Origin: Minicystis rosea
Lineage (GTDB): Bacteria; Myxococcota_A; Polyangia; Polyangiales; Polyangiaceae
Assembly (NCBI GenBank): GCA_001931535.1
Contig: CP016211.1
Location: 4,503,573 to 4,567,572, forward strand
Direction: 5' to 3'
DNA length: 64,000 bases
In this document: piece after piece, positions 1-64,000 of the stretch
How positions within the stretch are numbered: the stretch's first letter is position 1
How the letters are laid out: every line of letters starts with the position of its first letter
Position numbers and translations under genes: made by a program
Notes under the pieces: model-generated
The model's input: the letters and a program-made list of their open reading frames with translations, nothing else
The model's database searches: none
Told to the model about the DNA's origin: nothing

Positions 1-3000
1 ATGGCGCTCAGCGTCGATCTCGGCGACGCGGGCGCAGGCGCGAGCATCGCGACGCTGGCCGATGCGGTGATCGAGGACGGCGGGCGCCTCGTGACGATGC
101 GGCGGAGCGGGTACACGCCGCGGGCGGACTTCCAGCTCGAGGCCGAGATCCGGCGGCAAGCGGTGCCGCTGCGGTTGTCGCGGTTCTCGGCCGGGCACGA
201 TCTCGCGGACTACGTGATGGCGCGGTACACGCCCGACGTCGATTGGGCCGCGCTCAAGGAGCAGCCCGGCGATCTGGTGGTGGTGGTCGACACGTCGGCT
301 TCCGCGGACGATGCGGCGCGCGCGCAGAAGACCGCGGCGACCGAGGCCGTGCTGCGGGCGCTGTCGCCGCAGGATCATTTCGCGCTGGTGGCGCTCGATA
401 CCGCGCCGGCGGTGCTCCATCCGAAGGAGGGGCTGGCCGAGGCGTCCGACAAGGAGATCGCCGTCGCGCTGGAGCGGCTCGCGGAGCATCGGAGCGGCGG
501 CGCGACCGACTTGGGCGCGGTCTTCGACGTGGCCCTCGGGCGCGTGCACGGCAAGGATCAGCCGGCGGTGATTTACATCGGCGATGGGCTGCCGACGTCG
601 GGTGAGATCGCGGGCGAGAAGCTGATCGAGCGGCTCCGGCGATCGCTGTCGACGTCGCGCGCGCGCTTCTTCGGCGTGGCCGTCGGCGCGGACGCGAACC
701 ACGCGCTGCTCCGCGAGCTGTCGCGCGCGGGCGGCGGGCAGATGTTCCGCATCGACGACAACGAGGGCGCCTCCGCGGAGGTGCTCCGGCTCGCGAGCGC
801 GGTGAAGACGCCGACGATCACCGACTTGAGCATCGATCTCGGTGCCGGCCTCGACGAGCCGATGATCACGGCGACCGGCAAGGTCTCGCGCGGCGAGGAC
901 GTGGTGCTCCTGGCGCGCACGCATCACGTGCTACCGGAGCGGGCGGTCGTGAAGGGGCGGCTCGGCGGGCGAGAGTTCGAGAAGGTCTATCCGCTGGTGA
1001 GCGAGCCGGGGGTGGGCGCTTCGCTGGTGCCGCGGCTCTGGGCCGCGGAGAAGATTCGCCGGCTGCTCGGGCAAGCGGCGGATCCGGATGATCAACGCGG
1101 CAAGATCGTGGAGCTCGGGATCGATTACGGGCTCGTGACGCCCTTCACCAGCATCCTCGCGCTGGAGAGCGAGCAGGCGTACGCGCAGCAAGGCATCCGC
1201 CGGCGACGATCGTCGCTCCGCGGGGTGAAGCTCTCCGCGCTCACGCCGGCGGAGGAGCGCCGCGTGGTGGATCGGATGACGCCGCCGTCGCCCGTGGTCG
1301 CGATGGGGTGCTCGATGGAGAAGGCGCCGGCCGCGGAAGAGCGCGCCGCCGCGCCGGCGCAACAACCGATCGCGGCGGCGACGGCCGCAGCGACGGCGAT
1401 GGCGGCTCCACCGGACGAAGCGCAGAGCAACCGCGAGCAGGCTCCGGAAAAGGCCAAGCGGGATGAAGCGCCGGCCGACGACAAGCCGGCATTGGCGAGC
1501 ACGCCGAGAGTCGAGGCCCTCGCGCCCGCGAGCCCGGCGGGCGGCGCGCGGCCTCCGGCTCGAAAGATGGCGCCGACGCCGCAGATGCCGGTGCCCGAGC
1601 CCGCGGTGGCCGATGCGAAGACGATGAATCGGCCGAGCGCGCCGGCCTCACCGCCTCCACCTCCGCCGCCCCTGCAGGCGCTGAATGGGAAGAAGATCGA
1701 GGTCGACCTCGAAGCTCGACCCAAGGCGCCTCCGCCGCCGAAGCCGATTCCGCGGGCGCAGTGCAGCGACAGCTCCAAGCGGCCGCTCGCGGAGCGCATC
1801 GTGATTTGGCGTGGCCGCCTCAAGCGCGCGGCGAGCGCGCCGCAGCTCCTCACGCAATACGAGAACGCGCTGTCCACGTGCGAGCTCGACTCGTTCCGCG
1901 CGAAGGCGGCCATGGTCCAGCTCATTCAAGGCAAGGTGCGCACGGAGGGCGCCGCGGAGATCCTGCTCGCGCGCTTCGCGGGCGAGCGCGAGATGCAGAA
2001 GCTCATCGCGCAGTCGATCCTGCGGCGTACCGTCGACGCGCGCATCGTGGCCGTCGTGCGGCGCGCGCTCTTCGAGGACAAGGTGAAGTGGGCCGAGATC
2101 GACGGCGAGCTCGCGCTGCTCGCGACGCCCGAGGATCGCGTGGCCAAGCTGCGCCAACTGGAGATCTCGTATCCCGACGATCCCGAGGTCCAGATGCGGC
2201 TCGTGCGCGCGCTCGCCGAGGCCAAGCAAAAGGACGAGGCCCTCGCGCTCGGGCGACGGATGCAGGGCCGCGGGCTGATGAGCCCGGCGCTCTCGCTCAC
2301 GCTCGGCGACGTGCTGGCCGAGAGCGGCGAGACCGACGAAGCGGTGCGGACCTATTCCGAGATCGTCGAGTTCGATCCATCGAGCGCCGACTCGCGGCGG
2401 CTCCTCGGCGACGTGTACCTTCGCCACGGCTGGTATCCCGCGGCCTATCGCCAATACAAGACGCTCACCGATGTCGCGGCCGCGGATCCCACGAGCTTCC
2501 TGCGCCTCGCCGCCGCCGCGGCGGGGAGCGGGCGCGTGGACGAAGCGCTGCGTTTGGAGCGGCAGGTGGCGACCGCTGAAGGCACACCGGGTCCGAATGA
2601 TCCGCGGGCCTGGGCGCGCATGCTCTCGGCGGCGCGACTCGGCCGGCTCCTCGCCGACACGAGCGCGCCCGCGAGCCAAGCCGAGAGCGTGTCGCGCAAG
2701 CTGAAGGAGCTCGGCGTGCTGAGCGGGCCGGCCACGCTGGTGATCGTGACGTGGGAGGACTACGCCGCCGCGCTCTCGCTCGCAGCGCTCGACGGCACCA
2801 AGGAGACGCCGATCGGTGAGGCCACCACGGCGCTGCCCATGGGGCTCGTGGCGGTGATCGTTCCGACGGCGGAGGCGGAGCGCTTGCGCTGGGCGGTGCG
2901 TTGGCGCAGTGATGCGCCGGGCCGCGACGTCGCGTTCACGCGCCACACGATCACGTGGGATGGGAAGGCGTTCGCGGTAAAGGTGCAGGCCGGAAAGATC

Positions 3001-3030
3001 GCAGCGAAGGAAAAGGAGAGTCTGCTGTGA
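1..3030 (+). CDS. VIT/vWA-domain protein with Pro-rich linker and C-terminal TPR repeats (possibly 5'-truncated at window edge)
   Basis: ORF 1..3030. 'VVVVDTSASADD' is a vWA/MIDAS-like start, 'VTPFTSILALESEQAY' is the typical VIT-vWA family C-terminal motif, followed by a P/A-rich low-complexity stretch and TPR-like helices. High GC3 codon bias. The ORF begins at base 1, so the true start may lie upstream. Confidence 0.6.
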   Translation: MALSVDLGDAGAGASIATLADAVIEDGGRLVTMRRSGYTPRADFQLEAEIRRQAVPLRLSRFSAGHDLADYVMARYTPDVDWAALKEQPGDLVVVVDTSASADDAARAQKTAATEAVLRALSPQDHFALVALDTAPAVLHPKEGLAEASDKEIAVALERLAEHRSGGATDLGAVFDVALGRVHGKDQPAVIYIGDGLPTSGEIAGEKLIERLRRSLSTSRARFFGVAVGADANHALLRELSRAGGGQMFRIDDNEGASAEVLRLASAVKTPTITDLSIDLGAGLDEPMITATGKVSRGEDVVLLARTHHVLPERAVVKGRLGGREFEKVYPLVSEPGVGASLVPRLWAAEKIRRLLGQAADPDDQRGKIVELGIDYGLVTPFTSILALESEQAYAQQGIRRRRSSLRGVKLSALTPAEERRVVDRMTPPSPVVAMGCSMEKAPAAEERAAAPAQQPIAAATAAATAMAAPPDEAQSNREQAPEKAKRDEAPADDKPALASTPRVEALAPASPAGGARPPARKMAPTPQMPVPEPAVADAKTMNRPSAPASPPPPPPPLQALNGKKIEVDLEARPKAPPPPKPIPRAQCSDSSKRPLAERIVIWRGRLKRAASAPQLLTQYENALSTCELDSFRAKAAMVQLIQGKVRTEGAAEILLARFAGEREMQKLIAQSILRRTVDARIVAVVRRALFEDKVKWAEIDGELALLATPEDRVAKLRQLEISYPDDPEVQMRLVRALAEAKQKDEALALGRRMQGRGLMSPALSLTLGDVLAESGETDEAVRTYSEIVEFDPSSADSRRLLGDVYLRHGWYPAAYRQYKTLTDVAAADPTSFLRLAAAAAGSGRVDEALRLERQVATAEGTPGPNDPRAWARMLSAARLGRLLADTSAPASQAESVSRKLKELGVLSGPATLVIVTWEDYAAALSLAALDGTKETPIGEATTALPMGLVAVIVPTAEAERLRWAVRWRSDAPGRDVAFTRHTITWDGKAFAVKVQAGKIAAKEKESLL

Positions 3031-3398
3031 GTCGCGCGGCGCTGCGATCGTCGCCGTGACGATGGGATGACTCACCCAACAGTGCGCGCCGTCGTTCGTC
3101 GCGACGGCGCGCGCCCACGACACCTCGCGCTACGGCGCATGCCATTCGCCCGACAGCTCGCACGCCGACTGATGCTCGGTCGAGCCCGCTCGATGCGCGC
3201 GGCACGCGCCATTCATCGAACACGGCCTCGCGACAATCCAGCATCGGTCTCGCGCAACGATGCCGCGCGCCGCGCAAACCGTGCGTCTCCCTTCCCCCTC
3301 GGCGATGCGCGAGGCACCGCACATCACGCGGCTGTGCGCCTCGAGCTGCTCGTGGCATACCGGCTGCACGCGCTCCACCGCGCCTTGCTTCGCCTACC

Positions 3399-6182
3399 GT
3401 GAGCGATCCCTCCCAAGACCTCGCCGCCGCGCCCCGAGACGTGGTCCCCGCTGCCTCGCGCTTCGTGCGCTGGGGCTATGCGCTGATCGGCGTCGCGTTG
3501 TTCCTCGCGTACCTGCCCACGCTCGCGCCCGGAGCGACGTTCTCCGATGGGCCCGAGCTGGTGTCGGCCATCCGCGCGCTCGGCGTCGGGCATCCCACGG
3601 GCTATCCGATCTTCATCCTCGTCGGCCACGCGTTCGCGGCGCTGTGGCCGCGATCGGTGCCGTACATCGTTCGCATCGAGATCATGAATGCGCTGTGCGG
3701 CGCCGCCGGGGCCGTCTTCGCGGCGCACACGACGCGCATGGTGACGCGCCTCGCGCAGCGGCCCGACGACGATCCGCGCGCCGCCGACGCCGCGGCGGCC
3801 GCGACCGCGATCCTGCTCGGCGTCGCGCCCATGCTGTGGGGGCAGCTCCACATCCCCGAGGTCTATGCGCTCCACTTCTTCCTGGTCACGTGGGCCGGGT
3901 ACCTGTGGATGCGCTTCGAGGTCACGCGCCGAGAGCGCTACGTGGTGGCCGCGGCGCTGCCGATGGGGCTCGGCCTCGCGCACCACGTGACCATGGTCTA
4001 CATGCTGCCGGCGGCGCTCATCTACCTGCTCGCGCGCCGGCCCACGTTCTTCACGGCGTGGATCACGACGCCCATCCAACGCTTCATTCGCCTGCTCAAA
4101 CCGAGCTTCCGCGAAGGGAAAGTGTTCGCGCCTTGGTGGGGCTTCCCGGCGGCGTGCCTCGTCGGGTTCCTGCCGCTCCTCAGCTACGCGTACCTCATCT
4201 GGGCCAACAACCACTCGGCCGGGGTCCCGTGGGGTGACGTCAACGGTTGGGACAACCTCTACAACCACTTCACCGGCAAGCAGTACCAAGGCTTCATGCG
4301 CAAGCTCGATTGGGCTGCGCATTGGGCACGCATCAAGGTCGTTCCCGACATCTTCGATCAGCAGTTCCTCCCGGCGGGCACGGTGCTCTTCCTCGCGGGC
4401 CTCGTGGTCACGTTCCGGCGCGCGCTGCGGCCGGCGCTGTTCTTCTTCGCGTTCCTGCTCTTCAACACCGCGCACGGCGTGCACTACGCGGTGGGCGATT
4501 ACGGCACGTATTACATCCCCGGCCTCTATGCCTGCGCGGTCCTCATGGGCCCCGGTCTCGCGTGGATGCTCCGCGTCGCTCGCACACGACGGCCGGAGAG
4601 CCGCACGCCCGTGGCGCTCGCCCTCACCTTCGCGACCTTGACCATCACGGCGATCACCATCGCCGTCTACGGCCGCTTCACCAAGCGCTTGCCCGGTCCT
4701 TTCGGCGCACATTCCAAGGGCATCGCGATCACGCTCGGGGTCGTCGCAGCGACAGCGCTGGTCGGCGCCGTCGTGCTCTATCGAAAGCGGCATGCGCTCC
4801 GCGCGGCGCCCGCGTGGGTGCTGCCGGCGCTCCTCGGCGCGGCGGTGCTCGTGCCGACGGCGAGCGCGGCGGTGGCGCGCGGCACCGACATCGCCGGCGA
4901 AGCGACCATCGGCGAGAGCTACGCACGCGAGCTCGGGGAGCGCATCCCGCGGGGATCGATCCTGCTCACGCAGGGCGACGGGTACCTGTTCTCGATGTGG
5001 TACGCGAGCCACGTCCTCGATCTGGGGCGCGACTTCGTCACGCTCGACATCGCCAACGTCCGCACGGGCTGGTTCTCGCGCTACATCCGCACGCATCATC
5101 CTTTGAGCTGCGATCCGCTCGGCCCCGAGGCGCTGCGCGATCCCGCCGCGTGGGCGGCCCGCTGCGGCACGTTCGAGGATCGGATGAAGCTCGGCGATCG
5201 CGAGACGTGGATCTCGCTCGACCTCGCGGGCAACCGCCGCCCCTTCCCCGGCCTCGCCGGGCCCGACGTCACGCCCGCGCGCGGCGCCGATCCACGCTGC
5301 GCCGAGCGCGCCTTCCTCGACACGCACGGCAGCAAGGAGTGCCGCTGCTGGGGCTACGGCAAGCGCGCCGCGGGCCAGGAGGGCATGCTCGAAGAAGACT
5401 GCGTGCCGAGCGCGGAGGAGCACGGCGTCGTCCCGCGCGAGCCGGTGGAGATCTTCCTGCAACGCGTGCTCGAGGACTACCTCGACGAGCGCCCCGTGTT
5501 CGAGCGCAACGTGCTCTCGCGCTGGGACGGCGTGCGCGACAACCCCCGTGGCTGGGATGGCCCGTCGTATCAACGCGTCTCGGCGACCTATGCGACGGTG
5601 AACCGCGGGCGCATGAACCAGCTCGTGTGGGCGGAGGACGTGGACGGCTTCGATCCCTGCGCCGGCGAGACGCTGCGCGAGATCCCGATTCGCGCGTCGG
5701 GCAAGCCCCGCGCGACGCCGCGCGGACAGGACCGGCGGCGCGCCTATCGGCCCAATGAGCGGCCCATGCTCATCAGCTCGAGCTGGCTGATGCGAGCGCC
5801 CAAGGCGCGCGAGGATCAGTCGACCCGCACGTTCGGCGCGGGCGAGGCGGTCCTCGCGCACGTGGACTGGTTCGAGAAGTTTCGCTGGGACGCGGCCAAG
5901 GCGGATCGGCGCGGCCCCGCCATCCACCACGCGGTGCGCTTCTGCGTCTTCGGTCCGGACGGGCGGAAGGTGGCCACGCAGCTCATGAAATCCGGCCCGT
6001 CGCAACACGATCCGGTGCCCCTCTTGCCGGCCGGGCCGCACGCGCCGGGGCGCTTTCGGGTGCAGGCCTGCGACGCAGGCGAGATCGGCACGGCTCCGCT
6101 CGCGACGGCCGAGGGGCGCGCCTGCCAGCGGCCGCTGCTCGACTACGACTTCACCGTCGAGAGCGCACCGGCGACGAAGTGA
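3399..6182 (+). CDS. DUF2723 (TMEM260/GT39-like) polytopic membrane protein, putative glycosyl(mannosyl)transferase
   Basis: ORF 3399..6182 (GTG start). N-terminus 'FLAYLPTLAPGATFSDGPELVSAIRALGVGHPTGYPIF' matches the DUF2723 signature (GV.HPPGYP). Many TM helices and a large C-terminal soluble region. Confidence 0.6.
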   Translation: MSDPSQDLAAAPRDVVPAASRFVRWGYALIGVALFLAYLPTLAPGATFSDGPELVSAIRALGVGHPTGYPIFILVGHAFAALWPRSVPYIVRIEIMNALCGAAGAVFAAHTTRMVTRLAQRPDDDPRAADAAAAATAILLGVAPMLWGQLHIPEVYALHFFLVTWAGYLWMRFEVTRRERYVVAAALPMGLGLAHHVTMVYMLPAALIYLLARRPTFFTAWITTPIQRFIRLLKPSFREGKVFAPWWGFPAACLVGFLPLLSYAYLIWANNHSAGVPWGDVNGWDNLYNHFTGKQYQGFMRKLDWAAHWARIKVVPDIFDQQFLPAGTVLFLAGLVVTFRRALRPALFFFAFLLFNTAHGVHYAVGDYGTYYIPGLYACAVLMGPGLAWMLRVARTRRPESRTPVALALTFATLTITAITIAVYGRFTKRLPGPFGAHSKGIAITLGVVAATALVGAVVLYRKRHALRAAPAWVLPALLGAAVLVPTASAAVARGTDIAGEATIGESYARELGERIPRGSILLTQGDGYLFSMWYASHVLDLGRDFVTLDIANVRTGWFSRYIRTHHPLSCDPLGPEALRDPAAWAARCGTFEDRMKLGDRETWISLDLAGNRRPFPGLAGPDVTPARGADPRCAERAFLDTHGSKECRCWGYGKRAAGQEGMLEEDCVPSAEEHGVVPREPVEIFLQRVLEDYLDERPVFERNVLSRWDGVRDNPRGWDGPSYQRVSATYATVNRGRMNQLVWAEDVDGFDPCAGETLREIPIRASGKPRATPRGQDRRRAYRPNERPMLISSSWLMRAPKAREDQSTRTFGAGEAVLAHVDWFEKFRWDAAKADRRGPAIHHAVRFCVFGPDGRKVATQLMKSGPSQHDPVPLLPAGPHAPGRFRVQACDAGEIGTAPLATAEGRACQRPLLDYDFTVESAPATK

Positions 6183-6226
6183 CGGAAGCTGGTGCGCCGC
6201 GGCGCGGCCTCGGGTAACCCTTGGTC

Positions 6227-7483
6227 ATGGTGGAGGTCTGGCTCTTCGGCCGGCTCCTCGCGGCGCTGTCTTCGGCGTTCGCGCTGGTGCTGGTGATCGT
6301 CGCGCTGACATCGATCACCTACTTGGCCGTGACCCTGGCCCCGGCGCTGCGCCTGCCCATCCACGCGTCGCTCGGCGAGCATGGGTCGGAGCGCGCGGCC
6401 CGTTGGATCGGGATCTCCGCGGCGGTCGCGACCATGGTCGTCGCCGCGATGGGCCTCCGCGTGGGGGCGCCCGGCGCCGGCGGGGAGCTCGTGCCGACCA
6501 TCTCCACGGCGGTGGCGCTCGCGACCGCGCTCGGCGCCTCGAGCGCGTTCCTGATGTTCGGCGGCGCGCGGGCCGCGCTCGTCCTGGGGGGCGCGCGCGT
6601 GCGCCGCAGCCACGCGCTCGAAGGCCGGCGGCAAGGCGAAGCGAAGCGCTTGGCCGAGACGCGGCGCGCCTTCCTCGACGGCGACGATCTGCGCGCCCAG
6701 CTCGCCGCCGCCGACGCCGCGGTCGGCCGCCTGCGCGCGGCGCTCACCAACCTCGAAGCGACGCGCGCCGAGGTCGAGTCGCGCCTCGCCCGGCTCGACG
6801 ACGCGGCGCTCGAAGGCGATCTCGGGGTCGAGCTCCGGCGCGCCCGTGACGAGGTGACGACCAAGCTCGAGCTGGGCGGCAAGATCCTCCATGCCGCGGA
6901 GACGGCTGCCTTTCGCATCGCGACCAGCGCGCCGCTCGCTCGCCTCCTGCGGCAGCGCCCGCGTCACGTGGCGCAGACCCTCACGGGCGCCGAGCCCGCG
7001 GCGCTGCCGGAGAGCCTCGCCGAAGCCGCCGCCGGCATCGACGGCTTCCTCACCCGCGCCGCGGATGCGCGCGCCGAGCTCGAGGCGCTCGCGACACGGC
7101 GCGGCTCCGGTCCGATCGACGACGACGATCCGCTGCAACAAGCGCTGCGCGACGTCGACGCCGTGGAGGAGGCCTATCGCGCGGTGCGCGAGCGGCTCGA
7201 CGTGGTGCGCATGCGGGTGACGGCGCGCGCCGATCTCGACGCCGTCGCCAGCGCGGCCGGCGAGGTCTCCGAGAAGGCCCGAGCTTCCGGCTTGCCCGCG
7301 AGCGAGCTGCAGGATCTCGTGGACGAGGTGATGCGCGCCGAGTCGGCGATCCTCATGGCCACCCCCGCGGACCTCGATCCCAAGGCGCTGGCCGCCACGC
7401 TCTCGCGCGGCACGGCCGCGCTCGGCGCCCACGACGGGGCCTCGCTCGACGAGCTCCTCCGCGCGCTCCGCGAGCTCACCTGA
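6227..7483 (+). CDS. hypothetical membrane protein with long coiled-coil region
   Basis: ORF 6221..7483 with the first ATG at 6227. Two or three N-terminal TM helices then a heptad-rich A/L/E/R segment. Strong GC3 bias in this frame. The overlapping minus ORF 6143..7492 is an R/G-rich shadow. Confidence 0.45.
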   Translation: MVEVWLFGRLLAALSSAFALVLVIVALTSITYLAVTLAPALRLPIHASLGEHGSERAARWIGISAAVATMVVAAMGLRVGAPGAGGELVPTISTAVALATALGASSAFLMFGGARAALVLGGARVRRSHALEGRRQGEAKRLAETRRAFLDGDDLRAQLAAADAAVGRLRAALTNLEATRAEVESRLARLDDAALEGDLGVELRRARDEVTTKLELGGKILHAAETAAFRIATSAPLARLLRQRPRHVAQTLTGAEPAALPESLAEAAAGIDGFLTRAADARAELEALATRRGSGPIDDDDPLQQALRDVDAVEEAYRAVRERLDVVRMRVTARADLDAVASAAGEVSEKARASGLPASELQDLVDEVMRAESAILMATPADLDPKALAATLSRGTAALGAHDGASLDELLRALRELT

Positions 7484-7546
7484 TCGATCCACCCACCAAG
7501 CTGAAGGCGCCGGGCCACCACGGCCGGGCGCCCTCGACCACGCGCG

Positions 7547-8941
7547 TCACTGCAAGCGGATGACGCAGTCGTACTTGCCGTGCTTCGCGTCGAAGTAGTC
7601 CGACGCGAAGACCTTCACGAAGTACGTGCCCGCCTTGCTGATGGCCTCGCTCGACAGCACGTCGAGGTAGCCTTGATCGTCGCTCGGCCCGACCAGCGAG
7701 TTGCCCTGATCGTCGAAGATCTCGATCACGGTGTCGGTGAGCCGATCGAGCCCGGTCGTCTGCACGTAGATCTGCTTGCCGACGTCGGCCGCGGTCACGG
7801 TGACGGCGATCCAATCCGCGTCGGTGCCGCTCGAGAAGCTCGCGCCTTGGATGGCGTACGGCAGAGCGACCGCGCCGTTGGTCTCGGCGGCGGCCTGGCT
7901 GTCGTTGGGCTCCTTCTCGGCGCCGCCCTGCGCCGGCGTCTCCTTCACCTCGAGCCCGATGGAGTAGCCGTCGAGCCCGCCTTGATCGATCGCGACCGCG
8001 TAGATCACGTCGGTCGACGCGATCACCTGCGTGGTGCTCTCGCCCGCGGCGAACGCGTCCGCGAACTTGCCGCTCTTCGGGAGGAAGTAGGCGCCGGGCG
8101 TGGCGTCGGGGTGCGTCCCCGTCGCGGTGAGGTCGACGATGTTGAGCGTCGCGCTCGACGGCGTGTACGCGAAGAGCGCGCTGTCCCCCGGGCTCGCGAG
8201 CATCTCGGTCGCCGCGGCGCTCGGCGTCACGGCCTTGGGCGCGCGCGCCTTGATGGCGAACGCCCCGGGGTACGGATACGCGAGCGTGTCGCCCTCGGGC
8301 CCGCTCGTGAGGTTCACGTCCACGGAGGCGGCGGGCGCGTCGACGTCGACGAGCAGCGTGTAGTCGACGACGTAGTCGGCCACGTTGTCCACCGACGCCG
8401 CGGCGCCCGCGGGCGAATCGACGCTGACGTTGGTGAACTCGAGCGGCGTGAAGAAGCCGTCGCCGGTCGAGGTCGTGTCGAACGGCGTCTCGAAATCGAG
8501 GCCGCGCGCGTGCACCGTGACCACGCTGCCCTGCGCGAGCGAGCCGCGCGTGGTGATCTTCACCGGCGCCTCCACCGCGAACGCGCCCGTGAAGCTCGTG
8601 GTGACGCTGCCTTCGCGCACGGTCACGTCGCGGCGGCCGAGCGCGGCCTTGGGCGCCACGGTGATGGTCGCGACGAGCGCGCTCGGGCTCGCGACCACGA
8701 GGTCGTCGACCGTGATGTCCGGCCCGAAGTCGACGGTCGCGCCCTTCGTCCAGCTCGTGCCCGTGCCGCTGATGGTCACATCCATCGTGCGAGCGAGGAA
8801 CGCCGAGGTCGGCGTCACCGCGCTGACGCTGGGATCGCCCGCGCCCGGCTCACCCTTCTCGCCCTGCGGGCCCGTGCAGGCCGCGAGCGCAATGCTGGCA
8901 AGCGTCATTCCCCATGTGAAACGCGATCCGATTCGCTTCAT
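7547..8941 (-). CDS. secreted lipoprotein with C-terminal pre-peptidase (PPC)-like domain
   Basis: Internal start MKRIGSRFTWGMTLASIALAAC (lipobox LAAC) inside ORF 7547..10591, with a GGAGG RBS about 9 nt upstream. C-terminus 'DADWIAVTV...TYFVKVFASDYFD...KYDCVIRL' resembles a bacterial PPC domain. The upstream part of the long ORF is antisense to kamD and rejected. Confidence 0.55.
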   Translation of the reverse strand: MKRIGSRFTWGMTLASIALAACTGPQGEKGEPGAGDPSVSAVTPTSAFLARTMDVTISGTGTSWTKGATVDFGPDITVDDLVVASPSALVATITVAPKAALGRRDVTVREGSVTTSFTGAFAVEAPVKITTRGSLAQGSVVTVHARGLDFETPFDTTSTGDGFFTPLEFTNVSVDSPAGAAASVDNVADYVVDYTLLVDVDAPAASVDVNLTSGPEGDTLAYPYPGAFAIKARAPKAVTPSAAATEMLASPGDSALFAYTPSSATLNIVDLTATGTHPDATPGAYFLPKSGKFADAFAAGESTTQVIASTDVIYAVAIDQGGLDGYSIGLEVKETPAQGGAEKEPNDSQAAAETNGAVALPYAIQGASFSSGTDADWIAVTVTAADVGKQIYVQTTGLDRLTDTVIEIFDDQGNSLVGPSDDQGYLDVLSSEAISKAGTYFVKVFASDYFDAKHGKYDCVIRLQ

Positions 8942-9079
8942 CGCCAAGCTCCTCTGTTTTCCGAGAGCCCCCCGGCTCCCCCCTTTGGCGATTAGCGAAC
9001 CGCGCCTTTCGCGGTCAACGAAAAGCCGATCGGTCCAGCCTGGTTGACGGCCCCCGTCCCCACCCGCTAGAGCCGCTCC

Positions 9080-10636
9080 ATGGCCCAGGTCCCCGTCGAT
9101 CCCGCCGCCGTCGAAGCCTGCCGCGCCTCCGCGGCCGACATCGCCGACGAGGTGCAGCGCTTCATCGATCGCCACACCACCGTGGGCGTGGAGCGCACCG
9201 TGGCCCGCTCGTACGGCGTCACCGGCGCCGACGGCGAAGGCACGCCGCTCTGCAACACGCTGGTCGATCGCCTGCACGAGAAGGGCTTCACCGGCCGCGG
9301 CGTCGCCTACTTCCTCGGCCGCGCGCTCCTCGACGGCGCCGCCGACGTGCAGGAGGCCGCCGAGTCGATCGCCTGGGGCGAAGGCTCGCTCGACGGCGAT
9401 CCCGCGTCGTGGCCCTCGGCCGCCGCAGCGCGCGGCGCCCTCGAGCGCGCCACGGAGGCCGCCATCGCCCGCATCGATCGCGCCCGGGACGATCGCATGG
9501 CCTTCAAAGCGCAGTTCCCCGCGGAGCCGACGCCGCTCAAGTACGTCATCGTCGCCACGGGCAACATCTACGACGACGCCGTACAGGCCAAGGCCGCGCG
9601 CTTCGCCGGCGCGGACATCGTCGCCGTCATCCGCGCGACGGCCCAGTCGCTCCTCGACTACGTGCCCGAGGGCGCGACCACCGAAGGCTACGGCGGCACC
9701 TTCGCCACGCAGGAGAACTTCAAGATCATCCGCACCGCCTGCGACGAGGCCACCCGCGAGACGGGCCGCTACTGCGCGCAGACCAACTACTCGTCCGGCC
9801 TGTGCATGAGCGAGATCGCCTGGATGGCGGCGGTCGAGCGGCTCGACATGCTCCTCAACGACGCGATGTACGGGATCCTCTTCCGCGACATCAACATGCG
9901 CCGCACCTTCGTCGATCAGTACTTCTCGCGGCGGATCATCGCGCGGAGCGGGATCGTCATCAACACGGGCGAGGACAACTACCTGACCACGGCCGACGCG
10001 GTCGAGCAGGCCCACACGGTGCTCGCCTCGCAGTTCATCAACGAGGCCTTCGCCAAGCGCGCCGGCCTCCGCGAGGAGCAGATGGGGCTCGGCCACGCGT
10101 TCGAGATCAACCCGTGGCTCGAGGACAGCTTCCTCTTCGAGATCGCGCAGGCCCAGCTCATCCGGCAGATCTTCGATCGCCACCCGATCAAGTGGATGCC
10201 GCCGACCAAGTTCAAGACGGGCGACATCCTCCACAGCCACGTGCACGACGCCATGTTCAACCTGGTCGGCGTCGCCACGAACCAATCGATCGAGCTCCTC
10301 GGCATGTTCAGCGAGGCCATCCACACGCCCCTCTTGATGGATCGGTACCTCTCGCTGAAGAGCGCGCGCTACGTCTTCGGAACGGCGCGCCACCTCGGCG
10401 AAGAGATCCACGCCTGGAAGCCGGGCGGCATCGTCGAGACCCGCGCCCGCGACGTGCTCGAGAAGGCGAAGGGTCTGCTCGAAGAGGTGCAGCGCGAGAC
10501 CATCTGGGACGCGATCGGCCGCGGCGCCTTCGCCGACGTGAAGCGCACGCGCACCGGCGGGAAGGGCGCCGCCGGCGTCGTCGAACGGCACCCCGAGTAC
10601 GTGAACCCGATCCTCGAAGCGCTCGAGCGCGGTTAG
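9080..10636 (+). CDS. kamD: D-lysine 5,6-aminomutase alpha subunit
   Basis: Near full-length collinear similarity to Clostridium KamD. Examples: 'YVIVATGNIYDDAVQAKAARFAGADIVAVIRATAQSLLDYVPEGATTEGYGGTFATQENF', 'LNDAMYGILFRDINMRRTFVDQ', 'INTGEDNYLTTADAVEQAHTVLASQFINEAFA', 'KWMPPTKFKTGDI', 'HDAMFNLVG'. Length 518 aa is as expected. Confidence 0.85.
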   Translation: MAQVPVDPAAVEACRASAADIADEVQRFIDRHTTVGVERTVARSYGVTGADGEGTPLCNTLVDRLHEKGFTGRGVAYFLGRALLDGAADVQEAAESIAWGEGSLDGDPASWPSAAAARGALERATEAAIARIDRARDDRMAFKAQFPAEPTPLKYVIVATGNIYDDAVQAKAARFAGADIVAVIRATAQSLLDYVPEGATTEGYGGTFATQENFKIIRTACDEATRETGRYCAQTNYSSGLCMSEIAWMAAVERLDMLLNDAMYGILFRDINMRRTFVDQYFSRRIIARSGIVINTGEDNYLTTADAVEQAHTVLASQFINEAFAKRAGLREEQMGLGHAFEINPWLEDSFLFEIAQAQLIRQIFDRHPIKWMPPTKFKTGDILHSHVHDAMFNLVGVATNQSIELLGMFSEAIHTPLLMDRYLSLKSARYVFGTARHLGEEIHAWKPGGIVETRARDVLEKAKGLLEEVQRETIWDAIGRGAFADVKRTRTGGKGAAGVVERHPEYVNPILEALERG

Positions 10637-10657
10637 TCACCGTCGAGCGCTTGCGAC

Positions 10658-10755
10658 GTCGCGAGCGCGAGGTCGCAAGCGCGAACGACGATGCGCGATG
10701 TCGCACGCACGAGCGACGATGCGCGGTGTCGCGAGCGCGAACGACGATGCGCGGA
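10658..10755. repeat. three and a half copies of an imperfect 28-bp tandem repeat (gtcgcRagcgcgaacgacgatgcgcgNN) overlapping the start codon of the downstream lipoprotein gene
   Basis: Direct reading of 10658..10755. Units begin at about 10658 (partial), 10672, 10700 and 10728. Each contains ...gacgATGcgcg... Confidence 0.6.
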
Positions 10756-11826
10756 ACAGGAGCGTCCCGCGACGTTTTGTGCGCGCCGCGCTGTCCCTTG
10801 CGTGCGCTGGGACACACCCCTACGACCGCGGCCGTGACACACACCATCTCGCGCAAGGGTCTCTTCTCTGCACCTCTCGCTCGCGCGCTCCTCGCGCTCT
10901 CGTTTCCCTGCGTCGTGCTCGCGGCGTGCGGCGGCGGTGGCACGGGTGGATCGGGCGGCGGCACGACGACCGGCAGCGGCGGCAGCGGCGGCACGCCGAG
11001 CGACGCCTGCACGCAATTCGTCGCCTGCGCCGAGACCGCCGAGCCGCAGAGCACGTCCGGCGCGAAGGCCGCGTTCGGCCCCGGCGGCGCGTGCTTTCAG
11101 ACGCAATCCCGCGAAGCGTGCCTGAAGAACTGCACCGACGGCCTCCTCGGCTTGCACCTCACGCACCCGACGGAGCCCGCCTGCGCCCTCTGTCACACCG
11201 ACGCAGACTGCAGCGGCGCGACGCCGGCCTGTGACACGCAGCGCGGCGAGTGCGTCGCCTGTACCAGCGCCGCGCAGTGCCAAGCACCGACCGCGGCCTG
11301 CGACCCGAGCTCGCATACGTGTGTCGCGTGCGCCGCCGACGCGGACTGCAAGGCGCCGCTCGGCGCGTGCGATCTCGAGACCCACACCTGCGTCGCTTGC
11401 ACCAGCGGCGCGCACTGCGCTTCGGGAGCCTGCGAGGCCGACCATACGTGCTGCGAGGCCACGTCACCCTGCGACGCGCCGGCCTGCGGGAGCCACACCA
11501 ACAACTGCGGCAAGTCCGTGTCGTGCGGCAATTGCGGGAGCGGCGATTACTGCGACGAGTTCGGCTGGTGCAAGCCCATCACCACGACGTACACGTGCAA
11601 CCTCAACGGGCACAACAACATGTGCACGAAGGGCCAGGAGCTCTGCCAGTACTACTTCAACCAAGGCGGCTCCACGGCGTGGTGCGACCCGATCCCCGCG
11701 GCTTGCTTGAACCAGCTCACCTGCGCCTGCCTCCTCGCGCAGCACGCCTACTTCCCGCCGGACACGTGCGAGGCGGGCTCGGGCCCCAACGGCGCCGGCA
11801 CGCTCTACGTCACCACGCAGCCCTGA
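10747..11826 (+). CDS. secreted lipoprotein with Myxococcus-type cysteine-rich repeats
   Basis: ATG at 10747 within ORF 9409..11826. Signal and lipobox 'LLALSFPCVVLAAC' then a Gly-rich linker. Four or more repeats of C-x3-DC-x5-CD-x4-CVAC (e.g. 'CHTDADCSGATPACDTQRGECVAC'), typical of the Myxococcales cysteine-rich repeat family. It is inserted between kamD and kamE. Confidence 0.6.
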   Translation: MRGTGASRDVLCAPRCPLRALGHTPTTAAVTHTISRKGLFSAPLARALLALSFPCVVLAACGGGGTGGSGGGTTTGSGGSGGTPSDACTQFVACAETAEPQSTSGAKAAFGPGGACFQTQSREACLKNCTDGLLGLHLTHPTEPACALCHTDADCSGATPACDTQRGECVACTSAAQCQAPTAACDPSSHTCVACAADADCKAPLGACDLETHTCVACTSGAHCASGACEADHTCCEATSPCDAPACGSHTNNCGKSVSCGNCGSGDYCDEFGWCKPITTTYTCNLNGHNNMCTKGQELCQYYFNQGGSTAWCDPIPAACLNQLTCACLLAQHAYFPPDTCEAGSGPNGAGTLYVTTQP

Positions 11827-12097
11827 CGCCATCTCCGACGAACGCAGCCCCGCACCCTCCACGCGCGGAAGCGCTCACCCGCGATCCGCCCCGAGCATGC
11901 CTGCGCTCGCACGTCGCCGCGTGAACGTGCCCGCCGGCAGCTCGGGCGAAGCAGGGCGAGCGCCTTCGTTCTCGCGAAAGGCGCGCGCGCACCGCGGTCA
12001 CGTCGCGCTGCGTCGGGCTCGTCCGTTTCCTCTTCAGCACGCCCGCATGGCAGCGCGGGGTTGGGAACGAGGGGCCTCCTCTGCTAAGAGGCGACGC

Positions 12098-12832
12098 ATG
12101 GCGGAGAGCAAGCAGCTTCGCGCGTACGGCGATCGCCAGGGCGACGGCATGGTGCAGATGTCCTTCACCCTGGAGGTCTTGCCGGGCGACCGGGCGCGGG
12201 AGGCGGCGAAGCGCTTCGCCGAAGCGCATGGCCTACGCGATCCCTTGGTGACGACCATGGAGCAGTGCGCCAAGGAGCACACGTACTTCGTCGTCTACGG
12301 CCACTCGCAGCACAGCGTCGATCTCTCGGCGATCCACGTGGAAGAGCTCTCGGCGCGCCCGCTCCGGCACGACGAGATCGAAGACAAGGCCAAGCCGCTC
12401 GGCCGCAAGATCGTGGTGGTGGGCGCCTGCACCGGCAGCGACGCGCACACGGTCGGCATCGACGCCATCCTCAACTACAAGGGCTTCGCCGGCGAGAAGG
12501 GGCTCGAGAGCTACAAGTGCTTCGACGCCCACAACCTCGGCGCGCAGGTGGAGAACCACGAGCTCCTCGAGCGCTCCAAGGCCCTCGGCGCCGACGCCAT
12601 CCTCGTCAGCCAAGTCATCACCCAGCGCAACTGCCACAAGGAAAACGCCGCGGCCTTCGTCGATCTCCTCCGCCAGGAGAGCCTGCGCGAGCGCTTCATC
12701 ATCCTCCTCGGCGGCCCGCGCATCGACCATCAGCTCGCCGTCGACCTCGGCTTCGACGCCGGCTTCGGCCCCGGCACCAAGCCCGCGACCGTCGCCTCGT
12801 TCCTCGTCGAACGCCTCCTCGGCCGGAACTGA
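12098..12832 (+). CDS. kamE: D-lysine 5,6-aminomutase beta subunit (B12-binding)
   Basis: ATG at 12098 (M68 of ORF 11897..12832). Collinear match to KamE: 'VQMSFTLEV', 'KIVVVGACTGSDAHTVGIDAILNYKGFAG' (DxHxxG-type B12-binding motif), 'ADAILVSQVITQRN', 'ILLGGPRI...LGFDAGFGPGT'. Confidence 0.85.
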   Translation: MAESKQLRAYGDRQGDGMVQMSFTLEVLPGDRAREAAKRFAEAHGLRDPLVTTMEQCAKEHTYFVVYGHSQHSVDLSAIHVEELSARPLRHDEIEDKAKPLGRKIVVVGACTGSDAHTVGIDAILNYKGFAGEKGLESYKCFDAHNLGAQVENHELLERSKALGADAILVSQVITQRNCHKENAAAFVDLLRQESLRERFIILLGGPRIDHQLAVDLGFDAGFGPGTKPATVASFLVERLLGRN

Positions 12833-12894
12833 CAAGCCCGCAGCTTGGTTTTCGCGCGGCATCCCGCGGTCGCGACTATGTTGCGGCCGTAGGC

Positions 12895-14201
12895 ATGCGC
12901 CAACATCTCTTCTCCACGACGCTCGCCCTCGCACTCTTCACGGGCTGCGGAGACTCGCTCTCGCCCGAGGGCGCGACCGCTTCATCGACGAGCGGTTCCG
13001 GTGCGGGGTCGACGACCGGGCCCGGTGTGGGCGGCGCGCTCCCAGCCAGCGGCGATTGTTCCACGATCGCCTTCCGGCCCGCCGTCATCACCCTCGACGA
13101 AGACCCTTCGCACGATGACGACGCTCCGCAGCTCGTCGCGACCGGGAGCGCGGGGCTCATCGCGCTGGCTTTCGAGCGCCGGCTCGCAGCCTCGACGATC
13201 CCGTTCACGGAGGTGGGCCACACGGCTTTCAATCCCTTCAACGTCTGGCCCATCGCCCCGCCTGGGACGCTGGCCACGCCCTCCATCCCGGAGACGCTCC
13301 CCCGGGCCTCCTCGGCGTCCCGACGCACAGCTTCGCGCTCACGGGTACGTCCGAGGCCGCGCTTGGCCTGCTCACGGTCGCCTACGCGGAGCAGGCCGCC
13401 TTCCATCTCGGGCTCGATCCCTTCGAGACCACGGGGAACGTCATCGGGGTCCCGGGAACCACACCCATGTTTGCAGCGCACAACGGCGAGGCCTTCTTGG
13501 TCGCTGCGCAGGATGCCGGCGGCAACTACCTCGACGTCTCTCTCGTTTCCCACACCAACGATGGACCGACCGTGCAGAGTTGGCCGTGGCCCTGCTCGTT
13601 TCTGCCGGATGGGGTCGACCCCTACCCGGCCGGAGCCGTGCCCTTCGGCGACGGCTTCCTCGTCGCCGCGATGAACCTCTTCTCCGCGGATCCCGACTGC
13701 TCCGCGGACACGCTGACCGTGATCCACCGCGTGCGTGCCGGCGAGAGCCCGGTGCTCGTCGGCGGCTTCGACGGGTACGCCGTCGTGGCGCCGCACCCGG
13801 AGGGCCTCTGGGCGGCGTGGCCCAAGCACGTGGACGATGCGCCGCCCCAGCTCGAGCTCCGGAGAATCGACGGCGCAACCGGTGAAGTCGTCGTCTCGAC
13901 GACGCTCGCAGACGTGGACCCAGGCAGCTTCGCCATCGCGTCGATGGGTCGCTCGCTCGCGCTCGCCTGGACACCGATCGGCGTGTCGCTGGACACGGCG
14001 CCGCCCGAGGTCCACGTCCGCGTCCTCACGGAGTCCGGGGCCAAGCTCGGAGAGGCGGTGCTCCCCAATCTCGACGCCCCGGGGCGCATCTCCGTGGCCG
14101 CCTCACCCGACGCGCGGAGCATCGTGGTGGCCTGGGGACAGTGGTGGTCGAACGCGAGCCGCATCTCGATGGCGCGCGCCGACTGTATCGGCGGCTCGTG
14201 A
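12895..14201 (+). pseudogene. lipoprotein gene split by a frameshift near 13290-13310 (C5 run), or a sequencing indel
   Basis: MRQHLFSTTLALALFTGCGDS (lipobox) at 12895 in frame 1 stays protein-like to about 13300 ('...FNPFNVWPIAPPGTLATPSIPE') and then degenerates. Frame 3 is protein-like from about 13263 through ORF 13467..14201 ('GDAPPGLLGVPTHSFALTGTSEAALG...'). The switch maps to 'gacgctcccccgggcc'. Confidence 0.4.
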
Positions 14202-14271
14202 GGCAGGCGGCTCGCCCAACCGGCGAGGCCGCGCAACGCGCTTAGCAGCGTCATTGTCCACGGAGGCGGCT

Positions 14272-14765
14272 CTACCTCTCCCCTTCCCTCGCCCAAAACT
14301 TTGAGGCAGCGGAAGGGGTCCACCCTCCCTTCGCCCAAAACTTTGAGGCAGCGGAAGGGGTTCACCCTCCCTTCGCCCAAAACTTTGAGGCAGCGGAAGG
14401 GGTTCACCCTCCCTTCGCCCAAAACTTTGAGGCAGCGGAAGGGGTTCACCCTCCCTTCGCCCCAAACTTTGAGGCAAGCGGAAGGGGTCCACCCTCCCTT
14501 CGCCCAAAACTTTGGGGCTGCGGAAGGGCTCCACCCTTCCCGCACCCAAACCGTTGAGACAGCGGCAAGGGTTGAAGCCTTCACTCGCCCAAACGGTTCG
14601 CACCGCGACAAGGGTCGAAGCCTTCGCTCGCCCAAACGGTTGGGACCGCGGCAACGCTCGAAGCCTTCGCTCGCCCAAACGGTTGGGACCGCGGCAACGC
14701 TCGAAGCCTTCGCTCGCCCAAACGGTTGAGACCGCGGCAACGCTCGAAGCCTTCACTCGCCCAGA
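14272..14765. repeat. tandem array of about 11 copies of a 42-43 bp repeat in two diverged subfamilies; not CRISPR
   Basis: Units 'cctcccttcgcccaaaactttgaggcagcggaaggggttcac' (about 14272-14573, 7 copies) grade into 'ccttcgctcgcccaaacggttgggaccgcggcaacgctcgaag' (about 14574-14765, 4-5 copies). Each unit holds an imperfect inverted repeat (ccttcgc...gcggaagg). There are no unique spacers. The array lies between two lipoprotein genes. Confidence 0.8.
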
Positions 14766-15057
14766 TGGTTCGAGGCCACGGCGGGGCTGGCGCTCGCGCG
14801 CGCTTCGCCACTTCGTTGGAGCTCAAACGATCGCGGTGATATCGTTTGAGCACCAACGATCGCGATGCCGCCGCGATCGAAGCTGACATCCGCGGTGACC
14901 AGGCCGAGCGACCATCGCGCCGTCGACGGTGGGGCTCGGTGCTTTCATTTGCCTGCTTCCTTCGCTCTTGACGGCGCGAGCGCGGGACTTGCAGAGCGGG
15001 CGCAGAGCAGCAGCTCTCGTCATGGATTCACGGATGATGATGATGATTCGAGGCTCG

Positions 15058-15888
15058 ATGCGCGTCGCGCTTGGGCTCCTCCTCGGTCTGAGCGGTGCGT
15101 GCAGCACGCCGGTTCCTCCGGCGCCGCCGCCGCAGTCCGCGGCTGCGACGTCGGCGGAGGTGGCCGCGGGGCGCGCGCCTCCGCCGGAGAAGGCGCGCCC
15201 GGCGGGGCCGCCGGGGTGCAACAAGGAGGTCATCGCCGAGGTCGTGGGCACGCCGGTGTGGCGCTTGCCGGGGAGCACGGCGTTCGGCTTTCGGACCGGG
15301 ATGAAGACCCGCGCGGCCGGCGCGCCCAAGGCCTATCACCCCGACGACAGCAAGGCGATCGACGACCTCGCCAACGCCGGACGTTCGGGCCGCTGGGCCG
15401 CGATCGCCACCCACAACGGCAAGCCCGACGGCAAGCCGCTCTTGCAGGGGCCGGCGGATCCGGCGCCGGGATACTACGTCTCCACGACGGCGCTCTTCGA
15501 CAAAGCCAAGCCGGCGAAGAGCCCGAAGCGCTACGTGGACGCGAGCAAGGTCCCCTACGTGGCGCTGCCCGAGCAGGCGCGCGAGTGGGGCGCGGAGCTC
15601 GGTGATCTGGCGGTCGTGATGAACGCCAAGAACGGGCGCATCGCGTTCGCCGTCTTCGCGGACTACGCGCCGCCGGCGAAGCTCGGCCAAGGCTCGATCG
15701 CGCTCGCGGACGCCATCAACGTGGCCGCGAGCCCGCGCGACGGCGGCGTGCCCGCGGGCGTCGTCTACGTGGTGTTCCCCAAGTCGGGCAAGGGCGTACC
15801 GCGCTCGATCGACGACATCGATCGCGAAGGCAAGAAGCTCTTCGACGCGGTCGGCGGCCGCGCCACCCTCGGCACCTGCTTCCGCTGA
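15058..15888 (+). CDS. lipoprotein, possibly glycoside hydrolase family 75 (chitosanase)-like
   Basis: ORF 14929..15888. MRVALGLLLGLSGAC lipobox start at 15058 (alternative ATGs at 15022 and 15034). 'KAYHPDD...GKPDGKPL...YVDASKVPYVALP...NAKNGRIAFAVFADYAPPAKLGQGSIALADAINV' is reminiscent of the GH75 fold. Assignment is tentative. Confidence 0.4.
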   Translation: MRVALGLLLGLSGACSTPVPPAPPPQSAAATSAEVAAGRAPPPEKARPAGPPGCNKEVIAEVVGTPVWRLPGSTAFGFRTGMKTRAAGAPKAYHPDDSKAIDDLANAGRSGRWAAIATHNGKPDGKPLLQGPADPAPGYYVSTTALFDKAKPAKSPKRYVDASKVPYVALPEQAREWGAELGDLAVVMNAKNGRIAFAVFADYAPPAKLGQGSIALADAINVAASPRDGGVPAGVVYVVFPKSGKGVPRSIDDIDREGKKLFDAVGGRATLGTCFR

Positions 15889-16092
15889 GCGGCGTCGCCT
15901 CGCGCGGGCCGCCGCGCATCGCGCGCCGCGCTCAGAGCGTGACCGAGAAAGACAACGCGAGGCCCGCGCGGCGCGACGTTCAAAAGGGCGAGGGTGGTTC
16001 GAGGTATGGGGGTACCTAAGTCAAACACCCCCACCATCAGTCAGTAAGTCAATGAAAGTACATACGAAACCGGCGTTTCAGGACCCGCTCAC

Positions 16093-17372
16093 TCACGCCG
16101 CGATCGGGGGCGTTTCCGAATTGTTACCGCGACTCTTGAGCCTTGCCAGCACCCGCTTTCGCAGGAGCCGGATCCGCCCCGTGATGCGGCTGACCCGCTG
16201 CATCCGCCGCACCCGCTTCTGCACGCCCGCCAGCTCGGTCGGTTCGCCCCGATAGACGCGCTCCAGCACGCCGACCGCATCACTGCACTCCGTCGAGCCG
16301 ATCGCTGCGTAGCCCTGCGTGGTCGCGAGGTCCTCGTGGCCAACCAACTCGCGCACAACGTGCACGGGCACGTGGCCACGGAGGAGGATGGTCACGAAGA
16401 ACGCTCGCAGGCCGTGGAGCCGTGCATGCGGCAGCTTCAGCCTGCGGAGCGTCTTCTTAACGACCCAGTACGGGCCGCCGCAGCCCCACGGCTTGCCCGT
16501 CGATGTCAGCGACGCCTCTTGCGCCTTCGGGCGCTCCTGAACGCGCGCCTCGATGAGGGCCGCGCGAAGCTGGGACGAGAGCGGCACCTGCCGCTCGTTC
16601 CCCGACTTCGTCGTCCTCGTGTGGTCGCGATAACGCGAGAGGCGCACGATGAGCCGGTTGTGCTCCAACTCGACGTCCCCGCACCGCAGGGCCCGGATCT
16701 CCCCTTGCGCAGCCCAGCATGCGCCGCGAGCAGGATGACGAGCCGATGCTCGGGGCGGGTAGCGCAGTCGATCATCGCCGCCACGTCCTGGGAACTCGGC
16801 GCGGTCGGCACGCGCTTACCGCACTTGGGCAGCTTGAGGTACTTCGGCTCTTGGGTGAGGATCTTCGCCTCGACCGCGAACCGCGCCACGCTTCGCAGCG
16901 CGAGGAAGACCTGGCGCCGCGTCGAGACCGCACATCCGGCCTCGACCATCGCCACGTCGATCTCGCGCGACTTCGCTACCTCGAACGCCTCCGAGACGGG
17001 GAGGTCGCGGAGGCGCGGGGTGACGTGCGTTCGGAGCTTGCTGCGGTAGCCATCGAGCGTCGACGGCGAGATCGCCGACGGCGCATACTCGGTGAGATAC
17101 CGATCGACGACCACCCCGAACATGGGCTCCGGAGGCGGCTCGGGCGCGGGCGCCTCGGTGGGCCGCAGCGCCACGCCGTTCGGGCCGCACATTCGCTCCG
17201 GGGCGCCGAAGAGGGTCGCCCCGAGCTTACGAGCCGTCTCCTCGGTCTGCGCCGCCGCCATCGTCTGGACGGCGGCGTCCCGACGGTAACGGCCCTCCGT
17301 TCCGTCCGGTTTCGTAAAGGTGAAGTCAATGACCAGGACCCGCTTACCCCGTCGAGTCGTCTTGCGCACCAT
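16093..17372 (-). pseudogene. int: tyrosine recombinase (phage integrase family), frameshifted
   Basis: ORF 16506..17372 (N-terminal SAM-like and core 'ILLAAHAGLRKGE') and ORF 16093..16668 ('HGLRAFFVTILLRGHVPVHVVRELVGHEDLATTQGYA') are the two halves in different frames. The junction reads LRKG|EIRALRCGDVELEHNRL across a GGGG run near 16660-16680, so a single missing G restores the frame. Confidence 0.7.
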
Positions 17373-17477
17373 GATGAGAACTCCTTCTCATGGCGCACGT
17401 GTTCGCTGACGACCGCATAGCAGAAGGAGCACGCGCGCCGCAAGGGCCGGTAAAAATGCCCAAATGAGACCAGATCG

Positions 17478-17696
17478 CTATTTCGACCCCTGCGCGGGGC
17501 TCAGCCATCCAGGCGCCAGCCACACTCGCCACAGGCGCCCAATCTTGCGCGCGGTGAGCCCATCCACTTGCGCGACGGTCCCACCATCTGGCGCCACGCG
17601 TGCGTTGCGCTCAAAGTTGCGACGTAGCGTGACGGGCGTGAGGCCGAGAAACTCCGCCGCTTGCTCTACGGTGGTCCACGAATTGCGTGACAACAT
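17478..17696 (-). CDS. xis: excisionase/AlpA-family helix-turn-helix DNA-binding protein
   Basis: 72-aa ORF. 'TVEQAAEFLGLTPVTLRRNFER' is a typical excisionase-family HTH, immediately upstream of the integrase remnant. Confidence 0.55.
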   Translation of the reverse strand: MLSRNSWTTVEQAAEFLGLTPVTLRRNFERNARVAPDGGTVAQVDGLTARKIGRLWRVWLAPGWLSPAQGSK

Positions 17697-17804
17697 CGGC
17701 GCGCATTCCCGTTGCTGGCGTCTTCGGGCTCAGGGCGGCACCTGCGAATCGCTCCGCGTGGATGCCATACGCGAGAGTGTTGCGAGCGAATCATGGCAGT
17801 CAAC

Positions 17805-18115
17805 CGACGCTGGTCGATACCAATGTCGATATCCGGTATCGAACAACAGGCACCCTCGGATAGCGGGCATCGGATGCCGGGGCATCAATATCGATATCCG
17901 GTACCGAACAACAGGCGCCCGGCGGATACCGGATATCGCGGGTATCCGGTGTCGGGCGCCGGGGGATACCGCGAGTATCGGCTACCGCGGGTATCGGCTA
18001 CCGCGGGTATCGGCTACCGCGGGTATCGGCTACCGCGGGTATCGGCTACAGATGGGATGAAGCCGCTGGCGCCGTGCCGGCTGAACCCACCACGCCGGAG
18101 GAAACCAAGAGGAGG
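17805..18115. repeat. GATATC/GGTATCCG-rich iteron-like repeat cluster (copy A) with a conserved terminal module
   Basis: Two copies of 'tcgatatccggtaYcgaacaacaggc' about 58 bp apart, 'ggataccggatatcgcgggtatccgg', then four and a half tandem copies of 16-bp 'cgcgggtatcggctac' (about 17977-18056). This is followed by 'cagatgggatgaagcCGCTGGCGCC...acccacc'. A homologous module recurs at 61655-61800. Confidence 0.7.
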
Positions 18116-18397
18116 GCGGCGGTGAAACGTCGCGCCAGCACCGCGCCGGTGGAGCGTCGATCGTCCTTGGTTGGCGCCGACGCTGGCGCGGAGGCTCGCG
18201 TCGTGCCGTACCTCTTCTTCTGGGGCTGGGGTGCCACGTAGAGGCGCAGGTTCGCCAGCGTGGCGCCGAGCACGAGACGTTCGCAGGCTTCGCTCGCGGT
18301 GCGCTCCTCGGGAACGCTGCCGGCGAACGGGACGAATACCTTCTGCACGGCGGCGAGCGCGCCGAGCAACGACGACGCGCGAGAGCTCGGTGCGACA

Positions 18398-19249
18398 TCA
18401 GGCGTCCGGTTCTCCTTCACCACCCAGGCGTTGGATGGTGTTGCTAACGACATCGCCCTCGCTGTACACGCGGCCGTTAATGCGCACGACGCGAGCGCCG
18501 GAGCCGACCTTCTCGCGCAGGTCGCCGAAACCATCCTGCGGCACGTGGGGGATGAACTCGGCCCCGCAAGCAAGCAGCACGTCGGCAGATGGCCATCCAC
18601 CGCCTTCGCGCTCTGCTTGGCGCTGGATCAAATCAGGCAGCACGCACACGAACTCGGCGGAGGCGTCTCCCTCGTCGTAGCCCTCCATGTTCTCGTGGAA
18701 CCGCTCGGCCTCCCACGCCGTGCGTGCGATCACGAACCAGTCCTCGTCGCCGTCGCCTGTCTCGCACCAGTAGAGCTTCCACTTCGCCCAGAACACCGGC
18801 ACGGTGCGACCGTCGCCGTCCTCGTCATAGTCCGAAGCGTCCGTCTCGTCATCGTGTGTGTCCGCCTCTTCTCCTTCCTCGTCATCAAGGAAGTGCTCGG
18901 TGGCGCCGGTGGCGCCCTGTTCTGGCAGATAGCTATAGAAGAGCACGTCGCCGAGCTTCTGGTGATTGACGATAAGGCCGCGCGTGAGGTCGCCTGACGC
19001 CGTCTCGATGAAGGCGTTCGCGTAAACCACGACGGGGCCGAGGCTGCCACTCGTGGTCGCGATCTCGTGGAGGCGTGCGCGACACTTGGACACGGCGTCA
19101 TCCACGTCCCGCGCTTCGACGACGATCTGGAAGGTGCCGTCGTCGTCGTCAGCATCGTCTTCGCTGCCGACAAGTTCCTCATCAGGGCTGAACTCGAAGC
19201 AGCAGACGAACAGCTTGGTGAGCTGAGCGCTGTTGGTCTCGTCGGGCAT
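18398..19249 (-). CDS. hypothetical highly acidic protein (candidate immunity/partner protein)
   Basis: ATG at 19249 (M10 of ORF 18398..19276) with a GGAGG RBS. 283 aa, rich in D/E runs ('EDDADDDDG', 'DDEEGEEADTHDDETDASDYDEDGDG'). It is the last gene of the minus-strand vgrG cluster. Confidence 0.45.
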   Translation of the reverse strand: MPDETNSAQLTKLFVCCFEFSPDEELVGSEDDADDDDGTFQIVVEARDVDDAVSKCRARLHEIATTSGSLGPVVVYANAFIETASGDLTRGLIVNHQKLGDVLFYSYLPEQGATGATEHFLDDEEGEEADTHDDETDASDYDEDGDGRTVPVFWAKWKLYWCETGDGDEDWFVIARTAWEAERFHENMEGYDEGDASAEFVCVLPDLIQRQAEREGGGWPSADVLLACGAEFIPHVPQDGFGDLREKVGSGARVVRINGRVYSEGDVVSNTIQRLGGEGEPDA

Positions 19250-19390
19250 CGCAATCCTCCGTCGCCGCGGTAGCACAACACGCCTCTTGAGGTGGCCCTT
19301 TCGTCGAGAAGAGCTGGGCTCGGTCCTGGGGCAGCTCCGGAGTCCGGAGTTCCCAGCCTGTGCCGCGTGCAGCGGCCGAGCTCCCCGACG

Positions 19391-19870
19391 TCAGGGCAGT
19401 TCCACGTTCGCGGCGAGCACCTTTATCGCCTTTGCCGCACGCAGCGCCACCCCCTCGCCCGCGAGCCGAATCGCGCCGCTCTCATCGAGCATCAGCACAG
19501 CCTTTCCGACACGCAACACGATTGCCCGCTCCGCTGCGAGCTCCAGATCCTTCGCATCGAGGCGCAACTTCTCCGGCTTGCCCTCCGCGCTCGGCTGCGT
19601 CTGCAACGCGCCAACGATCACGACGCCGTCGCGCGTCTGCGTTACCAACATCGTCCGCCGGGTCCGCCTGCATTCGTCAGCGAGAGCCGGGGCGACCCCC
19701 TCCGCGAGCTTCGCGCGTACGCGCTCGCCCGCTGCCGTCCGCACGCGGTACGCGCCCCTGGGCCCAGGCTCGATCGTCGCAGCGTGCAAGCCCGGACCGA
19801 GAGCGATGTCCGTCGCAGCGACCCCAGCGCGCGTCTTCCGTCCCACTCTCGCAGATCCCGCTTTCGTCAT
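19391..19870 (-). CDS. hypothetical 159-aa protein with beta-helix-like repeats resembling a VgrG C-terminal region
   Basis: The start codon overlaps the upstream stop (ATGA at 19867-19870). The C-terminal half 'LRLDAKDLELAAERAIVLRVGKAVLMLDESGAIRLAGEGVALRAAKAIKVLAANVEL' alternates hydrophobic/small residues like a spike beta-helix or DUF2345. Confidence 0.45.
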   Translation of the reverse strand: MTKAGSARVGRKTRAGVAATDIALGPGLHAATIEPGPRGAYRVRTAAGERVRAKLAEGVAPALADECRRTRRTMLVTQTRDGVVIVGALQTQPSAEGKPEKLRLDAKDLELAAERAIVLRVGKAVLMLDESGAIRLAGEGVALRAAKAIKVLAANVELP

Positions 19871-22335
19871 CGACGTCTCCTCCGCGCATCATGCCACGAG
19901 CCCGCGCGCCATCGCGCGCTCTGCGTGTTCTCGGTTGCCTCGTGCAGCCTCGTGCCGGCGTCGCTCCCCCACAGGTCGAGATCGACACGGGACCAGAGCC
20001 CGGTCCGCGCCCACAACTCGTCGAGATCGCGCTCCATGTCGCCCTGCGATCCGGCGTCGGTCAACGTCGACATCCGCAAATCGCGCGCGATGGCCACTGG
20101 CGTCCAAGGGGCGCCATGGCGATAGCGTAGCGAAGGATCGAGGTCGCGCTCCGCAAGCGCGGCGCGCCACACGCTGGGCTGTAGACGGGCCTCCGGCTCC
20201 ACGATCGGACCGAACAGCATGAGCAGCGCCTCTCTTGCCGCGTCAGCGAGCTCGGCGTCCGCTAGATGGTGCAGGAGGAACGACCACGTGAGCGGGTTGC
20301 CGAATCGGCCTATCGCGTGGAGTAAATCGGGCGTCATGGGCGTGCTGGCGATGATGTCCTCCAGATGCACCAAATCGTCCGCCGAACCACCCATTACGAA
20401 CAGCTCGGCGGCGCGCGTGCCCAGCGCCGAGACCAGGGGACGCCGCTCGCGTAGGGCACAGAGCGCGGCGTCGTCGCCCCACAACGTCACCGCGCGTGCG
20501 GCTTCCCACGCCACGCCGACGTCGGAATGCGAGAGAAGCGAGCCCACCCGCTCGTCCGCTTCCGGAGGCGGAAGCGGCGCCGCGATCCGCGTGAGCGCTC
20601 GAACCGCCGCGGCAACCCGAGCCGGAGCCTCGTTGTCGAGCAGCGACGATGCCCGCGCTACGTCGAGCGTGCCTCGACGCGACAGCACATCAATGCCGAT
20701 GGCGCTGGCGATCGGGTGATCGCTGTCGAGCAGATCCGCGGCGAAAGCAACCACACCAAGATGAGGCGACGACGCGAGCGCGTTCGTCGCAACGTGCACC
20801 GCATCGCTCGCGTCCACTGGCAAGCGCTCGAACATACGCACGAGCCCGAGGAGTCCGTCAGGACCGTTGACCAGGCCGAGGAGGAAAACTGCGGGCCAGA
20901 GTGCCCACACATGGCCCTCTGCATAGGCTCGCTCGCTCCAGTCGACCACGTCCACGAGCGCGCGCTCGCCCGAAACGAGGATGGCGTCGGCCAGCTTGAG
21001 GATGCGCGCCTCGCGCGTCGCTCGGAGTGCAAACGGACGCGTCACCCGATGCTCGGCGAGCATCGCCATTGTGTCGGCCGCGCTGGCGACGATGCCCTCC
21101 ATGAAGGCCTCGCTGGAGATCGGCGCCGTACGCTGATCGTCGAGATGAACCTCGACGGGGTTCGGCCGCACTGCGCTCGGCTCCTCGTCGCCGAGCGCCG
21201 TGTCTGCGAACTCGCGCGATGGCGCGTCGTGCGGCGGAGCGTGCGCGCACGGTCCCACGAAGGCCACGAGGCGCGGGCGGCCGAGGATCGCATGCTCCGG
21301 CCCCGGCGCGTTCGTCGCCATCGCGGTCATGGCGCACAGCCCCCGCGTACCGTCTCTCGAGACTGCCCAAGCGACGAACGGCGCCGCCCCAGCCGCATGC
21401 TCGCGCGCGGCGTGGTGCCGCTCTGCCGCGAGCCCGTGTGCGATCTGCGCAGCAGCGGAAGCAGCACCGACACGGCCGATCGATCGCTCGACGCACTCGA
21501 TCGTCATCGTCTCGTGCCAGAGCGCCGCGTGCCGCGCGGAGGCGCAGGTCCACTCTGCCATGCGAAGCGAGTCGATCTCGGCCTGGCCGTACACACGTGC
21601 GATCGGGCCGAGCCCGGCCGGCACGCCATCGAGCAGCGCAGCGAGGGCCGTCCCGTCGACGACCAGATCGTCATCGTCGCTGCCCGCGCCTTTCGTCGTC
21701 CCGGCGTAGTGTACAGTGCCGAGCGAGAGCCCGAGCTCGCGGGCGCCCGCGCCCTTCGTCACCACGAGCGCCGCAGCCGCCTCCGAGAGCGGCGGTGGCT
21801 CCCGCGTCCACGATGGCGGGTCGATCTCCAACTCTGCGCGCACGGCGTCGAGCGAGACGAAAGATTCGACCGCGACCAGCACGACCACGCGCACCTCGCC
21901 GGCCTCGAGCAACCGATCAGCCTCGAGCAACGCCGCGAAGAACGACGCGGCCCCCGTGAACACGCGCCGCAGCGGAGCAGGCGTTGCGGTTGCAAGCATG
22001 CTCGCCGCCGCTTGGCGATCGGCCTCAACGAGCCCTGGCCGCGTCGCTCCGAAGTTCATCAGCAGGGCCATGTTACCGGGCGCCACGTGCGGCATCCGCT
22101 CCAACACCTCGCTCGCCGATTGGAGTGCGCGCTCTCCGAGTGCGGCCAGCCGCTCCGCTATGGAGAGCTTCGCGCCGAGCCACGGGCAGTGGAACACCGG
22201 CGCGGGCTCGCCGTCGGTGCCGACGAAGGCCGACGGGGGGCAAAGACCAAGCCCCGCACGCACGAAGCAGGCGTGTTGGAGCGGCGTAAGCCCGATCGGG
22301 GACACCAAGGCCGAGCCGATGATCGCGAGGTTCAC
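19867..22335 (-). CDS. 822-aa protein: N-terminal thiolase/ketosynthase-like fold lacking the catalytic Cys, plus C-terminal HEAT/ARM-like repeats (candidate T6SS cargo)
   Basis: GTG start at 22335 overlaps the vgrG1 stop (GTGA). The N-terminus 'VNLAIIGSALVSPIG...' parallels the KS 'IAIIGMGCRFPG' motif, 'TGAASFFAALLEADRLLEAGEVRVVVLVAVE' aligns to the KS 'TACSSSL...' active-site region without Cys, and 'IGRVGAASAAAQIAHGL' is a KS C-terminal-like Gly motif. The C-terminal 350 aa hold repeated 'xxLLxxxDxxVRxAAxxAL' HEAT-like helices. Confidence 0.5.
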   Translation of the reverse strand: MNLAIIGSALVSPIGLTPLQHACFVRAGLGLCPPSAFVGTDGEPAPVFHCPWLGAKLSIAERLAALGERALQSASEVLERMPHVAPGNMALLMNFGATRPGLVEADRQAAASMLATATPAPLRRVFTGAASFFAALLEADRLLEAGEVRVVVLVAVESFVSLDAVRAELEIDPPSWTREPPPLSEAAAALVVTKGAGARELGLSLGTVHYAGTTKGAGSDDDDLVVDGTALAALLDGVPAGLGPIARVYGQAEIDSLRMAEWTCASARHAALWHETMTIECVERSIGRVGAASAAAQIAHGLAAERHHAAREHAAGAAPFVAWAVSRDGTRGLCAMTAMATNAPGPEHAILGRPRLVAFVGPCAHAPPHDAPSREFADTALGDEEPSAVRPNPVEVHLDDQRTAPISSEAFMEGIVASAADTMAMLAEHRVTRPFALRATREARILKLADAILVSGERALVDVVDWSERAYAEGHVWALWPAVFLLGLVNGPDGLLGLVRMFERLPVDASDAVHVATNALASSPHLGVVAFAADLLDSDHPIASAIGIDVLSRRGTLDVARASSLLDNEAPARVAAAVRALTRIAAPLPPPEADERVGSLLSHSDVGVAWEAARAVTLWGDDAALCALRERRPLVSALGTRAAELFVMGGSADDLVHLEDIIASTPMTPDLLHAIGRFGNPLTWSFLLHHLADAELADAAREALLMLFGPIVEPEARLQPSVWRAALAERDLDPSLRYRHGAPWTPVAIARDLRMSTLTDAGSQGDMERDLDELWARTGLWSRVDLDLWGSDAGTRLHEATENTQSARWRAGSWHDARRRRR

Positions 22336-24917
22336 GGCGTGTCCACCTCTCCGCTCTGTTGCGCTTTGCCATTGATGGTGACGCTGGTCGCCTTGAGCAG
22401 AACGCCGCCCGATGACACCGAGAAGCTCGAACTGCCGCAGTGGAACGTCACGATCCCGCCCGTGAGCGACATCGCGCCACCGACCTTGATGCTGAGCGCG
22501 CTCCCAGACTTGATGCGATGGTCCTTGCCCGCCGTGCTCGTGAATGAGCCGCTGACGGTGCGGTTCAGCGCCGTCTTTACCGCCTTCACGATGTTGCCGC
22601 CCAACGCCGAGATCCGGATGCTGGCAGCCTTGTCGACGGAAGCGCCCAGCGTGCTCGTGGAAACGCTCGTCGCTTGGATGTTGTGATCGCCCCCGACAGC
22701 GAAGACGGAGCGACCCAGCGTGGTCCACCGGACCATGGCCGGCGTCATCACGGCATGGGGACCGCCGATCAACTCGACCATCGCGCCATCAACCTTGGCG
22801 TTGCGATGCCCCGGCCCGGGGCCAGCCGGACCGTTGGCCCCGGCATCCGGGCCAGCGGCGCCGCCGCCTGGCGCGGTGCCGCCTTCGCCGTCGTGGTCAG
22901 GCCGCGGTTCCCACGGAGCGTAGCCAGCACCATACACCGCGGCCATGACCGCATCGGCCCCGGGGATGTGCCCGAGGACTGCTTGAATGGCCGCGTCCTT
23001 GGCGCCCTCCTCGCCGCCGTGGATCGCCCCGGCCGCGACCCCAGCAGCGGTGCCCGCGACATGAGGTACCAACGCGCCGACGGCTGCGACGGTCTTCCCC
23101 CACCTGCCCATGGCCTCGCCGAGCTTGGCACCAGCAGCGGACGCTGCATGAATCGCGGCGGCTTCGGCGAGCGCCACGACACCATCGACGGGGTTGCCGA
23201 CCCTCTCCAAGAGCGCGCCGCCCACAACAACCGATTCGCTCCCTGCCAGGATGCCCATGTCGCCCTTGACGCGAATCGTCTGCGAGCCCCCTACGGCGAG
23301 CGACTGCGAGCCCGCGTCCGTCACGTACTGCAACTTGACGGAGACCTTCTCGCTCGCGCCGATCGAGAACATCTGCGCGCCGCCTACGGCGCAGACTTCG
23401 TTGCCCGCCGTCTGCGTCATCATGTTGTTGGCGACGACGGTGGTCTTTCCCGTGCCCGCGGACCACGCCATGTGCTGACGGCCTGCGACGTCGTCGAAGC
23501 GCACGGCGTTCTTGCGTGCTCCACCTGGCGAGCTCGACGTGGCGAGGCTCGTCACGGTCTTGTTTGCCGGCAGGCTGTGCGGCGGGCCGTGTTTCGCATT
23601 GTACGCGCGACCGACGACTACGGGACGATCGGGATCGCCATCCTCGAACGCGACGGCGACCTCCCAGCCGACGCGCGGGATCAGCATGGATCCAGGGAGG
23701 TTCGGCTGCGCGACGCGGACCGGGAGGCTGCTCGTGTCGTCCGTGGCGCCCTCGCGATCCCAGAAGAAGCGCACCCGCACGCGACCAGCTGCATCGGTGT
23801 GGATCTCCTGCCCGGGAGGCCCCGTCACGACCGCGGTGTGCAGCCCGGCGATTCGCGGGCGCGGCGTCACGCGAGGCAGGCGATACGGGACGTCGAGCGG
23901 GATCGCCGACACCTCCAGCTCGTAGCGAGGCTCGTCTGCGCGCCATCGGTGGTCGATCGCGACGGCTACGTGCGGTCCATTGGGCCGCGCCGCGCCCCGG
24001 TAGTCGCTGCTAGGCTCCATGCGAAATGACAGCCCGGGGGCGAGGGCGAGCGCCGTACTTGCGAAACGTATCGCGCGCGCGTCGGCGCGGAGGCCCTCCA
24101 AGAGCAGCCGTGCGCGCCTTGCCCCCGCGCCGGGCGTCTTGAAACGACCCGGCGCTTCGTAAACCTCCACAGCCTTCTCCGCGCCGAGCCCGTCCAGCCC
24201 GGTGCCTTCGAGCAGGGCCGTGGGGTGCTCTGGGTCGAAATCGCGCAGCGTGACCGTGCCGGCGCGGCGTCGCCGACGCGCCGAACAATCCGACGCGACC
24301 GCGCGATCGGGCACGAGGTGCGACGCGTCCACAAGCGGGAGCGGAGCGGACAGCGCGGGCGGCGCGCTCACGGAGGAGTCTTCCAGCACGAAGGCGTCGA
24401 AGCCGTCGCGCGGCTCGAAGCGGAAGTAGAGTCCCTCGTCTTCGCACAGCCGGCGCACGAACGTGAGATCGTCCTCCGCGTACTGCACGACATACTCGCG
24501 CGGGGAGTGCTTGGTCAGGAGCGAAGATGCCACGTGGTCGGCGTCGAAGCCGGCAGCGCCGAGCACCTTACGAATCACGTCGGGCACGCTCATGTGCTGG
24601 AACACGCGCGTCCGCCTCCGGAGCGAGAGCACGTGGACGGCCGAGCGCACCATCAGCTCGTACCGACGCGCATCCGTCTCCTGCGCCGTCGCGATGGCGA
24701 TGAAGCGCGTGACGATCCCGTGGAACACGCGCTCTCCGGCCGCAGTTGCGCAGAAGACGGCGCACGCCTTGCCGAGCACTGCGCGGGCGTCCACGGGCTC
24801 TGGAGAGACCATCTCCAACTCGGCAACGAGGGGCTCGCCCAGCGCCTCGTGCATGCGCAAGGCGCGGCACTCCAGGGGAACGCGCGCATCCGCCAGCCGA
24901 AACATCACGTGTGCCAT
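22332..24917 (-). CDS. vgrG: type VI secretion spike protein VgrG (paralog 1, 861 aa)
   Basis: Gp27/gp5-like core with 'RPRIAGLHTAVVTGPPGQEIHTD', 'IPRVGWEVAVAFEDGDPDRPVVVGRAYN' and 'GARKNAVRFDD', then a beta-helix of GxxxVxVGG repeats and a Gly/Ala/Pro-rich C-terminal extension. Confidence 0.85.
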   Translation of the reverse strand: MAHVMFRLADARVPLECRALRMHEALGEPLVAELEMVSPEPVDARAVLGKACAVFCATAAGERVFHGIVTRFIAIATAQETDARRYELMVRSAVHVLSLRRRTRVFQHMSVPDVIRKVLGAAGFDADHVASSLLTKHSPREYVVQYAEDDLTFVRRLCEDEGLYFRFEPRDGFDAFVLEDSSVSAPPALSAPLPLVDASHLVPDRAVASDCSARRRRRAGTVTLRDFDPEHPTALLEGTGLDGLGAEKAVEVYEAPGRFKTPGAGARRARLLLEGLRADARAIRFASTALALAPGLSFRMEPSSDYRGAARPNGPHVAVAIDHRWRADEPRYELEVSAIPLDVPYRLPRVTPRPRIAGLHTAVVTGPPGQEIHTDAAGRVRVRFFWDREGATDDTSSLPVRVAQPNLPGSMLIPRVGWEVAVAFEDGDPDRPVVVGRAYNAKHGPPHSLPANKTVTSLATSSSPGGARKNAVRFDDVAGRQHMAWSAGTGKTTVVANNMMTQTAGNEVCAVGGAQMFSIGASEKVSVKLQYVTDAGSQSLAVGGSQTIRVKGDMGILAGSESVVVGGALLERVGNPVDGVVALAEAAAIHAASAAGAKLGEAMGRWGKTVAAVGALVPHVAGTAAGVAAGAIHGGEEGAKDAAIQAVLGHIPGADAVMAAVYGAGYAPWEPRPDHDGEGGTAPGGGAAGPDAGANGPAGPGPGHRNAKVDGAMVELIGGPHAVMTPAMVRWTTLGRSVFAVGGDHNIQATSVSTSTLGASVDKAASIRISALGGNIVKAVKTALNRTVSGSFTSTAGKDHRIKSGSALSIKVGGAMSLTGGIVTFHCGSSSFSVSSGGVLLKATSVTINGKAQQSGEVDTP

Positions 24918-24925
24918 GGCTCGTC

Positions 24926-27118
24926 CTACCCGTCGGTCTTGTCGGTGCCGGTGACCTTGGTCTTCACGCCGCTCTCGAATGGGCCCTGCACGTCGATCGA
25001 CGTCGGCGTCATCTTGACCGTCATGCCCGCGGCCTCGATGGTGAGGCTGCTCTTGGCCTTGACGATCACCTTGCTCCCCCGGAGCGACGCCGAGCCATCG
25101 ATCGAGAGCGATGCCGCTCCCTTGAAGCCATCCTGTACGAAGCCGGCGGCCGAGACCTTGTAGGAACCGAACGACTCATCGAGCGCGATCGCCTTCAGCC
25201 CGTACTGCGGCGCTCGCACGTTGATCGGTCCACCGCTCGCTCGCACGTGCGCACCGGTGACGCCGACCACGGAGGCCACGGTGCCGATCTCGTGCCAACA
25301 CCCGCCCACGACCACGGCGGCGCCGCCGCTCACGTGACGACTGTGCCCCGCGATGGCCGTCTCGATCTTCGCCGCGCCCACGACACGCGCCAGCGTGCTC
25401 GAGACCTCTGTGGCGTAGTCGCCGCCGACCTCGAATAGCCGCGCCCCGCCGACCGAGACCGACTCGGAGCCGAGGCCGAAGGCCATCGCGCCGCCCACGT
25501 TGACGGCGCGGCTCGCGCCAACCGACGTGCTCTGCGCGCCGTCGACCTTCACCGCGCACACCGCGCCGACGATCTGCGTGCGGTTCGCACCGATCTCGTG
25601 CTTGTCGGTGCCCTTGACGTCTACGGTCTTGTCGCTCTCGGTCCGCTCGTTGTAGTCCGACGACGCGTTGAGGAGCATGTCTTCGTGCCCCGCGGCATCG
25701 TCCATACGCAGGGTGTTGGCGCTGCCGCCTCCGGGCGTCGTGCGCGATCCGAACGCGCTTCGGACCTTCTGTGCGGGTAGCGCCTCCGCGGGCCGTGCCG
25801 CGCCGTTGTCGAGCCGGCCGAGCACGTAGGGCTTGTCGGCGGACGCGCCCGAGAACCCGAGCAGAGCCTCCCACCCGACGCGCGGCAAGAACACCGAGCC
25901 GGACGTTTGCGGCTGGAGCGGCCGGATCCAAGTCGAGCTGGTTTCGTCCTTCTTGCGGCGCCGATCCCAGCGCAGGAGCGCGGTCACCTGGCCGTGCGCG
26001 TTGGTGTGGATCTCCGTGCCGGCCGGCCCTGTCACGGTCGCGGTCTGGACTCCGGCGATCGTTGGCGGCTCGGCACGACGCGGGCGGTACGGCGTCTCGG
26101 CCGGGATAGCGATGAATTCGGCATCGAACCGGCGGCCGTCGCGACCAGTTGAGTCGTTGCCCCGCAACTGCCATCGCACGTCGAGCAGGAGCCAGCGCGC
26201 GTTGACATCCTTCCGCGCTGCCCCCGTGAGCTCGAACGTGCGGCCCGGCGCGAATCGTCGGCAATTCGTCTTTCCCGTCAGCAGGACGCGCTCGGCGCGC
26301 GCCTCTTCGAGACGCAGATTGGCGACCACTTCGCCCGCGGCAGGATCGCGGTAGCCACCGGGCATCTCATTGCACGTCAGCGCTCCGACCCCTGCTCTCG
26401 CCTCTGCCCGAAGATCGGCGCGGGGATGCTCGAAATCGTAGTCGCAGAGGCGCACGGCGTCGCGCACGACCGCGCGCCGGAGGCGCACGGCGAATACGCA
26501 GTCCTGCTCGACGAACCCGGCGTCCGCCGCGAAGGGAAGCAGCGCGTCCCCAGCTATCGGCGCGAAGGCGGCAGGGCTGTCCGCGAAGACCACGACATCC
26601 GACCCGCTCTCGTGGTCGACGAACCACGCGATCCCTTCGGCGGCGAGGAGCCGGGAGAAGAAGGCAAGATCGCTCTCGAACGCCTGCACGCACTGCGCAT
26701 GTTTCGGTAGCCGGCGCGACACGCGCACGTCGACGTCCAGGCCGTGCTCCGTCAGCACGGCCCGCGCGATCTCGGCTGCGTCCTGCTGAAGAAAGACCTG
26801 ATGGTCGATCGCGTCCGCGAGCGGAGCGACGCGAGGAGCGATCGTCAGTCGCAGCTCTCCGTAGCGCTGTTCCGCGTCCTCAACGACGCCATGCACGGTC
26901 CGCTCGCCGCCGTCGCCCAACGCCACGGCGAACGTCGCCCGTTGGCCCACCAAACCGTCGAGGTCCACGGCGGCCTTCTCCCCGGAGCCATCGACTGCGC
27001 ACGCCGTGACCACGATCGTGAACGGCTGGCCGAAACCCTCCACGCCGCGCGCGCTCTCCACGAGCAGGCGCTCCGCCGCACCTTCCACGACAAGGCGTCC
27101 GAGTCGTTCGCGTGCCAT
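24926..27118 (-). CDS. vgrG: type VI secretion spike protein VgrG (paralog 2, 730 aa)
   Basis: 'PPTIAGVQTATVTGPAGTEIHTNAHGQV', 'LPRVGWEALLGF...KPYVLGRLDN' and beta-helix repeats. The start ATG directly abuts the vgrG3 stop (TAGATG). Confidence 0.85.
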   Translation of the reverse strand: MARERLGRLVVEGAAERLLVESARGVEGFGQPFTIVVTACAVDGSGEKAAVDLDGLVGQRATFAVALGDGGERTVHGVVEDAEQRYGELRLTIAPRVAPLADAIDHQVFLQQDAAEIARAVLTEHGLDVDVRVSRRLPKHAQCVQAFESDLAFFSRLLAAEGIAWFVDHESGSDVVVFADSPAAFAPIAGDALLPFAADAGFVEQDCVFAVRLRRAVVRDAVRLCDYDFEHPRADLRAEARAGVGALTCNEMPGGYRDPAAGEVVANLRLEEARAERVLLTGKTNCRRFAPGRTFELTGAARKDVNARWLLLDVRWQLRGNDSTGRDGRRFDAEFIAIPAETPYRPRRAEPPTIAGVQTATVTGPAGTEIHTNAHGQVTALLRWDRRRKKDETSSTWIRPLQPQTSGSVFLPRVGWEALLGFSGASADKPYVLGRLDNGAARPAEALPAQKVRSAFGSRTTPGGGSANTLRMDDAAGHEDMLLNASSDYNERTESDKTVDVKGTDKHEIGANRTQIVGAVCAVKVDGAQSTSVGASRAVNVGGAMAFGLGSESVSVGGARLFEVGGDYATEVSSTLARVVGAAKIETAIAGHSRHVSGGAAVVVGGCWHEIGTVASVVGVTGAHVRASGGPINVRAPQYGLKAIALDESFGSYKVSAAGFVQDGFKGAASLSIDGSASLRGSKVIVKAKSSLTIEAAGMTVKMTPTSIDVQGPFESGVKTKVTGTDKTDG

Positions 27119-29326
27119 CTACGCCCCCACCTTCGACGTCGCCTTACGGGCCGTCGTGGCGGCGTCGATCTTCGTCGTCCCGCCGTCCACCATCAGTTTG
27201 CCGCCGATCTTCGCCGTCGAGCCGCCGGTCGCCTTGAGACTGCCCGCGACCTTGATTGTGATTGTCGGCGCCTCGATCTGGATCTTGCCGCCCGCGCTCA
27301 TGCTCACGGTGCCCCCAACCTTGATCCGGCCAACAGCCGCCAACGTCTCGACGTCGCCCGCGGCGGTCTCCGACACCGGACCCGCCGAGACGGCCTTCGC
27401 GCCGGTCACGCTCTCATCACAGCCGCGCCCAGCGACGACGTTGCGCGCGCCGCCGACCAGCTCGATCCGCATGTCGGCCACGCTCTCGTGCGTGCCAAGC
27501 CCCGCGAGCGCCGCCAAGTTGCCGCCGACGAGCTCGGCGTACGCGCCCTGAACAGTGGTCATGGCCTCGTTGCACTGGAGGCCGTAGAGCGCGCCGATCG
27601 CCTCCGTGTAGCTCCCGACCTTCACGTGCCGATTCGCTTTGACGCCGATGTCCTCCACCGCGCCCACCGTCTCGGTGCGCGCGCCTTTGACGAGCGTCTG
27701 TACATCTGCCCCCACGTCGACATTCTGCGAGGCGCCCACGGTGATCGCCTGCGACTTCACGTGCACGCCATAGCCGCCGCTGATGTCGTGCGTCTCGTTC
27801 GCGCCGACCTTCGTGCTCGCGTTCGCACCGACGCTCACGCCTTGGGTGTTCGACGCGTGAACAAACATCTCCTGCCCGCTGGCTGCATCGCCGAAACGGA
27901 TCTCGTTCGACGTTCCGTCGTGCGGCGACGTGTTCGATCGCAGCGCCGAGGTCGCCTTCATCGCCGGCAGCGCATAGGGCGGCGCCGTTATCGCGTTGTA
28001 GACCTGGCCGAGCACCAATGGCTCGTCCGGGTTCCCATCGACGTACGCCACGCCTACCTCCCACCCCACGCGCGGCAGGAGCATCGAGCCGCCCATGTTC
28101 ATTTGCAGCGTGCGCGTCCATCGCGACGACGTGTCGTCGAGGGTGCCCGAGGGATCCCAAGGCAGCGCGAGCTTGACCGAACCGAGATCGTCGACGTGGA
28201 TCTCCTCTCCGCGCGGGCCAGTCACGAACGCGGTCTCGACCCCCTCGATCCTCGGCCGGATTGCCGGGGGCGATGGCCGGAACGTGCGTTCGTTCCCGTC
28301 GAGCGAGCGCGGCACGAGCAGGACGCGGTTGCGATAGGGCCAAGCCGTCGTGGTGCTGTCCGCTGCCTGCTCGAGCGCGTGCTCAACCTCCACGATTAGC
28401 CAGTGGCCGTTGAACGCAGCGTCAGCGGCGCCGTGGATCCCCACCACACGGCCGGGTTGAAGCCGCGTGCACCCGCTCTCTCCGCGCGCTGAGACCTGGA
28501 GCCGTTGAAGCTGTGCCAGGCGCACGCGCGCGCGGGCCTCCGCGGCGTCGGCGTGCAGCACACAGGCCGGGAACTCGAACCATTCGCACGCGCCGTCGCC
28601 GGCCCGACCTTCGATCAGCACGTCCGGCTGGTGCACGTCGTAGTCGCGCACGTGGACCGCGTCGTGCGCCAGCTCGTCGGCGCGCGCGAGCGAGAAGAAG
28701 GACGACACCGTGCCTGACATCCCGCTCGCGTCGGCGAAGGGCACGCGCACGTCGCCGAGGATGCCGTCGTAAGAGCCTGGGGCGTCACCGAAGACGATGC
28801 GCGGCTCGCCCTCGTGCGCGTCGAACCAGTACGAAATGCCCTCTTCGGCGAGTAGCCGCTCGATGAACGTCCATTCGCTCTCGTCGTACTGCACGCACTG
28901 CATGCGGCGGGCGTAGCGGCCCGCGAGCCGCCAAGTTACGTGCATCGCGGGCACGCACGCATCGCGGAGCACCTCGTCCACGATCTCCTGCGTCGTCTTC
29001 TTCTGGAAGATGCGATAGCCGCTCCGGAGGCTAAGCGGCCACACCTCGACGGACAGCTCGAGAACGTAGCGGTGCTCGTCGCGGTACGGCCCATCGTAGG
29101 CCGCGTGCGTGACCACGAGAGGGATGTCCCGCTCCGGTCCGTCGCCGTCGTCGGCGAGCCGCAGCGCGGCTTGCGCGAGGCCAAGCCCGTCGAGGTCCAC
29201 GTCGGCGTCCTCCGTGAGCACGTCTACGGTCCAGTTCGGAAGCGCGTTCATCGCTTCGAGCCCGCGGACGTGGACCACGCGGCAGGCGCCGAGCCCTTCG
29301 CACGACAGCGACACGTACTTGCTCAT
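27119..29326 (-). CDS. vgrG: type VI secretion spike protein VgrG (paralog 3, about 735 aa)
   Basis: ATG at 29326 (M20 of ORF 27119..29383) with a GGAGAG RBS. 'RPRIEGVETAFVTGPRGEEIHVDDLGSVK', 'LPRVGWEVGVAYVDGNPDEPLVLGQVYN' and C-terminal beta-helix repeats. Overlaps the upstream gene stop (ATGA). Confidence 0.85.
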   Translation of the reverse strand: MSKYVSLSCEGLGACRVVHVRGLEAMNALPNWTVDVLTEDADVDLDGLGLAQAALRLADDGDGPERDIPLVVTHAAYDGPYRDEHRYVLELSVEVWPLSLRSGYRIFQKKTTQEIVDEVLRDACVPAMHVTWRLAGRYARRMQCVQYDESEWTFIERLLAEEGISYWFDAHEGEPRIVFGDAPGSYDGILGDVRVPFADASGMSGTVSSFFSLARADELAHDAVHVRDYDVHQPDVLIEGRAGDGACEWFEFPACVLHADAAEARARVRLAQLQRLQVSARGESGCTRLQPGRVVGIHGAADAAFNGHWLIVEVEHALEQAADSTTTAWPYRNRVLLVPRSLDGNERTFRPSPPAIRPRIEGVETAFVTGPRGEEIHVDDLGSVKLALPWDPSGTLDDTSSRWTRTLQMNMGGSMLLPRVGWEVGVAYVDGNPDEPLVLGQVYNAITAPPYALPAMKATSALRSNTSPHDGTSNEIRFGDAASGQEMFVHASNTQGVSVGANASTKVGANETHDISGGYGVHVKSQAITVGASQNVDVGADVQTLVKGARTETVGAVEDIGVKANRHVKVGSYTEAIGALYGLQCNEAMTTVQGAYAELVGGNLAALAGLGTHESVADMRIELVGGARNVVAGRGCDESVTGAKAVSAGPVSETAAGDVETLAAVGRIKVGGTVSMSAGGKIQIEAPTITIKVAGSLKATGGSTAKIGGKLMVDGGTTKIDAATTARKATSKVGA

Positions 29327-30486
29327 GAGCTCTCTCCCGAGCGTGCGAGGCGCGCGCGTGCCTCCTCGAACGCCTGCATCCATCGGCGCTGGAGCTCCGG
29401 AGCGCGATTCAGCGCGCGCCCCCAGCGCTCGTCCTCGCTCTGCTTCGCTTCGGGCGTCAGGCCGTGCCGGGCGAGCAGATCATTGACCTCGGCGCCCGTC
29501 GTGAGCTCCGCGACGAGCCGCGCGTGAAGCTCGATCGTCAGCATCGGCTCAGCGGTCGCGGGTGCACGCTCGAACGCCTCCGCGAGCGGGATGATCTTCC
29601 CGCTCGGCATCTCCAGCACCGTCGTTGCATCGGGATCGACGACAACCGGCACCGGAGCGGCATGATCGGCTTCGTGTCGTGCCACCCACGCGGGCGGCAC
29701 AGGCTCGTTTGACACGAGAGCAGCGTCGACCGGAGCCGCCGGCGCCCCGCTCACGAAGAACGCGGACGCCGTGAACGGCAGCGCGGCGTCGGCTTCCTGC
29801 ACGCCTCCCAGACGCGTCTCGTCGAGCCCGGGCGCCGTGGCATGCGCACGCTTGCGTCTCGGGAGCGGGACCGCAAGCGGCGGCGGGAGCGGCCCCGGCT
29901 CGCCCTCGCCGAACGGGAGCGCCCGTGTGCGCGGGCTCACGACCGTGGCGGTCTTCCCATCGCGCCCGCGCGGCGTCGGCCCCGTTTGGATGAGCCGCGG
30001 TCGCTCGGGCGCCGGCACGGGCGGTTCGCGGCGCTCGCCCTGAAGGAGCTCGAGCGCATCCGCGCGCAGCTTCGCATCCTCGGCGAGGCGGTCGGACCAG
30101 AGGCGGTGCAAGTGCGCCAGATCCGCGACGCCGAGCTTCATCTCTTCGAGGAACGCGACCGGATCCGGATGGGCCAGCCACGCTTGCAGGAAGTCGAACC
30201 ACGAGCGCAGATCCTCATCGAGCGGCGGGATTCGTCGTGTCCAGTGCGTGCGCGCCTCGGCCGTCGCCGCTTCGAGCGCATCGAAGAACGACGGATCGTC
30301 CTCGATCGCGTCGAGCACATGCTCATCCCACGCTTCCTCCGCGGCCTCCCACGTACGCGCATCGAGCCGCAAGAAACCAAGGAGCTCGCCCAGCCCGAGC
30401 CCATCCGTGAGCCCGGCCCGCACGAACGCGAACTGCGCGAGCGTCACGCCGTCGAGAGCCATCTCCGTCACGTCAGCCATCGGCAT
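29323..30486 (-). CDS. hypothetical protein between DUF2169 and vgrG3 (possible adaptor)
   Basis: ATG at 30486 (MPMADVTEMALDG...) within ORF 29323..30537. The stop overlaps the vgrG3 start. No recognisable domain. Acidic, helical N-terminus and a Pro-rich middle. Confidence 0.45.
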   Translation of the reverse strand: MPMADVTEMALDGVTLAQFAFVRAGLTDGLGLGELLGFLRLDARTWEAAEEAWDEHVLDAIEDDPSFFDALEAATAEARTHWTRRIPPLDEDLRSWFDFLQAWLAHPDPVAFLEEMKLGVADLAHLHRLWSDRLAEDAKLRADALELLQGERREPPVPAPERPRLIQTGPTPRGRDGKTATVVSPRTRALPFGEGEPGPLPPPLAVPLPRRKRAHATAPGLDETRLGGVQEADAALPFTASAFFVSGAPAAPVDAALVSNEPVPPAWVARHEADHAAPVPVVVDPDATTVLEMPSGKIIPLAEAFERAPATAEPMLTIELHARLVAELTTGAEVNDLLARHGLTPEAKQSEDERWGRALNRAPELQRRWMQAFEEARARLARSGESS

Positions 30487-31465
30487 CCACCCGGATCTCG
30501 CGCAGCGCGGTCTTGCCGCGTCCCATCGGGAACGCATGGCGCACGGTGAGCTCGATGCGATCGTCGAGTGGCTCGATCAGCACCGTGTCGACGGTGGGCC
30601 GCACCCCCACCGACCGCCCGTCGTTGTAGCGCCCGTGCAGCGAGACGGGCAGCGACGGAAGCTCCGCCTTCCAGAGACCGTCGAGTGTCATCCCGACGAG
30701 CGCGATTGGATCACCCGCGCCGAGCGGCGGATCAAACTGCAACGCGACCGGGGCCACGTTGTTGTGCCGCACGTCGAAGTCGGCGGGCATGCGCGGCATC
30801 CGCGTCCTCCGCCATATGTCATCGAAGGTGCCGGCGAGCTCCGCGCGCGGCGACCAGTGCGCGCTGATGGCGCCGAAGCCGACTGGCTCGGGTCGGTCGG
30901 CGGCGCTCGTGATTGGGAATGCGGGGTCCTCGATTTGCGGCGCGGGCATGTCGACCAACTCGGCCGCGCTCCGACCGAAGCCGCGCCCCACGGGGTTGCG
31001 CCGCTCCACGACGCTCTTGTCCAAGCTCGTACCGCCGTACGCGCGCTCCCACACGATCGGCTTGCGCTCGAAGGACGCGGCCGGGCCCACTGTCACGCCG
31101 AGCGCGCCGCGGTAGTAGACGCGCTCGCCGTGGACCCGCAGGTGGATTTTGCGGTCGCGCACGAGGGCGCCGACGTCCACCGCGAGCACGGGACGCTGCG
31201 ACACCGCCGCACCGACAATCACGACGTCCGTGCCACGCTTCTCTACGCAGATGTCGCCGGGGTAGCGGATGCAACTGTCCTCGGCGTTGGGGAAGTATGA
31301 GATGTCGCCGGCGCGCACCGGAACCTGCTCATCCGCGAGCGCGAGGCGCCCGCGCGCGTCCCGGCGGAAGGTCGCCTTCACGACGGCAAGCACGACGTCG
31401 CGGCCGTCGGGAGCGGCAAGGGGCGCGGCGAGCGCGGCGAAGGATGTCGCGTTGGCGAGGGCCAT
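30473..31465 (-). CDS. DUF2169-family T6SS-associated protein
   Basis: ATG at 31465 (M64 of ORF 30473..31654). N-terminus 'LANATSFAALAAPLAAPDGRDVVLAVVKATFRRD' fits the DUF2169 N-terminal pattern (N.T.f......vvvKaTf). About 330 aa in the typical position beside vgrG. Confidence 0.55.
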   Translation of the reverse strand: MALANATSFAALAAPLAAPDGRDVVLAVVKATFRRDARGRLALADEQVPVRAGDISYFPNAEDSCIRYPGDICVEKRGTDVVIVGAAVSQRPVLAVDVGALVRDRKIHLRVHGERVYYRGALGVTVGPAASFERKPIVWERAYGGTSLDKSVVERRNPVGRGFGRSAAELVDMPAPQIEDPAFPITSAADRPEPVGFGAISAHWSPRAELAGTFDDIWRRTRMPRMPADFDVRHNNVAPVALQFDPPLGAGDPIALVGMTLDGLWKAELPSLPVSLHGRYNDGRSVGVRPTVDTVLIEPLDDRIELTVRHAFPMGRGKTALREIRVDADG

Positions 31466-31469
31466 GGGG

Positions 31470-32117
31470 CTAGGTCGAGTCCTGGTGCCCGCGCAACCGA
31501 CCGCAAGTGGAGCATCGGAAGACGTAGGTTGATACGGTGTCCGCTTCGACCCACTCGGCAAGATCGGCCGCTTCATCGGCGCGGAAGTCGAGAACCTCTC
31601 CCACCAGAGTGACAACCTCGACCCTGCGCTCGGCCGCCGCTCGCGCCCAATCATCGATATCCCAGCTACCTACGAAGATCGCGGGACGATGGCAGCAGAA
31701 CTGCCATTGCTCACCCTGCCACGTGCTGTAGTTTGGAGTTCGCAGGAGTTCTTCGAGGTGCTCTGGCGCGATCCGGACGCTGTACCACTCCTCGTCGTCC
31801 TCGGTGCGGGGCACCACCTCGTATCCCAGCGACGGCCACGGCGGGGAGTCCGTGCCGTGCGTGATACCCTTCGCAGCATGCTCCGCATCCACGATACCAA
31901 ACTCGGTATCTTTCATCCACGATGCGCGCCCCCCACGCAGACACGTGTAGCAGGCCACAAGCCTGTCCTTGTGTACGATCTCGAAGATGGGAACGCCACG
32001 GACGCCGCACATGGCGCAGTTGCCCGTCAACTTGAAGCCTTCCGCATCGGCGACACGCGCCTCAAACAGCGGGAATGGCATCCCGAGTTCCGCAAACGTT
32101 GACGTGTCAGAGCCCAT
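31470..32117 (-). CDS. cbrC: CbrC-family (UPF0167) protein
   Basis: 215 aa with an AAGGAG RBS. N-terminus 'FPLFEARVADAEGFKLTGNCAMCGVRG' and C-terminus 'YVFRCSTCGRL' parallel the CbrC/UPF0167 pattern (LPxFxYHPDPxxTG...CxxC ... FxCxxCG). Confidence 0.55.
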   Translation of the reverse strand: MGSDTSTFAELGMPFPLFEARVADAEGFKLTGNCAMCGVRGVPIFEIVHKDRLVACYTCLRGGRASWMKDTEFGIVDAEHAAKGITHGTDSPPWPSLGYEVVPRTEDDEEWYSVRIAPEHLEELLRTPNYSTWQGEQWQFCCHRPAIFVGSWDIDDWARAAAERRVEVVTLVGEVLDFRADEAADLAEWVEADTVSTYVFRCSTCGRLRGHQDST

Positions 32118-32132
32118 GGCAGTCTCCTTTGG

Positions 32133-32357
32133 TCAGAGCGGGATCGGTTTGTAGTTGAGGAGTTCGTCCACGATCTCCTCATCGCTGGCGTTCGTAAATC
32201 GACTGTCCCAGAAGATGACGTTGATGGGCATGGGGTGGACGACGGCTTCGTCCAGGCGATCGACTAGCGCGTCAATCTCCTCCTCCGTCCCCTCTGCGTT
32301 GCGGATCTTGTGCACCATGATCACGAGTTCGTCTCGCGAAAGCTGGCGTTGGGACAT
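32133..32357 (-). CDS. colicin/pyocin DNase-type immunity protein (Im family)
   Basis: 74 aa. 'LSRDELVIMVHKIRNAEGTEEEIDALVDRLDEAVVHPMPINVIFWD...SDEEIVDELLNYKP' parallels Im9 ('EFLQLVTTICNA...[27 protein letters not shown]'). AAGGAG RBS. Sits 16 nt downstream of the Rhs stop. Confidence 0.7.
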   Translation of the reverse strand: MSQRQLSRDELVIMVHKIRNAEGTEEEIDALVDRLDEAVVHPMPINVIFWDSRFTNASDEEIVDELLNYKPIPL

Positions 32358-32372
32358 CGTGCGCTCCTTGCT

Positions 32373-35300
32373 TCAGAAGTGATAGCCGCGATCGAGAATG
32401 CTCTGATGAAACCGCGGGGTGACCACAGCCAAGTTGCCCATATCGTAAACCCCGCCACCGTGCTGAATCGGCGTCAGGTGATGGATCACGTATCGTTTTT
32501 GCCCCTTGTACTGTTGCTCCCACGTGGTGAATGGTGATTCTCCGCGCCTCATCGTTTTGACCTGTCCCTCGTCGAACCGCGCAGATGCCTTTGGATCAGC
32601 GGCAACGGCCCTCCAAAACGCCTCGCGAAAGTCGTCAAAGGTCCTGAACCAACGTCCCTTGAGAGCTTCTGCGACGGACTTCGGAATGCGGCCAGCGTTA
32701 CGCTCTGTTCCCTTCATCCAGTTCTCAGGATCCGGGTGATTCTCCCCCATGTATGCCTTCCCCGGGCTATTCCGAAGCAGCCCCCAGGGATCGACGTCCG
32801 CCGCGGGACTCCCGTCAAACGCGAACAGGTTTCGCCCACCACGCACGCCCAGCGGATCCGGGCTAATCCACCTTCCCACCTCCGGGTCGAAGTACCGGAA
32901 GCGCGTGTAACAGAGCCCCGTCTCTTCATCGAGGAACTGCCCCATGAGCCGGAACGGCGTCGAGACCGCGCGCTTCGCCTGCGGATCTCTCCACGTCTCG
33001 ATCACCTGGCCCCACGCCGAGTGCATCGCGGCCCAGGCCACGCGGCCGTCCTGATCGACGAGCTCCTTCGGAATCCCGAGGTGGTCGTTGATGTACGTGA
33101 ACACCTCGCCCTGCTCCTGGTGGAGCATCGGCTCGAAAGTGCCGGGCTCGTGAACGAAGAACCGTGCTCCCTTCTCCGGATCGAGCTCGCCCGCGAGCAC
33201 GTTGCCGTCCCACAGGTATTCGACGACGCCGATCGGCGGCAGCGCCTCCGGCCCCTTCTCGTAGGCGAGCACGACCATCTTCTTGATGTCGCGCCGCTCG
33301 GCGGGGACGATCTGCTTCCGGACGCGGCGCCCGAACGCATCATACGTGTAGAGGACACGACGGCCGTCCGAGAGGCGGGTCTCGCGTAGCCGATCGCGGC
33401 AGTCCCAAAGGTACTCCGTCGACACGCCGGTCCGCTTCTTCGTGTGCTTCGTCCGCCGGCCCTGGCCGTCGTTCTCATAGCGCGCGCTCGGCGTCTCCGT
33501 CAGCAGATCGCCCTCGCGCGTGTGGAACGGGTGGATGCGATCGACATCGGCCAGGTCACGCAGCATGTTGAATAGGCCGCCGGTGCCGTCGTAGTCGAAG
33601 ACCTCCCGATGCCTGCCGAGCGCCGCCTCGATGAGTTGACCTAGCGGATCGTGCTGATAGGTCGTCGTGCCGTGTCGCGCGTCGGCGACGGTGCGCACGC
33701 GGCTGGCGTTGTCGTACTGGAGTTGGCGGCGCGAGAGGAGCGTCGCGGCGCCGACCCCCGTGGGCGCTGGCGCCGTGACTTGCTGGTCGACGAGCCGGTC
33801 CATGGCGTCATATGCGCGAAGAATGTCGACGCCTCCCGCGTACACGTGACGCCGCACGTCGCGGCCGAGGACGTCGCGCTGGATGGCGACGCGATGCCCG
33901 TCGTGCTCGACGCCGACGATGTCCCCCTGCGCGTCATAGTGGTAGTGCGTCGTGGCTCCGTTCGGCAGCGTGCGCGCGGTGCGACGTCCCTGCTCGTCGT
34001 AGGCGAACGTGATCGTCCGCTCGTCCTGCGTCTCCTTGATCACGCGGCCGAATGTGTCGCGCTCGAAGCTCGTCACGACCTTGCCGTTGTACTCGGTGAG
34101 CACCGCCTTCTTGACAAGTCCCAAGCGGTCGCGCTCGACCTTGATGGTGCCGTGCGGCGACAGGTCTGCGATCACGTTGCCCAGCGGATCATAAGCCAGG
34201 TTGCGGAACGTCCGGTCCGGGTAGTCGATACGCGAGAGGTTCTCCGCGAGCGAGTACGTGTACCGCAGCGTTCGGCCGTGGAAGCTCGTCTCCTCAATCA
34301 CACGGCCGGCGTCGTCGTAGTGCAGGCGGTACTCCTCGGCGCGCGGATCGGTGATGCTCCGCAGGCGTTCGAGCTCGTCGTACTTGAAGTGCCACTCCTG
34401 CTCCGTCGGATCGATGAGCTTCACGAGCGCATGCTGGCCCGCGTACTCCATGCGCGTCGTGTGGCCCTCCTCGTCGGTGACGGCAACGGCCCGCCCAATC
34501 GCGTCGTACTCGCACCGTGCCGTGGTGCGATCGGGCCGGTGGAGAGCGATCCTGCGCCCGAGCCGATCGTACTCGACACGGGTCACGCGGCCGAGCGCGT
34601 CCGTGCGCGTGAGCGGGCGCCCGAGAACGTCGTAGGTGCACCGCGTGACCGCCCCTCGGCCATCGGTCTCCTGCACGAGATTGTGCTGCTCGTCATACGT
34701 GAACGACGCGACGAGGCCAGCGTTCCCGTGCATCGCGGTCACACGGCCCCGGCCGTCGTACGTGAGCGTGAACCGCTCCCCGGTCGGGTGCGTCACCTCC
34801 TCGAGGGCGCCGCGGCCATCGTACGCGTACGTGGTGGCGTGGCCGCGCGGATCCACGTGCGCGACGAGCCGGTCGTCGTCGTACTCGAATGTCGTGGTGT
34901 TGCCCGCTTGGTCGATGCGCTCGACGAGGTTGGCGCGCGCGTCGTAGCGCAGCTTGATCTTCTCGCCCGCGGCGTTCGCCTCGGAGAGCAGGTGGTGGTC
35001 CTCGTCGTACTCGCGCACGCGGGCCCACTGGCCGTCGAGCGTCTCCTCGCGGACCACCAGCCCGTCCTCGGTCCAGGTGAACTTGAGAGGCTCCTGGTTG
35101 CCGGAGGTGAACGTGACCCGCTTTTCGAGATCGAAGTGCAGATCGGCCTCGTAGATCCCGCGGTCGCCGATGGTGCGCACGCAGCGGCCCGTGGCGTCAT
35201 CGTACGTGTAGCGAAAGCTCACCCCAACCTGCGTCGTGCGCTTCGTGAGGCGGTGCCAGCCGTCGTACTCGTAGCGGAGCACGCCGCCGAGCGCGTCGGT

Positions 35301-36431
35301 TGCGGTCGCAAGCTCGCCCTCCGGATGGTATGTGTAATCGACCCACTGGCAGAGTTCGGACCGCTCTCCAGCGCTCCAGACCTCGACGCGCCGGATTCGT
35401 CCCTTGTCATCGGAGAGCACGCGCAGCTCGCGTCCAGCTGTGTCGACCACGCGCGCGAGCTTCCCGGCCTCGTAGTGAAGCTCTACGCGGTTGCCCCACG
35501 CGTCGCGCACGAGGCGGAGCACCGCGCGTCCACCGGCATCGAGCGGCGCGAACACACGCACAAGCCGGCTCTCGGCGCTCTCGACCTCGAACGCGCCCGC
35601 CGACGTCACGCGGAGCGTGAGCTGGTCGCGCCGGTGGAATGTGGTCTCACCCGGCGCGATCTTCTTGAAGTGGACAGCGCGGCCTTCCTCGATGCGCAGG
35701 CGCCAGACGTCGTCCCCGGGCTCGATCCACTGCGCGAAGCAGTGCGTCCACCCGCCTTTACCGAACGGGCCGCCGCGCTCATTGGAACGCGCCGAGGAGT
35801 AGAAGCGCTGCCATTCGACCAGGATCATGCCTGGGAGCGTGAGTTCCGTTGTGTCGTCAACGACGAAGCCCGTGGCGACGGTCACGGGCTCGCCGGCCGT
35901 GGGCGTCTTGGAGGCGTTTTGGGGAAGGAGCGCAATCGGCTTCCGCTCGTCGTCGCCGCCGCCATCCGCTGTCGACGCGCCCGACGATCCGGCGCCTCCC
36001 CCCTCGACCAGCGCGCCAGTCTGCTGCGCAACACCGCCCTTCGGAGAGGGCTTGTTCATCGCGACTGTGTCGCCCGTCGTCGCTACGCCCTTGCCGTCCA
36101 CCAGCGTGCGCGAGGAGCCGCTCGTCACCTCGACGTTGCCGGCGACGCCCGCAATGCCATGCGACACGATATCTCCCCCGAGCACCTGCGAAGGCGCGTT
36201 GCCCGGCGAATCGGTGGCCATGTAGCTACCCTTGACCACGACCTCCGCCCCGGCAATCGTGGTCGCCGATTCGGTGCCCGATGCCTTCGAGGTGTCTGCG
36301 GTGGTCACGACGGGAGTGGGCACAGGGGCGCCGGGCGGCGTCGGCGGGTAAAGGCTCGTCTGCGGCGCCGCGACGGCCTTGTGTTTCGTCTTCTTGGTCG
36401 CGACCTTTTTGCCGCCCGACGTCGTACCCAT
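32373..36431 (-). CDS. rhs: Rhs/YD-repeat polymorphic toxin: N-terminal PAAR-like region, Rhs core, C-terminal colicin-E9-type HNH DNase domain
   Basis: 1352 aa with dozens of YD repeats ('RYEYDGWHRL', 'YTYDDATGR', 'YDPLGN') and the Rhs core terminus 'PFRLMGQFLDEETGLCYTRFRYFDPEVGRWISPDPLG...DPWGL'. The last 134 aa (about 32373-32777) match the colicin E9 DNase: 'KRYVIHHLTPIQHGGGVYDMGNLAVVTPRFHQSI' against E9 '[32 protein letters not shown]'. N-terminus 'GGDIVSHG...VEVTSGSSRTLVDGKGVATTGD' is PAAR-like (tentative). Confidence 0.85.
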   Translation of the reverse strand: MGTTSGGKKVATKKTKHKAVAAPQTSLYPPTPPGAPVPTPVVTTADTSKASGTESATTIAGAEVVVKGSYMATDSPGNAPSQVLGGDIVSHGIAGVAGNVEVTSGSSRTLVDGKGVATTGDTVAMNKPSPKGGVAQQTGALVEGGGAGSSGASTADGGGDDERKPIALLPQNASKTPTAGEPVTVATGFVVDDTTELTLPGMILVEWQRFYSSARSNERGGPFGKGGWTHCFAQWIEPGDDVWRLRIEEGRAVHFKKIAPGETTFHRRDQLTLRVTSAGAFEVESAESRLVRVFAPLDAGGRAVLRLVRDAWGNRVELHYEAGKLARVVDTAGRELRVLSDDKGRIRRVEVWSAGERSELCQWVDYTYHPEGELATATDALGGVLRYEYDGWHRLTKRTTQVGVSFRYTYDDATGRCVRTIGDRGIYEADLHFDLEKRVTFTSGNQEPLKFTWTEDGLVVREETLDGQWARVREYDEDHHLLSEANAAGEKIKLRYDARANLVERIDQAGNTTTFEYDDDRLVAHVDPRGHATTYAYDGRGALEEVTHPTGERFTLTYDGRGRVTAMHGNAGLVASFTYDEQHNLVQETDGRGAVTRCTYDVLGRPLTRTDALGRVTRVEYDRLGRRIALHRPDRTTARCEYDAIGRAVAVTDEEGHTTRMEYAGQHALVKLIDPTEQEWHFKYDELERLRSITDPRAEEYRLHYDDAGRVIEETSFHGRTLRYTYSLAENLSRIDYPDRTFRNLAYDPLGNVIADLSPHGTIKVERDRLGLVKKAVLTEYNGKVVTSFERDTFGRVIKETQDERTITFAYDEQGRRTARTLPNGATTHYHYDAQGDIVGVEHDGHRVAIQRDVLGRDVRRHVYAGGVDILRAYDAMDRLVDQQVTAPAPTGVGAATLLSRRQLQYDNASRVRTVADARHGTTTYQHDPLGQLIEAALGRHREVFDYDGTGGLFNMLRDLADVDRIHPFHTREGDLLTETPSARYENDGQGRRTKHTKKRTGVSTEYLWDCRDRLRETRLSDGRRVLYTYDAFGRRVRKQIVPAERRDIKKMVVLAYEKGPEALPPIGVVEYLWDGNVLAGELDPEKGARFFVHEPGTFEPMLHQEQGEVFTYINDHLGIPKELVDQDGRVAWAAMHSAWGQVIETWRDPQAKRAVSTPFRLMGQFLDEETGLCYTRFRYFDPEVGRWISPDPLGVRGGRNLFAFDGSPAADVDPWGLLRNSPGKAYMGENHPDPENWMKGTERNAGRIPKSVAEALKGRWFRTFDDFREAFWRAVAADPKASARFDEGQVKTMRRGESPFTTWEQQYKGQKRYVIHHLTPIQHGGGVYDMGNLAVVTPRFHQSILDRGYHF

Positions 36432-36529
36432 GATTCGAATCCTCGCGCGCGGGGCAAATCTCCGCCGTAGACGCGCTTCGCGCGTCGTAAATACCGCTCT
36501 TTCCGCTGCGGCTTGCTATCGCATGAACG

Positions 36530-38116
36530 TCAATCGAATGACCGCGTGTTGGCCGTCACGCCGTCAGCGCCCTTGCCGTTGTCTGTAGTGGTATTGCCGT
36601 TGCCGCCGCCGCCCCCCTTGCCGAAGTTCGCTGGATCGATCTGGAACACACCCCCCGTGGGTGCCTTACCCTTGAAGGCGACACCGAGCGAGTGGCCGCC
36701 TTGACCGCCACCACCCGGACCGCCATTGCCGCCTTTGCCTCCATCACCGCCGCGGCAACTATCGTTGGCAGAACCGCCGGAACCGGGGGTTCCGCCGAAC
36801 CCTTTGGTACCGCCGCTCTGCCCATCACCACCCTTGCCACCATCCCCAGCCAGGCTCGACTTGAGCGTCGTTTGGCCAAGGGAAATAGTCGCGTTCAGGC
36901 TCACCAGCGCGATACTGGAGCCGCCCGGGTATCCTCCACCGCCGAGGGCTCCACCGCAGCCACCCGTCCCGCCGCCGCCACCGCTGGCACCCACACGATC
37001 CTGGGTGACGGCGTTGCAGGTGATCGACTTCGCGCCTTTGGCACCGCCACCGCCACCGCCGCCCTGGCCGGGCTTGCCGTTGGTCCCATCAGCACCCTTG
37101 TTGCCGGCGTAGCCGCTCGCCGAGAGCGCACCCGCGCCCATGGCTCCTACACCCGAATTGCCACTCGCGCCGGGCGCGCCAGTTGTGCCGTCATCGCACG
37201 TTGCCGTCGCAGGAGTGCCTTGTCCTTCGCCAATACCCCCTTTGCCTTTCGTCGGCTGGGAGATGTCTGTAGGAGTGCCGTCAGTGCCGCTCCCTGCCGG
37301 ATTGGGATTGCCGGCGGTGAAGTCTCCGCCGTCACCACCATTGCCCGCGTTCGACCCATCGCCAGTTGAGCACACCTTCGTCTTGCCCTTCGGCCCCGGG
37401 TTGCTCGCGCCTGAATCGCAGATGCCCACGCCCGGGTCTCCCTGCTCCCCATCAAGCGCGATGTCGTCAGCCGGATGCGTCCCGGGATCTCCCGCCTTCG
37501 CCGCCTTCGCCTCCAAGGTGCCATTGAGCATGTCGAGCGCCCCACCATTTACGAGCACCGCGATCGACGACGCCCCCGCCATCACCGCGTCAGCAGCGAT
37601 GATATTGAGGTTCTCGATGCGATTCGCTCCTCCATCGAGCACCAGCGCGGGCACATCAGACGCTCCGTTCAACGTGGCGAACGCCGAAGCCTGCCACGTC
37701 CACCCCTTCTCCGAAGTGCAGTTGCCGAACCCTCCGTAGACCTCCACTCCATCGGAGAAGCTCACCTGCATCGTCTCCGAGTACGTCTCCGCGCACGCGA
37801 AGACGCGCGCCGGCGTCGCCGCAGCGGCTTCTGCGAAGGTCCGGAAAGGCTTCGCCTTCCTTCCGTCGCCCCCCGGCGCCGCGCTCGCGCTCACGAACAC
37901 GCCGCACCCATCGCGTACGAGCGCGGGGTCCTTGGTGGGATCGCCTTCGCAATCCGGGTCCCCTCCGTCACCATCCGTCCCCGCATCCGTTGCGAGCTTC
38001 GGGTCCGTGAGCGGCAAGTAGTAGTCGTCCCACGTCGTTCCGCAGGCGATGGCGAGCGTCGCGAGCGCCGGCCCGAAGATGGCCGCCAGAACCGCACCGT
38101 AGCGTCGATTGCTCAT
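36530..38116 (-). CDS. secreted Gly-rich (collagen/GGxGxD-like repeat) lipoprotein
   Basis: ATG at 38116 (MSNRRYGAVLAAIFGPALATLAIACG lipobox). The C-terminal 300 aa are runs of GxGG/GGxG ('GKGGDGQSGGTKGFGGTPGSGG', 'GGGGGGGAKG'). It sits immediately upstream of rhs. Confidence 0.5.
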   Translation of the reverse strand: MSNRRYGAVLAAIFGPALATLAIACGTTWDDYYLPLTDPKLATDAGTDGDGGDPDCEGDPTKDPALVRDGCGVFVSASAAPGGDGRKAKPFRTFAEAAAATPARVFACAETYSETMQVSFSDGVEVYGGFGNCTSEKGWTWQASAFATLNGASDVPALVLDGGANRIENLNIIAADAVMAGASSIAVLVNGGALDMLNGTLEAKAAKAGDPGTHPADDIALDGEQGDPGVGICDSGASNPGPKGKTKVCSTGDGSNAGNGGDGGDFTAGNPNPAGSGTDGTPTDISQPTKGKGGIGEGQGTPATATCDDGTTGAPGASGNSGVGAMGAGALSASGYAGNKGADGTNGKPGQGGGGGGGAKGAKSITCNAVTQDRVGASGGGGGTGGCGGALGGGGYPGGSSIALVSLNATISLGQTTLKSSLAGDGGKGGDGQSGGTKGFGGTPGSGGSANDSCRGGDGGKGGNGGPGGGGQGGHSLGVAFKGKAPTGGVFQIDPANFGKGGGGGNGNTTTDNGKGADGVTANTRSFD

Positions 38117-38142
38117 GTGAATCCCTTGCAAGCTGGACACGA

Positions 38143-39132
38143 CTAGAACGCTCCCGAGAGATGCAGGCCGGCGCCCGTCGTCGACACGATGGGCGTGACG
38201 TGGAATGCGCTCGGACGGCTCGGCGCGGAGGATGGCCAGAGGAAGTAGGCCGCCGTCCCAGCAGCAGCAGCGCCCGCCACAACGAGGAGTCCGACACCGG
38301 CATCATGAAGCCTGTCCGCCGTACGGGCCGTGCTGTCGAGCTGCGAGCAGCGAGCGTCGAAGTTCCCTGCGCCGGCAACGCAGCTATGGTGCGCAGCCTG
38401 GATCGCGTCGCTCGTGGTGCGCGCATCCCCTCGCTTGGCAGCGCCCACCCCCAGGAGCACCGCGCCAGTGATGAGCGTCGCGCCCGCGACGCTGCCCAAC
38501 ACCGCGCCGGGGACAACACTGCGGGGCGTAGGCTGCGGCGTTGGCGGTGTGCGGACCTCTTCGACCTTGAGCGGGATCGTCTTGGACTGGCCGCCGATGA
38601 CCGAGACGCGTTGAGTGACATCGGGCCGCCCTGAAGCTCGCACCAGCAAGACGTGCTCTCCGGGGTCGACGTAGAGAGGGTCGCGCAGCGGCGCCTGGCC
38701 GACGAGAACGCCGTCGAGGTGCACGTCCGCGCCCGCGGGTTCTGCATCCACCGTGATCACGCCGATCTTCGGCTTTGCGCGCTCCAGCAGGAGCTCGGCC
38801 TTCGCACGGCGGTCGGCGGGCGCGTTCTGCAAATAGAACCGCGCGTGCTCCGCCGCTTCGCGGAACTTCCCGAGCTCGAGCTCGCAGCCCGCGAGGTTCG
38901 CCGCGATCTGCCAGTGCTTGGCGAGGCTCCACGCCGCAAGGAGCGACGCGCGGGCCTCCAGCCACTTGGACTTCTGGATGGCGGCGAGACCGTCCTCGTA
39001 GAGCTGTCGGGCCTTGTCGGTCATGACCGCGGTTTCAGGGGCGGAGGGCGATGGGCCGGCGGCTCGCGTCGTCGCGGGGAGCGCGAGGAGCAGCGCGGCG
39101 AGGCACAGGGCTGAACGGGTGGCGTTGCTCAT
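38143..39132 (-). CDS. secreted TPR-like/PEGA-domain protein
   Basis: Signal peptide 'ALCLAALLLALPATTRAAG'. 'GVITVDAEPAGADVHLDGVLVGQAPLRDPLYVDPGEHVLLVRASG' is a PEGA domain, followed by a C-terminal TM segment. PEGA proteins commonly accompany Ser/Thr kinases in Myxococcales. Confidence 0.5.
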   Translation of the reverse strand: MSNATRSALCLAALLLALPATTRAAGPSPSAPETAVMTDKARQLYEDGLAAIQKSKWLEARASLLAAWSLAKHWQIAANLAGCELELGKFREAAEHARFYLQNAPADRRAKAELLLERAKPKIGVITVDAEPAGADVHLDGVLVGQAPLRDPLYVDPGEHVLLVRASGRPDVTQRVSVIGGQSKTIPLKVEEVRTPPTPQPTPRSVVPGAVLGSVAGATLITGAVLLGVGAAKRGDARTTSDAIQAAHHSCVAGAGNFDARCSQLDSTARTADRLHDAGVGLLVVAGAAAAGTAAYFLWPSSAPSRPSAFHVTPIVSTTGAGLHLSGAF

Positions 39133-39138
39133 GGGACC

Positions 39139-40034
39139 TCAGAAGACGGCCTTGCCCTCGAAGGGCGTGGTGGACGTGGACGATGGAGCGGGTGGCGACG
39201 GCGGCGTAGGTGGCAGGGCAACAGGCTCCGCACTCTTCGCCGGGGTCGGCGGCGTCGCGCTGCCGTACGGATCGTCGGACATGCCCTGCGGTCGCGCTCC
39301 CAGCGGCGCCCCCGTCGCGCCCGGCTTCGCGGGCGCGCGCTGTGGTGCGGGCGCGGTCGTGGGCAGGGCCGACGGACCAGGTGGCTGTTCGGCGGACGGC
39401 GCCGCGGGGGGCGTCGGCGCGCTCGCCGGGGGCATCGGCACGCTCGCGGACGAGGTCACGGGGACGGCCCGAACGCTGGCGGTGGCGATCCCCCTCCTTG
39501 TTCGACCGGCGCCCGCATGCGCCCCGCCATCAGCATCAGGAGCGGTCCTACCACGGCGACCACCGTGCAAACCGCGACGATGATCCACGTGTGGCGGCGG
39601 CTACCGGCGCCCGGTGGCGCGGGCTTGTGGTCCTGGGTTGGCTCAAGGTCCGAGGGGCTCGACGTGCGAGCCGGCATCGTCGCGGAGGGCAGCGCGGCCT
39701 TGTCGATCTCGAACCCCGTCCGCTGCGCCCAAGGACTCGGGCCGCTCGTACGCTCCGCCGCCGGCATGTCCACCGCGGGCGGGCCGCCGGCAGTCTTCTG
39801 CACCCCAGCCGGCACCGGCGTCACGCGCCCGAAGTTCTCGCGCGCCTTGCGCCGTCGCTCTGCGATGGCTTCCGGCGACATGTACCGGATCATCGTTGAG
39901 AGGCTTGGCCCCCTGGCGCGCGTCGTCTCCATACCGCGATCAACCGCCCCTCGATCGACAGTGCTCTCGTCGAGGGAGTCTTCGCTCAGGTCGATCGGAG
40001 TCTTGCGCGTCGTCGCCATGGGCGTAGTCCTCAT
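39139..40034 (-). CDS. membrane protein with Pro-rich C-terminal tail; apparent frameshift near 39460-39590
   Basis: ORF 39456..40034 (N-terminal cytoplasmic part plus TM 'HTWIIVAVCTVVAVVGPLLMLMAG') and ORF 39139..39588 (Pro-rich 'PMPPASAPTPPAAPSAEQPPGPS...') overlap in different frames. The downstream ORF ends 6 nt before the PEGA gene RBS, which suggests one gene with an indel. Confidence 0.35.
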
Positions 40035-42106
40035 TGGTCGGTTCCGAACATGCGGTGCGGTGCTGTCGTTGCCACAGGCGCTTCGGGCTTCTTTTGCGAC
40101 TCGGGCGCCGCCGGCTGCGGAGCCGGAGACGTCGGCTTGCTGCTGGATTGCCCGCGCGGTGCCGCACTCGGGGTAGGGCTGCGAGGTGCCATGCGCCGTG
40201 GCACCTCAACCTGTGCGAGAGTCGGTGCGCTCGGTGCCGCCGGAGGCGGGGGTTCGCCGGGGGTAGTGGCCACGGGAGGGATTGCCGAGGCCGGAGGCGT
40301 GGCGAGCGAGGTCCCCTCCGATGCGGGCGGCGCTGGCTCCTCGGTGTGCGACCGAGCCGAGGCCGTCGTTGCTGCGAGCTGGCCCGCGTCCGACATCGTG
40401 GCCGACATCGTCGCGGACCACCGTCCACGGAAAAGGACGACCGCCAGGCCGACGGCCAAGGCGACGCCAATGGACACCGCAGCGGCGAGCTGCCGTACGT
40501 ACGGGGTGGCGGCGGAGGAGATGGGCTCCTCGCGCGCTGCACCCGGCCGCTCCCGCTCCCATCCGGGGTTCGTCGACGACGTGGATGGCGCCGATGGCCG
40601 GGGCGTCGCTGGCAACGCACGCGGAGCGGTTAGTAGTGCCGTCGGAGCACTAGAACCCGGCGTCGACGCACCCGCGCGGACGACGGGCGCGGCAATCGGC
40701 TTGACCGCCACTCCTGAACCCAAGGCCGGAGCCTGGACGACCGACGCCACGGCTGCTCCTGGCCGCGTCGCGGTGAGCACGGGTGACGACGTCGCAACGG
40801 GTGCGGCCGGGGCCGGTGCTTGGTGCGCTGGGGCCTCGGTCCCTGCCGCGGGATAGGTCGCACGACCGTTGGGGTTGTTGTTGTCAATGAAACAGGGACT
40901 CGACACGGAGGTAGTGCCAGGTGCGCCCATTGGCACTGTCGAACGCTCATTACCCCAGGCTTCCTGCACGTCGGTCGAATGGGAGGTCGGGCTCGGGGCA
41001 ACGAAGTCCGGCGGAAGCCGTTTGGTTGGCTGCGGTATTCGCGCCTCTCTATCGGTGCTCGCGCGTGCTTCGACCGGCGTGTCTTCACCGAACCCCGAGA
41101 TCTGCGTGTGTCGGGACGCCTCCGCGCGCGCCACGTGCTTGGCAAAGGCCGCCTTTCTGGCCTTCTGCTCACGATCACGAAGGAGCTTCTTCGCGATCGG
41201 ATCGTCTGGAGGCAGCGAGCCGCGGACCAGCATACTCAGGTCCGTGATGGCCTCCTCGGCGGATTGATAACGGTGGTCGGGATTTTTGGCGAGCAGCTTG
41301 GAGACGATGGTGTCTATTGCGCCTTCGCAATCCTTACGGAGTTCAGAAATCGGAGTTGGCTCGAGGTGGACATGCGCGGCCAAAATGCCCGTCTCGTTAT
41401 TGTCGTCGATTCCCGGGTGCGGGAAGTCGCCTGTCAGCGTGTGGTAAAGCATGACGCCCACGGAATAGAGATCGCTGCGGTTGTCGCTCCGCCCGTGCTC
41501 GATGAGCTCGGGGGCCATGTACCGAGCTGTCCCGAGCACGGCGGACTGCTTTGGGGTCTCCGCCTTCTTCTTTCCGATCTCGCCGGTGATTTGCCGCCGC
41601 GTCGCGACGCCGAAGTCCACGAGCCATACGTGCCCGTCCTCGTGAGTGATCACGTTCTCGGGCTTGATGTCGCGGTGCTGGATGCCCTGCTCGTGAGCTT
41701 CCTGCACCGCCTCCAACACTTGAATGGTGAAGAAGGCCGCGCGAACGATGTCGAACGGCTCGCTGGGAGGCTGAGTGTCGAGCACTTGACGCAGCGATTC
41801 GCCTTCCAGCAGCTCCATGATCATTGCGAGCCGCCCATCCGACGATCGCTGGGTTCCATAGACGCGGCCGATGTTCGGATGCCGGAACTTGGCGACGGTC
41901 TTCATCTCGTTGAAGAACCGATCGGCGAACTCGGGATCGTCCGCGAGCTCCTGCCTAATGAGCTTCACCGCAACCTGACGCCCGAGCGTCACGTCGGTCG
42001 CAAGCCATACCTCGCCCATGCCGCCGCGCCCTAAGAGCCGGTGGAAGCGGTAGCCATCAAGGGAAGGGTGTGTGCGCTTGCTGCGGTCGCCCATGGTCGC
42101 GATCAC
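40031..42106 (-). CDS. Ser/Thr protein kinase with C-terminal TM segment and Pro/Ala-rich extracellular tail
   Basis: Hanks kinase motifs: 'LGRGGMGEVWLA', 'VAVKLI', 'HRDIKPENV', 'DFGVA', 'GTARYMAPE'. TM 'VSIGVALAVGLAVVLF'. The GTG start at 42106 overlaps the upstream stop (GTGA). Alternative ATG at 42094. Confidence 0.8.
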   Translation of the reverse strand: MIATMGDRSKRTHPSLDGYRFHRLLGRGGMGEVWLATDVTLGRQVAVKLIRQELADDPEFADRFFNEMKTVAKFRHPNIGRVYGTQRSSDGRLAMIMELLEGESLRQVLDTQPPSEPFDIVRAAFFTIQVLEAVQEAHEQGIQHRDIKPENVITHEDGHVWLVDFGVATRRQITGEIGKKKAETPKQSAVLGTARYMAPELIEHGRSDNRSDLYSVGVMLYHTLTGDFPHPGIDDNNETGILAAHVHLEPTPISELRKDCEGAIDTIVSKLLAKNPDHRYQSAEEAITDLSMLVRGSLPPDDPIAKKLLRDREQKARKAAFAKHVARAEASRHTQISGFGEDTPVEARASTDREARIPQPTKRLPPDFVAPSPTSHSTDVQEAWGNERSTVPMGAPGTTSVSSPCFIDNNNPNGRATYPAAGTEAPAHQAPAPAAPVATSSPVLTATRPGAAVASVVQAPALGSGVAVKPIAAPVVRAGASTPGSSAPTALLTAPRALPATPRPSAPSTSSTNPGWERERPGAAREEPISSAATPYVRQLAAAVSIGVALAVGLAVVLFRGRWSATMSATMSDAGQLAATTASARSHTEEPAPPASEGTSLATPPASAIPPVATTPGEPPPPAAPSAPTLAQVEVPRRMAPRSPTPSAAPRGQSSSKPTSPAPQPAAPESQKKPEAPVATTAPHRMFGTDQ

Positions 42107-43707
42107 CCCACGTGCTTCACGGCAAGCGTAATGAGGCCCAACACGGCGAGTGCCGTTAAGAGGGTCACCAGCACAAGGGTGCGCAGGGAGAGTCCCACGC
42201 GTCGTGAGCCCGCCAAGGCCAGAATAGGCGGGGCCGCGACGTGCTCGCGCGATGCGCGCGGACCCTCGGGAACGGGTTGAGGCACTGGGATGGTCTTCTC
42301 AGTCTCATCCTCGCCACGTGGCGAAGACGTCGGCGCGGAGCCCTCCTCAATCGCCTGCGGCACCAGGAAGGTCTCCTCGGTGTCGTCATCGCGCCCCAAG
42401 ACCGCGACCGCTATCCGGCGCAGCTCCGATGCAAAGGTAGCCGCCGACGGGAAGCGGTCCGCAGGCTTCTTGGCGAGCGCTCTTAGGACCGCTGCGTCAA
42501 GCTCCGCGGGGATCGCCTGCCGCGCGTGCTTGGACGGTGGCACCGGCGGCTCGGTCAGGTGGGCCTTCATGATCGCACGTGCCTCTTCGAGGTGCGCGAA
42601 CGGACCGCGCCCGGCAACGAGCGTGTAGAGCACGAGCGCCGCTGCGTAGACATCCGTCCGCGCGTCGATCTGGCCGGTGCCCATCTGCTCGGGAGCCGTG
42701 AAACGGGGGGTTCCCAAAAACGCCCCCTTCTTGGTGGCGTACTCGGGGGCCGTGCGTTGAAGCGACTGGCTACCGATGATCTTGGCAACTCCGAAGTCCA
42801 GCACTTTGGCGAGCCTGGGGCTGGTGGGGGTCGCGTCGCAGAGGAAGATGTTTGCGGGCTTGACGTCGCGGTGCACGATGCCCTGCTGATGAGCGGCTTC
42901 GAGGCCCGCCAGCACCTGAACGACGATGTCGACCGCCTCGGCCACGGGGAGGAAGCCCCGCGCGCGCAGTTCTTCGGTCAGGGTGCGCCCCCGGAGCCGC
43001 TCGGTCACGAGGAACGGTCGGCCGGCGCGCGTGCGACCGAAGTCGGCGACAGCAACCACGTTGGGGTGCTCCACGAGCGCGAGGGTTCGCGCCTCGACTC
43101 GCAAGCGGTCGGCGACCGGTGCATTGTCAGCGAACTGCTCGTGCAGCAACTTCACCACCACGCGGCGGCCGAGCGGTAGGTGCTCGGCTTCGACGACCTC
43201 TCCCATCGCGCCCCGGCCCAGCATGGCGATGGTCCTGTATGCGGTTCCCTCAAGCGGATCCTGCGTAGAGGCCGCGGGGGTCTCGTTGGTCTCGTCCAAG
43301 GTCGAAGCCCTCCTCACGGATGCGACGCTCGGGGCTCGCCTGCACCCGAGCTCCTGCGCTGGCGACCGCAGAACGCGGGCCGAAGGTACATCCGACCACC
43401 CGCAGGTGGTCAGCAAAGGCAAACGGAGCCCCGTGGCGTGTGCAATGGCTGGGGCAGCCATGTCCAAGGACTCGGCCACGATCTCGGCCCTCCTGATAGT
43501 TCCATCCGCCGTTTGCAGCGGACCCGGCGGCCGTTGGGCGACGAATTTGAAAAAAAGTGCCGAGGCGACGCGCGTAGAGCGGCATAGATATGCTCGGGAC
43601 AGAGCTACAATTCCTTTGCGGACGTTCTTTACGCTCCCATCAGCAGATCCACAGCGTCGATCTCCTCGTATCCAACCATCTAAGATCACTACGCTTATTG
43701 GCCGCAT
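42103..43707 (-). CDS. Ser/Thr protein kinase with C-terminal TM anchor
   Basis: 'LGRGAMGEVVEA', 'VVKLL', 'HRDVKPANIFL', 'DFGVAK', 'GTPRFTAPEQ'. C-terminal TM 'LVLVTLLTALAVLGLITLAV'. The true start is possibly the ATG at 43461 (MAAPAIAHA...). Confidence 0.75.
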   Translation of the reverse strand: MRPISVVILDGWIRGDRRCGSADGSVKNVRKGIVALSRAYLCRSTRVASALFFKFVAQRPPGPLQTADGTIRRAEIVAESLDMAAPAIAHATGLRLPLLTTCGWSDVPSARVLRSPAQELGCRRAPSVASVRRASTLDETNETPAASTQDPLEGTAYRTIAMLGRGAMGEVVEAEHLPLGRRVVVKLLHEQFADNAPVADRLRVEARTLALVEHPNVVAVADFGRTRAGRPFLVTERLRGRTLTEELRARGFLPVAEAVDIVVQVLAGLEAAHQQGIVHRDVKPANIFLCDATPTSPRLAKVLDFGVAKIIGSQSLQRTAPEYATKKGAFLGTPRFTAPEQMGTGQIDARTDVYAAALVLYTLVAGRGPFAHLEEARAIMKAHLTEPPVPPSKHARQAIPAELDAAVLRALAKKPADRFPSAATFASELRRIAVAVLGRDDDTEETFLVPQAIEEGSAPTSSPRGEDETEKTIPVPQPVPEGPRASREHVAAPPILALAGSRRVGLSLRTLVLVTLLTALAVLGLITLAVKHVG

Positions 43708-43852
43708 CGCTGCCTCGCCCGAACTTTGTTCCGCCGGGTTCGGGCCAAAGCGGGGATGGTACTATCGAGCGCGGCGTCATACGGCTCCGCTCCAAGGCCG
43801 CTCCCGCGCGGCCTGTTCACGTTCGGGCTGCCCAAGCCCGGGAAGGTGAAGC

Positions 43853-44215
43853 ATGTCGACCAAGCGTCCGAAGCCCCCGAGCGGGGATCCGAGCCTGGAG
43901 GCCATCCTGCGCCTCGCTCAAGAGGTCCCGCGCGACCAAGTGGCTGCCGACTTCGACGATCCCGAGCTCCAGGCATTGATCGAGCGAACGTTGGCTTCCT
44001 ACATCGGCGTCCTCACGCCGAAAGCGCTCGAGCGGGCCCGCGCGACTCTGGCGCTGGTGTTCACCACCCATCCGCACGCCGTCGCCATGCTAGAGCGCCA
44101 GCGGCGGCAACCGCCCGCGGGGGGCAGCGGCGTCGTCGTCAAGCGCGGGGCGGAGTCGCTCGCGGAGGCGGCGGAGGAGCTCCGGCGCGCCGGGAACCGG
44201 AGGACGAAGCGATGA
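43853..44215 (+). CDS. hypothetical protein co-transcribed with sigma factor
   Basis: ATG at 43853 with a GGAAGGTG RBS. 120 aa, helical. The stop overlaps the next ATG (ATGA). Confidence 0.4.
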   Translation: MSTKRPKPPSGDPSLEAILRLAQEVPRDQVAADFDDPELQALIERTLASYIGVLTPKALERARATLALVFTTHPHAVAMLERQRRQPPAGGSGVVVKRGAESLAEAAEELRRAGNRRTKR

Positions 44216-44850
44216 ACGCGCCGGAGCCGCTCGAGGCTCTCGTGCGATGGGCTCGGAGGATCGCCATCGGTATCACGCGCGCCAGGCACGTGTTCCACCT
44301 CGCGGATCTCGCGGAATCGGCGGCACTGGAAGCGCTCAGCAGCGCGCTCAACGGGTTCGACGCGGAGCGGGGCACCTTCCGGACGTACGCCGTCAAGGGC
44401 ATCGTCGGCGCGGTCCTCGACGAGATTGGGCCCGAGGCTCAACGGCTCGCGGTCGAGGTAGCCTTCGACGCCGCGGACGCCGACGCCGTTGCAGCGGGGG
44501 ACGGCGCCGACGACGCGCCGCTATCGGACGCGCCCGCGGACGCGCTCGCTGCGGAGGTGATGGACGCGCTCGTCGCCGCTTACATCGGGGAGGAGCACCG
44601 CCTCAACGGCGAGGCCGGGCTCCTCGCCCAAGAGGCCATCAAGACGCTCCACGAGCACATCGACAAATTAGAAGAGCAAGACCGCCGGCTGGTCACGTTG
44701 CGGTATTGGGAGGAGCGCACCTGGGAGGAAGTCGGCGCCGCCCTCGAGATCTCCGACCGAAGGGCACGCGAGCACGATCTCAGGATTCGTAGGCACCTCA
44801 AGGCCGCTCTGCTCGCGCACACGACTCGCACCGTACGGGATTGCGCTTAG
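44212..44850 (+). CDS. sigma-70 family RNA polymerase sigma factor (sigma-28/ECF-like, regions 2 and 4)
   Basis: ATG at 44212 with a GGAGG RBS. Region 2-like 'ADLAESAALEALSSALNGFDAERGTFRTYAVKGIVGAV' and region 4 'LVTLRYWEERTWEEVGAALEISDRRAREHDLRIRRHL'. Confidence 0.65.
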   Translation: MNAPEPLEALVRWARRIAIGITRARHVFHLADLAESAALEALSSALNGFDAERGTFRTYAVKGIVGAVLDEIGPEAQRLAVEVAFDAADADAVAAGDGADDAPLSDAPADALAAEVMDALVAAYIGEEHRLNGEAGLLAQEAIKTLHEHIDKLEEQDRRLVTLRYWEERTWEEVGAALEISDRRAREHDLRIRRHLKAALLAHTTRTVRDCA

Positions 44851-45025
44851 CCTGTTGGACTGAGCTTCCTCTGGCGTGATGGCGAGTCGTCGAAGCCGCG
44901 CTCGACCATAACGGGCTTCACCGCTGTTTCTTGAGCGGCGCACCGCGCCGCATCGATGCTGGTTGCCCGCGAGATGGCATTGCCGTTGTCAGCGGGATCG
45001 CTCTTGCGATCCCCAGGAGGGATCC

Positions 45026-45868
45026 GTGTCTACGATGTTCGCCACCGAGTCGTCCCCTTCGTCTTCTGCGCGTCCTTCGGCCATCTCACGCACATCCGTG
45101 CGCGTGGCGCTGGCCAATGCGTTCGGGCTCTCCCATCGTGGCCTCGTCAGGCCGGACAACGAGGACGCCTTCCTCATCGCACAGGATCTCTGTCTATATG
45201 CGGTCGCGGACGGGATGGGCGGCGCAGCTGCGGGGGAGGTCGCGTCGCGCTTGGCCATCGACGCCGTGCGCGCGGTGTTCCATGACCCCGATGCCACGTG
45301 CCCCACGGGCGTCGATCCGAACTCCGTGGCCACGGATCTGCCGTTGCTTGTCGCGGGCGTCGAACGCGCGAATGCCCAAGTGCATGCGATGGCGAAGGCG
45401 GACTCGAGCAAAGCCGGGATGGGGACCACGTTCACCGGCCTGCTGTTGCTCAAGGGACACGCCGCCATCGCCCACGTCGGCGACTCGAGGGCCTACCGTC
45501 TGCGCAACGGGGGACTGGAGCTCCTGACGCATGACCACACGCTTGTCGACGAGTTGGTTCGCACCGGCACGATGTCGCATGAAGACGCGGAGCGCTCGAC
45601 GATTCGCCACATCCTCTCGCGCGCGGTGGGCACACACCCGACCGTCGAAGTCGACAGCCGATTCGTCGCGATCGAGCCTGGAGATACGTTTCTTCTCTGC
45701 TCCGACGGCCTCCACGGCGTTGTCGGCGACGACGACATCCGCGCAACTCTCCTGAGCGCTGGCGATCTCACCCGAGCGGCGGCGCAGCTCATCGAGGCCG
45801 CGAACGACGCAGGCGCGCCCGACAACGTTACCGTGGTCTTGGTGCGCGTGGGCGATCCGGTCGCCTGA
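45026..45868 (+). CDS. PP2C-family Ser/Thr protein phosphatase
   Basis: 'GLVRPDNEDAF', 'AVADGMGGAAAGEVAS', 'GTTFTGLLL...HVGDSRAYR', 'LTHDHT', 'LLCSDGL' and C-terminal 'DNVTVVLV'. GTG at 45026 with an AGGAGGG RBS (ATG alternative at 45035). Confidence 0.75.
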   Translation: MSTMFATESSPSSSARPSAISRTSVRVALANAFGLSHRGLVRPDNEDAFLIAQDLCLYAVADGMGGAAAGEVASRLAIDAVRAVFHDPDATCPTGVDPNSVATDLPLLVAGVERANAQVHAMAKADSSKAGMGTTFTGLLLLKGHAAIAHVGDSRAYRLRNGGLELLTHDHTLVDELVRTGTMSHEDAERSTIRHILSRAVGTHPTVEVDSRFVAIEPGDTFLLCSDGLHGVVGDDDIRATLLSAGDLTRAAAQLIEAANDAGAPDNVTVVLVRVGDPVA

Positions 45869-45982
45869 TAGGCGCAATCGCGGGACCACCATACGTCGTA
45901 GTGAAGGATCACTCGCCTTTGGCGAGCTGCTGCACCAACGCCCGCGTGCGCGCAGGCGGGGTGGACACAGGAGGGGCTGAAC

Positions 45983-46666
45983 GTGTCGAGACGAGAATCG
46001 CCGTACTACCTGGAAGTCGCTGGTGCGACGCATCTCGGTGGGAGGCTCGCGAACGAGGACTTCCACGGCTACGACCGAGCGCTGGGTATACTCGCGGTGG
46101 CAGACGGCGTGTCGAGCCGGCCTGCACCGCGCATCGCTGCGGAGACGGCCATCACGGCGCTCTTCGACTACCTCACCGACTCCAATGTAACATCACCGGT
46201 CGAGGCTCGCGAGCGCGTGGAGCGCGCTTTAGCGCATGTCCACCGTCACATTCGCGACCAGGCAGCGGCGGACGAGCAACTCCGGGGAATGGCGAGCACT
46301 CTCGCCTTCGTGGTGGAGCGAGGTAAGACGCTCCTTGTCGGCCAAGTCGGCGATGGCCGCGTGATCCGCTTTCGCGATGGCCAACTGGAGCCTCTTACTA
46401 TCGATCAGCAACCGGAGACGAGCGCGCTCGGTCTCCACGAGAGCATCATCACGAACGTCTGCGTCGAGAGTCTGCGCCCAAACGACGGCGTGCTTTTGAC
46501 CACCCGTGGCCTCACGGCTGCTCTCGACGTCGACGCAATCGTGGCCGCGCTTCAGCTCCTCGAGCCGCGTGCCGTCGTCAACGAGCTCGTCCGACGCGCC
46601 ATCGCACGTGGTGATTCCGACAATGTGACCTGCGTGTATGGCCGTTGGCGGCCGATTCTGCTGTAG
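45983..46666 (+). CDS. PP2C-like Ser/Thr phosphatase (second paralog)
   Basis: GTG start with a GGAGGGG RBS. 'GGRLANEDF', 'AVADGVSS', 'STLAFVVERGKTLLVGQVGDGRV' and C-terminal 'GDSDNVTCV'. Confidence 0.65.
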   Translation: MSRRESPYYLEVAGATHLGGRLANEDFHGYDRALGILAVADGVSSRPAPRIAAETAITALFDYLTDSNVTSPVEARERVERALAHVHRHIRDQAAADEQLRGMASTLAFVVERGKTLLVGQVGDGRVIRFRDGQLEPLTIDQQPETSALGLHESIITNVCVESLRPNDGVLLTTRGLTAALDVDAIVAALQLLEPRAVVNELVRRAIARGDSDNVTCVYGRWRPILL

Positions 46667-46697
46667 CGGACACGATAGCGACGCAAAAGGGGGAGAG

Positions 46698-47120
46698 ATG
46701 GAGAAACCGCGCGGGCACGTCCTCGTCGTCGACGACGACGTGCTGTTAGGGAAGATGTTGAAGCGTGCACTTGAGCCGGAGCACGAGGTGCGCGTGCTGA
46801 CGAGCGGGCGAGAGGCACTTGACCTTGTCGCCAGCGGAGAGCGGTTCGACCTCATTCTATGTGATCTGATGTTGCCCGCCGTGACGGGCATCGACGTCTA
46901 CGAGGGCATCGGTTCGATCGCGCCTGAGCAACTGGACCACGTCGTTTTCCTCACGGGGGGCGCGTGCTCGGCGCGTTCCAAGGCGTTTCTCGAACAGGCC
47001 ATCATCGCGTGGATCGAGAAGCCATTGCCCTCGGTCGCTGGATTGCGAGATGTGGTCCGGGAGCACATCTGTCGCGCACGCACCGGCCGGGTACCTGGAT
47101 GCGCACGGCCGAGCTCGTGA
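46698..47120 (+). CDS. single-domain response regulator (CheY-like receiver)
   Basis: ATG at 46698 (M21 of ORF 46638..47120) with a GGGGGAGAG RBS. 'HVLVVDDD', phospho-acceptor context 'DLILCDLMLP' and 'VVFLTGG'. Confidence 0.7.
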   Translation: MEKPRGHVLVVDDDVLLGKMLKRALEPEHEVRVLTSGREALDLVASGERFDLILCDLMLPAVTGIDVYEGIGSIAPEQLDHVVFLTGGACSARSKAFLEQAIIAWIEKPLPSVAGLRDVVREHICRARTGRVPGCARPSS

Positions 47121-47147
47121 ACGGGGCCAGGGGACGAGAGGATTGAC

Positions 47148-47519
47148 ATGGATCCAACTGAGCGGCGGAGATTGACGATGCGTTCTGACGAGCCGAGGGG
47201 TTCGGCCGCCGCGCCCGCGAGCGCACCGCTGTCTGCGCCTGGTTCGGGCGCGCAGGCGTCGTGCTTTGTTGTCCCCGAGAGAGAGGCCATGCGACGGCTG
47301 CGGCAGGGTCTCGCACGCCACTCCTCGGCCCGCGATGCGGATAGCCCTGAAAACAGCGTGCGCGTTGCGGCGTTCTACGTGCTCGTCGACCTTCTCCGCC
47401 TCCTCGATGAGCTCAAGCGGAGAGTCGACAGCGGCCAGCGCTGCCGCCTGGTCGTCGTAAAGCGCAGTGACGAGTCGGGGCGCTTCTCGACTGAGATTGC
47501 CATCGAGTTGAAGCAATAA
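47148..47519 (+). CDS. hypothetical protein
   Basis: ORF 47148..47519 with good GC3 bias. No recognisable domain. Confidence 0.3.
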   Translation: MDPTERRRLTMRSDEPRGSAAAPASAPLSAPGSGAQASCFVVPEREAMRRLRQGLARHSSARDADSPENSVRVAAFYVLVDLLRLLDELKRRVDSGQRCRLVVVKRSDESGRFSTEIAIELKQ

Positions 47520-47744
47520 GAATCGAGCGAGGGGCGAATGGCCACGTTCTATCGGGTAACCGCAGCCGCTCTCTTCGTCGGTCGGCCGTCTGCCGCCCCC
47601 AAATTTCGAGCGGACGTATCACGAGCATCTTAGCAAGCGCACGAGGCAATAGCTCGTGACGTTCTGCCGGCGCGGCGAGCGAGTGCCAGCCGGGCCGAAG
47701 AGACGGACACGGTAGGTTGGGCGGCCATCGCAGGAGATGAGACA

Positions 47745-48215
47745 ATGGGCGACGATCGATGTGCTGGACCCCAAGATGCCGCGATCTCGCGTGCCATGCG
47801 GGAGGAGTATCGACACTTCCTCGCGATGTTGGACGGAAACACGGGAACAAGGCGGAATGGAGAACGTGCGCAACGCATGCTGAACGAATGCGCTGCGGCC
47901 ATGTTTGGCGCCGGCGTCGGAGAAGCGAAGCGGCTGCTCCGTGAGCGTGGCGAGGGGCTCGACGCGGAAATTCGCCGACTCGCCGCGGTGGCGGACGCCA
48001 TCGAGAGCAGGCTGCCCCACGGGCTGTACCTGGCGTGGCGGACACACTTCGTCGATGGACGAGCTCTGTGCGAGTACGCGAGGGTGGCCGGATTGAGCGA
48101 TACCACTGCCCGAGCGAACTACCGCGAGCTGGTTAGTGCGCTTGTCCGCATCGTTGAGCGTCTGGCCCCTGGAGCACAGGCAAGGCCCCTCGAGGGCAAA
48201 GAGGTCAGAGCATGA
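47745..48215 (+). CDS. hypothetical protein
   Basis: ORF 47745..48215, helical. No recognisable domain. Confidence 0.3.
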   Translation: MGDDRCAGPQDAAISRAMREEYRHFLAMLDGNTGTRRNGERAQRMLNECAAAMFGAGVGEAKRLLRERGEGLDAEIRRLAAVADAIESRLPHGLYLAWRTHFVDGRALCEYARVAGLSDTTARANYRELVSALVRIVERLAPGAQARPLEGKEVRA

Positions 48216-48455
48216 ATCACCGATGACGTCGGAGGTCGCGAAGGCGTTGGTAGCGCACCCGCGTGGACCGATGACGGCGTCCGGAGCGCGAAGAATGGCA
48301 ATCGCACCTACAGGCGAGGAATGTGAGGAGCACCGATCGAGCCGTGGGGGCTGGGCGAAGAGCCGGATACCTGCCGAGGGGAGCGGGCAACGGCGTGTAT
48401 CAGTTTGAGCCGAGAACGAGTAGCGGCGATCGAGGCCAACAGGCAGCCCTGTTTC

Positions 48456-48917
48456 CTACCGCTGGTGGCCGTAGCGCTTGAATAGCGCATTCTTGTATTT
48501 CTCGTTGGCTTGGTTGATGTGGTGACCGAGCACCTTTTGCTGGTGCCTAGTGAGTCCGCCGGCCACAATCTTCGTTCGCTGTTGCTCGGCCCAGCCCAGC
48601 TCGTAGGTAGCCGGGCGGCAGTCAGGATAATTGCGCTCCCATGCGGACAGCCTCTCCAGCGTGAGCAGATGACGAAGACTCGTGTGGAAGGGCGCCGTCA
48701 CCGTGTCCCAGAGCTCCTCGGAGACCATTTCGAGGGTCGGTCCACAAGTGGAGCCAATCCTCCAGGTTTCCTTGGGCTCGATCTGCTTCTCCATGACCCA
48801 AACGTAGCGGATGCTCTCGCCGCAACGCTGGCAGTGCTCGTCCCCACGTCGGTCAAGGACGTCGATGTGGGTTAGGATCCACGGTCCCATCTCAGCCATG
48901 GCGCGAATGGTCAGCAT
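48456..48917 (-). CDS. hypothetical Cys-containing protein
   Basis: ORF 48456..48917 with a CxxC pair ('HCQRCGE'). No family assigned. Confidence 0.35.
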   Translation of the reverse strand: MLTIRAMAEMGPWILTHIDVLDRRGDEHCQRCGESIRYVWVMEKQIEPKETWRIGSTCGPTLEMVSEELWDTVTAPFHTSLRHLLTLERLSAWERNYPDCRPATYELGWAEQQRTKIVAGGLTRHQQKVLGHHINQANEKYKNALFKRYGHQR

Positions 48918-48998
48918 CCGGGGAGCCTACTCGCCCTCGGGCCTGGCCGGAAGTCCACGCCAATGCGAGCGTGAGCACTGATCCTCCCCCGATCCGGT

Positions 48999-50490
48999 CT
49001 CGGCATTCATCGCAATTTGCCCTCTTCCCGAAGGCGCGCGAGCGCCATGGCGACGGGAAGCACGAAGTCCAGACCGCGCTTGATGGTGATCGAGCCCGGC
49101 GGGCCTCCCGCGGACTTTCCCGTATAGCCACCGAGCTCGGCCAACCAGAGCGTGACCTGCGCGATGGTGGGCATCCCCGTCGGCAGCTGCTCATTCCGCT
49201 TCTTGGACTCGCGCTTCATCAGCATCGTGGCCTCGATCTCGTGTGCCTCGAACTCGATGGAGGCAGGTTGGTCTGGCTTGGTGCGCGCGAGATGCTTGAT
49301 GCGCTCGATGCGGGCAGCGGTCGCGATCATCAGAATGGCCCATCGTACAACTCGATCGGTTGAGCGCAGCTGCGTGTCCTCAACACGGCACGCACCAGAC
49401 TTCCACGTCCGATGCAGGTCCTCGATGCGCCAGCGCTGGGCATACCCGAACAAGACGCGCTCGACGTCGGCATCGGTGTTGAGGGGGTGATTGGTCAGCA
49501 GCCGCCAGTGGATCGGCTCTTCGCCGCGAGGGGTCGTGCCGACTTCCTGCACGTCAACCACGTTCACGGCGATTGTTGCGCGCTCGCCGGTCGGGCGCTC
49601 GAGCATGTCCAGGACCACGCTCGTCGTCCGAACGCGCAGCTTCGCGACTCGCTCGTCACCACCGTTGCGAGCTCGCACCTGAATCGAACGGTAGCCGCGC
49701 GGGTCGGCGTTGCGCACGGCTTGGGAGAGTCGATATCTGCGCGCGCCACGGCGAACGAAGCGGTGGCTGTACGTTGATCGAACGGTGAACCACTGCCCGC
49801 ACTCTTGAAGCGCCTTCAGGGTTGCATAACGATCTCCCTCTCGGTCGATCTGAAACCACGCCATGGAGCCCTGCTCTGTCAGCCGCTCCGTGCTCGCGGC
49901 AATGGTGCTCAACCAGTAACGCGTCTCCTTGTCTTGAACCCGCCGACGATGGCAGTCGTGCCGCTTCTTCTGACGCGCGCGGCTCCACCATTGTTGGTCC
50001 AGGATTCCCAAGGGAATCCCTGCCGACGAGATCGCATAGGCGTGGATGACCTTTAGGCCGCTCGCCCCGTTGCTCGTCGAACCGATGGCGCCGAAGTCCT
50101 TCTTTCGCGCTCGATCCGTCAGCCTGAGGCTCGTGCCGTCGACCGCGACGAACACGAAGTCGGCCCCGTCGCACCGCATCGCGGTGGCCGTAGATGTGGC
50201 GATCAGAAGCTTTTCAGGCTGGACCTCCGGGTTGGCGAGAAAGTCGTACGCCGCCTGCCGCTCCGCGCTGCTGCGGAACACCTCGGGGACCTTGCCGCCA
50301 GGACAACGCGCCGCCGCAGCTGCCATATGCACCAGCCGCCGCGTCCGACGAGCATCTCCCAGCTCCGCGTGCCCGAACTCCTCATGCGCCCACCGGCGGG
50401 CCTCGTCCTGACCGAGGTTTGTCATGAGAGCGGAACCGCTCCCTCGCCCTACAAATTCCCGTCGATGGCTGAGATCCGATCAATGACGAG
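48999..50490 (-). mobile_element. IS4-family (Tn5/IS50-like) insertion sequence, copy 1 (1492 bp) with 9-10 bp target-site duplication
   Basis: Terminal inverted repeats 'ctcggcattcatcg' and rc 'ctcgtcattgatcg' (12 of 14 match). Flanked by direct repeat 'c(c)gatccggt' at 48989-48998 and 50491-50500. 100% identical to copy 2 at 51730-53221 (offset 2731 bp). Confidence 0.85.
49007..50425 (-). CDS. tnp: IS4-family DDE transposase (Tn5-like, 472 aa)
   Basis: Long DDE transposase with a Tn5-type N-terminal DNA-binding region and C-terminal dimerisation-like end. The ORF is duplicated verbatim at 51738..53156. Confidence 0.85.
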   Translation of the reverse strand: MTNLGQDEARRWAHEEFGHAELGDARRTRRLVHMAAAAARCPGGKVPEVFRSSAERQAAYDFLANPEVQPEKLLIATSTATAMRCDGADFVFVAVDGTSLRLTDRARKKDFGAIGSTSNGASGLKVIHAYAISSAGIPLGILDQQWWSRARQKKRHDCHRRRVQDKETRYWLSTIAASTERLTEQGSMAWFQIDREGDRYATLKALQECGQWFTVRSTYSHRFVRRGARRYRLSQAVRNADPRGYRSIQVRARNGGDERVAKLRVRTTSVVLDMLERPTGERATIAVNVVDVQEVGTTPRGEEPIHWRLLTNHPLNTDADVERVLFGYAQRWRIEDLHRTWKSGACRVEDTQLRSTDRVVRWAILMIATAARIERIKHLARTKPDQPASIEFEAHEIEATMLMKRESKKRNEQLPTGMPTIAQVTLWLAELGGYTGKSAGGPPGSITIKRGLDFVLPVAMALARLREEGKLR

Positions 50491-50511
50491 CCGATCCGGT
50501 GGACGGTCTGA

Positions 50512-51387
50512 CTATGCCGCCTTCACCATCATCTGTCTCTTCAATTCAAACTCCATCGGACTGACGTAGCCCAAGTACGAGTGCCGCCGAGCGGGGTTGT
50601 AGAAGCGCTCGAGGTAGTCTCCGATCGATGCCCTGGCGGCAGCGCGTGTCGGGTAGTGCTCATGCTCGACGAGCTCGGCCTTGAGCGTTGCGAAAAAGCT
50701 CTCGGCAACGGCGTTGTCCCAGCAGTCTCCCGTGCGGCTCATGCTCGTGGTGATGCCATGACGAGCCAGCGCCGCGCGGTAGTCCTCGCTCGCGTAGGGG
50801 CTTCCGCGATCGGAGTGGTGCAAGAGGCCAACGGGTGGCCGCCGCGTGCGCAGCGCCCTCTCGAGCGCTTCGAGGGCAAGAGCACGGTCATTGGTGGCGC
50901 TCGTCGCCCAGCCCACCACGCGACGCGAGAACAGGTCGAGGATCGCCGCGAGGTACAGCCAACCCTCGGCGGTCGGGATGTACGTCACGTCGGTGACCCA
51001 GGCCTGATTCGGCGCCGGCGTGCGGAACTGGCGATCGAGCACGTTCGGCGCGATCGGCTGCGTGTGGTTCGAGTCCGTCGTGCGCCGGAACGGGCGCTTG
51101 CGGCGCGCCTCGAGCCCGCTCTCGCGCATGAGCCGTTCGACCCGCTTCTTACCGACCCGCACGCTCTTGGCGCGCAGCTCCGCGTGTACGCGTGGGCTGC
51201 CGTAGGTGCCGCGGCTCGTGCGGTGGATGGTGGCGATCTCCGCCCGGAGCCGCGCATCCGAGAGCATGCGGTCAGAGGGCATGCGCTTCGTCCAAGCGTA
51301 GTAGCCACTGCGCGAGACCTCGAGCGCGTGACAGAGCACGTCCACGGGATAGAAGGCCTTCTCCGCGGCGATGAAGGCGAACTTCAC
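50512..51387 (-). CDS. IS3-family transposase OrfB (integrase core, DDE)
   Basis: 'rve'-type core: 'WVTDVTYIPT', 'YLAAILDLFSRRVVGW', 'HSDRGSPYAS' and C-terminal 'SYLGYVSPMEFE'. Confidence 0.85.
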   Translation of the reverse strand: MKFAFIAAEKAFYPVDVLCHALEVSRSGYYAWTKRMPSDRMLSDARLRAEIATIHRTSRGTYGSPRVHAELRAKSVRVGKKRVERLMRESGLEARRKRPFRRTTDSNHTQPIAPNVLDRQFRTPAPNQAWVTDVTYIPTAEGWLYLAAILDLFSRRVVGWATSATNDRALALEALERALRTRRPPVGLLHHSDRGSPYASEDYRAALARHGITTSMSRTGDCWDNAVAESFFATLKAELVEHEHYPTRAAARASIGDYLERFYNPARRHSYLGYVSPMEFELKRQMMVKAA

Positions 51388-51680
51388 CTGCTCTCCTTCG
51401 CGAAGAAGGCCGCGGCTTTTTTCAAGATCTCGCGCTCCATCTCCAGCCGCTTCACCTCACGTCGCAGCCTGGAGAGCTCCTCGCGCTCCGCGCTCGTGAG
51501 CGCGTCCGCGGGCCCCTTGCCGGCCTCGACCTCCGCTCGCCGCACCCACTCCCGCAGCGCCGTCTCGGTCAGGTCGAGATCCTTGGCCACCTGCGCGATC
51601 GTGCGATCGCCCGCCTGCACCAGCCGCACCGCATCCGCTTTGAACTCGGGCGTGAACGCCCTGCGCTTCCTCTTCGCCAT
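51384..51680 (-). CDS. IS3-family transposase OrfA (HTH)
   Basis: MAKRKRRAFTPEFKADAVRLV... within ORF 51384..51737. Leucine-zipper-like C-terminus ending at the frameshift window. Confidence 0.8.
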   Translation of the reverse strand: MAKRKRRAFTPEFKADAVRLVQAGDRTIAQVAKDLDLTETALREWVRRAEVEAGKGPADALTSAEREELSRLRREVKRLEMEREILKKAAAFFAKESR

Positions 51681-51729
51681 CCGTGTGTCCTCGCGCATTC
51701 TCGCGCCTTCGGGGTGTCCACGGAAGCGG

Positions 51730-53221
51730 CTCGGCATTCATCGCAATTTGCCCTCTTCCCGAAGGCGCGCGAGCGCCATGGCGACGGGAAGCACGAAGTC
51801 CAGACCGCGCTTGATGGTGATCGAGCCCGGCGGGCCTCCCGCGGACTTTCCCGTATAGCCACCGAGCTCGGCCAACCAGAGCGTGACCTGCGCGATGGTG
51901 GGCATCCCCGTCGGCAGCTGCTCATTCCGCTTCTTGGACTCGCGCTTCATCAGCATCGTGGCCTCGATCTCGTGTGCCTCGAACTCGATGGAGGCAGGTT
52001 GGTCTGGCTTGGTGCGCGCGAGATGCTTGATGCGCTCGATGCGGGCAGCGGTCGCGATCATCAGAATGGCCCATCGTACAACTCGATCGGTTGAGCGCAG
52101 CTGCGTGTCCTCAACACGGCACGCACCAGACTTCCACGTCCGATGCAGGTCCTCGATGCGCCAGCGCTGGGCATACCCGAACAAGACGCGCTCGACGTCG
52201 GCATCGGTGTTGAGGGGGTGATTGGTCAGCAGCCGCCAGTGGATCGGCTCTTCGCCGCGAGGGGTCGTGCCGACTTCCTGCACGTCAACCACGTTCACGG
52301 CGATTGTTGCGCGCTCGCCGGTCGGGCGCTCGAGCATGTCCAGGACCACGCTCGTCGTCCGAACGCGCAGCTTCGCGACTCGCTCGTCACCACCGTTGCG
52401 AGCTCGCACCTGAATCGAACGGTAGCCGCGCGGGTCGGCGTTGCGCACGGCTTGGGAGAGTCGATATCTGCGCGCGCCACGGCGAACGAAGCGGTGGCTG
52501 TACGTTGATCGAACGGTGAACCACTGCCCGCACTCTTGAAGCGCCTTCAGGGTTGCATAACGATCTCCCTCTCGGTCGATCTGAAACCACGCCATGGAGC
52601 CCTGCTCTGTCAGCCGCTCCGTGCTCGCGGCAATGGTGCTCAACCAGTAACGCGTCTCCTTGTCTTGAACCCGCCGACGATGGCAGTCGTGCCGCTTCTT
52701 CTGACGCGCGCGGCTCCACCATTGTTGGTCCAGGATTCCCAAGGGAATCCCTGCCGACGAGATCGCATAGGCGTGGATGACCTTTAGGCCGCTCGCCCCG
52801 TTGCTCGTCGAACCGATGGCGCCGAAGTCCTTCTTTCGCGCTCGATCCGTCAGCCTGAGGCTCGTGCCGTCGACCGCGACGAACACGAAGTCGGCCCCGT
52901 CGCACCGCATCGCGGTGGCCGTAGATGTGGCGATCAGAAGCTTTTCAGGCTGGACCTCCGGGTTGGCGAGAAAGTCGTACGCCGCCTGCCGCTCCGCGCT
53001 GCTGCGGAACACCTCGGGGACCTTGCCGCCAGGACAACGCGCCGCCGCAGCTGCCATATGCACCAGCCGCCGCGTCCGACGAGCATCTCCCAGCTCCGCG
53101 TGCCCGAACTCCTCATGCGCCCACCGGCGGGCCTCGTCCTGACCGAGGTTTGTCATGAGAGCGGAACCGCTCCCTCGCCCTACAAATTCCCGTCGATGGC
53201 TGAGATCCGATCAATGACGAG
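51730..53221 (-). mobile_element. IS4-family insertion sequence, copy 2 (identical to copy 1; no target-site duplication)
   Basis: Same 1492 bp as 48999-50490. The left flank 'cggaagcgg' separates it from the IS3 end. The right flank 'tcgcttcggtgg' does not repeat the left flank. Confidence 0.85.
51738..53156 (-). CDS. tnp: IS4-family DDE transposase (identical second copy)
   Basis: Protein identical to ORF 49007..50425. Confidence 0.85.
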   Translation of the reverse strand: MTNLGQDEARRWAHEEFGHAELGDARRTRRLVHMAAAAARCPGGKVPEVFRSSAERQAAYDFLANPEVQPEKLLIATSTATAMRCDGADFVFVAVDGTSLRLTDRARKKDFGAIGSTSNGASGLKVIHAYAISSAGIPLGILDQQWWSRARQKKRHDCHRRRVQDKETRYWLSTIAASTERLTEQGSMAWFQIDREGDRYATLKALQECGQWFTVRSTYSHRFVRRGARRYRLSQAVRNADPRGYRSIQVRARNGGDERVAKLRVRTTSVVLDMLERPTGERATIAVNVVDVQEVGTTPRGEEPIHWRLLTNHPLNTDADVERVLFGYAQRWRIEDLHRTWKSGACRVEDTQLRSTDRVVRWAILMIATAARIERIKHLARTKPDQPASIEFEAHEIEATMLMKRESKKRNEQLPTGMPTIAQVTLWLAELGGYTGKSAGGPPGSITIKRGLDFVLPVAMALARLREEGKLR

Positions 53222-53439
53222 TCGCTTCGGTGGAGTCCTCGCTTGCATGGTAGGTCTGGCGGATTGGCGGGGCTCGGCGGCGGGATGAGCCACGAAGAAC
53301 ACCCAGGGGGCCATCGCGCTCCCCGCCTCGCTGTGGGCGCATCTCGAGACCGTACGCGCACAGCACGAGGCCGACGTAGCGGTGGGCGCGGGATGGGTGG
53401 AGCCGAGCAGACGCACGAACGCACGTCCCATCTCGCCCC

Positions 53440-54510
53440 GTGCCCGCGCGTTCCATCAGTAGCAGGCATTGCCTCGCCGCGGCGATCGCGGTCGAATCGC
53501 ACCTCGTGAAAGTCCCGACCCAGCTCGTCGCCGGAGCGTCGCTCGCAGCGATCGCGCTGCGCTGCGCTTCGCCGCCTCCGCCGATCGCCGTCGCCCCTGC
53601 GCCGCCGCCTTCGGCCGCGCCCACCGCGACGGCCACGGCCAGCGCAGCGGTCTCGCTGCCGCCGCAGGCACCGATCGATCCGGCCGCGGATCAGGAAAAG
53701 CTCGCATTGGTGACGTCGATCTGCCGAGCAGCCATCCAGCACCACGAGGGGAAGGTGCGAGTCGGCTGCCGCGCATGTCCGCCGTTCGAGGGCGACGACG
53801 CGAAGCCCGATGGGCGCGTCGCGATCGATCCCCCGCACCTGTTTCCGGTGGAGGAGCTGTATCGCGGCTCGTTCTCCCGGCCGGGCGCCGACGAGGTTGC
53901 CGCGGTCTTCGAGGGCTGCGAGCCGCACGCGGCCAATTACGGAGGCACGCTGTTCGCCGAGAAGACGGAGAGCGGTTATCGCATGATCACCTATGCTTCG
54001 GGCTTGCACCCCGCGTCCTGCCGAGTTTACCGGCGCAAGGACGGGCGGGACGTGCTCGTATGTCGTTGGTCCGACGCGCACCAGTCGACGGCGTTCACGC
54101 AGGTGTTCGTCTACGATCTCGCGCGCGCCACGGCGGACGATCCGCTGAAGGGCTGGGACGCGCTCGCGACGGTGAGCGACAACAGCTATTCGGTGTGCTG
54201 GGGCATCGATCCGGAGGGGGGCATCATGCAGGGGAGCGTGATCGACTTCCGCTTCGAGGATCGCAACGGCGACCACGTGCCCGACATCGTCGTCGACGTG
54301 ATGCACCGCTGGACGCCGTACTCGGCCGCGGTGAACAAGGTTATCCAGAAGCGGTGCGCCGAGGCCTCGGCCGAGAGGCCCGACGACGTGCCGACGATCG
54401 ACGTGCCCAAGCTCCTCGGAGAGCCGGCGAAGGCAACGCTGGAGCTCATCGCCGACGGACAGGGCTTCAAGCCGACGGCGAAGACGGCGAGGCTGTTCCC
54501 GCGAAAGTGA
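53440..54510 (+). CDS. hypothetical secreted/membrane-anchored protein
   Basis: ORF 53440..54510 (GTG start). N-terminal hydrophobic segment, Pro/Ala-rich linker and Cys-containing globular part. Start is uncertain. Confidence 0.4.
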   Translation: MPARSISSRHCLAAAIAVESHLVKVPTQLVAGASLAAIALRCASPPPPIAVAPAPPPSAAPTATATASAAVSLPPQAPIDPAADQEKLALVTSICRAAIQHHEGKVRVGCRACPPFEGDDAKPDGRVAIDPPHLFPVEELYRGSFSRPGADEVAAVFEGCEPHAANYGGTLFAEKTESGYRMITYASGLHPASCRVYRRKDGRDVLVCRWSDAHQSTAFTQVFVYDLARATADDPLKGWDALATVSDNSYSVCWGIDPEGGIMQGSVIDFRFEDRNGDHVPDIVVDVMHRWTPYSAAVNKVIQKRCAEASAERPDDVPTIDVPKLLGEPAKATLELIADGQGFKPTAKTARLFPRK

Positions 54511-54909
54511 GCCGCCGAACTCGGCCGACGCGGGCTCGTCAGCGCCCGCGCCTTCGTCCGTCGGAGCAGGCGTCGTCAGCGACGCCACGAACGGTCACAA
54601 GAAGGAGGGGCTCGGCGCGACGCGGCGCTCTCACCCCTCGGCCGCGTCCCTTCGCGTCCGCCGCACGTCCAGCCCGATCCCGAGCAGCACGAGGAGCCCC
54701 ACGCCCGCGATCTTCCACGCCCCCCGAGCCGCCTCGATCGCTCCGCGGCGTCCTGGGCCCGCTGCACGTGTCGCGAGCCCCACCTCCGCCGAGCAGCTCG
54801 CCATGTGCTCAAGGCCTGTCGGGATGTGGTTGATCTTCCCCCGCTTCCGTACCGAATCGGGGGAGGTTCAGCTCCGTCGTCTCTCCCGATGGAGGAGGCG
54901 CGGTCAGCC

Positions 54910-55842
54910 CTACTCGAAGGCCCAGAACTCTGGGTTGGACACCGAGCGAGGCAGGATCGCCTCCGGGCCGGAGTTGAGCACGCACTGACCGCTGATGGCC
55001 TCTACGTACTCGCAGCCCGACTTGGGGTTGCCCCAGCGACCGGTGTAGTTGAGCCAGACCGGAGCGCCCGTCTGCACCCCCGGACTGAACTGGATCACGC
55101 TCGCCTGGGTGTCCCACATGGTACCAGCGCCGGTGTCGTCGTTGAGGGTATCGCCGGTGGGGATTTGATCATAGGTGTGGCGGGCCGCGTCCGGGTAAAG
55201 CCCGTGCGAGCCGAGCGCCGCGAAGACCATGGGGCGGCCGTCCGAGAGGGGCAGAGCCGGATCACCGTAGTTGAAGATCTGGCCGTTTTCATGCTGGCTC
55301 AAGTAGACTTGTGACGGCTTCCCATCGACGAAGCGAATCGTCACGTGCTCCCAGTCGCCGACGTGGTTTCCGAACGTCGAGTATCCGCCGAGGCAACCCA
55401 AGGGTTCCTGGTACACACCGACGCAGACGCGTTTGCCGTTGTTGTACGGGTAGAAGGCCCAGTAGATCACGTCGGTCACGTTCGTTGCCTGCCCGTTCTG
55501 GGTGCGATTCACGATCTCGGCGTATACGGGCACCCGGCTCTGCGAGGGGTTCTGGCCATCGAGGAACAGCGGATCGGTGCACGAGTCGCAGCCGAGCGAC
55601 TGGTTGGTGACGTAGTAGTGCGTGCCCCCTTGCTCCTCTTCATGCACGTTGGGGAGGAAGGCGTCGGTCGACGAGGGAAAGTAGCTTTCCTCGCCGTGCA
55701 GCCAGATCTTGGGCGCGTACTGCAGCTGCTGACGGAGGGTCGGGTGCGTCGGGACGATGAAGCTCAGCACGCTCACGCGCACCGTCTCGCAGGCCATGAG
55801 GGCGTCGAACTCCACGGTGGCCGAGGCGAGCACGCAGCTCAT
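54910..55842 (-). CDS. Vps62/DUF946-family protein
   Basis: ATG at 55842 (M3 of ORF 54910..55848). 'YWAFYPYNNGK...VGDWEHVTIRFVDGKPSQVYLSQHENGQIF' matches the Vps62/DUF946 signature (GDWEHV...S.H..G). Confidence 0.45.
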   Translation of the reverse strand: MSCVLASATVEFDALMACETVRVSVLSFIVPTHPTLRQQLQYAPKIWLHGEESYFPSSTDAFLPNVHEEEQGGTHYYVTNQSLGCDSCTDPLFLDGQNPSQSRVPVYAEIVNRTQNGQATNVTDVIYWAFYPYNNGKRVCVGVYQEPLGCLGGYSTFGNHVGDWEHVTIRFVDGKPSQVYLSQHENGQIFNYGDPALPLSDGRPMVFAALGSHGLYPDAARHTYDQIPTGDTLNDDTGAGTMWDTQASVIQFSPGVQTGAPVWLNYTGRWGNPKSGCEYVEAISGQCVLNSGPEAILPRSVSNPEFWAFE

Positions 55843-55873
55843 CGCCAACCGGGCGGCTCAGGGCCGGCGCCCG

Positions 55874-56306
55874 CTAGCCAGGCTTCGGAGCCGCGCGCTT
55901 GTCGACGACCTCCTTCACGACTGGCAGACTGGTGAAGACGCTCGGCCAGCCGCTGATGAAGGCCAACTGCGTGAGCGCCTCGGAGACCTGCGTCTGCGTC
56001 AGCCCGTGATCCATTGCGCGATTGAGGTGATAGGTGAGTTGCGCGGATTGCCCGGTGGCGATCAAGGCGCCGACCGTGACGAGACTCCGGTCGCGCGGTG
56101 CCAACGCGGCGCGGAAGGTCGGGACGCTTCCAGAGGTCGCCGCGCACCGTATCGACCGTGTATCGCGCGAGCGCCGGCGAAACGGCGGCGACGTCCTGCG
56201 GCGTGAGAGTCGACATGCCTCTCCCAGCGACGGGCGCAGCCCCCGACCGCGTGCACGCTACAAGCCCGACGGAGAACGCCAGGGCAACGATCTTGAGCCT
56301 CTTCAT
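55874..56306 (-). pseudogene. carboxymuconolactone decarboxylase (CMD/AhpD-like) family lipoprotein, frameshifted
   Basis: [18 protein letters not shown] signal plus '[30 protein letters not shown]' in ORF 55839..56471. It continues in another frame as ORF 55874..56104 ('[16 protein letters not shown]...LTQTQVSEALTQLAFISGWP', CMD hallmark). The junction is about 56090-56125. Confidence 0.5.
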
Positions 56307-56332
56307 CTCGAGCTCCCTTCGCGCGAGGTTGG

Positions 56333-56833
56333 TCACTGCCCGTACTGCTCGTCGCTGACCTGCTCCATCCACGTCCCCACCTTGCCGTCGACCATCTGCT
56401 GGACTGCGAGGTGGGTCATGCGTTCGGTGCGCGTCGCGCCGTGCCAGTGCTTCACGCCGGGCGGTGTCCACACGACGTCACCGGGCTTGATCGCCCGCTT
56501 CGCGCCGCCCCACTCCTGCACCCAGCCGGCGCCCGCGGTGACGATCAAGGTCTGACCGGCGGGGTGCGAGTGCCACGCGGAGCGCGCCCCCGGTTCGAAC
56601 GTGACGGATCCTCCGGACACGTTGCTCGGCTCGGTCGCCGCGAAGAGCGACGCAATGGTCACCGCGCCGGTGAAGTTCGCGGGAGCGCCCGTGGTTGGCG
56701 GTCGAGCGCTGGCGGGCGAGATTTCGATATGCCCCACGCCGGCCGAAGCGTTCGCGACGGGTGCATGCGCGCGCACACACCCCGCGATCGAGAGAGCGAC
56801 GCACGCGAAGACGACGCCTCGAGCTCGTATCAT
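56333..56833 (-). CDS. cupin-domain lipoprotein
   Basis: M83 of ORF 56333..57079 ([19 protein letters not shown] lipobox) with a GAGGTG RBS. Cupin motifs '[20 protein letters not shown]' and '[17 protein letters not shown]'. Confidence 0.6.
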
Positions 56834-56847
56834 GACGCACCTCTTCT

Positions 56848-57079
56848 CAGCGAAACGGGTCGTAGCCGGGCTTCTTGTAGATCTGGTTGCTCTTCCGGAC
56901 GATATCCGGCTCGTAGACGTCCTCTGCCCAGCGCTCGGGGCGATGTCTTCGATCGCGACCGACACGGACTCATCGCCGCAGTTCAGCGTCGACGTGACCG
57001 CGTGGGTCACCGCCTCCGCGAGCTTCTCCTTCTGCTGCTCCGACTTCCCTGCGTAGAGCTTCACGATGACATGGGGCAT
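56848..57079 (-). pseudogene. tautomerase (4-oxalocrotonate tautomerase superfamily) with an internal frameshift
   Basis: '[49 protein letters not shown]' then a frame switch. The -1 frame gives '[27 protein letters not shown]', the conserved tautomerase C-terminus. The shift is near 'gccccgagcgctggg' (about 56930-56950). Confidence 0.55.
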
Positions 57080-57088
57080 GGCTCCTCC

Positions 57089-58424
<1,336 letters not shown>

Positions 58425-58428
<4 letters not shown>

Positions 58429-58823
58429 GATCGTTTCTCCTCTCCCGCGGCCGCTCTCGGCACGATCCTCATGGTTGCAGCGCGCGCACGTGGCCCGATC
58501 ATCGGGGCGAGATATTCGCTGCTCGCGTATTTGGACCGGTACGCCTCGTCGATGCGCGCTTGAAGGGGACCTTCCACCGGCTCGAAAGAGACCTCCTTCA
58601 TCATCCCTGCGGCCGTGATCCGGCCCGCCTTCTGTCGCAGCGCGGCCTGATACCAGCGCGATTGTTTCCCGTTATACGCGCGGACGTAAAGAGCGCCGTC
58701 GACCACGACGGACCAGACCCACGTGAGCGTGCCGTACGTCGCCCCGTCGTCGCGGAAGGGCGCGACACGAAGGTCGTCACTCTCCGCAATCTTCTTCAGA
58801 TCATCCTTCGCCCAAGTGTTCAT
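58425..58823 (-). CDS. small conserved hypothetical protein (DUF2255-like)
   Basis: 132 aa. 'LRVAPFRDDGATYGTLTWVWSVVVDGALYVRAYNGKQSRWYQAA' fits the DUF2255-type pattern. Low certainty. Confidence 0.4.
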
Positions 58824-58830
58824 AGTGTCC

Positions 58831-59274
58831 TCAGTATCGTTCCCACGTGACTCGCCAGTGCTCGTCCGCGGTGGGCGGCGTCACGACGAGCTGCATGCCA
58901 TTTCGCTCGTAGAGGCGCTTCATGTCCTTGCCGATGAGCGATCGGACGAGCGCGCCTTCGACGTGGTACGTGAACGCGTGCGCCTGCTCGTCGATCTCGT
59001 AACGGCCGAACGACGCTTCGTAGCCGCCCTGCGCATACTGCACGGGCCCACCAGGCGGTGATCCCGAGTCGCGATACATCACGTGCACGGACATGCGACC
59101 GTCGCGCGTGAGGATCAGCGAACCGGTGGCGTCGGCCCGATGGGGCGTGCCATCGACGCTCACCTCGTCGAGCGCCGCGAGCTTGTAGGCCCCGACGATC
59201 TCGTTCTCGTCGCGACCGCGATGGCAAGAGAGCGCGGTCGACGCGAGGAGCACTCCGATCGTGATCCGGTTCAT
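58831..59274 (-). CDS. secreted lipocalin-like/DUF-type small protein
   Basis: Signal 'MNRITIGVLLASTALSC'. 'GAYKLAALDEVSVDGT...SLILTRDGRMSVHVM' resembles lipocalin-like domains. Confidence 0.4.
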   Translation of the reverse strand: MNRITIGVLLASTALSCHRGRDENEIVGAYKLAALDEVSVDGTPHRADATGSLILTRDGRMSVHVMYRDSGSPPGGPVQYAQGGYEASFGRYEIDEQAHAFTYHVEGALVRSLIGKDMKRLYERNGMQLVVTPPTADEHWRVTWERY

Positions 59275-59289
59275 CGTGTCGTCCGCAGG

Positions 59290-60306
59290 TCACGGCCGAA
59301 GCAGCGCCTTGATGGCTCGGCGCTCGTCCATCGCACGGTAGCCCTCGGCCACCTTCTCGAGCGGCAGGGTGAGGTCGAAGACCTTGCCCGGGTCGATCGC
59401 CCCCGTTTCGATCATCTCGATGAGGCGCGGAAGGTAGCGGCGCACCGGCGCCGGCCCGCCGTGCAGATGCACGTGCGTGAAGAACAGCTTTTGGACGTCG
59501 AGCTGCACGCCGTGCGGGACGCCGACGTAGCTCACGTAGCCACCCGGACGAGCGGCGCCGATGGCCTGCTTCATCGACTCGGCAGTGCCCACGCACTCGA
59601 GGACCGAATCGGCGCCGACACCCTTCGTCAGCTCCTTGATGCGCGCGATGCCGTCGTCGTCGCGTTCGGCGACGATGTCCGTCGCACCGAATTCGCGCGC
59701 GAGCTTCTGGCGTCGCTCGTGGCGGCTCATCGCGATGATCCGCTCCGCGCCCTTCTGCTTAGCGGAGAGGATCGCGAGCAGACCGACGGCGCCGTCGCCG
59801 ACGATCACGACCGTCGAACCCGATTTGACGTTCGCGGCGTCGGCGGCGAACCAACCCGTGCCGAGGACATCGGACGCGGCGAGCATGCTCGGAACGAGAT
59901 CGGCCGGAGGCACCTCCCGCGTCGCTACGAGCGTCCCATCGGCGAGCGGCACGCGCAGGAAGGGCGCCTGCGCGCCGCCGACGAGCTCGCGGTGCTGGCA
60001 CGACGTCTGGTAGCCCGCCTTGCAGTGCGGGCAGGTGTTGTCGGAGGCGAAGAACGAGCCGACGACGAACTGACCCGGCCTGACGGACGTGACGGAGCTT
60101 CCGACCTCCTCGACGATGCCGCAGTACTCGTGACCCATCGGGGTCGGCTGCCCGACAGCCTGGATGCCTCGATAGGGCCAGAGGTCCGAGCCGCAGACGC
60201 AGGTGGCCGAGAGCCGGAGGATGGCGTCGGTCGCTTCGAGAAGCTTCGGGTCTTCGCGCTCCTCGAAGCGCACATCGTGGGGCCTGTGCAGGACGGTGGC
60301 TCGCAT
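59290..60306 (-). CDS. zinc-dependent alcohol dehydrogenase (MDR superfamily)
   Basis: 338-aa internal start MRATVLHRP with an AAGGAGAC RBS. 'CGSDLW', 'GHEYCGIVEEVG' (Zn ligands) and NAD-binding 'VVIVGDGAVGL'. Confidence 0.85.
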   Translation of the reverse strand: MRATVLHRPHDVRFEEREDPKLLEATDAILRLSATCVCGSDLWPYRGIQAVGQPTPMGHEYCGIVEEVGSSVTSVRPGQFVVGSFFASDNTCPHCKAGYQTSCQHRELVGGAQAPFLRVPLADGTLVATREVPPADLVPSMLAASDVLGTGWFAADAANVKSGSTVVIVGDGAVGLLAILSAKQKGAERIIAMSRHERRQKLAREFGATDIVAERDDDGIARIKELTKGVGADSVLECVGTAESMKQAIGAARPGGYVSYVGVPHGVQLDVQKLFFTHVHLHGGPAPVRRYLPRLIEMIETGAIDPGKVFDLTLPLEKVAEGYRAMDERRAIKALLRP

Positions 60307-60394
60307 CGGTTCGTCTCCTTTGACTGACCGAAGCTTGCGCCCACCCTGCCCGACGCAGAAGGGATCCAGCGCTGGACGCCTTGGTAAGCTGGTC

Positions 60395-60425
60395 TTGACA
60401 ATTGAGCCCGCGTGGGTCGACTGCT
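60395..60425 (+). promoter_or_regulatory. possible promoter (-35 TTGACA) for the LysR gene in the divergent ADH-LysR intergenic region
   Basis: 'ggtcTTGACAattgagcccgcgtgggtcgac' lies about 35 nt upstream of the LysR ATG. The -10 is weak. Speculative. Confidence 0.2.
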
Positions 60426-60432
60426 GGTCGCC

Positions 60433-61335
60433 ATGCACGACGTCCCCATCGCTCAGCTCCAAGCGTTCCTGGCCGTCGCCCGTGCCAAGAGCTTCACCGG
60501 AGCAGCTCGCGCGCTCGGCATCTCGCGCTCGGCCGTGAGCCAGTCGGTGCAGCAGCTCGAAGAGCGGGTCCGCGTCGTGCTCGTTCAGCGGACGACGCGC
60601 AGCGTCTCGCTCACGGACGCCGGGCGGCATCTCGTGGAGAGGGTCGGCCCTGCGCTCGCCCAGGCGGCGGCGGCGCTGGCCGAGGTCTCGGCAAAGCCTG
60701 GTGAGGTCGTCGGACGGCTCAGGCTCTCGGTGCCGCACCTGGCGGTGCCGCTGATCGTCGAGCCCGTGCTGCCGACGTTCCGCGAGCGGTACCCGCGCGT
60801 CGAATTGGAGGTCGTCCTCGACGAGCGGCTCGTCGACATCGTTGCGGGCGGGTTCGACGCTGGCCTTCGCCTCAGCGAGAGCATCGAGCGCGACATGGTA
60901 CAGGTGCGGCTCACCGAAGCCTTCCGCTTCCTCGTTGTCGGCACGCCCTCGTACCTCGCCAAGCGCGGTCGCCCTCAGCGCCCCAAGGACCTGCTCGAGC
61001 ACGAGTGCATCACGTTCCGGTCTCCGACGAACGGCGCGCTCTACGCGTGGGAGTTCGAGCGCGGCAGCAAAGCCTGGCGCGTGCCGGTCCGGGGCGGTGT
61101 CGTCACGAACGACGGCCTGTTGTGCGCGACGCTGGCCAAGCGGGGGATGGGGCTCGCGTACACGCCGGAGACCTGGGTTCGCGAGGAGCTGCGTCGTGGT
61201 GACCTCGAGGTCGTGCTCGGAGCCTACGCGCCGACAGTACCTGGCTTCTTCCTCTACTATCCGAGCCGCGGTCAGCGGTCAGAGCCCCTGCGCCTCTTCA
61301 TCGAGACCGCGAAGGAGCTGCTCCTCGTGCGGTAG
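60433..61335 (+). CDS. LysR-family transcriptional regulator
   Basis: ATG at 60433. HTH 'LQAFLAVARAKSFTGAARALGISRSAVSQSVQQLEERV' and LysR substrate-binding fold. Divergently transcribed from the ADH. Confidence 0.8.
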   Translation: MHDVPIAQLQAFLAVARAKSFTGAARALGISRSAVSQSVQQLEERVRVVLVQRTTRSVSLTDAGRHLVERVGPALAQAAAALAEVSAKPGEVVGRLRLSVPHLAVPLIVEPVLPTFRERYPRVELEVVLDERLVDIVAGGFDAGLRLSESIERDMVQVRLTEAFRFLVVGTPSYLAKRGRPQRPKDLLEHECITFRSPTNGALYAWEFERGSKAWRVPVRGGVVTNDGLLCATLAKRGMGLAYTPETWVREELRRGDLEVVLGAYAPTVPGFFLYYPSRGQRSEPLRLFIETAKELLLVR

Positions 61336-61654
61336 CGCGCTGACGTCGGCTTGCCCGGTCTCGGCCTCGAGCGATCCGACGATGATCACCGCCCCTCACT
61401 GGCTGCACTCCGCTGCCCGAAATGGACGGGCAGGATGCGGGTGATGGAGGACCTCCCTGCGGGCGAGTCCCCGGCCACGCGCGAGGAGTGCGAGCAGGCT
61501 GCGCGCGAGAAGCTGACTCTATCTATTTGTGATGAGCCCGAGGACCGGGCGCGCCGACGACGCAGCCCGTGCGGGATGTCAGGCACCCTCGCGCCGCGCT
61601 TGGGGAGGCAGGCGACGCCCACCTCGAACGCCTTGGTCCTGCGCACGGGATCGC

Positions 61655-61800
61655 TTGGTGTGCATCCGATACCGCGGGTATCCGATATCCGAAGCCACGC
61701 GGATATCTGATACCGCGGATATCCGATATCCGAAGCTGACTGGGTGCAGATGGGATGAAGCGCCAGCGACGCGCCAGTTGTACCCACCGTGCCCGAGCCG
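61655..61800 (+). repeat. GATATC-rich repeat cluster (copy B) with the same terminal module as copy A
   Basis: 'ccgataccgcgggtatccgatatccgaagc' occurs twice (contains the perfect palindrome cggatatccg) and is followed by 'cagatgggatgaagcGCCAGCGACGC...acccacc', homologous to 18048-18110. Confidence 0.65.
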
Positions 61801-62049
61801 AGGAAGATGACGGCGGTGAACCAACGGAGGACGTCATGGTGATCGCGAATTTCGTGAGCACGGGATATCCACCTACAATATCGCGGTGCCGGCGGCGGGG
61901 GCGTGGAAGGTGCGGCTGGACACGGAATGGAAGGCCTGGGCTACGCACCGCGTTGACGCCGCGCATCCCGAGAGGAGTGCTAGACCGAACACTGCGGCAA
62001 CTGTTCGATCTTCCTCGTGATTCATCGTCGGCGTACGAACCTACCATAA

Positions 62050-62600
62050 TCCGCCCACCAGGGGTGCGGCGCCCCCAAAGTCCTCTCTCGCACGGCGGCA
62101 CCGTGTGGGTGGAGAGCGAGGGCGTGGGGCGCGGCGCGACGTTCACGGTCAGCCTCGCCATCACAGCGATCCACGCCGCAGGCTCGTGGTGGACGACGAG
62201 GAGGACACCCGCAAGATGGTGCGGTGCCACCTCGCCGACTGCCACGCGGAGATCGTCGCAGTTGATTAGGCGAGCGCGGCGCTCGACGCCGTGCAGCGGT
62301 TCCGCCCCGACGTGCTCGTGAGCGACATCGGGATGCCGGACCAGGACGGCTATCAGCTCCTCCACTCAGTGCATGCGCTCGATGGGAGCCGCGGCGGGCG
62401 TACACCGGCCGCCGCGCTCACCGCCTACGCGCGGCCCGAGGACCGCATTCAGGCCCTGCGCGCCGGCTATCAGGTCCACGGTCCACATGGCCAAGCCGGT
62501 CAACGCGCAGGAGCTCGACAAGGCTCGCGACGTCTTGGTGGAGCCTCAGCCCAGCAGCCTCCCGGACCTTGGCGTCGCCCTCCGCGCTCGAGAGCGCGAA
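62050..62600 (+). pseudogene. remnant of a hybrid sensor histidine kinase (HATPase tail plus receiver) with frameshifts and an in-frame stop
   Basis: 'HGGTVWVESEGVGRGATFTVSLAI' (HATPase_c end) and then receiver-domain pieces in three frames: 'RRLVVDDEEDTRKMVRCHLADCHAEIVAVD*', 'FRPDVLVSDIGMPDQDGYQLL' and 'VAKPVNAQELDKARDVL'. Upstream kinase domains are absent and replaced by repeat copy B. Confidence 0.5.
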
Positions 62601-63082
62601 GCTGATGGGCGTCGATGCTGCGGAGTACCTGCGGCGCACCGTTGCGGCCGCGTTCGCGGGCGAAGAGGTGCCGCTGCCACACGAGCTCGCGGCGGTGGGC
62701 TGACGACGGCTGCCCTCTCCGCGCCGGTCCCGCGGTCCACCACCGCCGCCTTCGCCAGCGACGAGGACGACATCTGACCTGAACGAGAGAACGATTTCGA
62801 TCTGAGTTTTTCGGCCACGCTTCGGCGACGCGAAGACGCTCCCCGGAGCGCGCAGGGGCGCGTCAGGGGCTGCGCTTGTTCCCTGGGCACGCGCATTCTC
62901 CGCGAGGAGTCGCTCGTGATGGCCGCCTGCCGCGCGGAACGTAGTAGAGAAGGGCCCCGTTGAGCGGCGCGCGACGTCGCCAGGCGGGACTACCAAGCCT
63001 GCTTGTCCGCCACCGTCACTCCCAAGACTGCAAAGAGGGCTGGCGCCACCCCGCGCTCGATACCTAGGCTCTGCGAGCCAGA

Positions 63083-63481
63083 ATGGCCGATCTGCTCGTG
63101 GTCGACGACAACGAAGACACCAGTGAATGTGTGGCGTCAGTGCTGTCGCTCGAAGGTCATCGCGTGCGTCTGGGTTCGAATGGCGAACAAGGGTTGGCCG
63201 CGCTAAACGACCGGCTGCCCGATCTCGTGATCTTGGACGTCGACATGCCAGTTCTCGACGGCCCCGGGATGGCCTATCGAATGTTCCTCGAGAACTGCAG
63301 ACGCGAGTTGATACCGATCGTCCTCAGCTCCGCCGCGGTGTGGTTGTCCGAGATCGCGACTCGGATCGGCACGCCCTATTACATCGGAAAACCGTTCGAC
63401 CCGACCGAGCTCATGAGTCTCGTCACGCGCGCCCTCGAGAAAGGACGCCTCCCCGTCCATCTCCCAGGGGTTTCGCGATGA
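63083..63481 (+). CDS. response regulator receiver protein (CheY-like)
   Basis: 'LLVVDDNEDT', 'DLVILDVDMPVLDG' and 'YYIGKPFDP'. The stop overlaps the next ATG. Confidence 0.7.
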   Translation: MADLLVVDDNEDTSECVASVLSLEGHRVRLGSNGEQGLAALNDRLPDLVILDVDMPVLDGPGMAYRMFLENCRRELIPIVLSSAAVWLSEIATRIGTPYYIGKPFDPTELMSLVTRALEKGRLPVHLPGVSR

Positions 63482-64000
63482 GACTTCCGCCGATTCCCAA
63501 CGGTGCTCGCTATCCGATCGATTCCTCCTTCCGGTACGGCATCGCGGTGGCCCTCGGAGCGCTCGCGTTGATTCTCGGCATGGTGATCCCGACCCATTGG
63601 AGTTTCAAGGTGGCCACGACCGCCTTCTACACCGTGCTGGTCCTCGCCAGCGCGGCGCTCGGCGGCTTCGGGCCCGGTGTCCTCTCCACGCTGCTGTGCG
63701 CCGCCGCGGTCGCTTACTGGGTGGAGCCCCCGGGCCACTTCTACGTCGAAGAGCCGGCCGAGGCTTTTGGTGTCGCGCTCTTTGTCGCGAGCGGCCTGAT
63801 CGTGAGCGGCATCTGCGAGCGGATGCACCGCGCAATGCTGGTCGAGCGAGCTGCGCGGGGGCTTGCCGAGCGGACCGCCAGAGCGGAGCGGGAGGCTCAC
63901 GAAGCCACTCGGCGGGCAGAGCGGGCGCGCGAGGAGATGCTTAGCCTGGTCGCGCACGATCTGCGGGATCCGCTCGGGGTCATCGATATGAACGCCGGCT
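63478..64000 (+). CDS. sensor histidine kinase (DUF4118-like membrane N-terminus plus HisKA), 3'-partial at window end
   Basis: ATG at 63478. TM helices 'IAVALGALALILGMVI' and 'FYTVLVLASAALGG', then the HisKA H-box 'LSLVAHDLRDPLGVI'. Runs off the window end. Confidence 0.6.
   Translation, partial: MRLPPIPNGARYPIDSSFRYGIAVALGALALILGMVIPTHWSFKVATTAFYTVLVLASAALGGFGPGVLSTLLCAAAVAYWVEPPGHFYVEEPAEAFGVALFVASGLIVSGICERMHRAMLVERAARGLAERTARAEREAHEATRRAERAREEMLSLVAHDLRDPLGVIDMNAG

What the first reader, a model, noticed from the sequence alone, without database searches (positions are those of the whole stretch)
31470..32800. Rhs toxin tip is a colicin E9-type HNH DNase, followed by an Im-type immunity gene and a CbrC (colicin-E2-tolerance family) homolog
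After the Rhs core boundary motif DPWGL, the last 134 aa align to the colicin E9 DNase H-N-H core ('HHLTPIQHGGGVYDMGNLAVVTPRFH'). The next gene (74 aa) looks like a colicin/pyocin DNase immunity protein. The gene after that is a UPF0167/CbrC-like protein with paired Cys motifs. CbrC is known only as a factor that alters sensitivity to the DNase colicin E2. Its placement directly behind a DNase-toxin/immunity pair, with AAGGAG RBSs on both, suggests a second protective or accessory factor for DNase toxins delivered by T6SS or Rhs. That linkage is not an established concept.
Basis: partly seen in the sequence, partly recalled or inferred. Interest (0 to 1): 0.75.

Follow-up and report, generated by a model that had tools for sequence, protein, structure and literature searches.

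The report
Rhs DNase toxin, immunity, CbrC-like gene
A bacterial contact-weapon operon encodes a DNA-cutting toxin and its standard antidote, and it also carries a poorly understood 'CbrC' gene; that third gene is tied to such toxins only in this small lineage, so the idea that it is a second antidote is plausible but unproven.

Summary
On the minus strand, one operon reads rhs (32373-36431), im (32133-32357), cbrC-like (31470-32117), DUF2169, an unknown ORF and three vgrG genes.

- **Toxin tip:** the 134 aa after DPWGL are a full colicin E9/pyocin S2-type HNH DNase (Pfam 113.6 bits; PDB E about 1e-27).
- **Immunity gene:** the 74-aa gene belongs to the Im9 family (ortholog profile E 1.6e-6; predicted fold TM 0.65-0.71 to Im9).
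- **Third gene:** the 215-aa gene is UPF0167 (61 bits). It is a distant branch from E. coli CbrC, not an equivalog.

The proposed functional link is only weakly supported.
- Toxin, Im and CbrC-like genes together recur only in the immediate clade: two distinct metagenome loci. A further relative keeps CbrC-DUF2169 behind a SUKH-like gene.
- About 60 other UPF0167 loci from about 10 phyla have no DNase, Im, Rhs or T6SS neighbour and no conserved neighbour at all. The same is true of about 14 plasmid contexts of the E. coli-type branch.
- Seven other DNase/Im loci lack CbrC.

A few cases hint at an immunity-like role. One Salmonella plasmid has CbrC beside a bacteriocin operon with an orphan Im gene. 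Vibrio and Streptomyces plasmids have it next to SUKH immunity genes.

Verdict: an ordinary T6SS Rhs DNase-immunity pair, plus a lineage-specific CbrC-family gene whose protective role is untested.

The parts
32373..36431 (-). rhs gene (1352 aa): a T6SS Rhs/YD-repeat polymorphic toxin
   Evidence: ORF. Pfam: RHS_repeat x10 (E 4e-77), DUF6531, RHS core, Col-Pyo_DNase. YD_repeat_2x and Rhs_assc_core.
36048..36341 (-). N-terminal PAAR-like (DUF4150-type) region, aa 31-128. Presumed mount onto VgrG.
   Evidence: PF13665 Tox-PAAR-like, 26.5 bits, below the cutoff of 31, so weak.
32778..32792 (-). DPWGL motif (aa 1214-1218). Boundary between the Rhs core and the toxin tip, and the presumed autoproteolysis site.
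   Evidence: index 1213. The RHS core and Rhs_assc_core hits end at aa 1218.
32376..32777 (-). C-terminal 134-aa toxin tip: a colicin E9/pyocin S2-type HNH DNase
   Evidence: PF21431, 113.6 bits; pyocin S8, colicin E9/E2/E7 and pyocin S2 DNase chains at E 1e-27 to 1e-23 over the full length. VPA1263 T6SS DNase model, C-terminal 108 aa. pI 9.8.
32364..32369 (-). AAGGAG ribosome-binding site, 6 nt before the im start codon
   Evidence: Read from the sequence.
32133..32357 (-). im gene (74 aa): Im9-family DNase immunity protein
   Evidence: It keeps the helix-III aromatic pair as F-W where Im9 has Y-Y (alignments).
32124..32129 (-). AAGGAG ribosome-binding site, 6 nt before the cbrC-like start codon
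   Evidence: Read from the sequence.
31470..32117 (-). cbrC-like gene (215 aa): UPF0167/PF03691. Acidic, with no TM segment and eight Cys, seven of them family-invariant.
   Evidence: 61.2 bits. (homology to E. coli CbrC). (invariant C34, C37, C56, C59, C142, C202, C205). (pI 4.7, net charge -16). (AF2 pLDDT 94.7). (no solved fold relative). (dN/dS 0.22-0.28).
31470..32790 (.). Low-GC stretch (0.56-0.64, against 0.68-0.72 in the flanks) that covers the tip, im and cbrC-like
   Evidence: GC3 is 0.66, 0.80 and 0.74 for the three genes, against 0.82-0.89 for the Rhs core, DUF2169 and the vgrG genes.
30473..31465 (-). DUF2169 gene (330 aa), a T6SS adaptor-type protein. Its ATG lies 4 nt after the cbrC-like stop codon.
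   Evidence: PF09937, 257.5 bits. Spacing read.
29323..30537 (-). Unknown ORF (up to 404 aa; the true start is probably further downstream). Conserved in L001.
   Evidence: no Pfam hit. (79% identity in L001).
27119..29383 (-). vgrG, copy 1
   Evidence: Phage_GPD, Gp5_trimer_C and Phage_base_V.
24926..27118 (-). vgrG, copy 2
22332..24917 (-). vgrG, copy 3

Best explanation
This is an auxiliary type VI secretion effector operon of a high-GC bacterium. I infer that the organism is Myxococcota-like.

**The toxin and its immunity protein.**
- Inferred from family knowledge: the Rhs protein is mounted on one of the three VgrG spikes through its PAAR-like N-terminus, with help from the DUF2169 adaptor. 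Its YD-repeat shell encloses the C-terminal domain, which is released at the DPWGL boundary.
- Shown by homology: that domain is a colicin E9/pyocin S2-type HNH DNase.
- Inferred: the DNase degrades the DNA of the injected neighbour.
- Shown by homology and fold: the 74-aa Im9-family protein is its cognate immunity protein.
- Inferred: the immunity protein blocks the DNase in the producer and its kin.

**The CbrC-like gene.**
- It is a real gene under purifying selection and sits in the same transcription unit.
- Its protein is acidic and appears cytoplasmic. I predict two zinc sites.
- It lies between im and DUF2169.
- My preferred reading is that it is a lineage-specific, non-cognate supplementary protective ('tolerance') factor against colicin-type DNases. 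The analogy is the colicin E2 tolerance that overexpressed E. coli CbrC confers.
- That step is inference only. The link is confined to this small clade and is not a property of the UPF0167 family as a whole.
For: **Toxin and immunity identity:**

**Operon structure**
- Gaps of 15, 15 and 4 nt, with AAGGAG sites.
- No internal promoter-like site, and no terminator-like site between rhs and DUF2169.
- VgrG x3 and DUF2169 confirmed.

**CbrC-like is a functional gene**
- dN/dS is 0.22-0.28.
- The AF2 model is confident, pLDDT 94.7.
- Cysteines are invariant across both branches of the family.

**Link to the cassette**
- The same Rhs-DNase / Im / CbrC / DUF2169 order occurs in L001 and in L056/L057.
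- The low-GC stretch ends exactly at the cbrC/DUF2169 junction.
- dS for cbrC (0.87-1.22) exceeds that of DUF2169 (0.34-0.77) in every pair. It lies between the flanks and im/tip, where dS is 1.2 to saturated.

**Functional precedent and parallels**
- CbrC is cited as protecting against colicin E2 (PMC3599342; Cariss 2010 as cited in PMC3224125 and PMC10327504).
- Salmonella plasmid pCFSAN006171_1 has CbrC 627 nt upstream of, and divergent from, a bacteriocin operon with an orphan PF01320 Im gene (E 5.8e-31).
- In V. nigripulchritudo plasmids, CbrC sits in a co-directional run of Imm-NTF2-like, SUKH_5, CbrC and DUF7716 genes.
- It is adjacent to SMI1_KNR4 in a Streptomyces plasmid.
- The protein is acidic (pI 4.7) and the tip is basic (pI 9.8).
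Against: - About 60 other UPF0167 loci have no DNase, Im, Rhs or T6SS neighbour and no conserved neighbour.
- Seven other Col-Pyo-DNase/Im loci have no CbrC.
- In relative L059 the upstream gene is SUKH-like, not Im-like. Its CbrC is nonetheless no more divergent than the others (63-70% identity).
- In L001 and L056 the CbrC GC3 is host-like (0.87-0.885).
- The gene is most tightly spaced with DUF2169 (4 nt).
- The protein is not an equivalog of E. coli CbrC (40.9 bits vs 300).
- PMC3599342 describes the E. coli effect as possibly an envelope alteration. That would not apply to a T6SS-injected toxin.
- No binding or rescue data exist.
Confidence: 0.4

Rival explanations
1. The CbrC-like protein is an accessory of the T6SS loading module (DUF2169, unknown ORF, VgrG), for example a co-chaperone for the effector. 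It would have nothing specifically to do with DNase protection.
For: - There is a 4-nt gap to DUF2169, so translational coupling is likely.
- CbrC-DUF2169 adjacency is kept in all four related loci, including L059, where the upstream immunity gene is SUKH-like.
- CbrC identities among these loci do not separate by toxin type.
Against: - None of about 60 other UPF0167 loci has DUF2169, VgrG or Rhs within 8 kb.
- The family occurs in taxa and replicons where I did not expect T6SS (my own knowledge; T6SS presence was not checked): Streptomyces, Deinococcus, and Clostridioides per PMC10327504.
- dS and GC for cbrC differ from those of DUF2169.
Confidence: 0.2
2. The CbrC-like gene is a passenger with an unrelated cytoplasmic function, such as stress response or metal or redox handling. 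On this view its position behind the toxin-immunity pair is a historical accident of this lineage.
For: - There is no conserved neighbourhood across phyla.
- In two Deinococcus plasmids it sits inside an acyl-CoA metabolism operon.
- In E. coli it lies next to cbrB and yieK and belongs to the CreBC regulon (PMC3599342).
Against: - It is operonic and conserved in at least four related loci.
- It lies inside the compositionally deviant cassette.
- The only phenotype known for the family concerns the same DNase class as the adjacent toxin. Seeing this by chance together with the Salmonella plasmid case is unlikely, though not quantified.
Confidence: 0.2
3. The CbrC-like protein is an orphan or stand-alone immunity protein directed at a different toxin, not at the resident DNase. 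It would be kept as part of an immunity-gene stockpile.
For: - It sits beside SUKH-family immunity genes in three unrelated lineages: L059, V. nigripulchritudo plasmids and S. viridifaciens.
- SMI1_KNR4 genes lie 3-5 kb away in L071 and L002.
- Some family members are fused to ankyrin repeats.
- It often lies among TA modules and transposases.
Against: - SUKH genes are common, so three adjacencies in about 80 loci is only a mild excess. I did not test this formally.
- No candidate partner toxin recurs.
- The one experimental datum for the family concerns a DNase colicin.
Confidence: 0.15

Closest known systems
Colicin E9/Im9, colicin E2/Im2 and pyocin S2/ImS2 DNase-immunity pairs
   Same: - The toxin tip aligns over the whole DNase domain, with the HNH motif (E about 1e-27).
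- The immunity protein has the Im sequence profile and the Im fold.
- The immunity gene lies immediately downstream of the toxin.
   Different: - The DNase is the C-terminal tip of a T6SS Rhs protein, not of a receptor-binding and translocating bacteriocin.
- There is no lysis gene.
- The immunity protein is shorter (74 aa vs 85-87 aa), and F-W replaces the Y54-Y55 hot-spot pair.
- An extra UPF0167 gene follows.
T6SS effectors with colicin-type DNase tips and DUF2169/PAAR-like loading. Examples are VPA1263 of Vibrio parahaemolyticus (NCBIfam NF047924) and, from my own knowledge, the Agrobacterium VgrG2-DUF2169-Tde2 module and Rhs-HNH effectors.
   Same: - The C-terminal 108 aa match the VPA1263 DNase model (76.8 bits).
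- DUF2169 and vgrG genes are in the same operon.
- The N-terminus is PAAR-like (weak).
   Different: - The gene order is rhs first and the vgrG genes last, with three tandem vgrG copies.
- A UPF0167 gene lies between the immunity gene and the adaptor. I found no such arrangement in the literature I could search.
E. coli CbrC (YieJ), the PF03691 colicin E2 tolerance protein
   Same: - Same Pfam family.
- hhalign probability 97.6%.
- Invariant Cys pattern, the RTP..WQ..W motif and a C-terminal F-x-C-x-x-C...D.
- Acidic.
   Different: - Only 33% identity over the C-terminal 93 aa.
- It scores 40.9 bits against an equivalog cutoff of 300.
- It has an insertion of about 40 aa (DTEFG...THG) and a different N-terminal motif (PFPLFEA vs LPQFKYHP).
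- The E. coli gene is chromosomal, next to cbrB, with no toxin nearby.
Orphan-immunity gene arrays (stockpiled immunity genes in polymorphic-toxin systems)
   Same: UPF0167 genes sit next to SUKH, Imm-NTF2-like or Im-type genes in some Vibrio, Streptomyces and Salmonella plasmids, and in L059.
   Different: Most UPF0167 loci show no such neighbours. No toxin partner is known.

Membership tests
Rhs/YD-repeat polymorphic toxin (T6SS-associated) | Multiple YD/RHS repeats that form the shell | tested here: met
   PF05593 x10 stretches, E 4e-77. TIGR01643 x10.
Rhs/YD-repeat polymorphic toxin (T6SS-associated) | RHS-associated core that ends in DPxGL, followed by a variable toxin tip | tested here: met
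   PF03527 and TIGR03696 end at aa 1218. DPWGL is at aa 1214-1218. The tip is 61-66% identical between relatives, against 79-88% for the core.
Rhs/YD-repeat polymorphic toxin (T6SS-associated) | PAAR or PAAR-like N-terminus and linkage to vgrG or adaptor genes | tested here: inconclusive
   Tox-PAAR-like scores 26.5 bits, below the cutoff of 31. However, DUF2169 and three vgrG genes are in the same operon.
Rhs/YD-repeat polymorphic toxin (T6SS-associated) | T6SS-dependent secretion and killing | not testable with these tools
   Needs secretion and competition assays.
Colicin/pyocin HNH DNase domain (PF21431) | Profile match above the curated cutoff over the whole domain | tested here: met
   113.6 bits vs 27, profile positions 11-122 of 124. 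E9, E2, E7 and S2 chains at E 1e-27 to 1e-23 over about 126 residues.
Colicin/pyocin HNH DNase domain (PF21431) | H-N-H catalytic and metal-binding residues | tested here: met
   IHHLTPIQHGGGVYDMGNLAVVTPRFH aligns with [27 protein letters not shown] of pyocin S8. The HH, N and H residues are conserved.
Colicin/pyocin HNH DNase domain (PF21431) | DNase activity and toxicity | not testable with these tools
   Needs expression and nuclease assays.
Colicin/pyocin DNase immunity protein (PF01320, Im9 family) | Profile match above the curated cutoff | tested here: inconclusive
   The window protein alone scores 19.1 bits vs 21.2. Orthologs in L001 (29.5 bits) and L056 (24.8 bits) pass. The ortholog profile hits Im9 and Im2 at E about 2e-6.
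Colicin/pyocin DNase immunity protein (PF01320, Im9 family) | Im-type helical fold | tested here: met
   AF2 single-sequence model with pLDDT 77, five DSSP helices. The top 31 Foldseek PDB hits are all Im proteins, TM 0.58-0.71, prob 0.90-1.00.
Colicin/pyocin DNase immunity protein (PF01320, Im9 family) | Encoded immediately downstream of a cognate DNase | tested here: met
   15-nt gap after the rhs stop codon, with its own RBS. Same arrangement in L001, L056 and L072.
UPF0167 / CbrC family (PF03691) | Profile match above the curated cutoff | tested here: met
   61.2 bits vs 25, aa 32-213.
UPF0167 / CbrC family (PF03691) | Conserved CxxC motifs | tested here: met
   C34/C37, C56/C59 and C202/C205, plus C142, are invariant across both branches.
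CbrC equivalog (NCBIfam NF040891, E. coli colicin E2 tolerance protein) | Score above the equivalog cutoff, i.e. orthology | tested here: not met
   40.9 bits vs 300, and only aa 107-213 align. BLASTP gives 33% over 93 aa.
CbrC equivalog (NCBIfam NF040891, E. coli colicin E2 tolerance protein) | Confers tolerance to a DNase colicin or toxin | not testable with these tools
   Needs a rescue or competition assay.
Immunity protein of a polymorphic toxin system (generic), as applied to the CbrC-like gene | Recurrent genomic association with a toxin family across lineages | tested here: not met
   Of about 60 UPF0167 loci, only the two close-clade loci show a colicin-type DNase or Im gene within 8 kb, and none of the rest has Rhs. 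There is no recurrent neighbour. 0 of 7 DNase/Im loci carry CbrC. The exceptions are the window clade and one Salmonella plasmid.
Immunity protein of a polymorphic toxin system (generic), as applied to the CbrC-like gene | Co-variation with the toxin tip (part of the swapped cassette) | tested here: inconclusive
   GC and dS are intermediate between the cassette and the flanks. The L059 CbrC, which sits behind a SUKH-like gene, is not an outlier.
DUF2169 T6SS adaptor family (PF09937) | Profile match and vgrG linkage | tested here: met
   257.5 bits over the full length. vgrG genes lie downstream.

The most novel reading that the evidence does not exclude
UPF0167/CbrC proteins would be a previously unrecognised class of stand-alone, broad-spectrum protective proteins against colicin-type HNH DNases, with a zinc-binding fold unlike any solved structure. 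Most copies would be scattered 'orphan' genes. Occasionally one is captured into a toxin-immunity cassette (this Rhs operon), a bacteriocin plasmid (Salmonella pCFSAN006171_1) or an immunity-gene array (Vibrio plasmids). This would explain the unexplained colicin E2 tolerance phenotype of E. coli CbrC as direct protection from the DNase rather than an envelope effect.
Probability: 0.25. Interest if true: 0.7.

Novelty: new variant of a known kind. Interest (0 to 1): 0.4.

Why it matters
The toxin-immunity pair itself is textbook: an Rhs-delivered colicin-type DNase with an Im-type immunity protein.

The possible value lies in the third gene. UPF0167/CbrC is a widespread family with no structure and no mechanism. 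Its only known phenotype is tolerance to colicin E2, a DNase of the same class as the toxin encoded two genes upstream here. If the protein directly protects against HNH DNases, three things would follow:
- It would be a second, non-cognate layer of defence in interbacterial warfare.
- It would explain an E. coli phenotype published in 2010 (Cariss et al.) that still has no mechanism.
- It would give the family a testable function.

My survey shows the linkage is not general, so this locus is a lead for a simple rescue experiment, not evidence of a new system.

Tried and rejected
**Searches on the CbrC-like protein that found nothing**
- PADLOC and PHROGs: no hit.
- PDB by sequence: none.
- The afdb50 library was unavailable.
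- tblastn of the window protein against plasmids: no match.

**Family surveys**
- The broad alignment A2 was too diverse for locus finding.
- The metagenome scan with the close-clade alignment returned only 8 loci and added no new toxin context.
- A Rosetta-stone search found only ankyrin and weak TPR fusions, plus an unknown N-terminal domain of about 150 aa. No fusion to a toxin or immunity domain appeared.

**Literature**
- Most 'CbrC' hits in T6SS papers are the URL mafft.cbrc.jp.
- Cariss et al. 2010 (PMC2897664) is not held.

**Structure prediction limits**
- I judged a toxin/Im/CbrC co-fold not feasible.

**Other points**
- The large ORFs next to some homologs (L047, L055, L013, L049) are not toxins. 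They are an Fe-S/FMN protein, an NRPS, a HEAT-repeat protein and an Ig/RCC1 protein.
- The killing domain of the Salmonella plasmid bacteriocin has no Pfam or PDB match, so it is not an E9-type DNase.

Full report
**What is in the sequence**

All relevant genes lie on the minus strand. Reading 5' to 3', they are:
- rhs, 36431-32373 (1352 aa)
- a 74-aa gene, 32357-32133
- a 215-aa gene, 32117-31470
- a DUF2169 gene, 31465-30473
- an ORF with no Pfam hit, 30537-29323
- three tandem vgrG genes, 29383-22332

The gaps between the first four genes are 15, 15 and 4 nt. AAGGAG sits 6 nt before the second and third start codons. The consensus scans find no promoter-like site in 29.0-37.5 kb. They find no terminator-like site between rhs and DUF2169. 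The genes therefore read as one operon. Upstream of rhs are Ser/Thr kinases and a PEGA-domain protein. Window GC is 68%. The closest UPF0167 relatives in genome bins are Myxococcota and Polyangia bins. The Myxococcota origin is my inference.

**The toxin**

Pfam gives RHS_repeat x10, DUF6531, an RHS core, a weak PAAR-like N-terminus, and PF21431 Col-Pyo_DNase at aa 1235-1345 (113.6 bits). DPWGL is at aa 1214-1218, which leaves 134 aa. That tip matches the DNase domains of pyocin S8, colicin E9/E2/E7, pyocin S2 and klebicin G end to end, at E 1e-27 to 1e-23. The HH...N...H residues are conserved. NCBIfam also aligns it to the C-terminus of the VPA1263 T6SS DNase effector.

**The immunity gene**

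- Alone, the 74-aa protein is just under the PF01320 cutoff (19.1 vs 21.2 bits). Its only coherent PDB hits are Im9, Im2, Im7 and Im8.
- Its orthologs in L001 and L056 are 64-69% identical, and both pass the Pfam cutoff.
- A four-sequence profile hits Im9 and Im2 at E about 2e-6.
- A single-sequence AF2 model (pLDDT 77) has Im proteins as its top 31 Foldseek hits, TM 0.58-0.71.
- The helix-III aromatic hot-spot pair is kept as F-W (alignments).

**The third gene**

- It matches PF03691 UPF0167 at 61.2 bits.
- It is homologous to E. coli CbrC: hhalign probability 97.6%, and BLASTP 33% over the C-terminal 93 aa.
- It is far below the NCBIfam equivalog cutoff (40.9 vs 300 bits).
- Aligning both branches shows invariant C34, C37, C56, C59, C142, C202, C205 and D213, plus the RTP..W..W core. 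From this I predict two zinc sites. The window branch carries an extra insertion of about 40 aa.
- The protein is acidic (pI 4.7, net charge -16) and has no TM segment. The tip has pI 9.8.
- dN/dS among relatives is 0.22-0.28, so it is a constrained, functional gene.

**Is the placement meaningful? Evidence within the clade**

Only four close relatives (53-73% identity) exist in the searched collections.
- L001 has Rhs-DNase, Im, CbrC, DUF2169 and the unknown ORF.
- L056/L057 has Rhs-DNase, two Im-like genes, CbrC and DUF2169.
- L059 has a gene whose C-terminus is weakly SUKH/SMI1_KNR4-like (17.8 bits on a 60-aa fragment), then CbrC and DUF2169.
- L058 has an unknown upstream gene.

Pairwise identities are 79-88% for the Rhs core, 73-84% for DUF2169, 54-73% for CbrC (63-73% without L058), 64-69% for Im and 61-66% for the tip. 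The L059 CbrC is not an outlier.

Synonymous divergence runs the same way. dS is 0.34-0.77 for DUF2169, 0.58-0.95 for the core, 0.87-1.22 for CbrC, 1.2-2.2 for Im, and 1.96 to saturated for the tip.

In the window, a low-GC stretch (0.56-0.64) spans exactly the tip, Im and CbrC. In L001 and L056, however, the CbrC GC3 is host-like.

CbrC is therefore a stable resident at the junction between the variable cassette and the DUF2169 module, and it shares part of the cassette's history.

**Family-wide evidence**

- A full HMMER scan of 1.84 billion representatives found only 300 relatives at E<=1e-3.
- A genome scan gave 51 loci (28-48% identity, apart from two short fragmentary matches) from Planctomycetota, Verrucomicrobiota, Chloroflexota, Armatimonadota, Myxococcota and others.
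- tblastn with the window's tip, Im, Rhs core, DUF2169 and VgrG found nothing outside the close clade.
- My own Im and tip HMMs, run against all six-frame ORFs of these loci, hit only L001 and L056.
- Pfam scans of the two upstream and two downstream ORFs (196 proteins) showed no family in more than three loci, and no toxin family among the families listed.
- All-against-all clustering of the neighbours found no conserved partner.

**Survey from the toxin side**

- One Rhs locus, L072, has an orphan tip (51% identity) plus Im, and another DNase locus is L073. Neither has CbrC.
- Five plasmid loci with Im-type genes related to the window's also lack CbrC.

**Residual hints from the E. coli-type branch**

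E. coli-type CbrC occurs on 39 plasmid or chromid records. I inspected about 14 distinct annotated contexts.
- V. nigripulchritudo plasmids show a co-directional run: a hypothetical gene, Imm-NTF2-like (22.6 bits, sub-threshold), a hypothetical gene, SUKH_5, CbrC and DUF7716.
- S. viridifaciens has CbrC next to SMI1_KNR4 and a transposase.
- Salmonella pCFSAN006171_1 has CbrC 627 nt upstream of, and divergent from, a 953-aa S-type bacteriocin. That gene is followed by an immunity gene, an orphan PF01320 Im gene (E 5.8e-31) and a lysis gene. Its killing domain is not E9-like.
- A Ralstonia plasmid has Endonuclease_NS, a hypothetical gene, then CbrC.
- Other contexts are TA modules, transposases or metabolic operons. 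Two Deinococcus plasmids place it in an acyl-CoA operon.

This pattern fits a scattered, accessory, immunity-like gene but does not prove one.

**Literature**

Full-text searches found no paper that connects CbrC, UPF0167 or PF03691 with T6SS, Rhs or polymorphic toxins. Most apparent hits are the URL mafft.cbrc.jp. CbrC is described only as CreBC-regulated and as protecting against colicin E2, possibly through an envelope change (PMC3599342; Cariss 2010 as cited).

**Conclusion**

The toxin-immunity pair is an ordinary new member of a well-known kind. The CbrC-like gene is a real, lineage-specific addition to the operon. That it is a supplementary protective factor against HNH DNases is the best single reading (about 0.4). 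It competes with a T6SS-accessory role, an unrelated passenger gene and an orphan immunity protein for another toxin. The linkage is not a general property of the family.

Noticed in passing
window 22332-29383 (-): Three tandem, divergent vgrG genes (28-35% identical to each other) follow the DUF2169 gene and the unknown ORF. The effector comes first and the spikes last, which is an unusual order for a vgrG-adaptor-effector module.
   Followed up: partly
window 29323-30537 (-), and L001 5149-5874: An ORF of up to 404 aa between DUF2169 and vgrG has no Pfam, PADLOC or PHROGs hit but is 79% identical in L001. It overlaps the DUF2169 stop by 65 nt as listed, so the true start is probably further downstream.
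   Followed up: partly
L056 727-1202: This relative carries two tandem Im-like genes after the DNase tip, 48% and 63% identical to the window Im. Only the second passes the PF01320 cutoff.
   Followed up: partly
L009, L010, L016, L023, L037, L047, L048; proteins P0030, P0045, P0047, P0060: Many UPF0167 proteins, mostly from Myxococcota bins, carry an N-terminal extension of about 130-200 aa with no Pfam hit. Rarer fusions are to ankyrin repeats (P0155) and to long TPR-like regions (P0101, P0105).
   Followed up: partly
alignment A1 columns about 60-100 (P0006-P0013): The Planctomycetota-type subfamily has an extra CxxC...CxxC zinc-ribbon insertion that the window protein and its close clade lack.
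   Followed up: no
L076 (Salmonella Rubislaw plasmid pCFSAN006171_1) 1507-4368: A 953-aa S-type-pyocin-domain bacteriocin whose C-terminal killing domain of about 150 aa matches no Pfam family or PDB chain. It is followed by an 85-aa immunity gene with no family, an orphan Im-type gene and a lysis gene. PLSDB annotates only the last 410 aa of the bacteriocin.
   Followed up: partly
L085 and L090 (Deinococcus plasmids): CbrC family genes sit inside a conserved acyl-CoA dehydrogenase, SDR and phosphotransferase operon in two Deinococcus species. In one of them an AbrB/MazE-type gene overlaps the start of CbrC.
   Followed up: no
L069 864-977: A second, partial copy of the CbrC N-terminus (aa 3-40, 45% identity) lies about 500 nt upstream of the full gene.
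   Followed up: no
window 40031-45868: Two Ser/Thr protein kinases, a sigma-70 region-4 protein and a PP2C phosphatase lie upstream of the operon. A PEGA-domain protein (38143-39132) and an unannotated 536-aa ORF lie directly upstream of rhs.
   Followed up: no
phage records MG065691.1 and MG065686.1: Two records labelled Campylobacter phage contain a gene whose translation is identical to E. coli K-12 CbrC. This looks like E. coli DNA contamination or a chimeric assembly.
   Followed up: no
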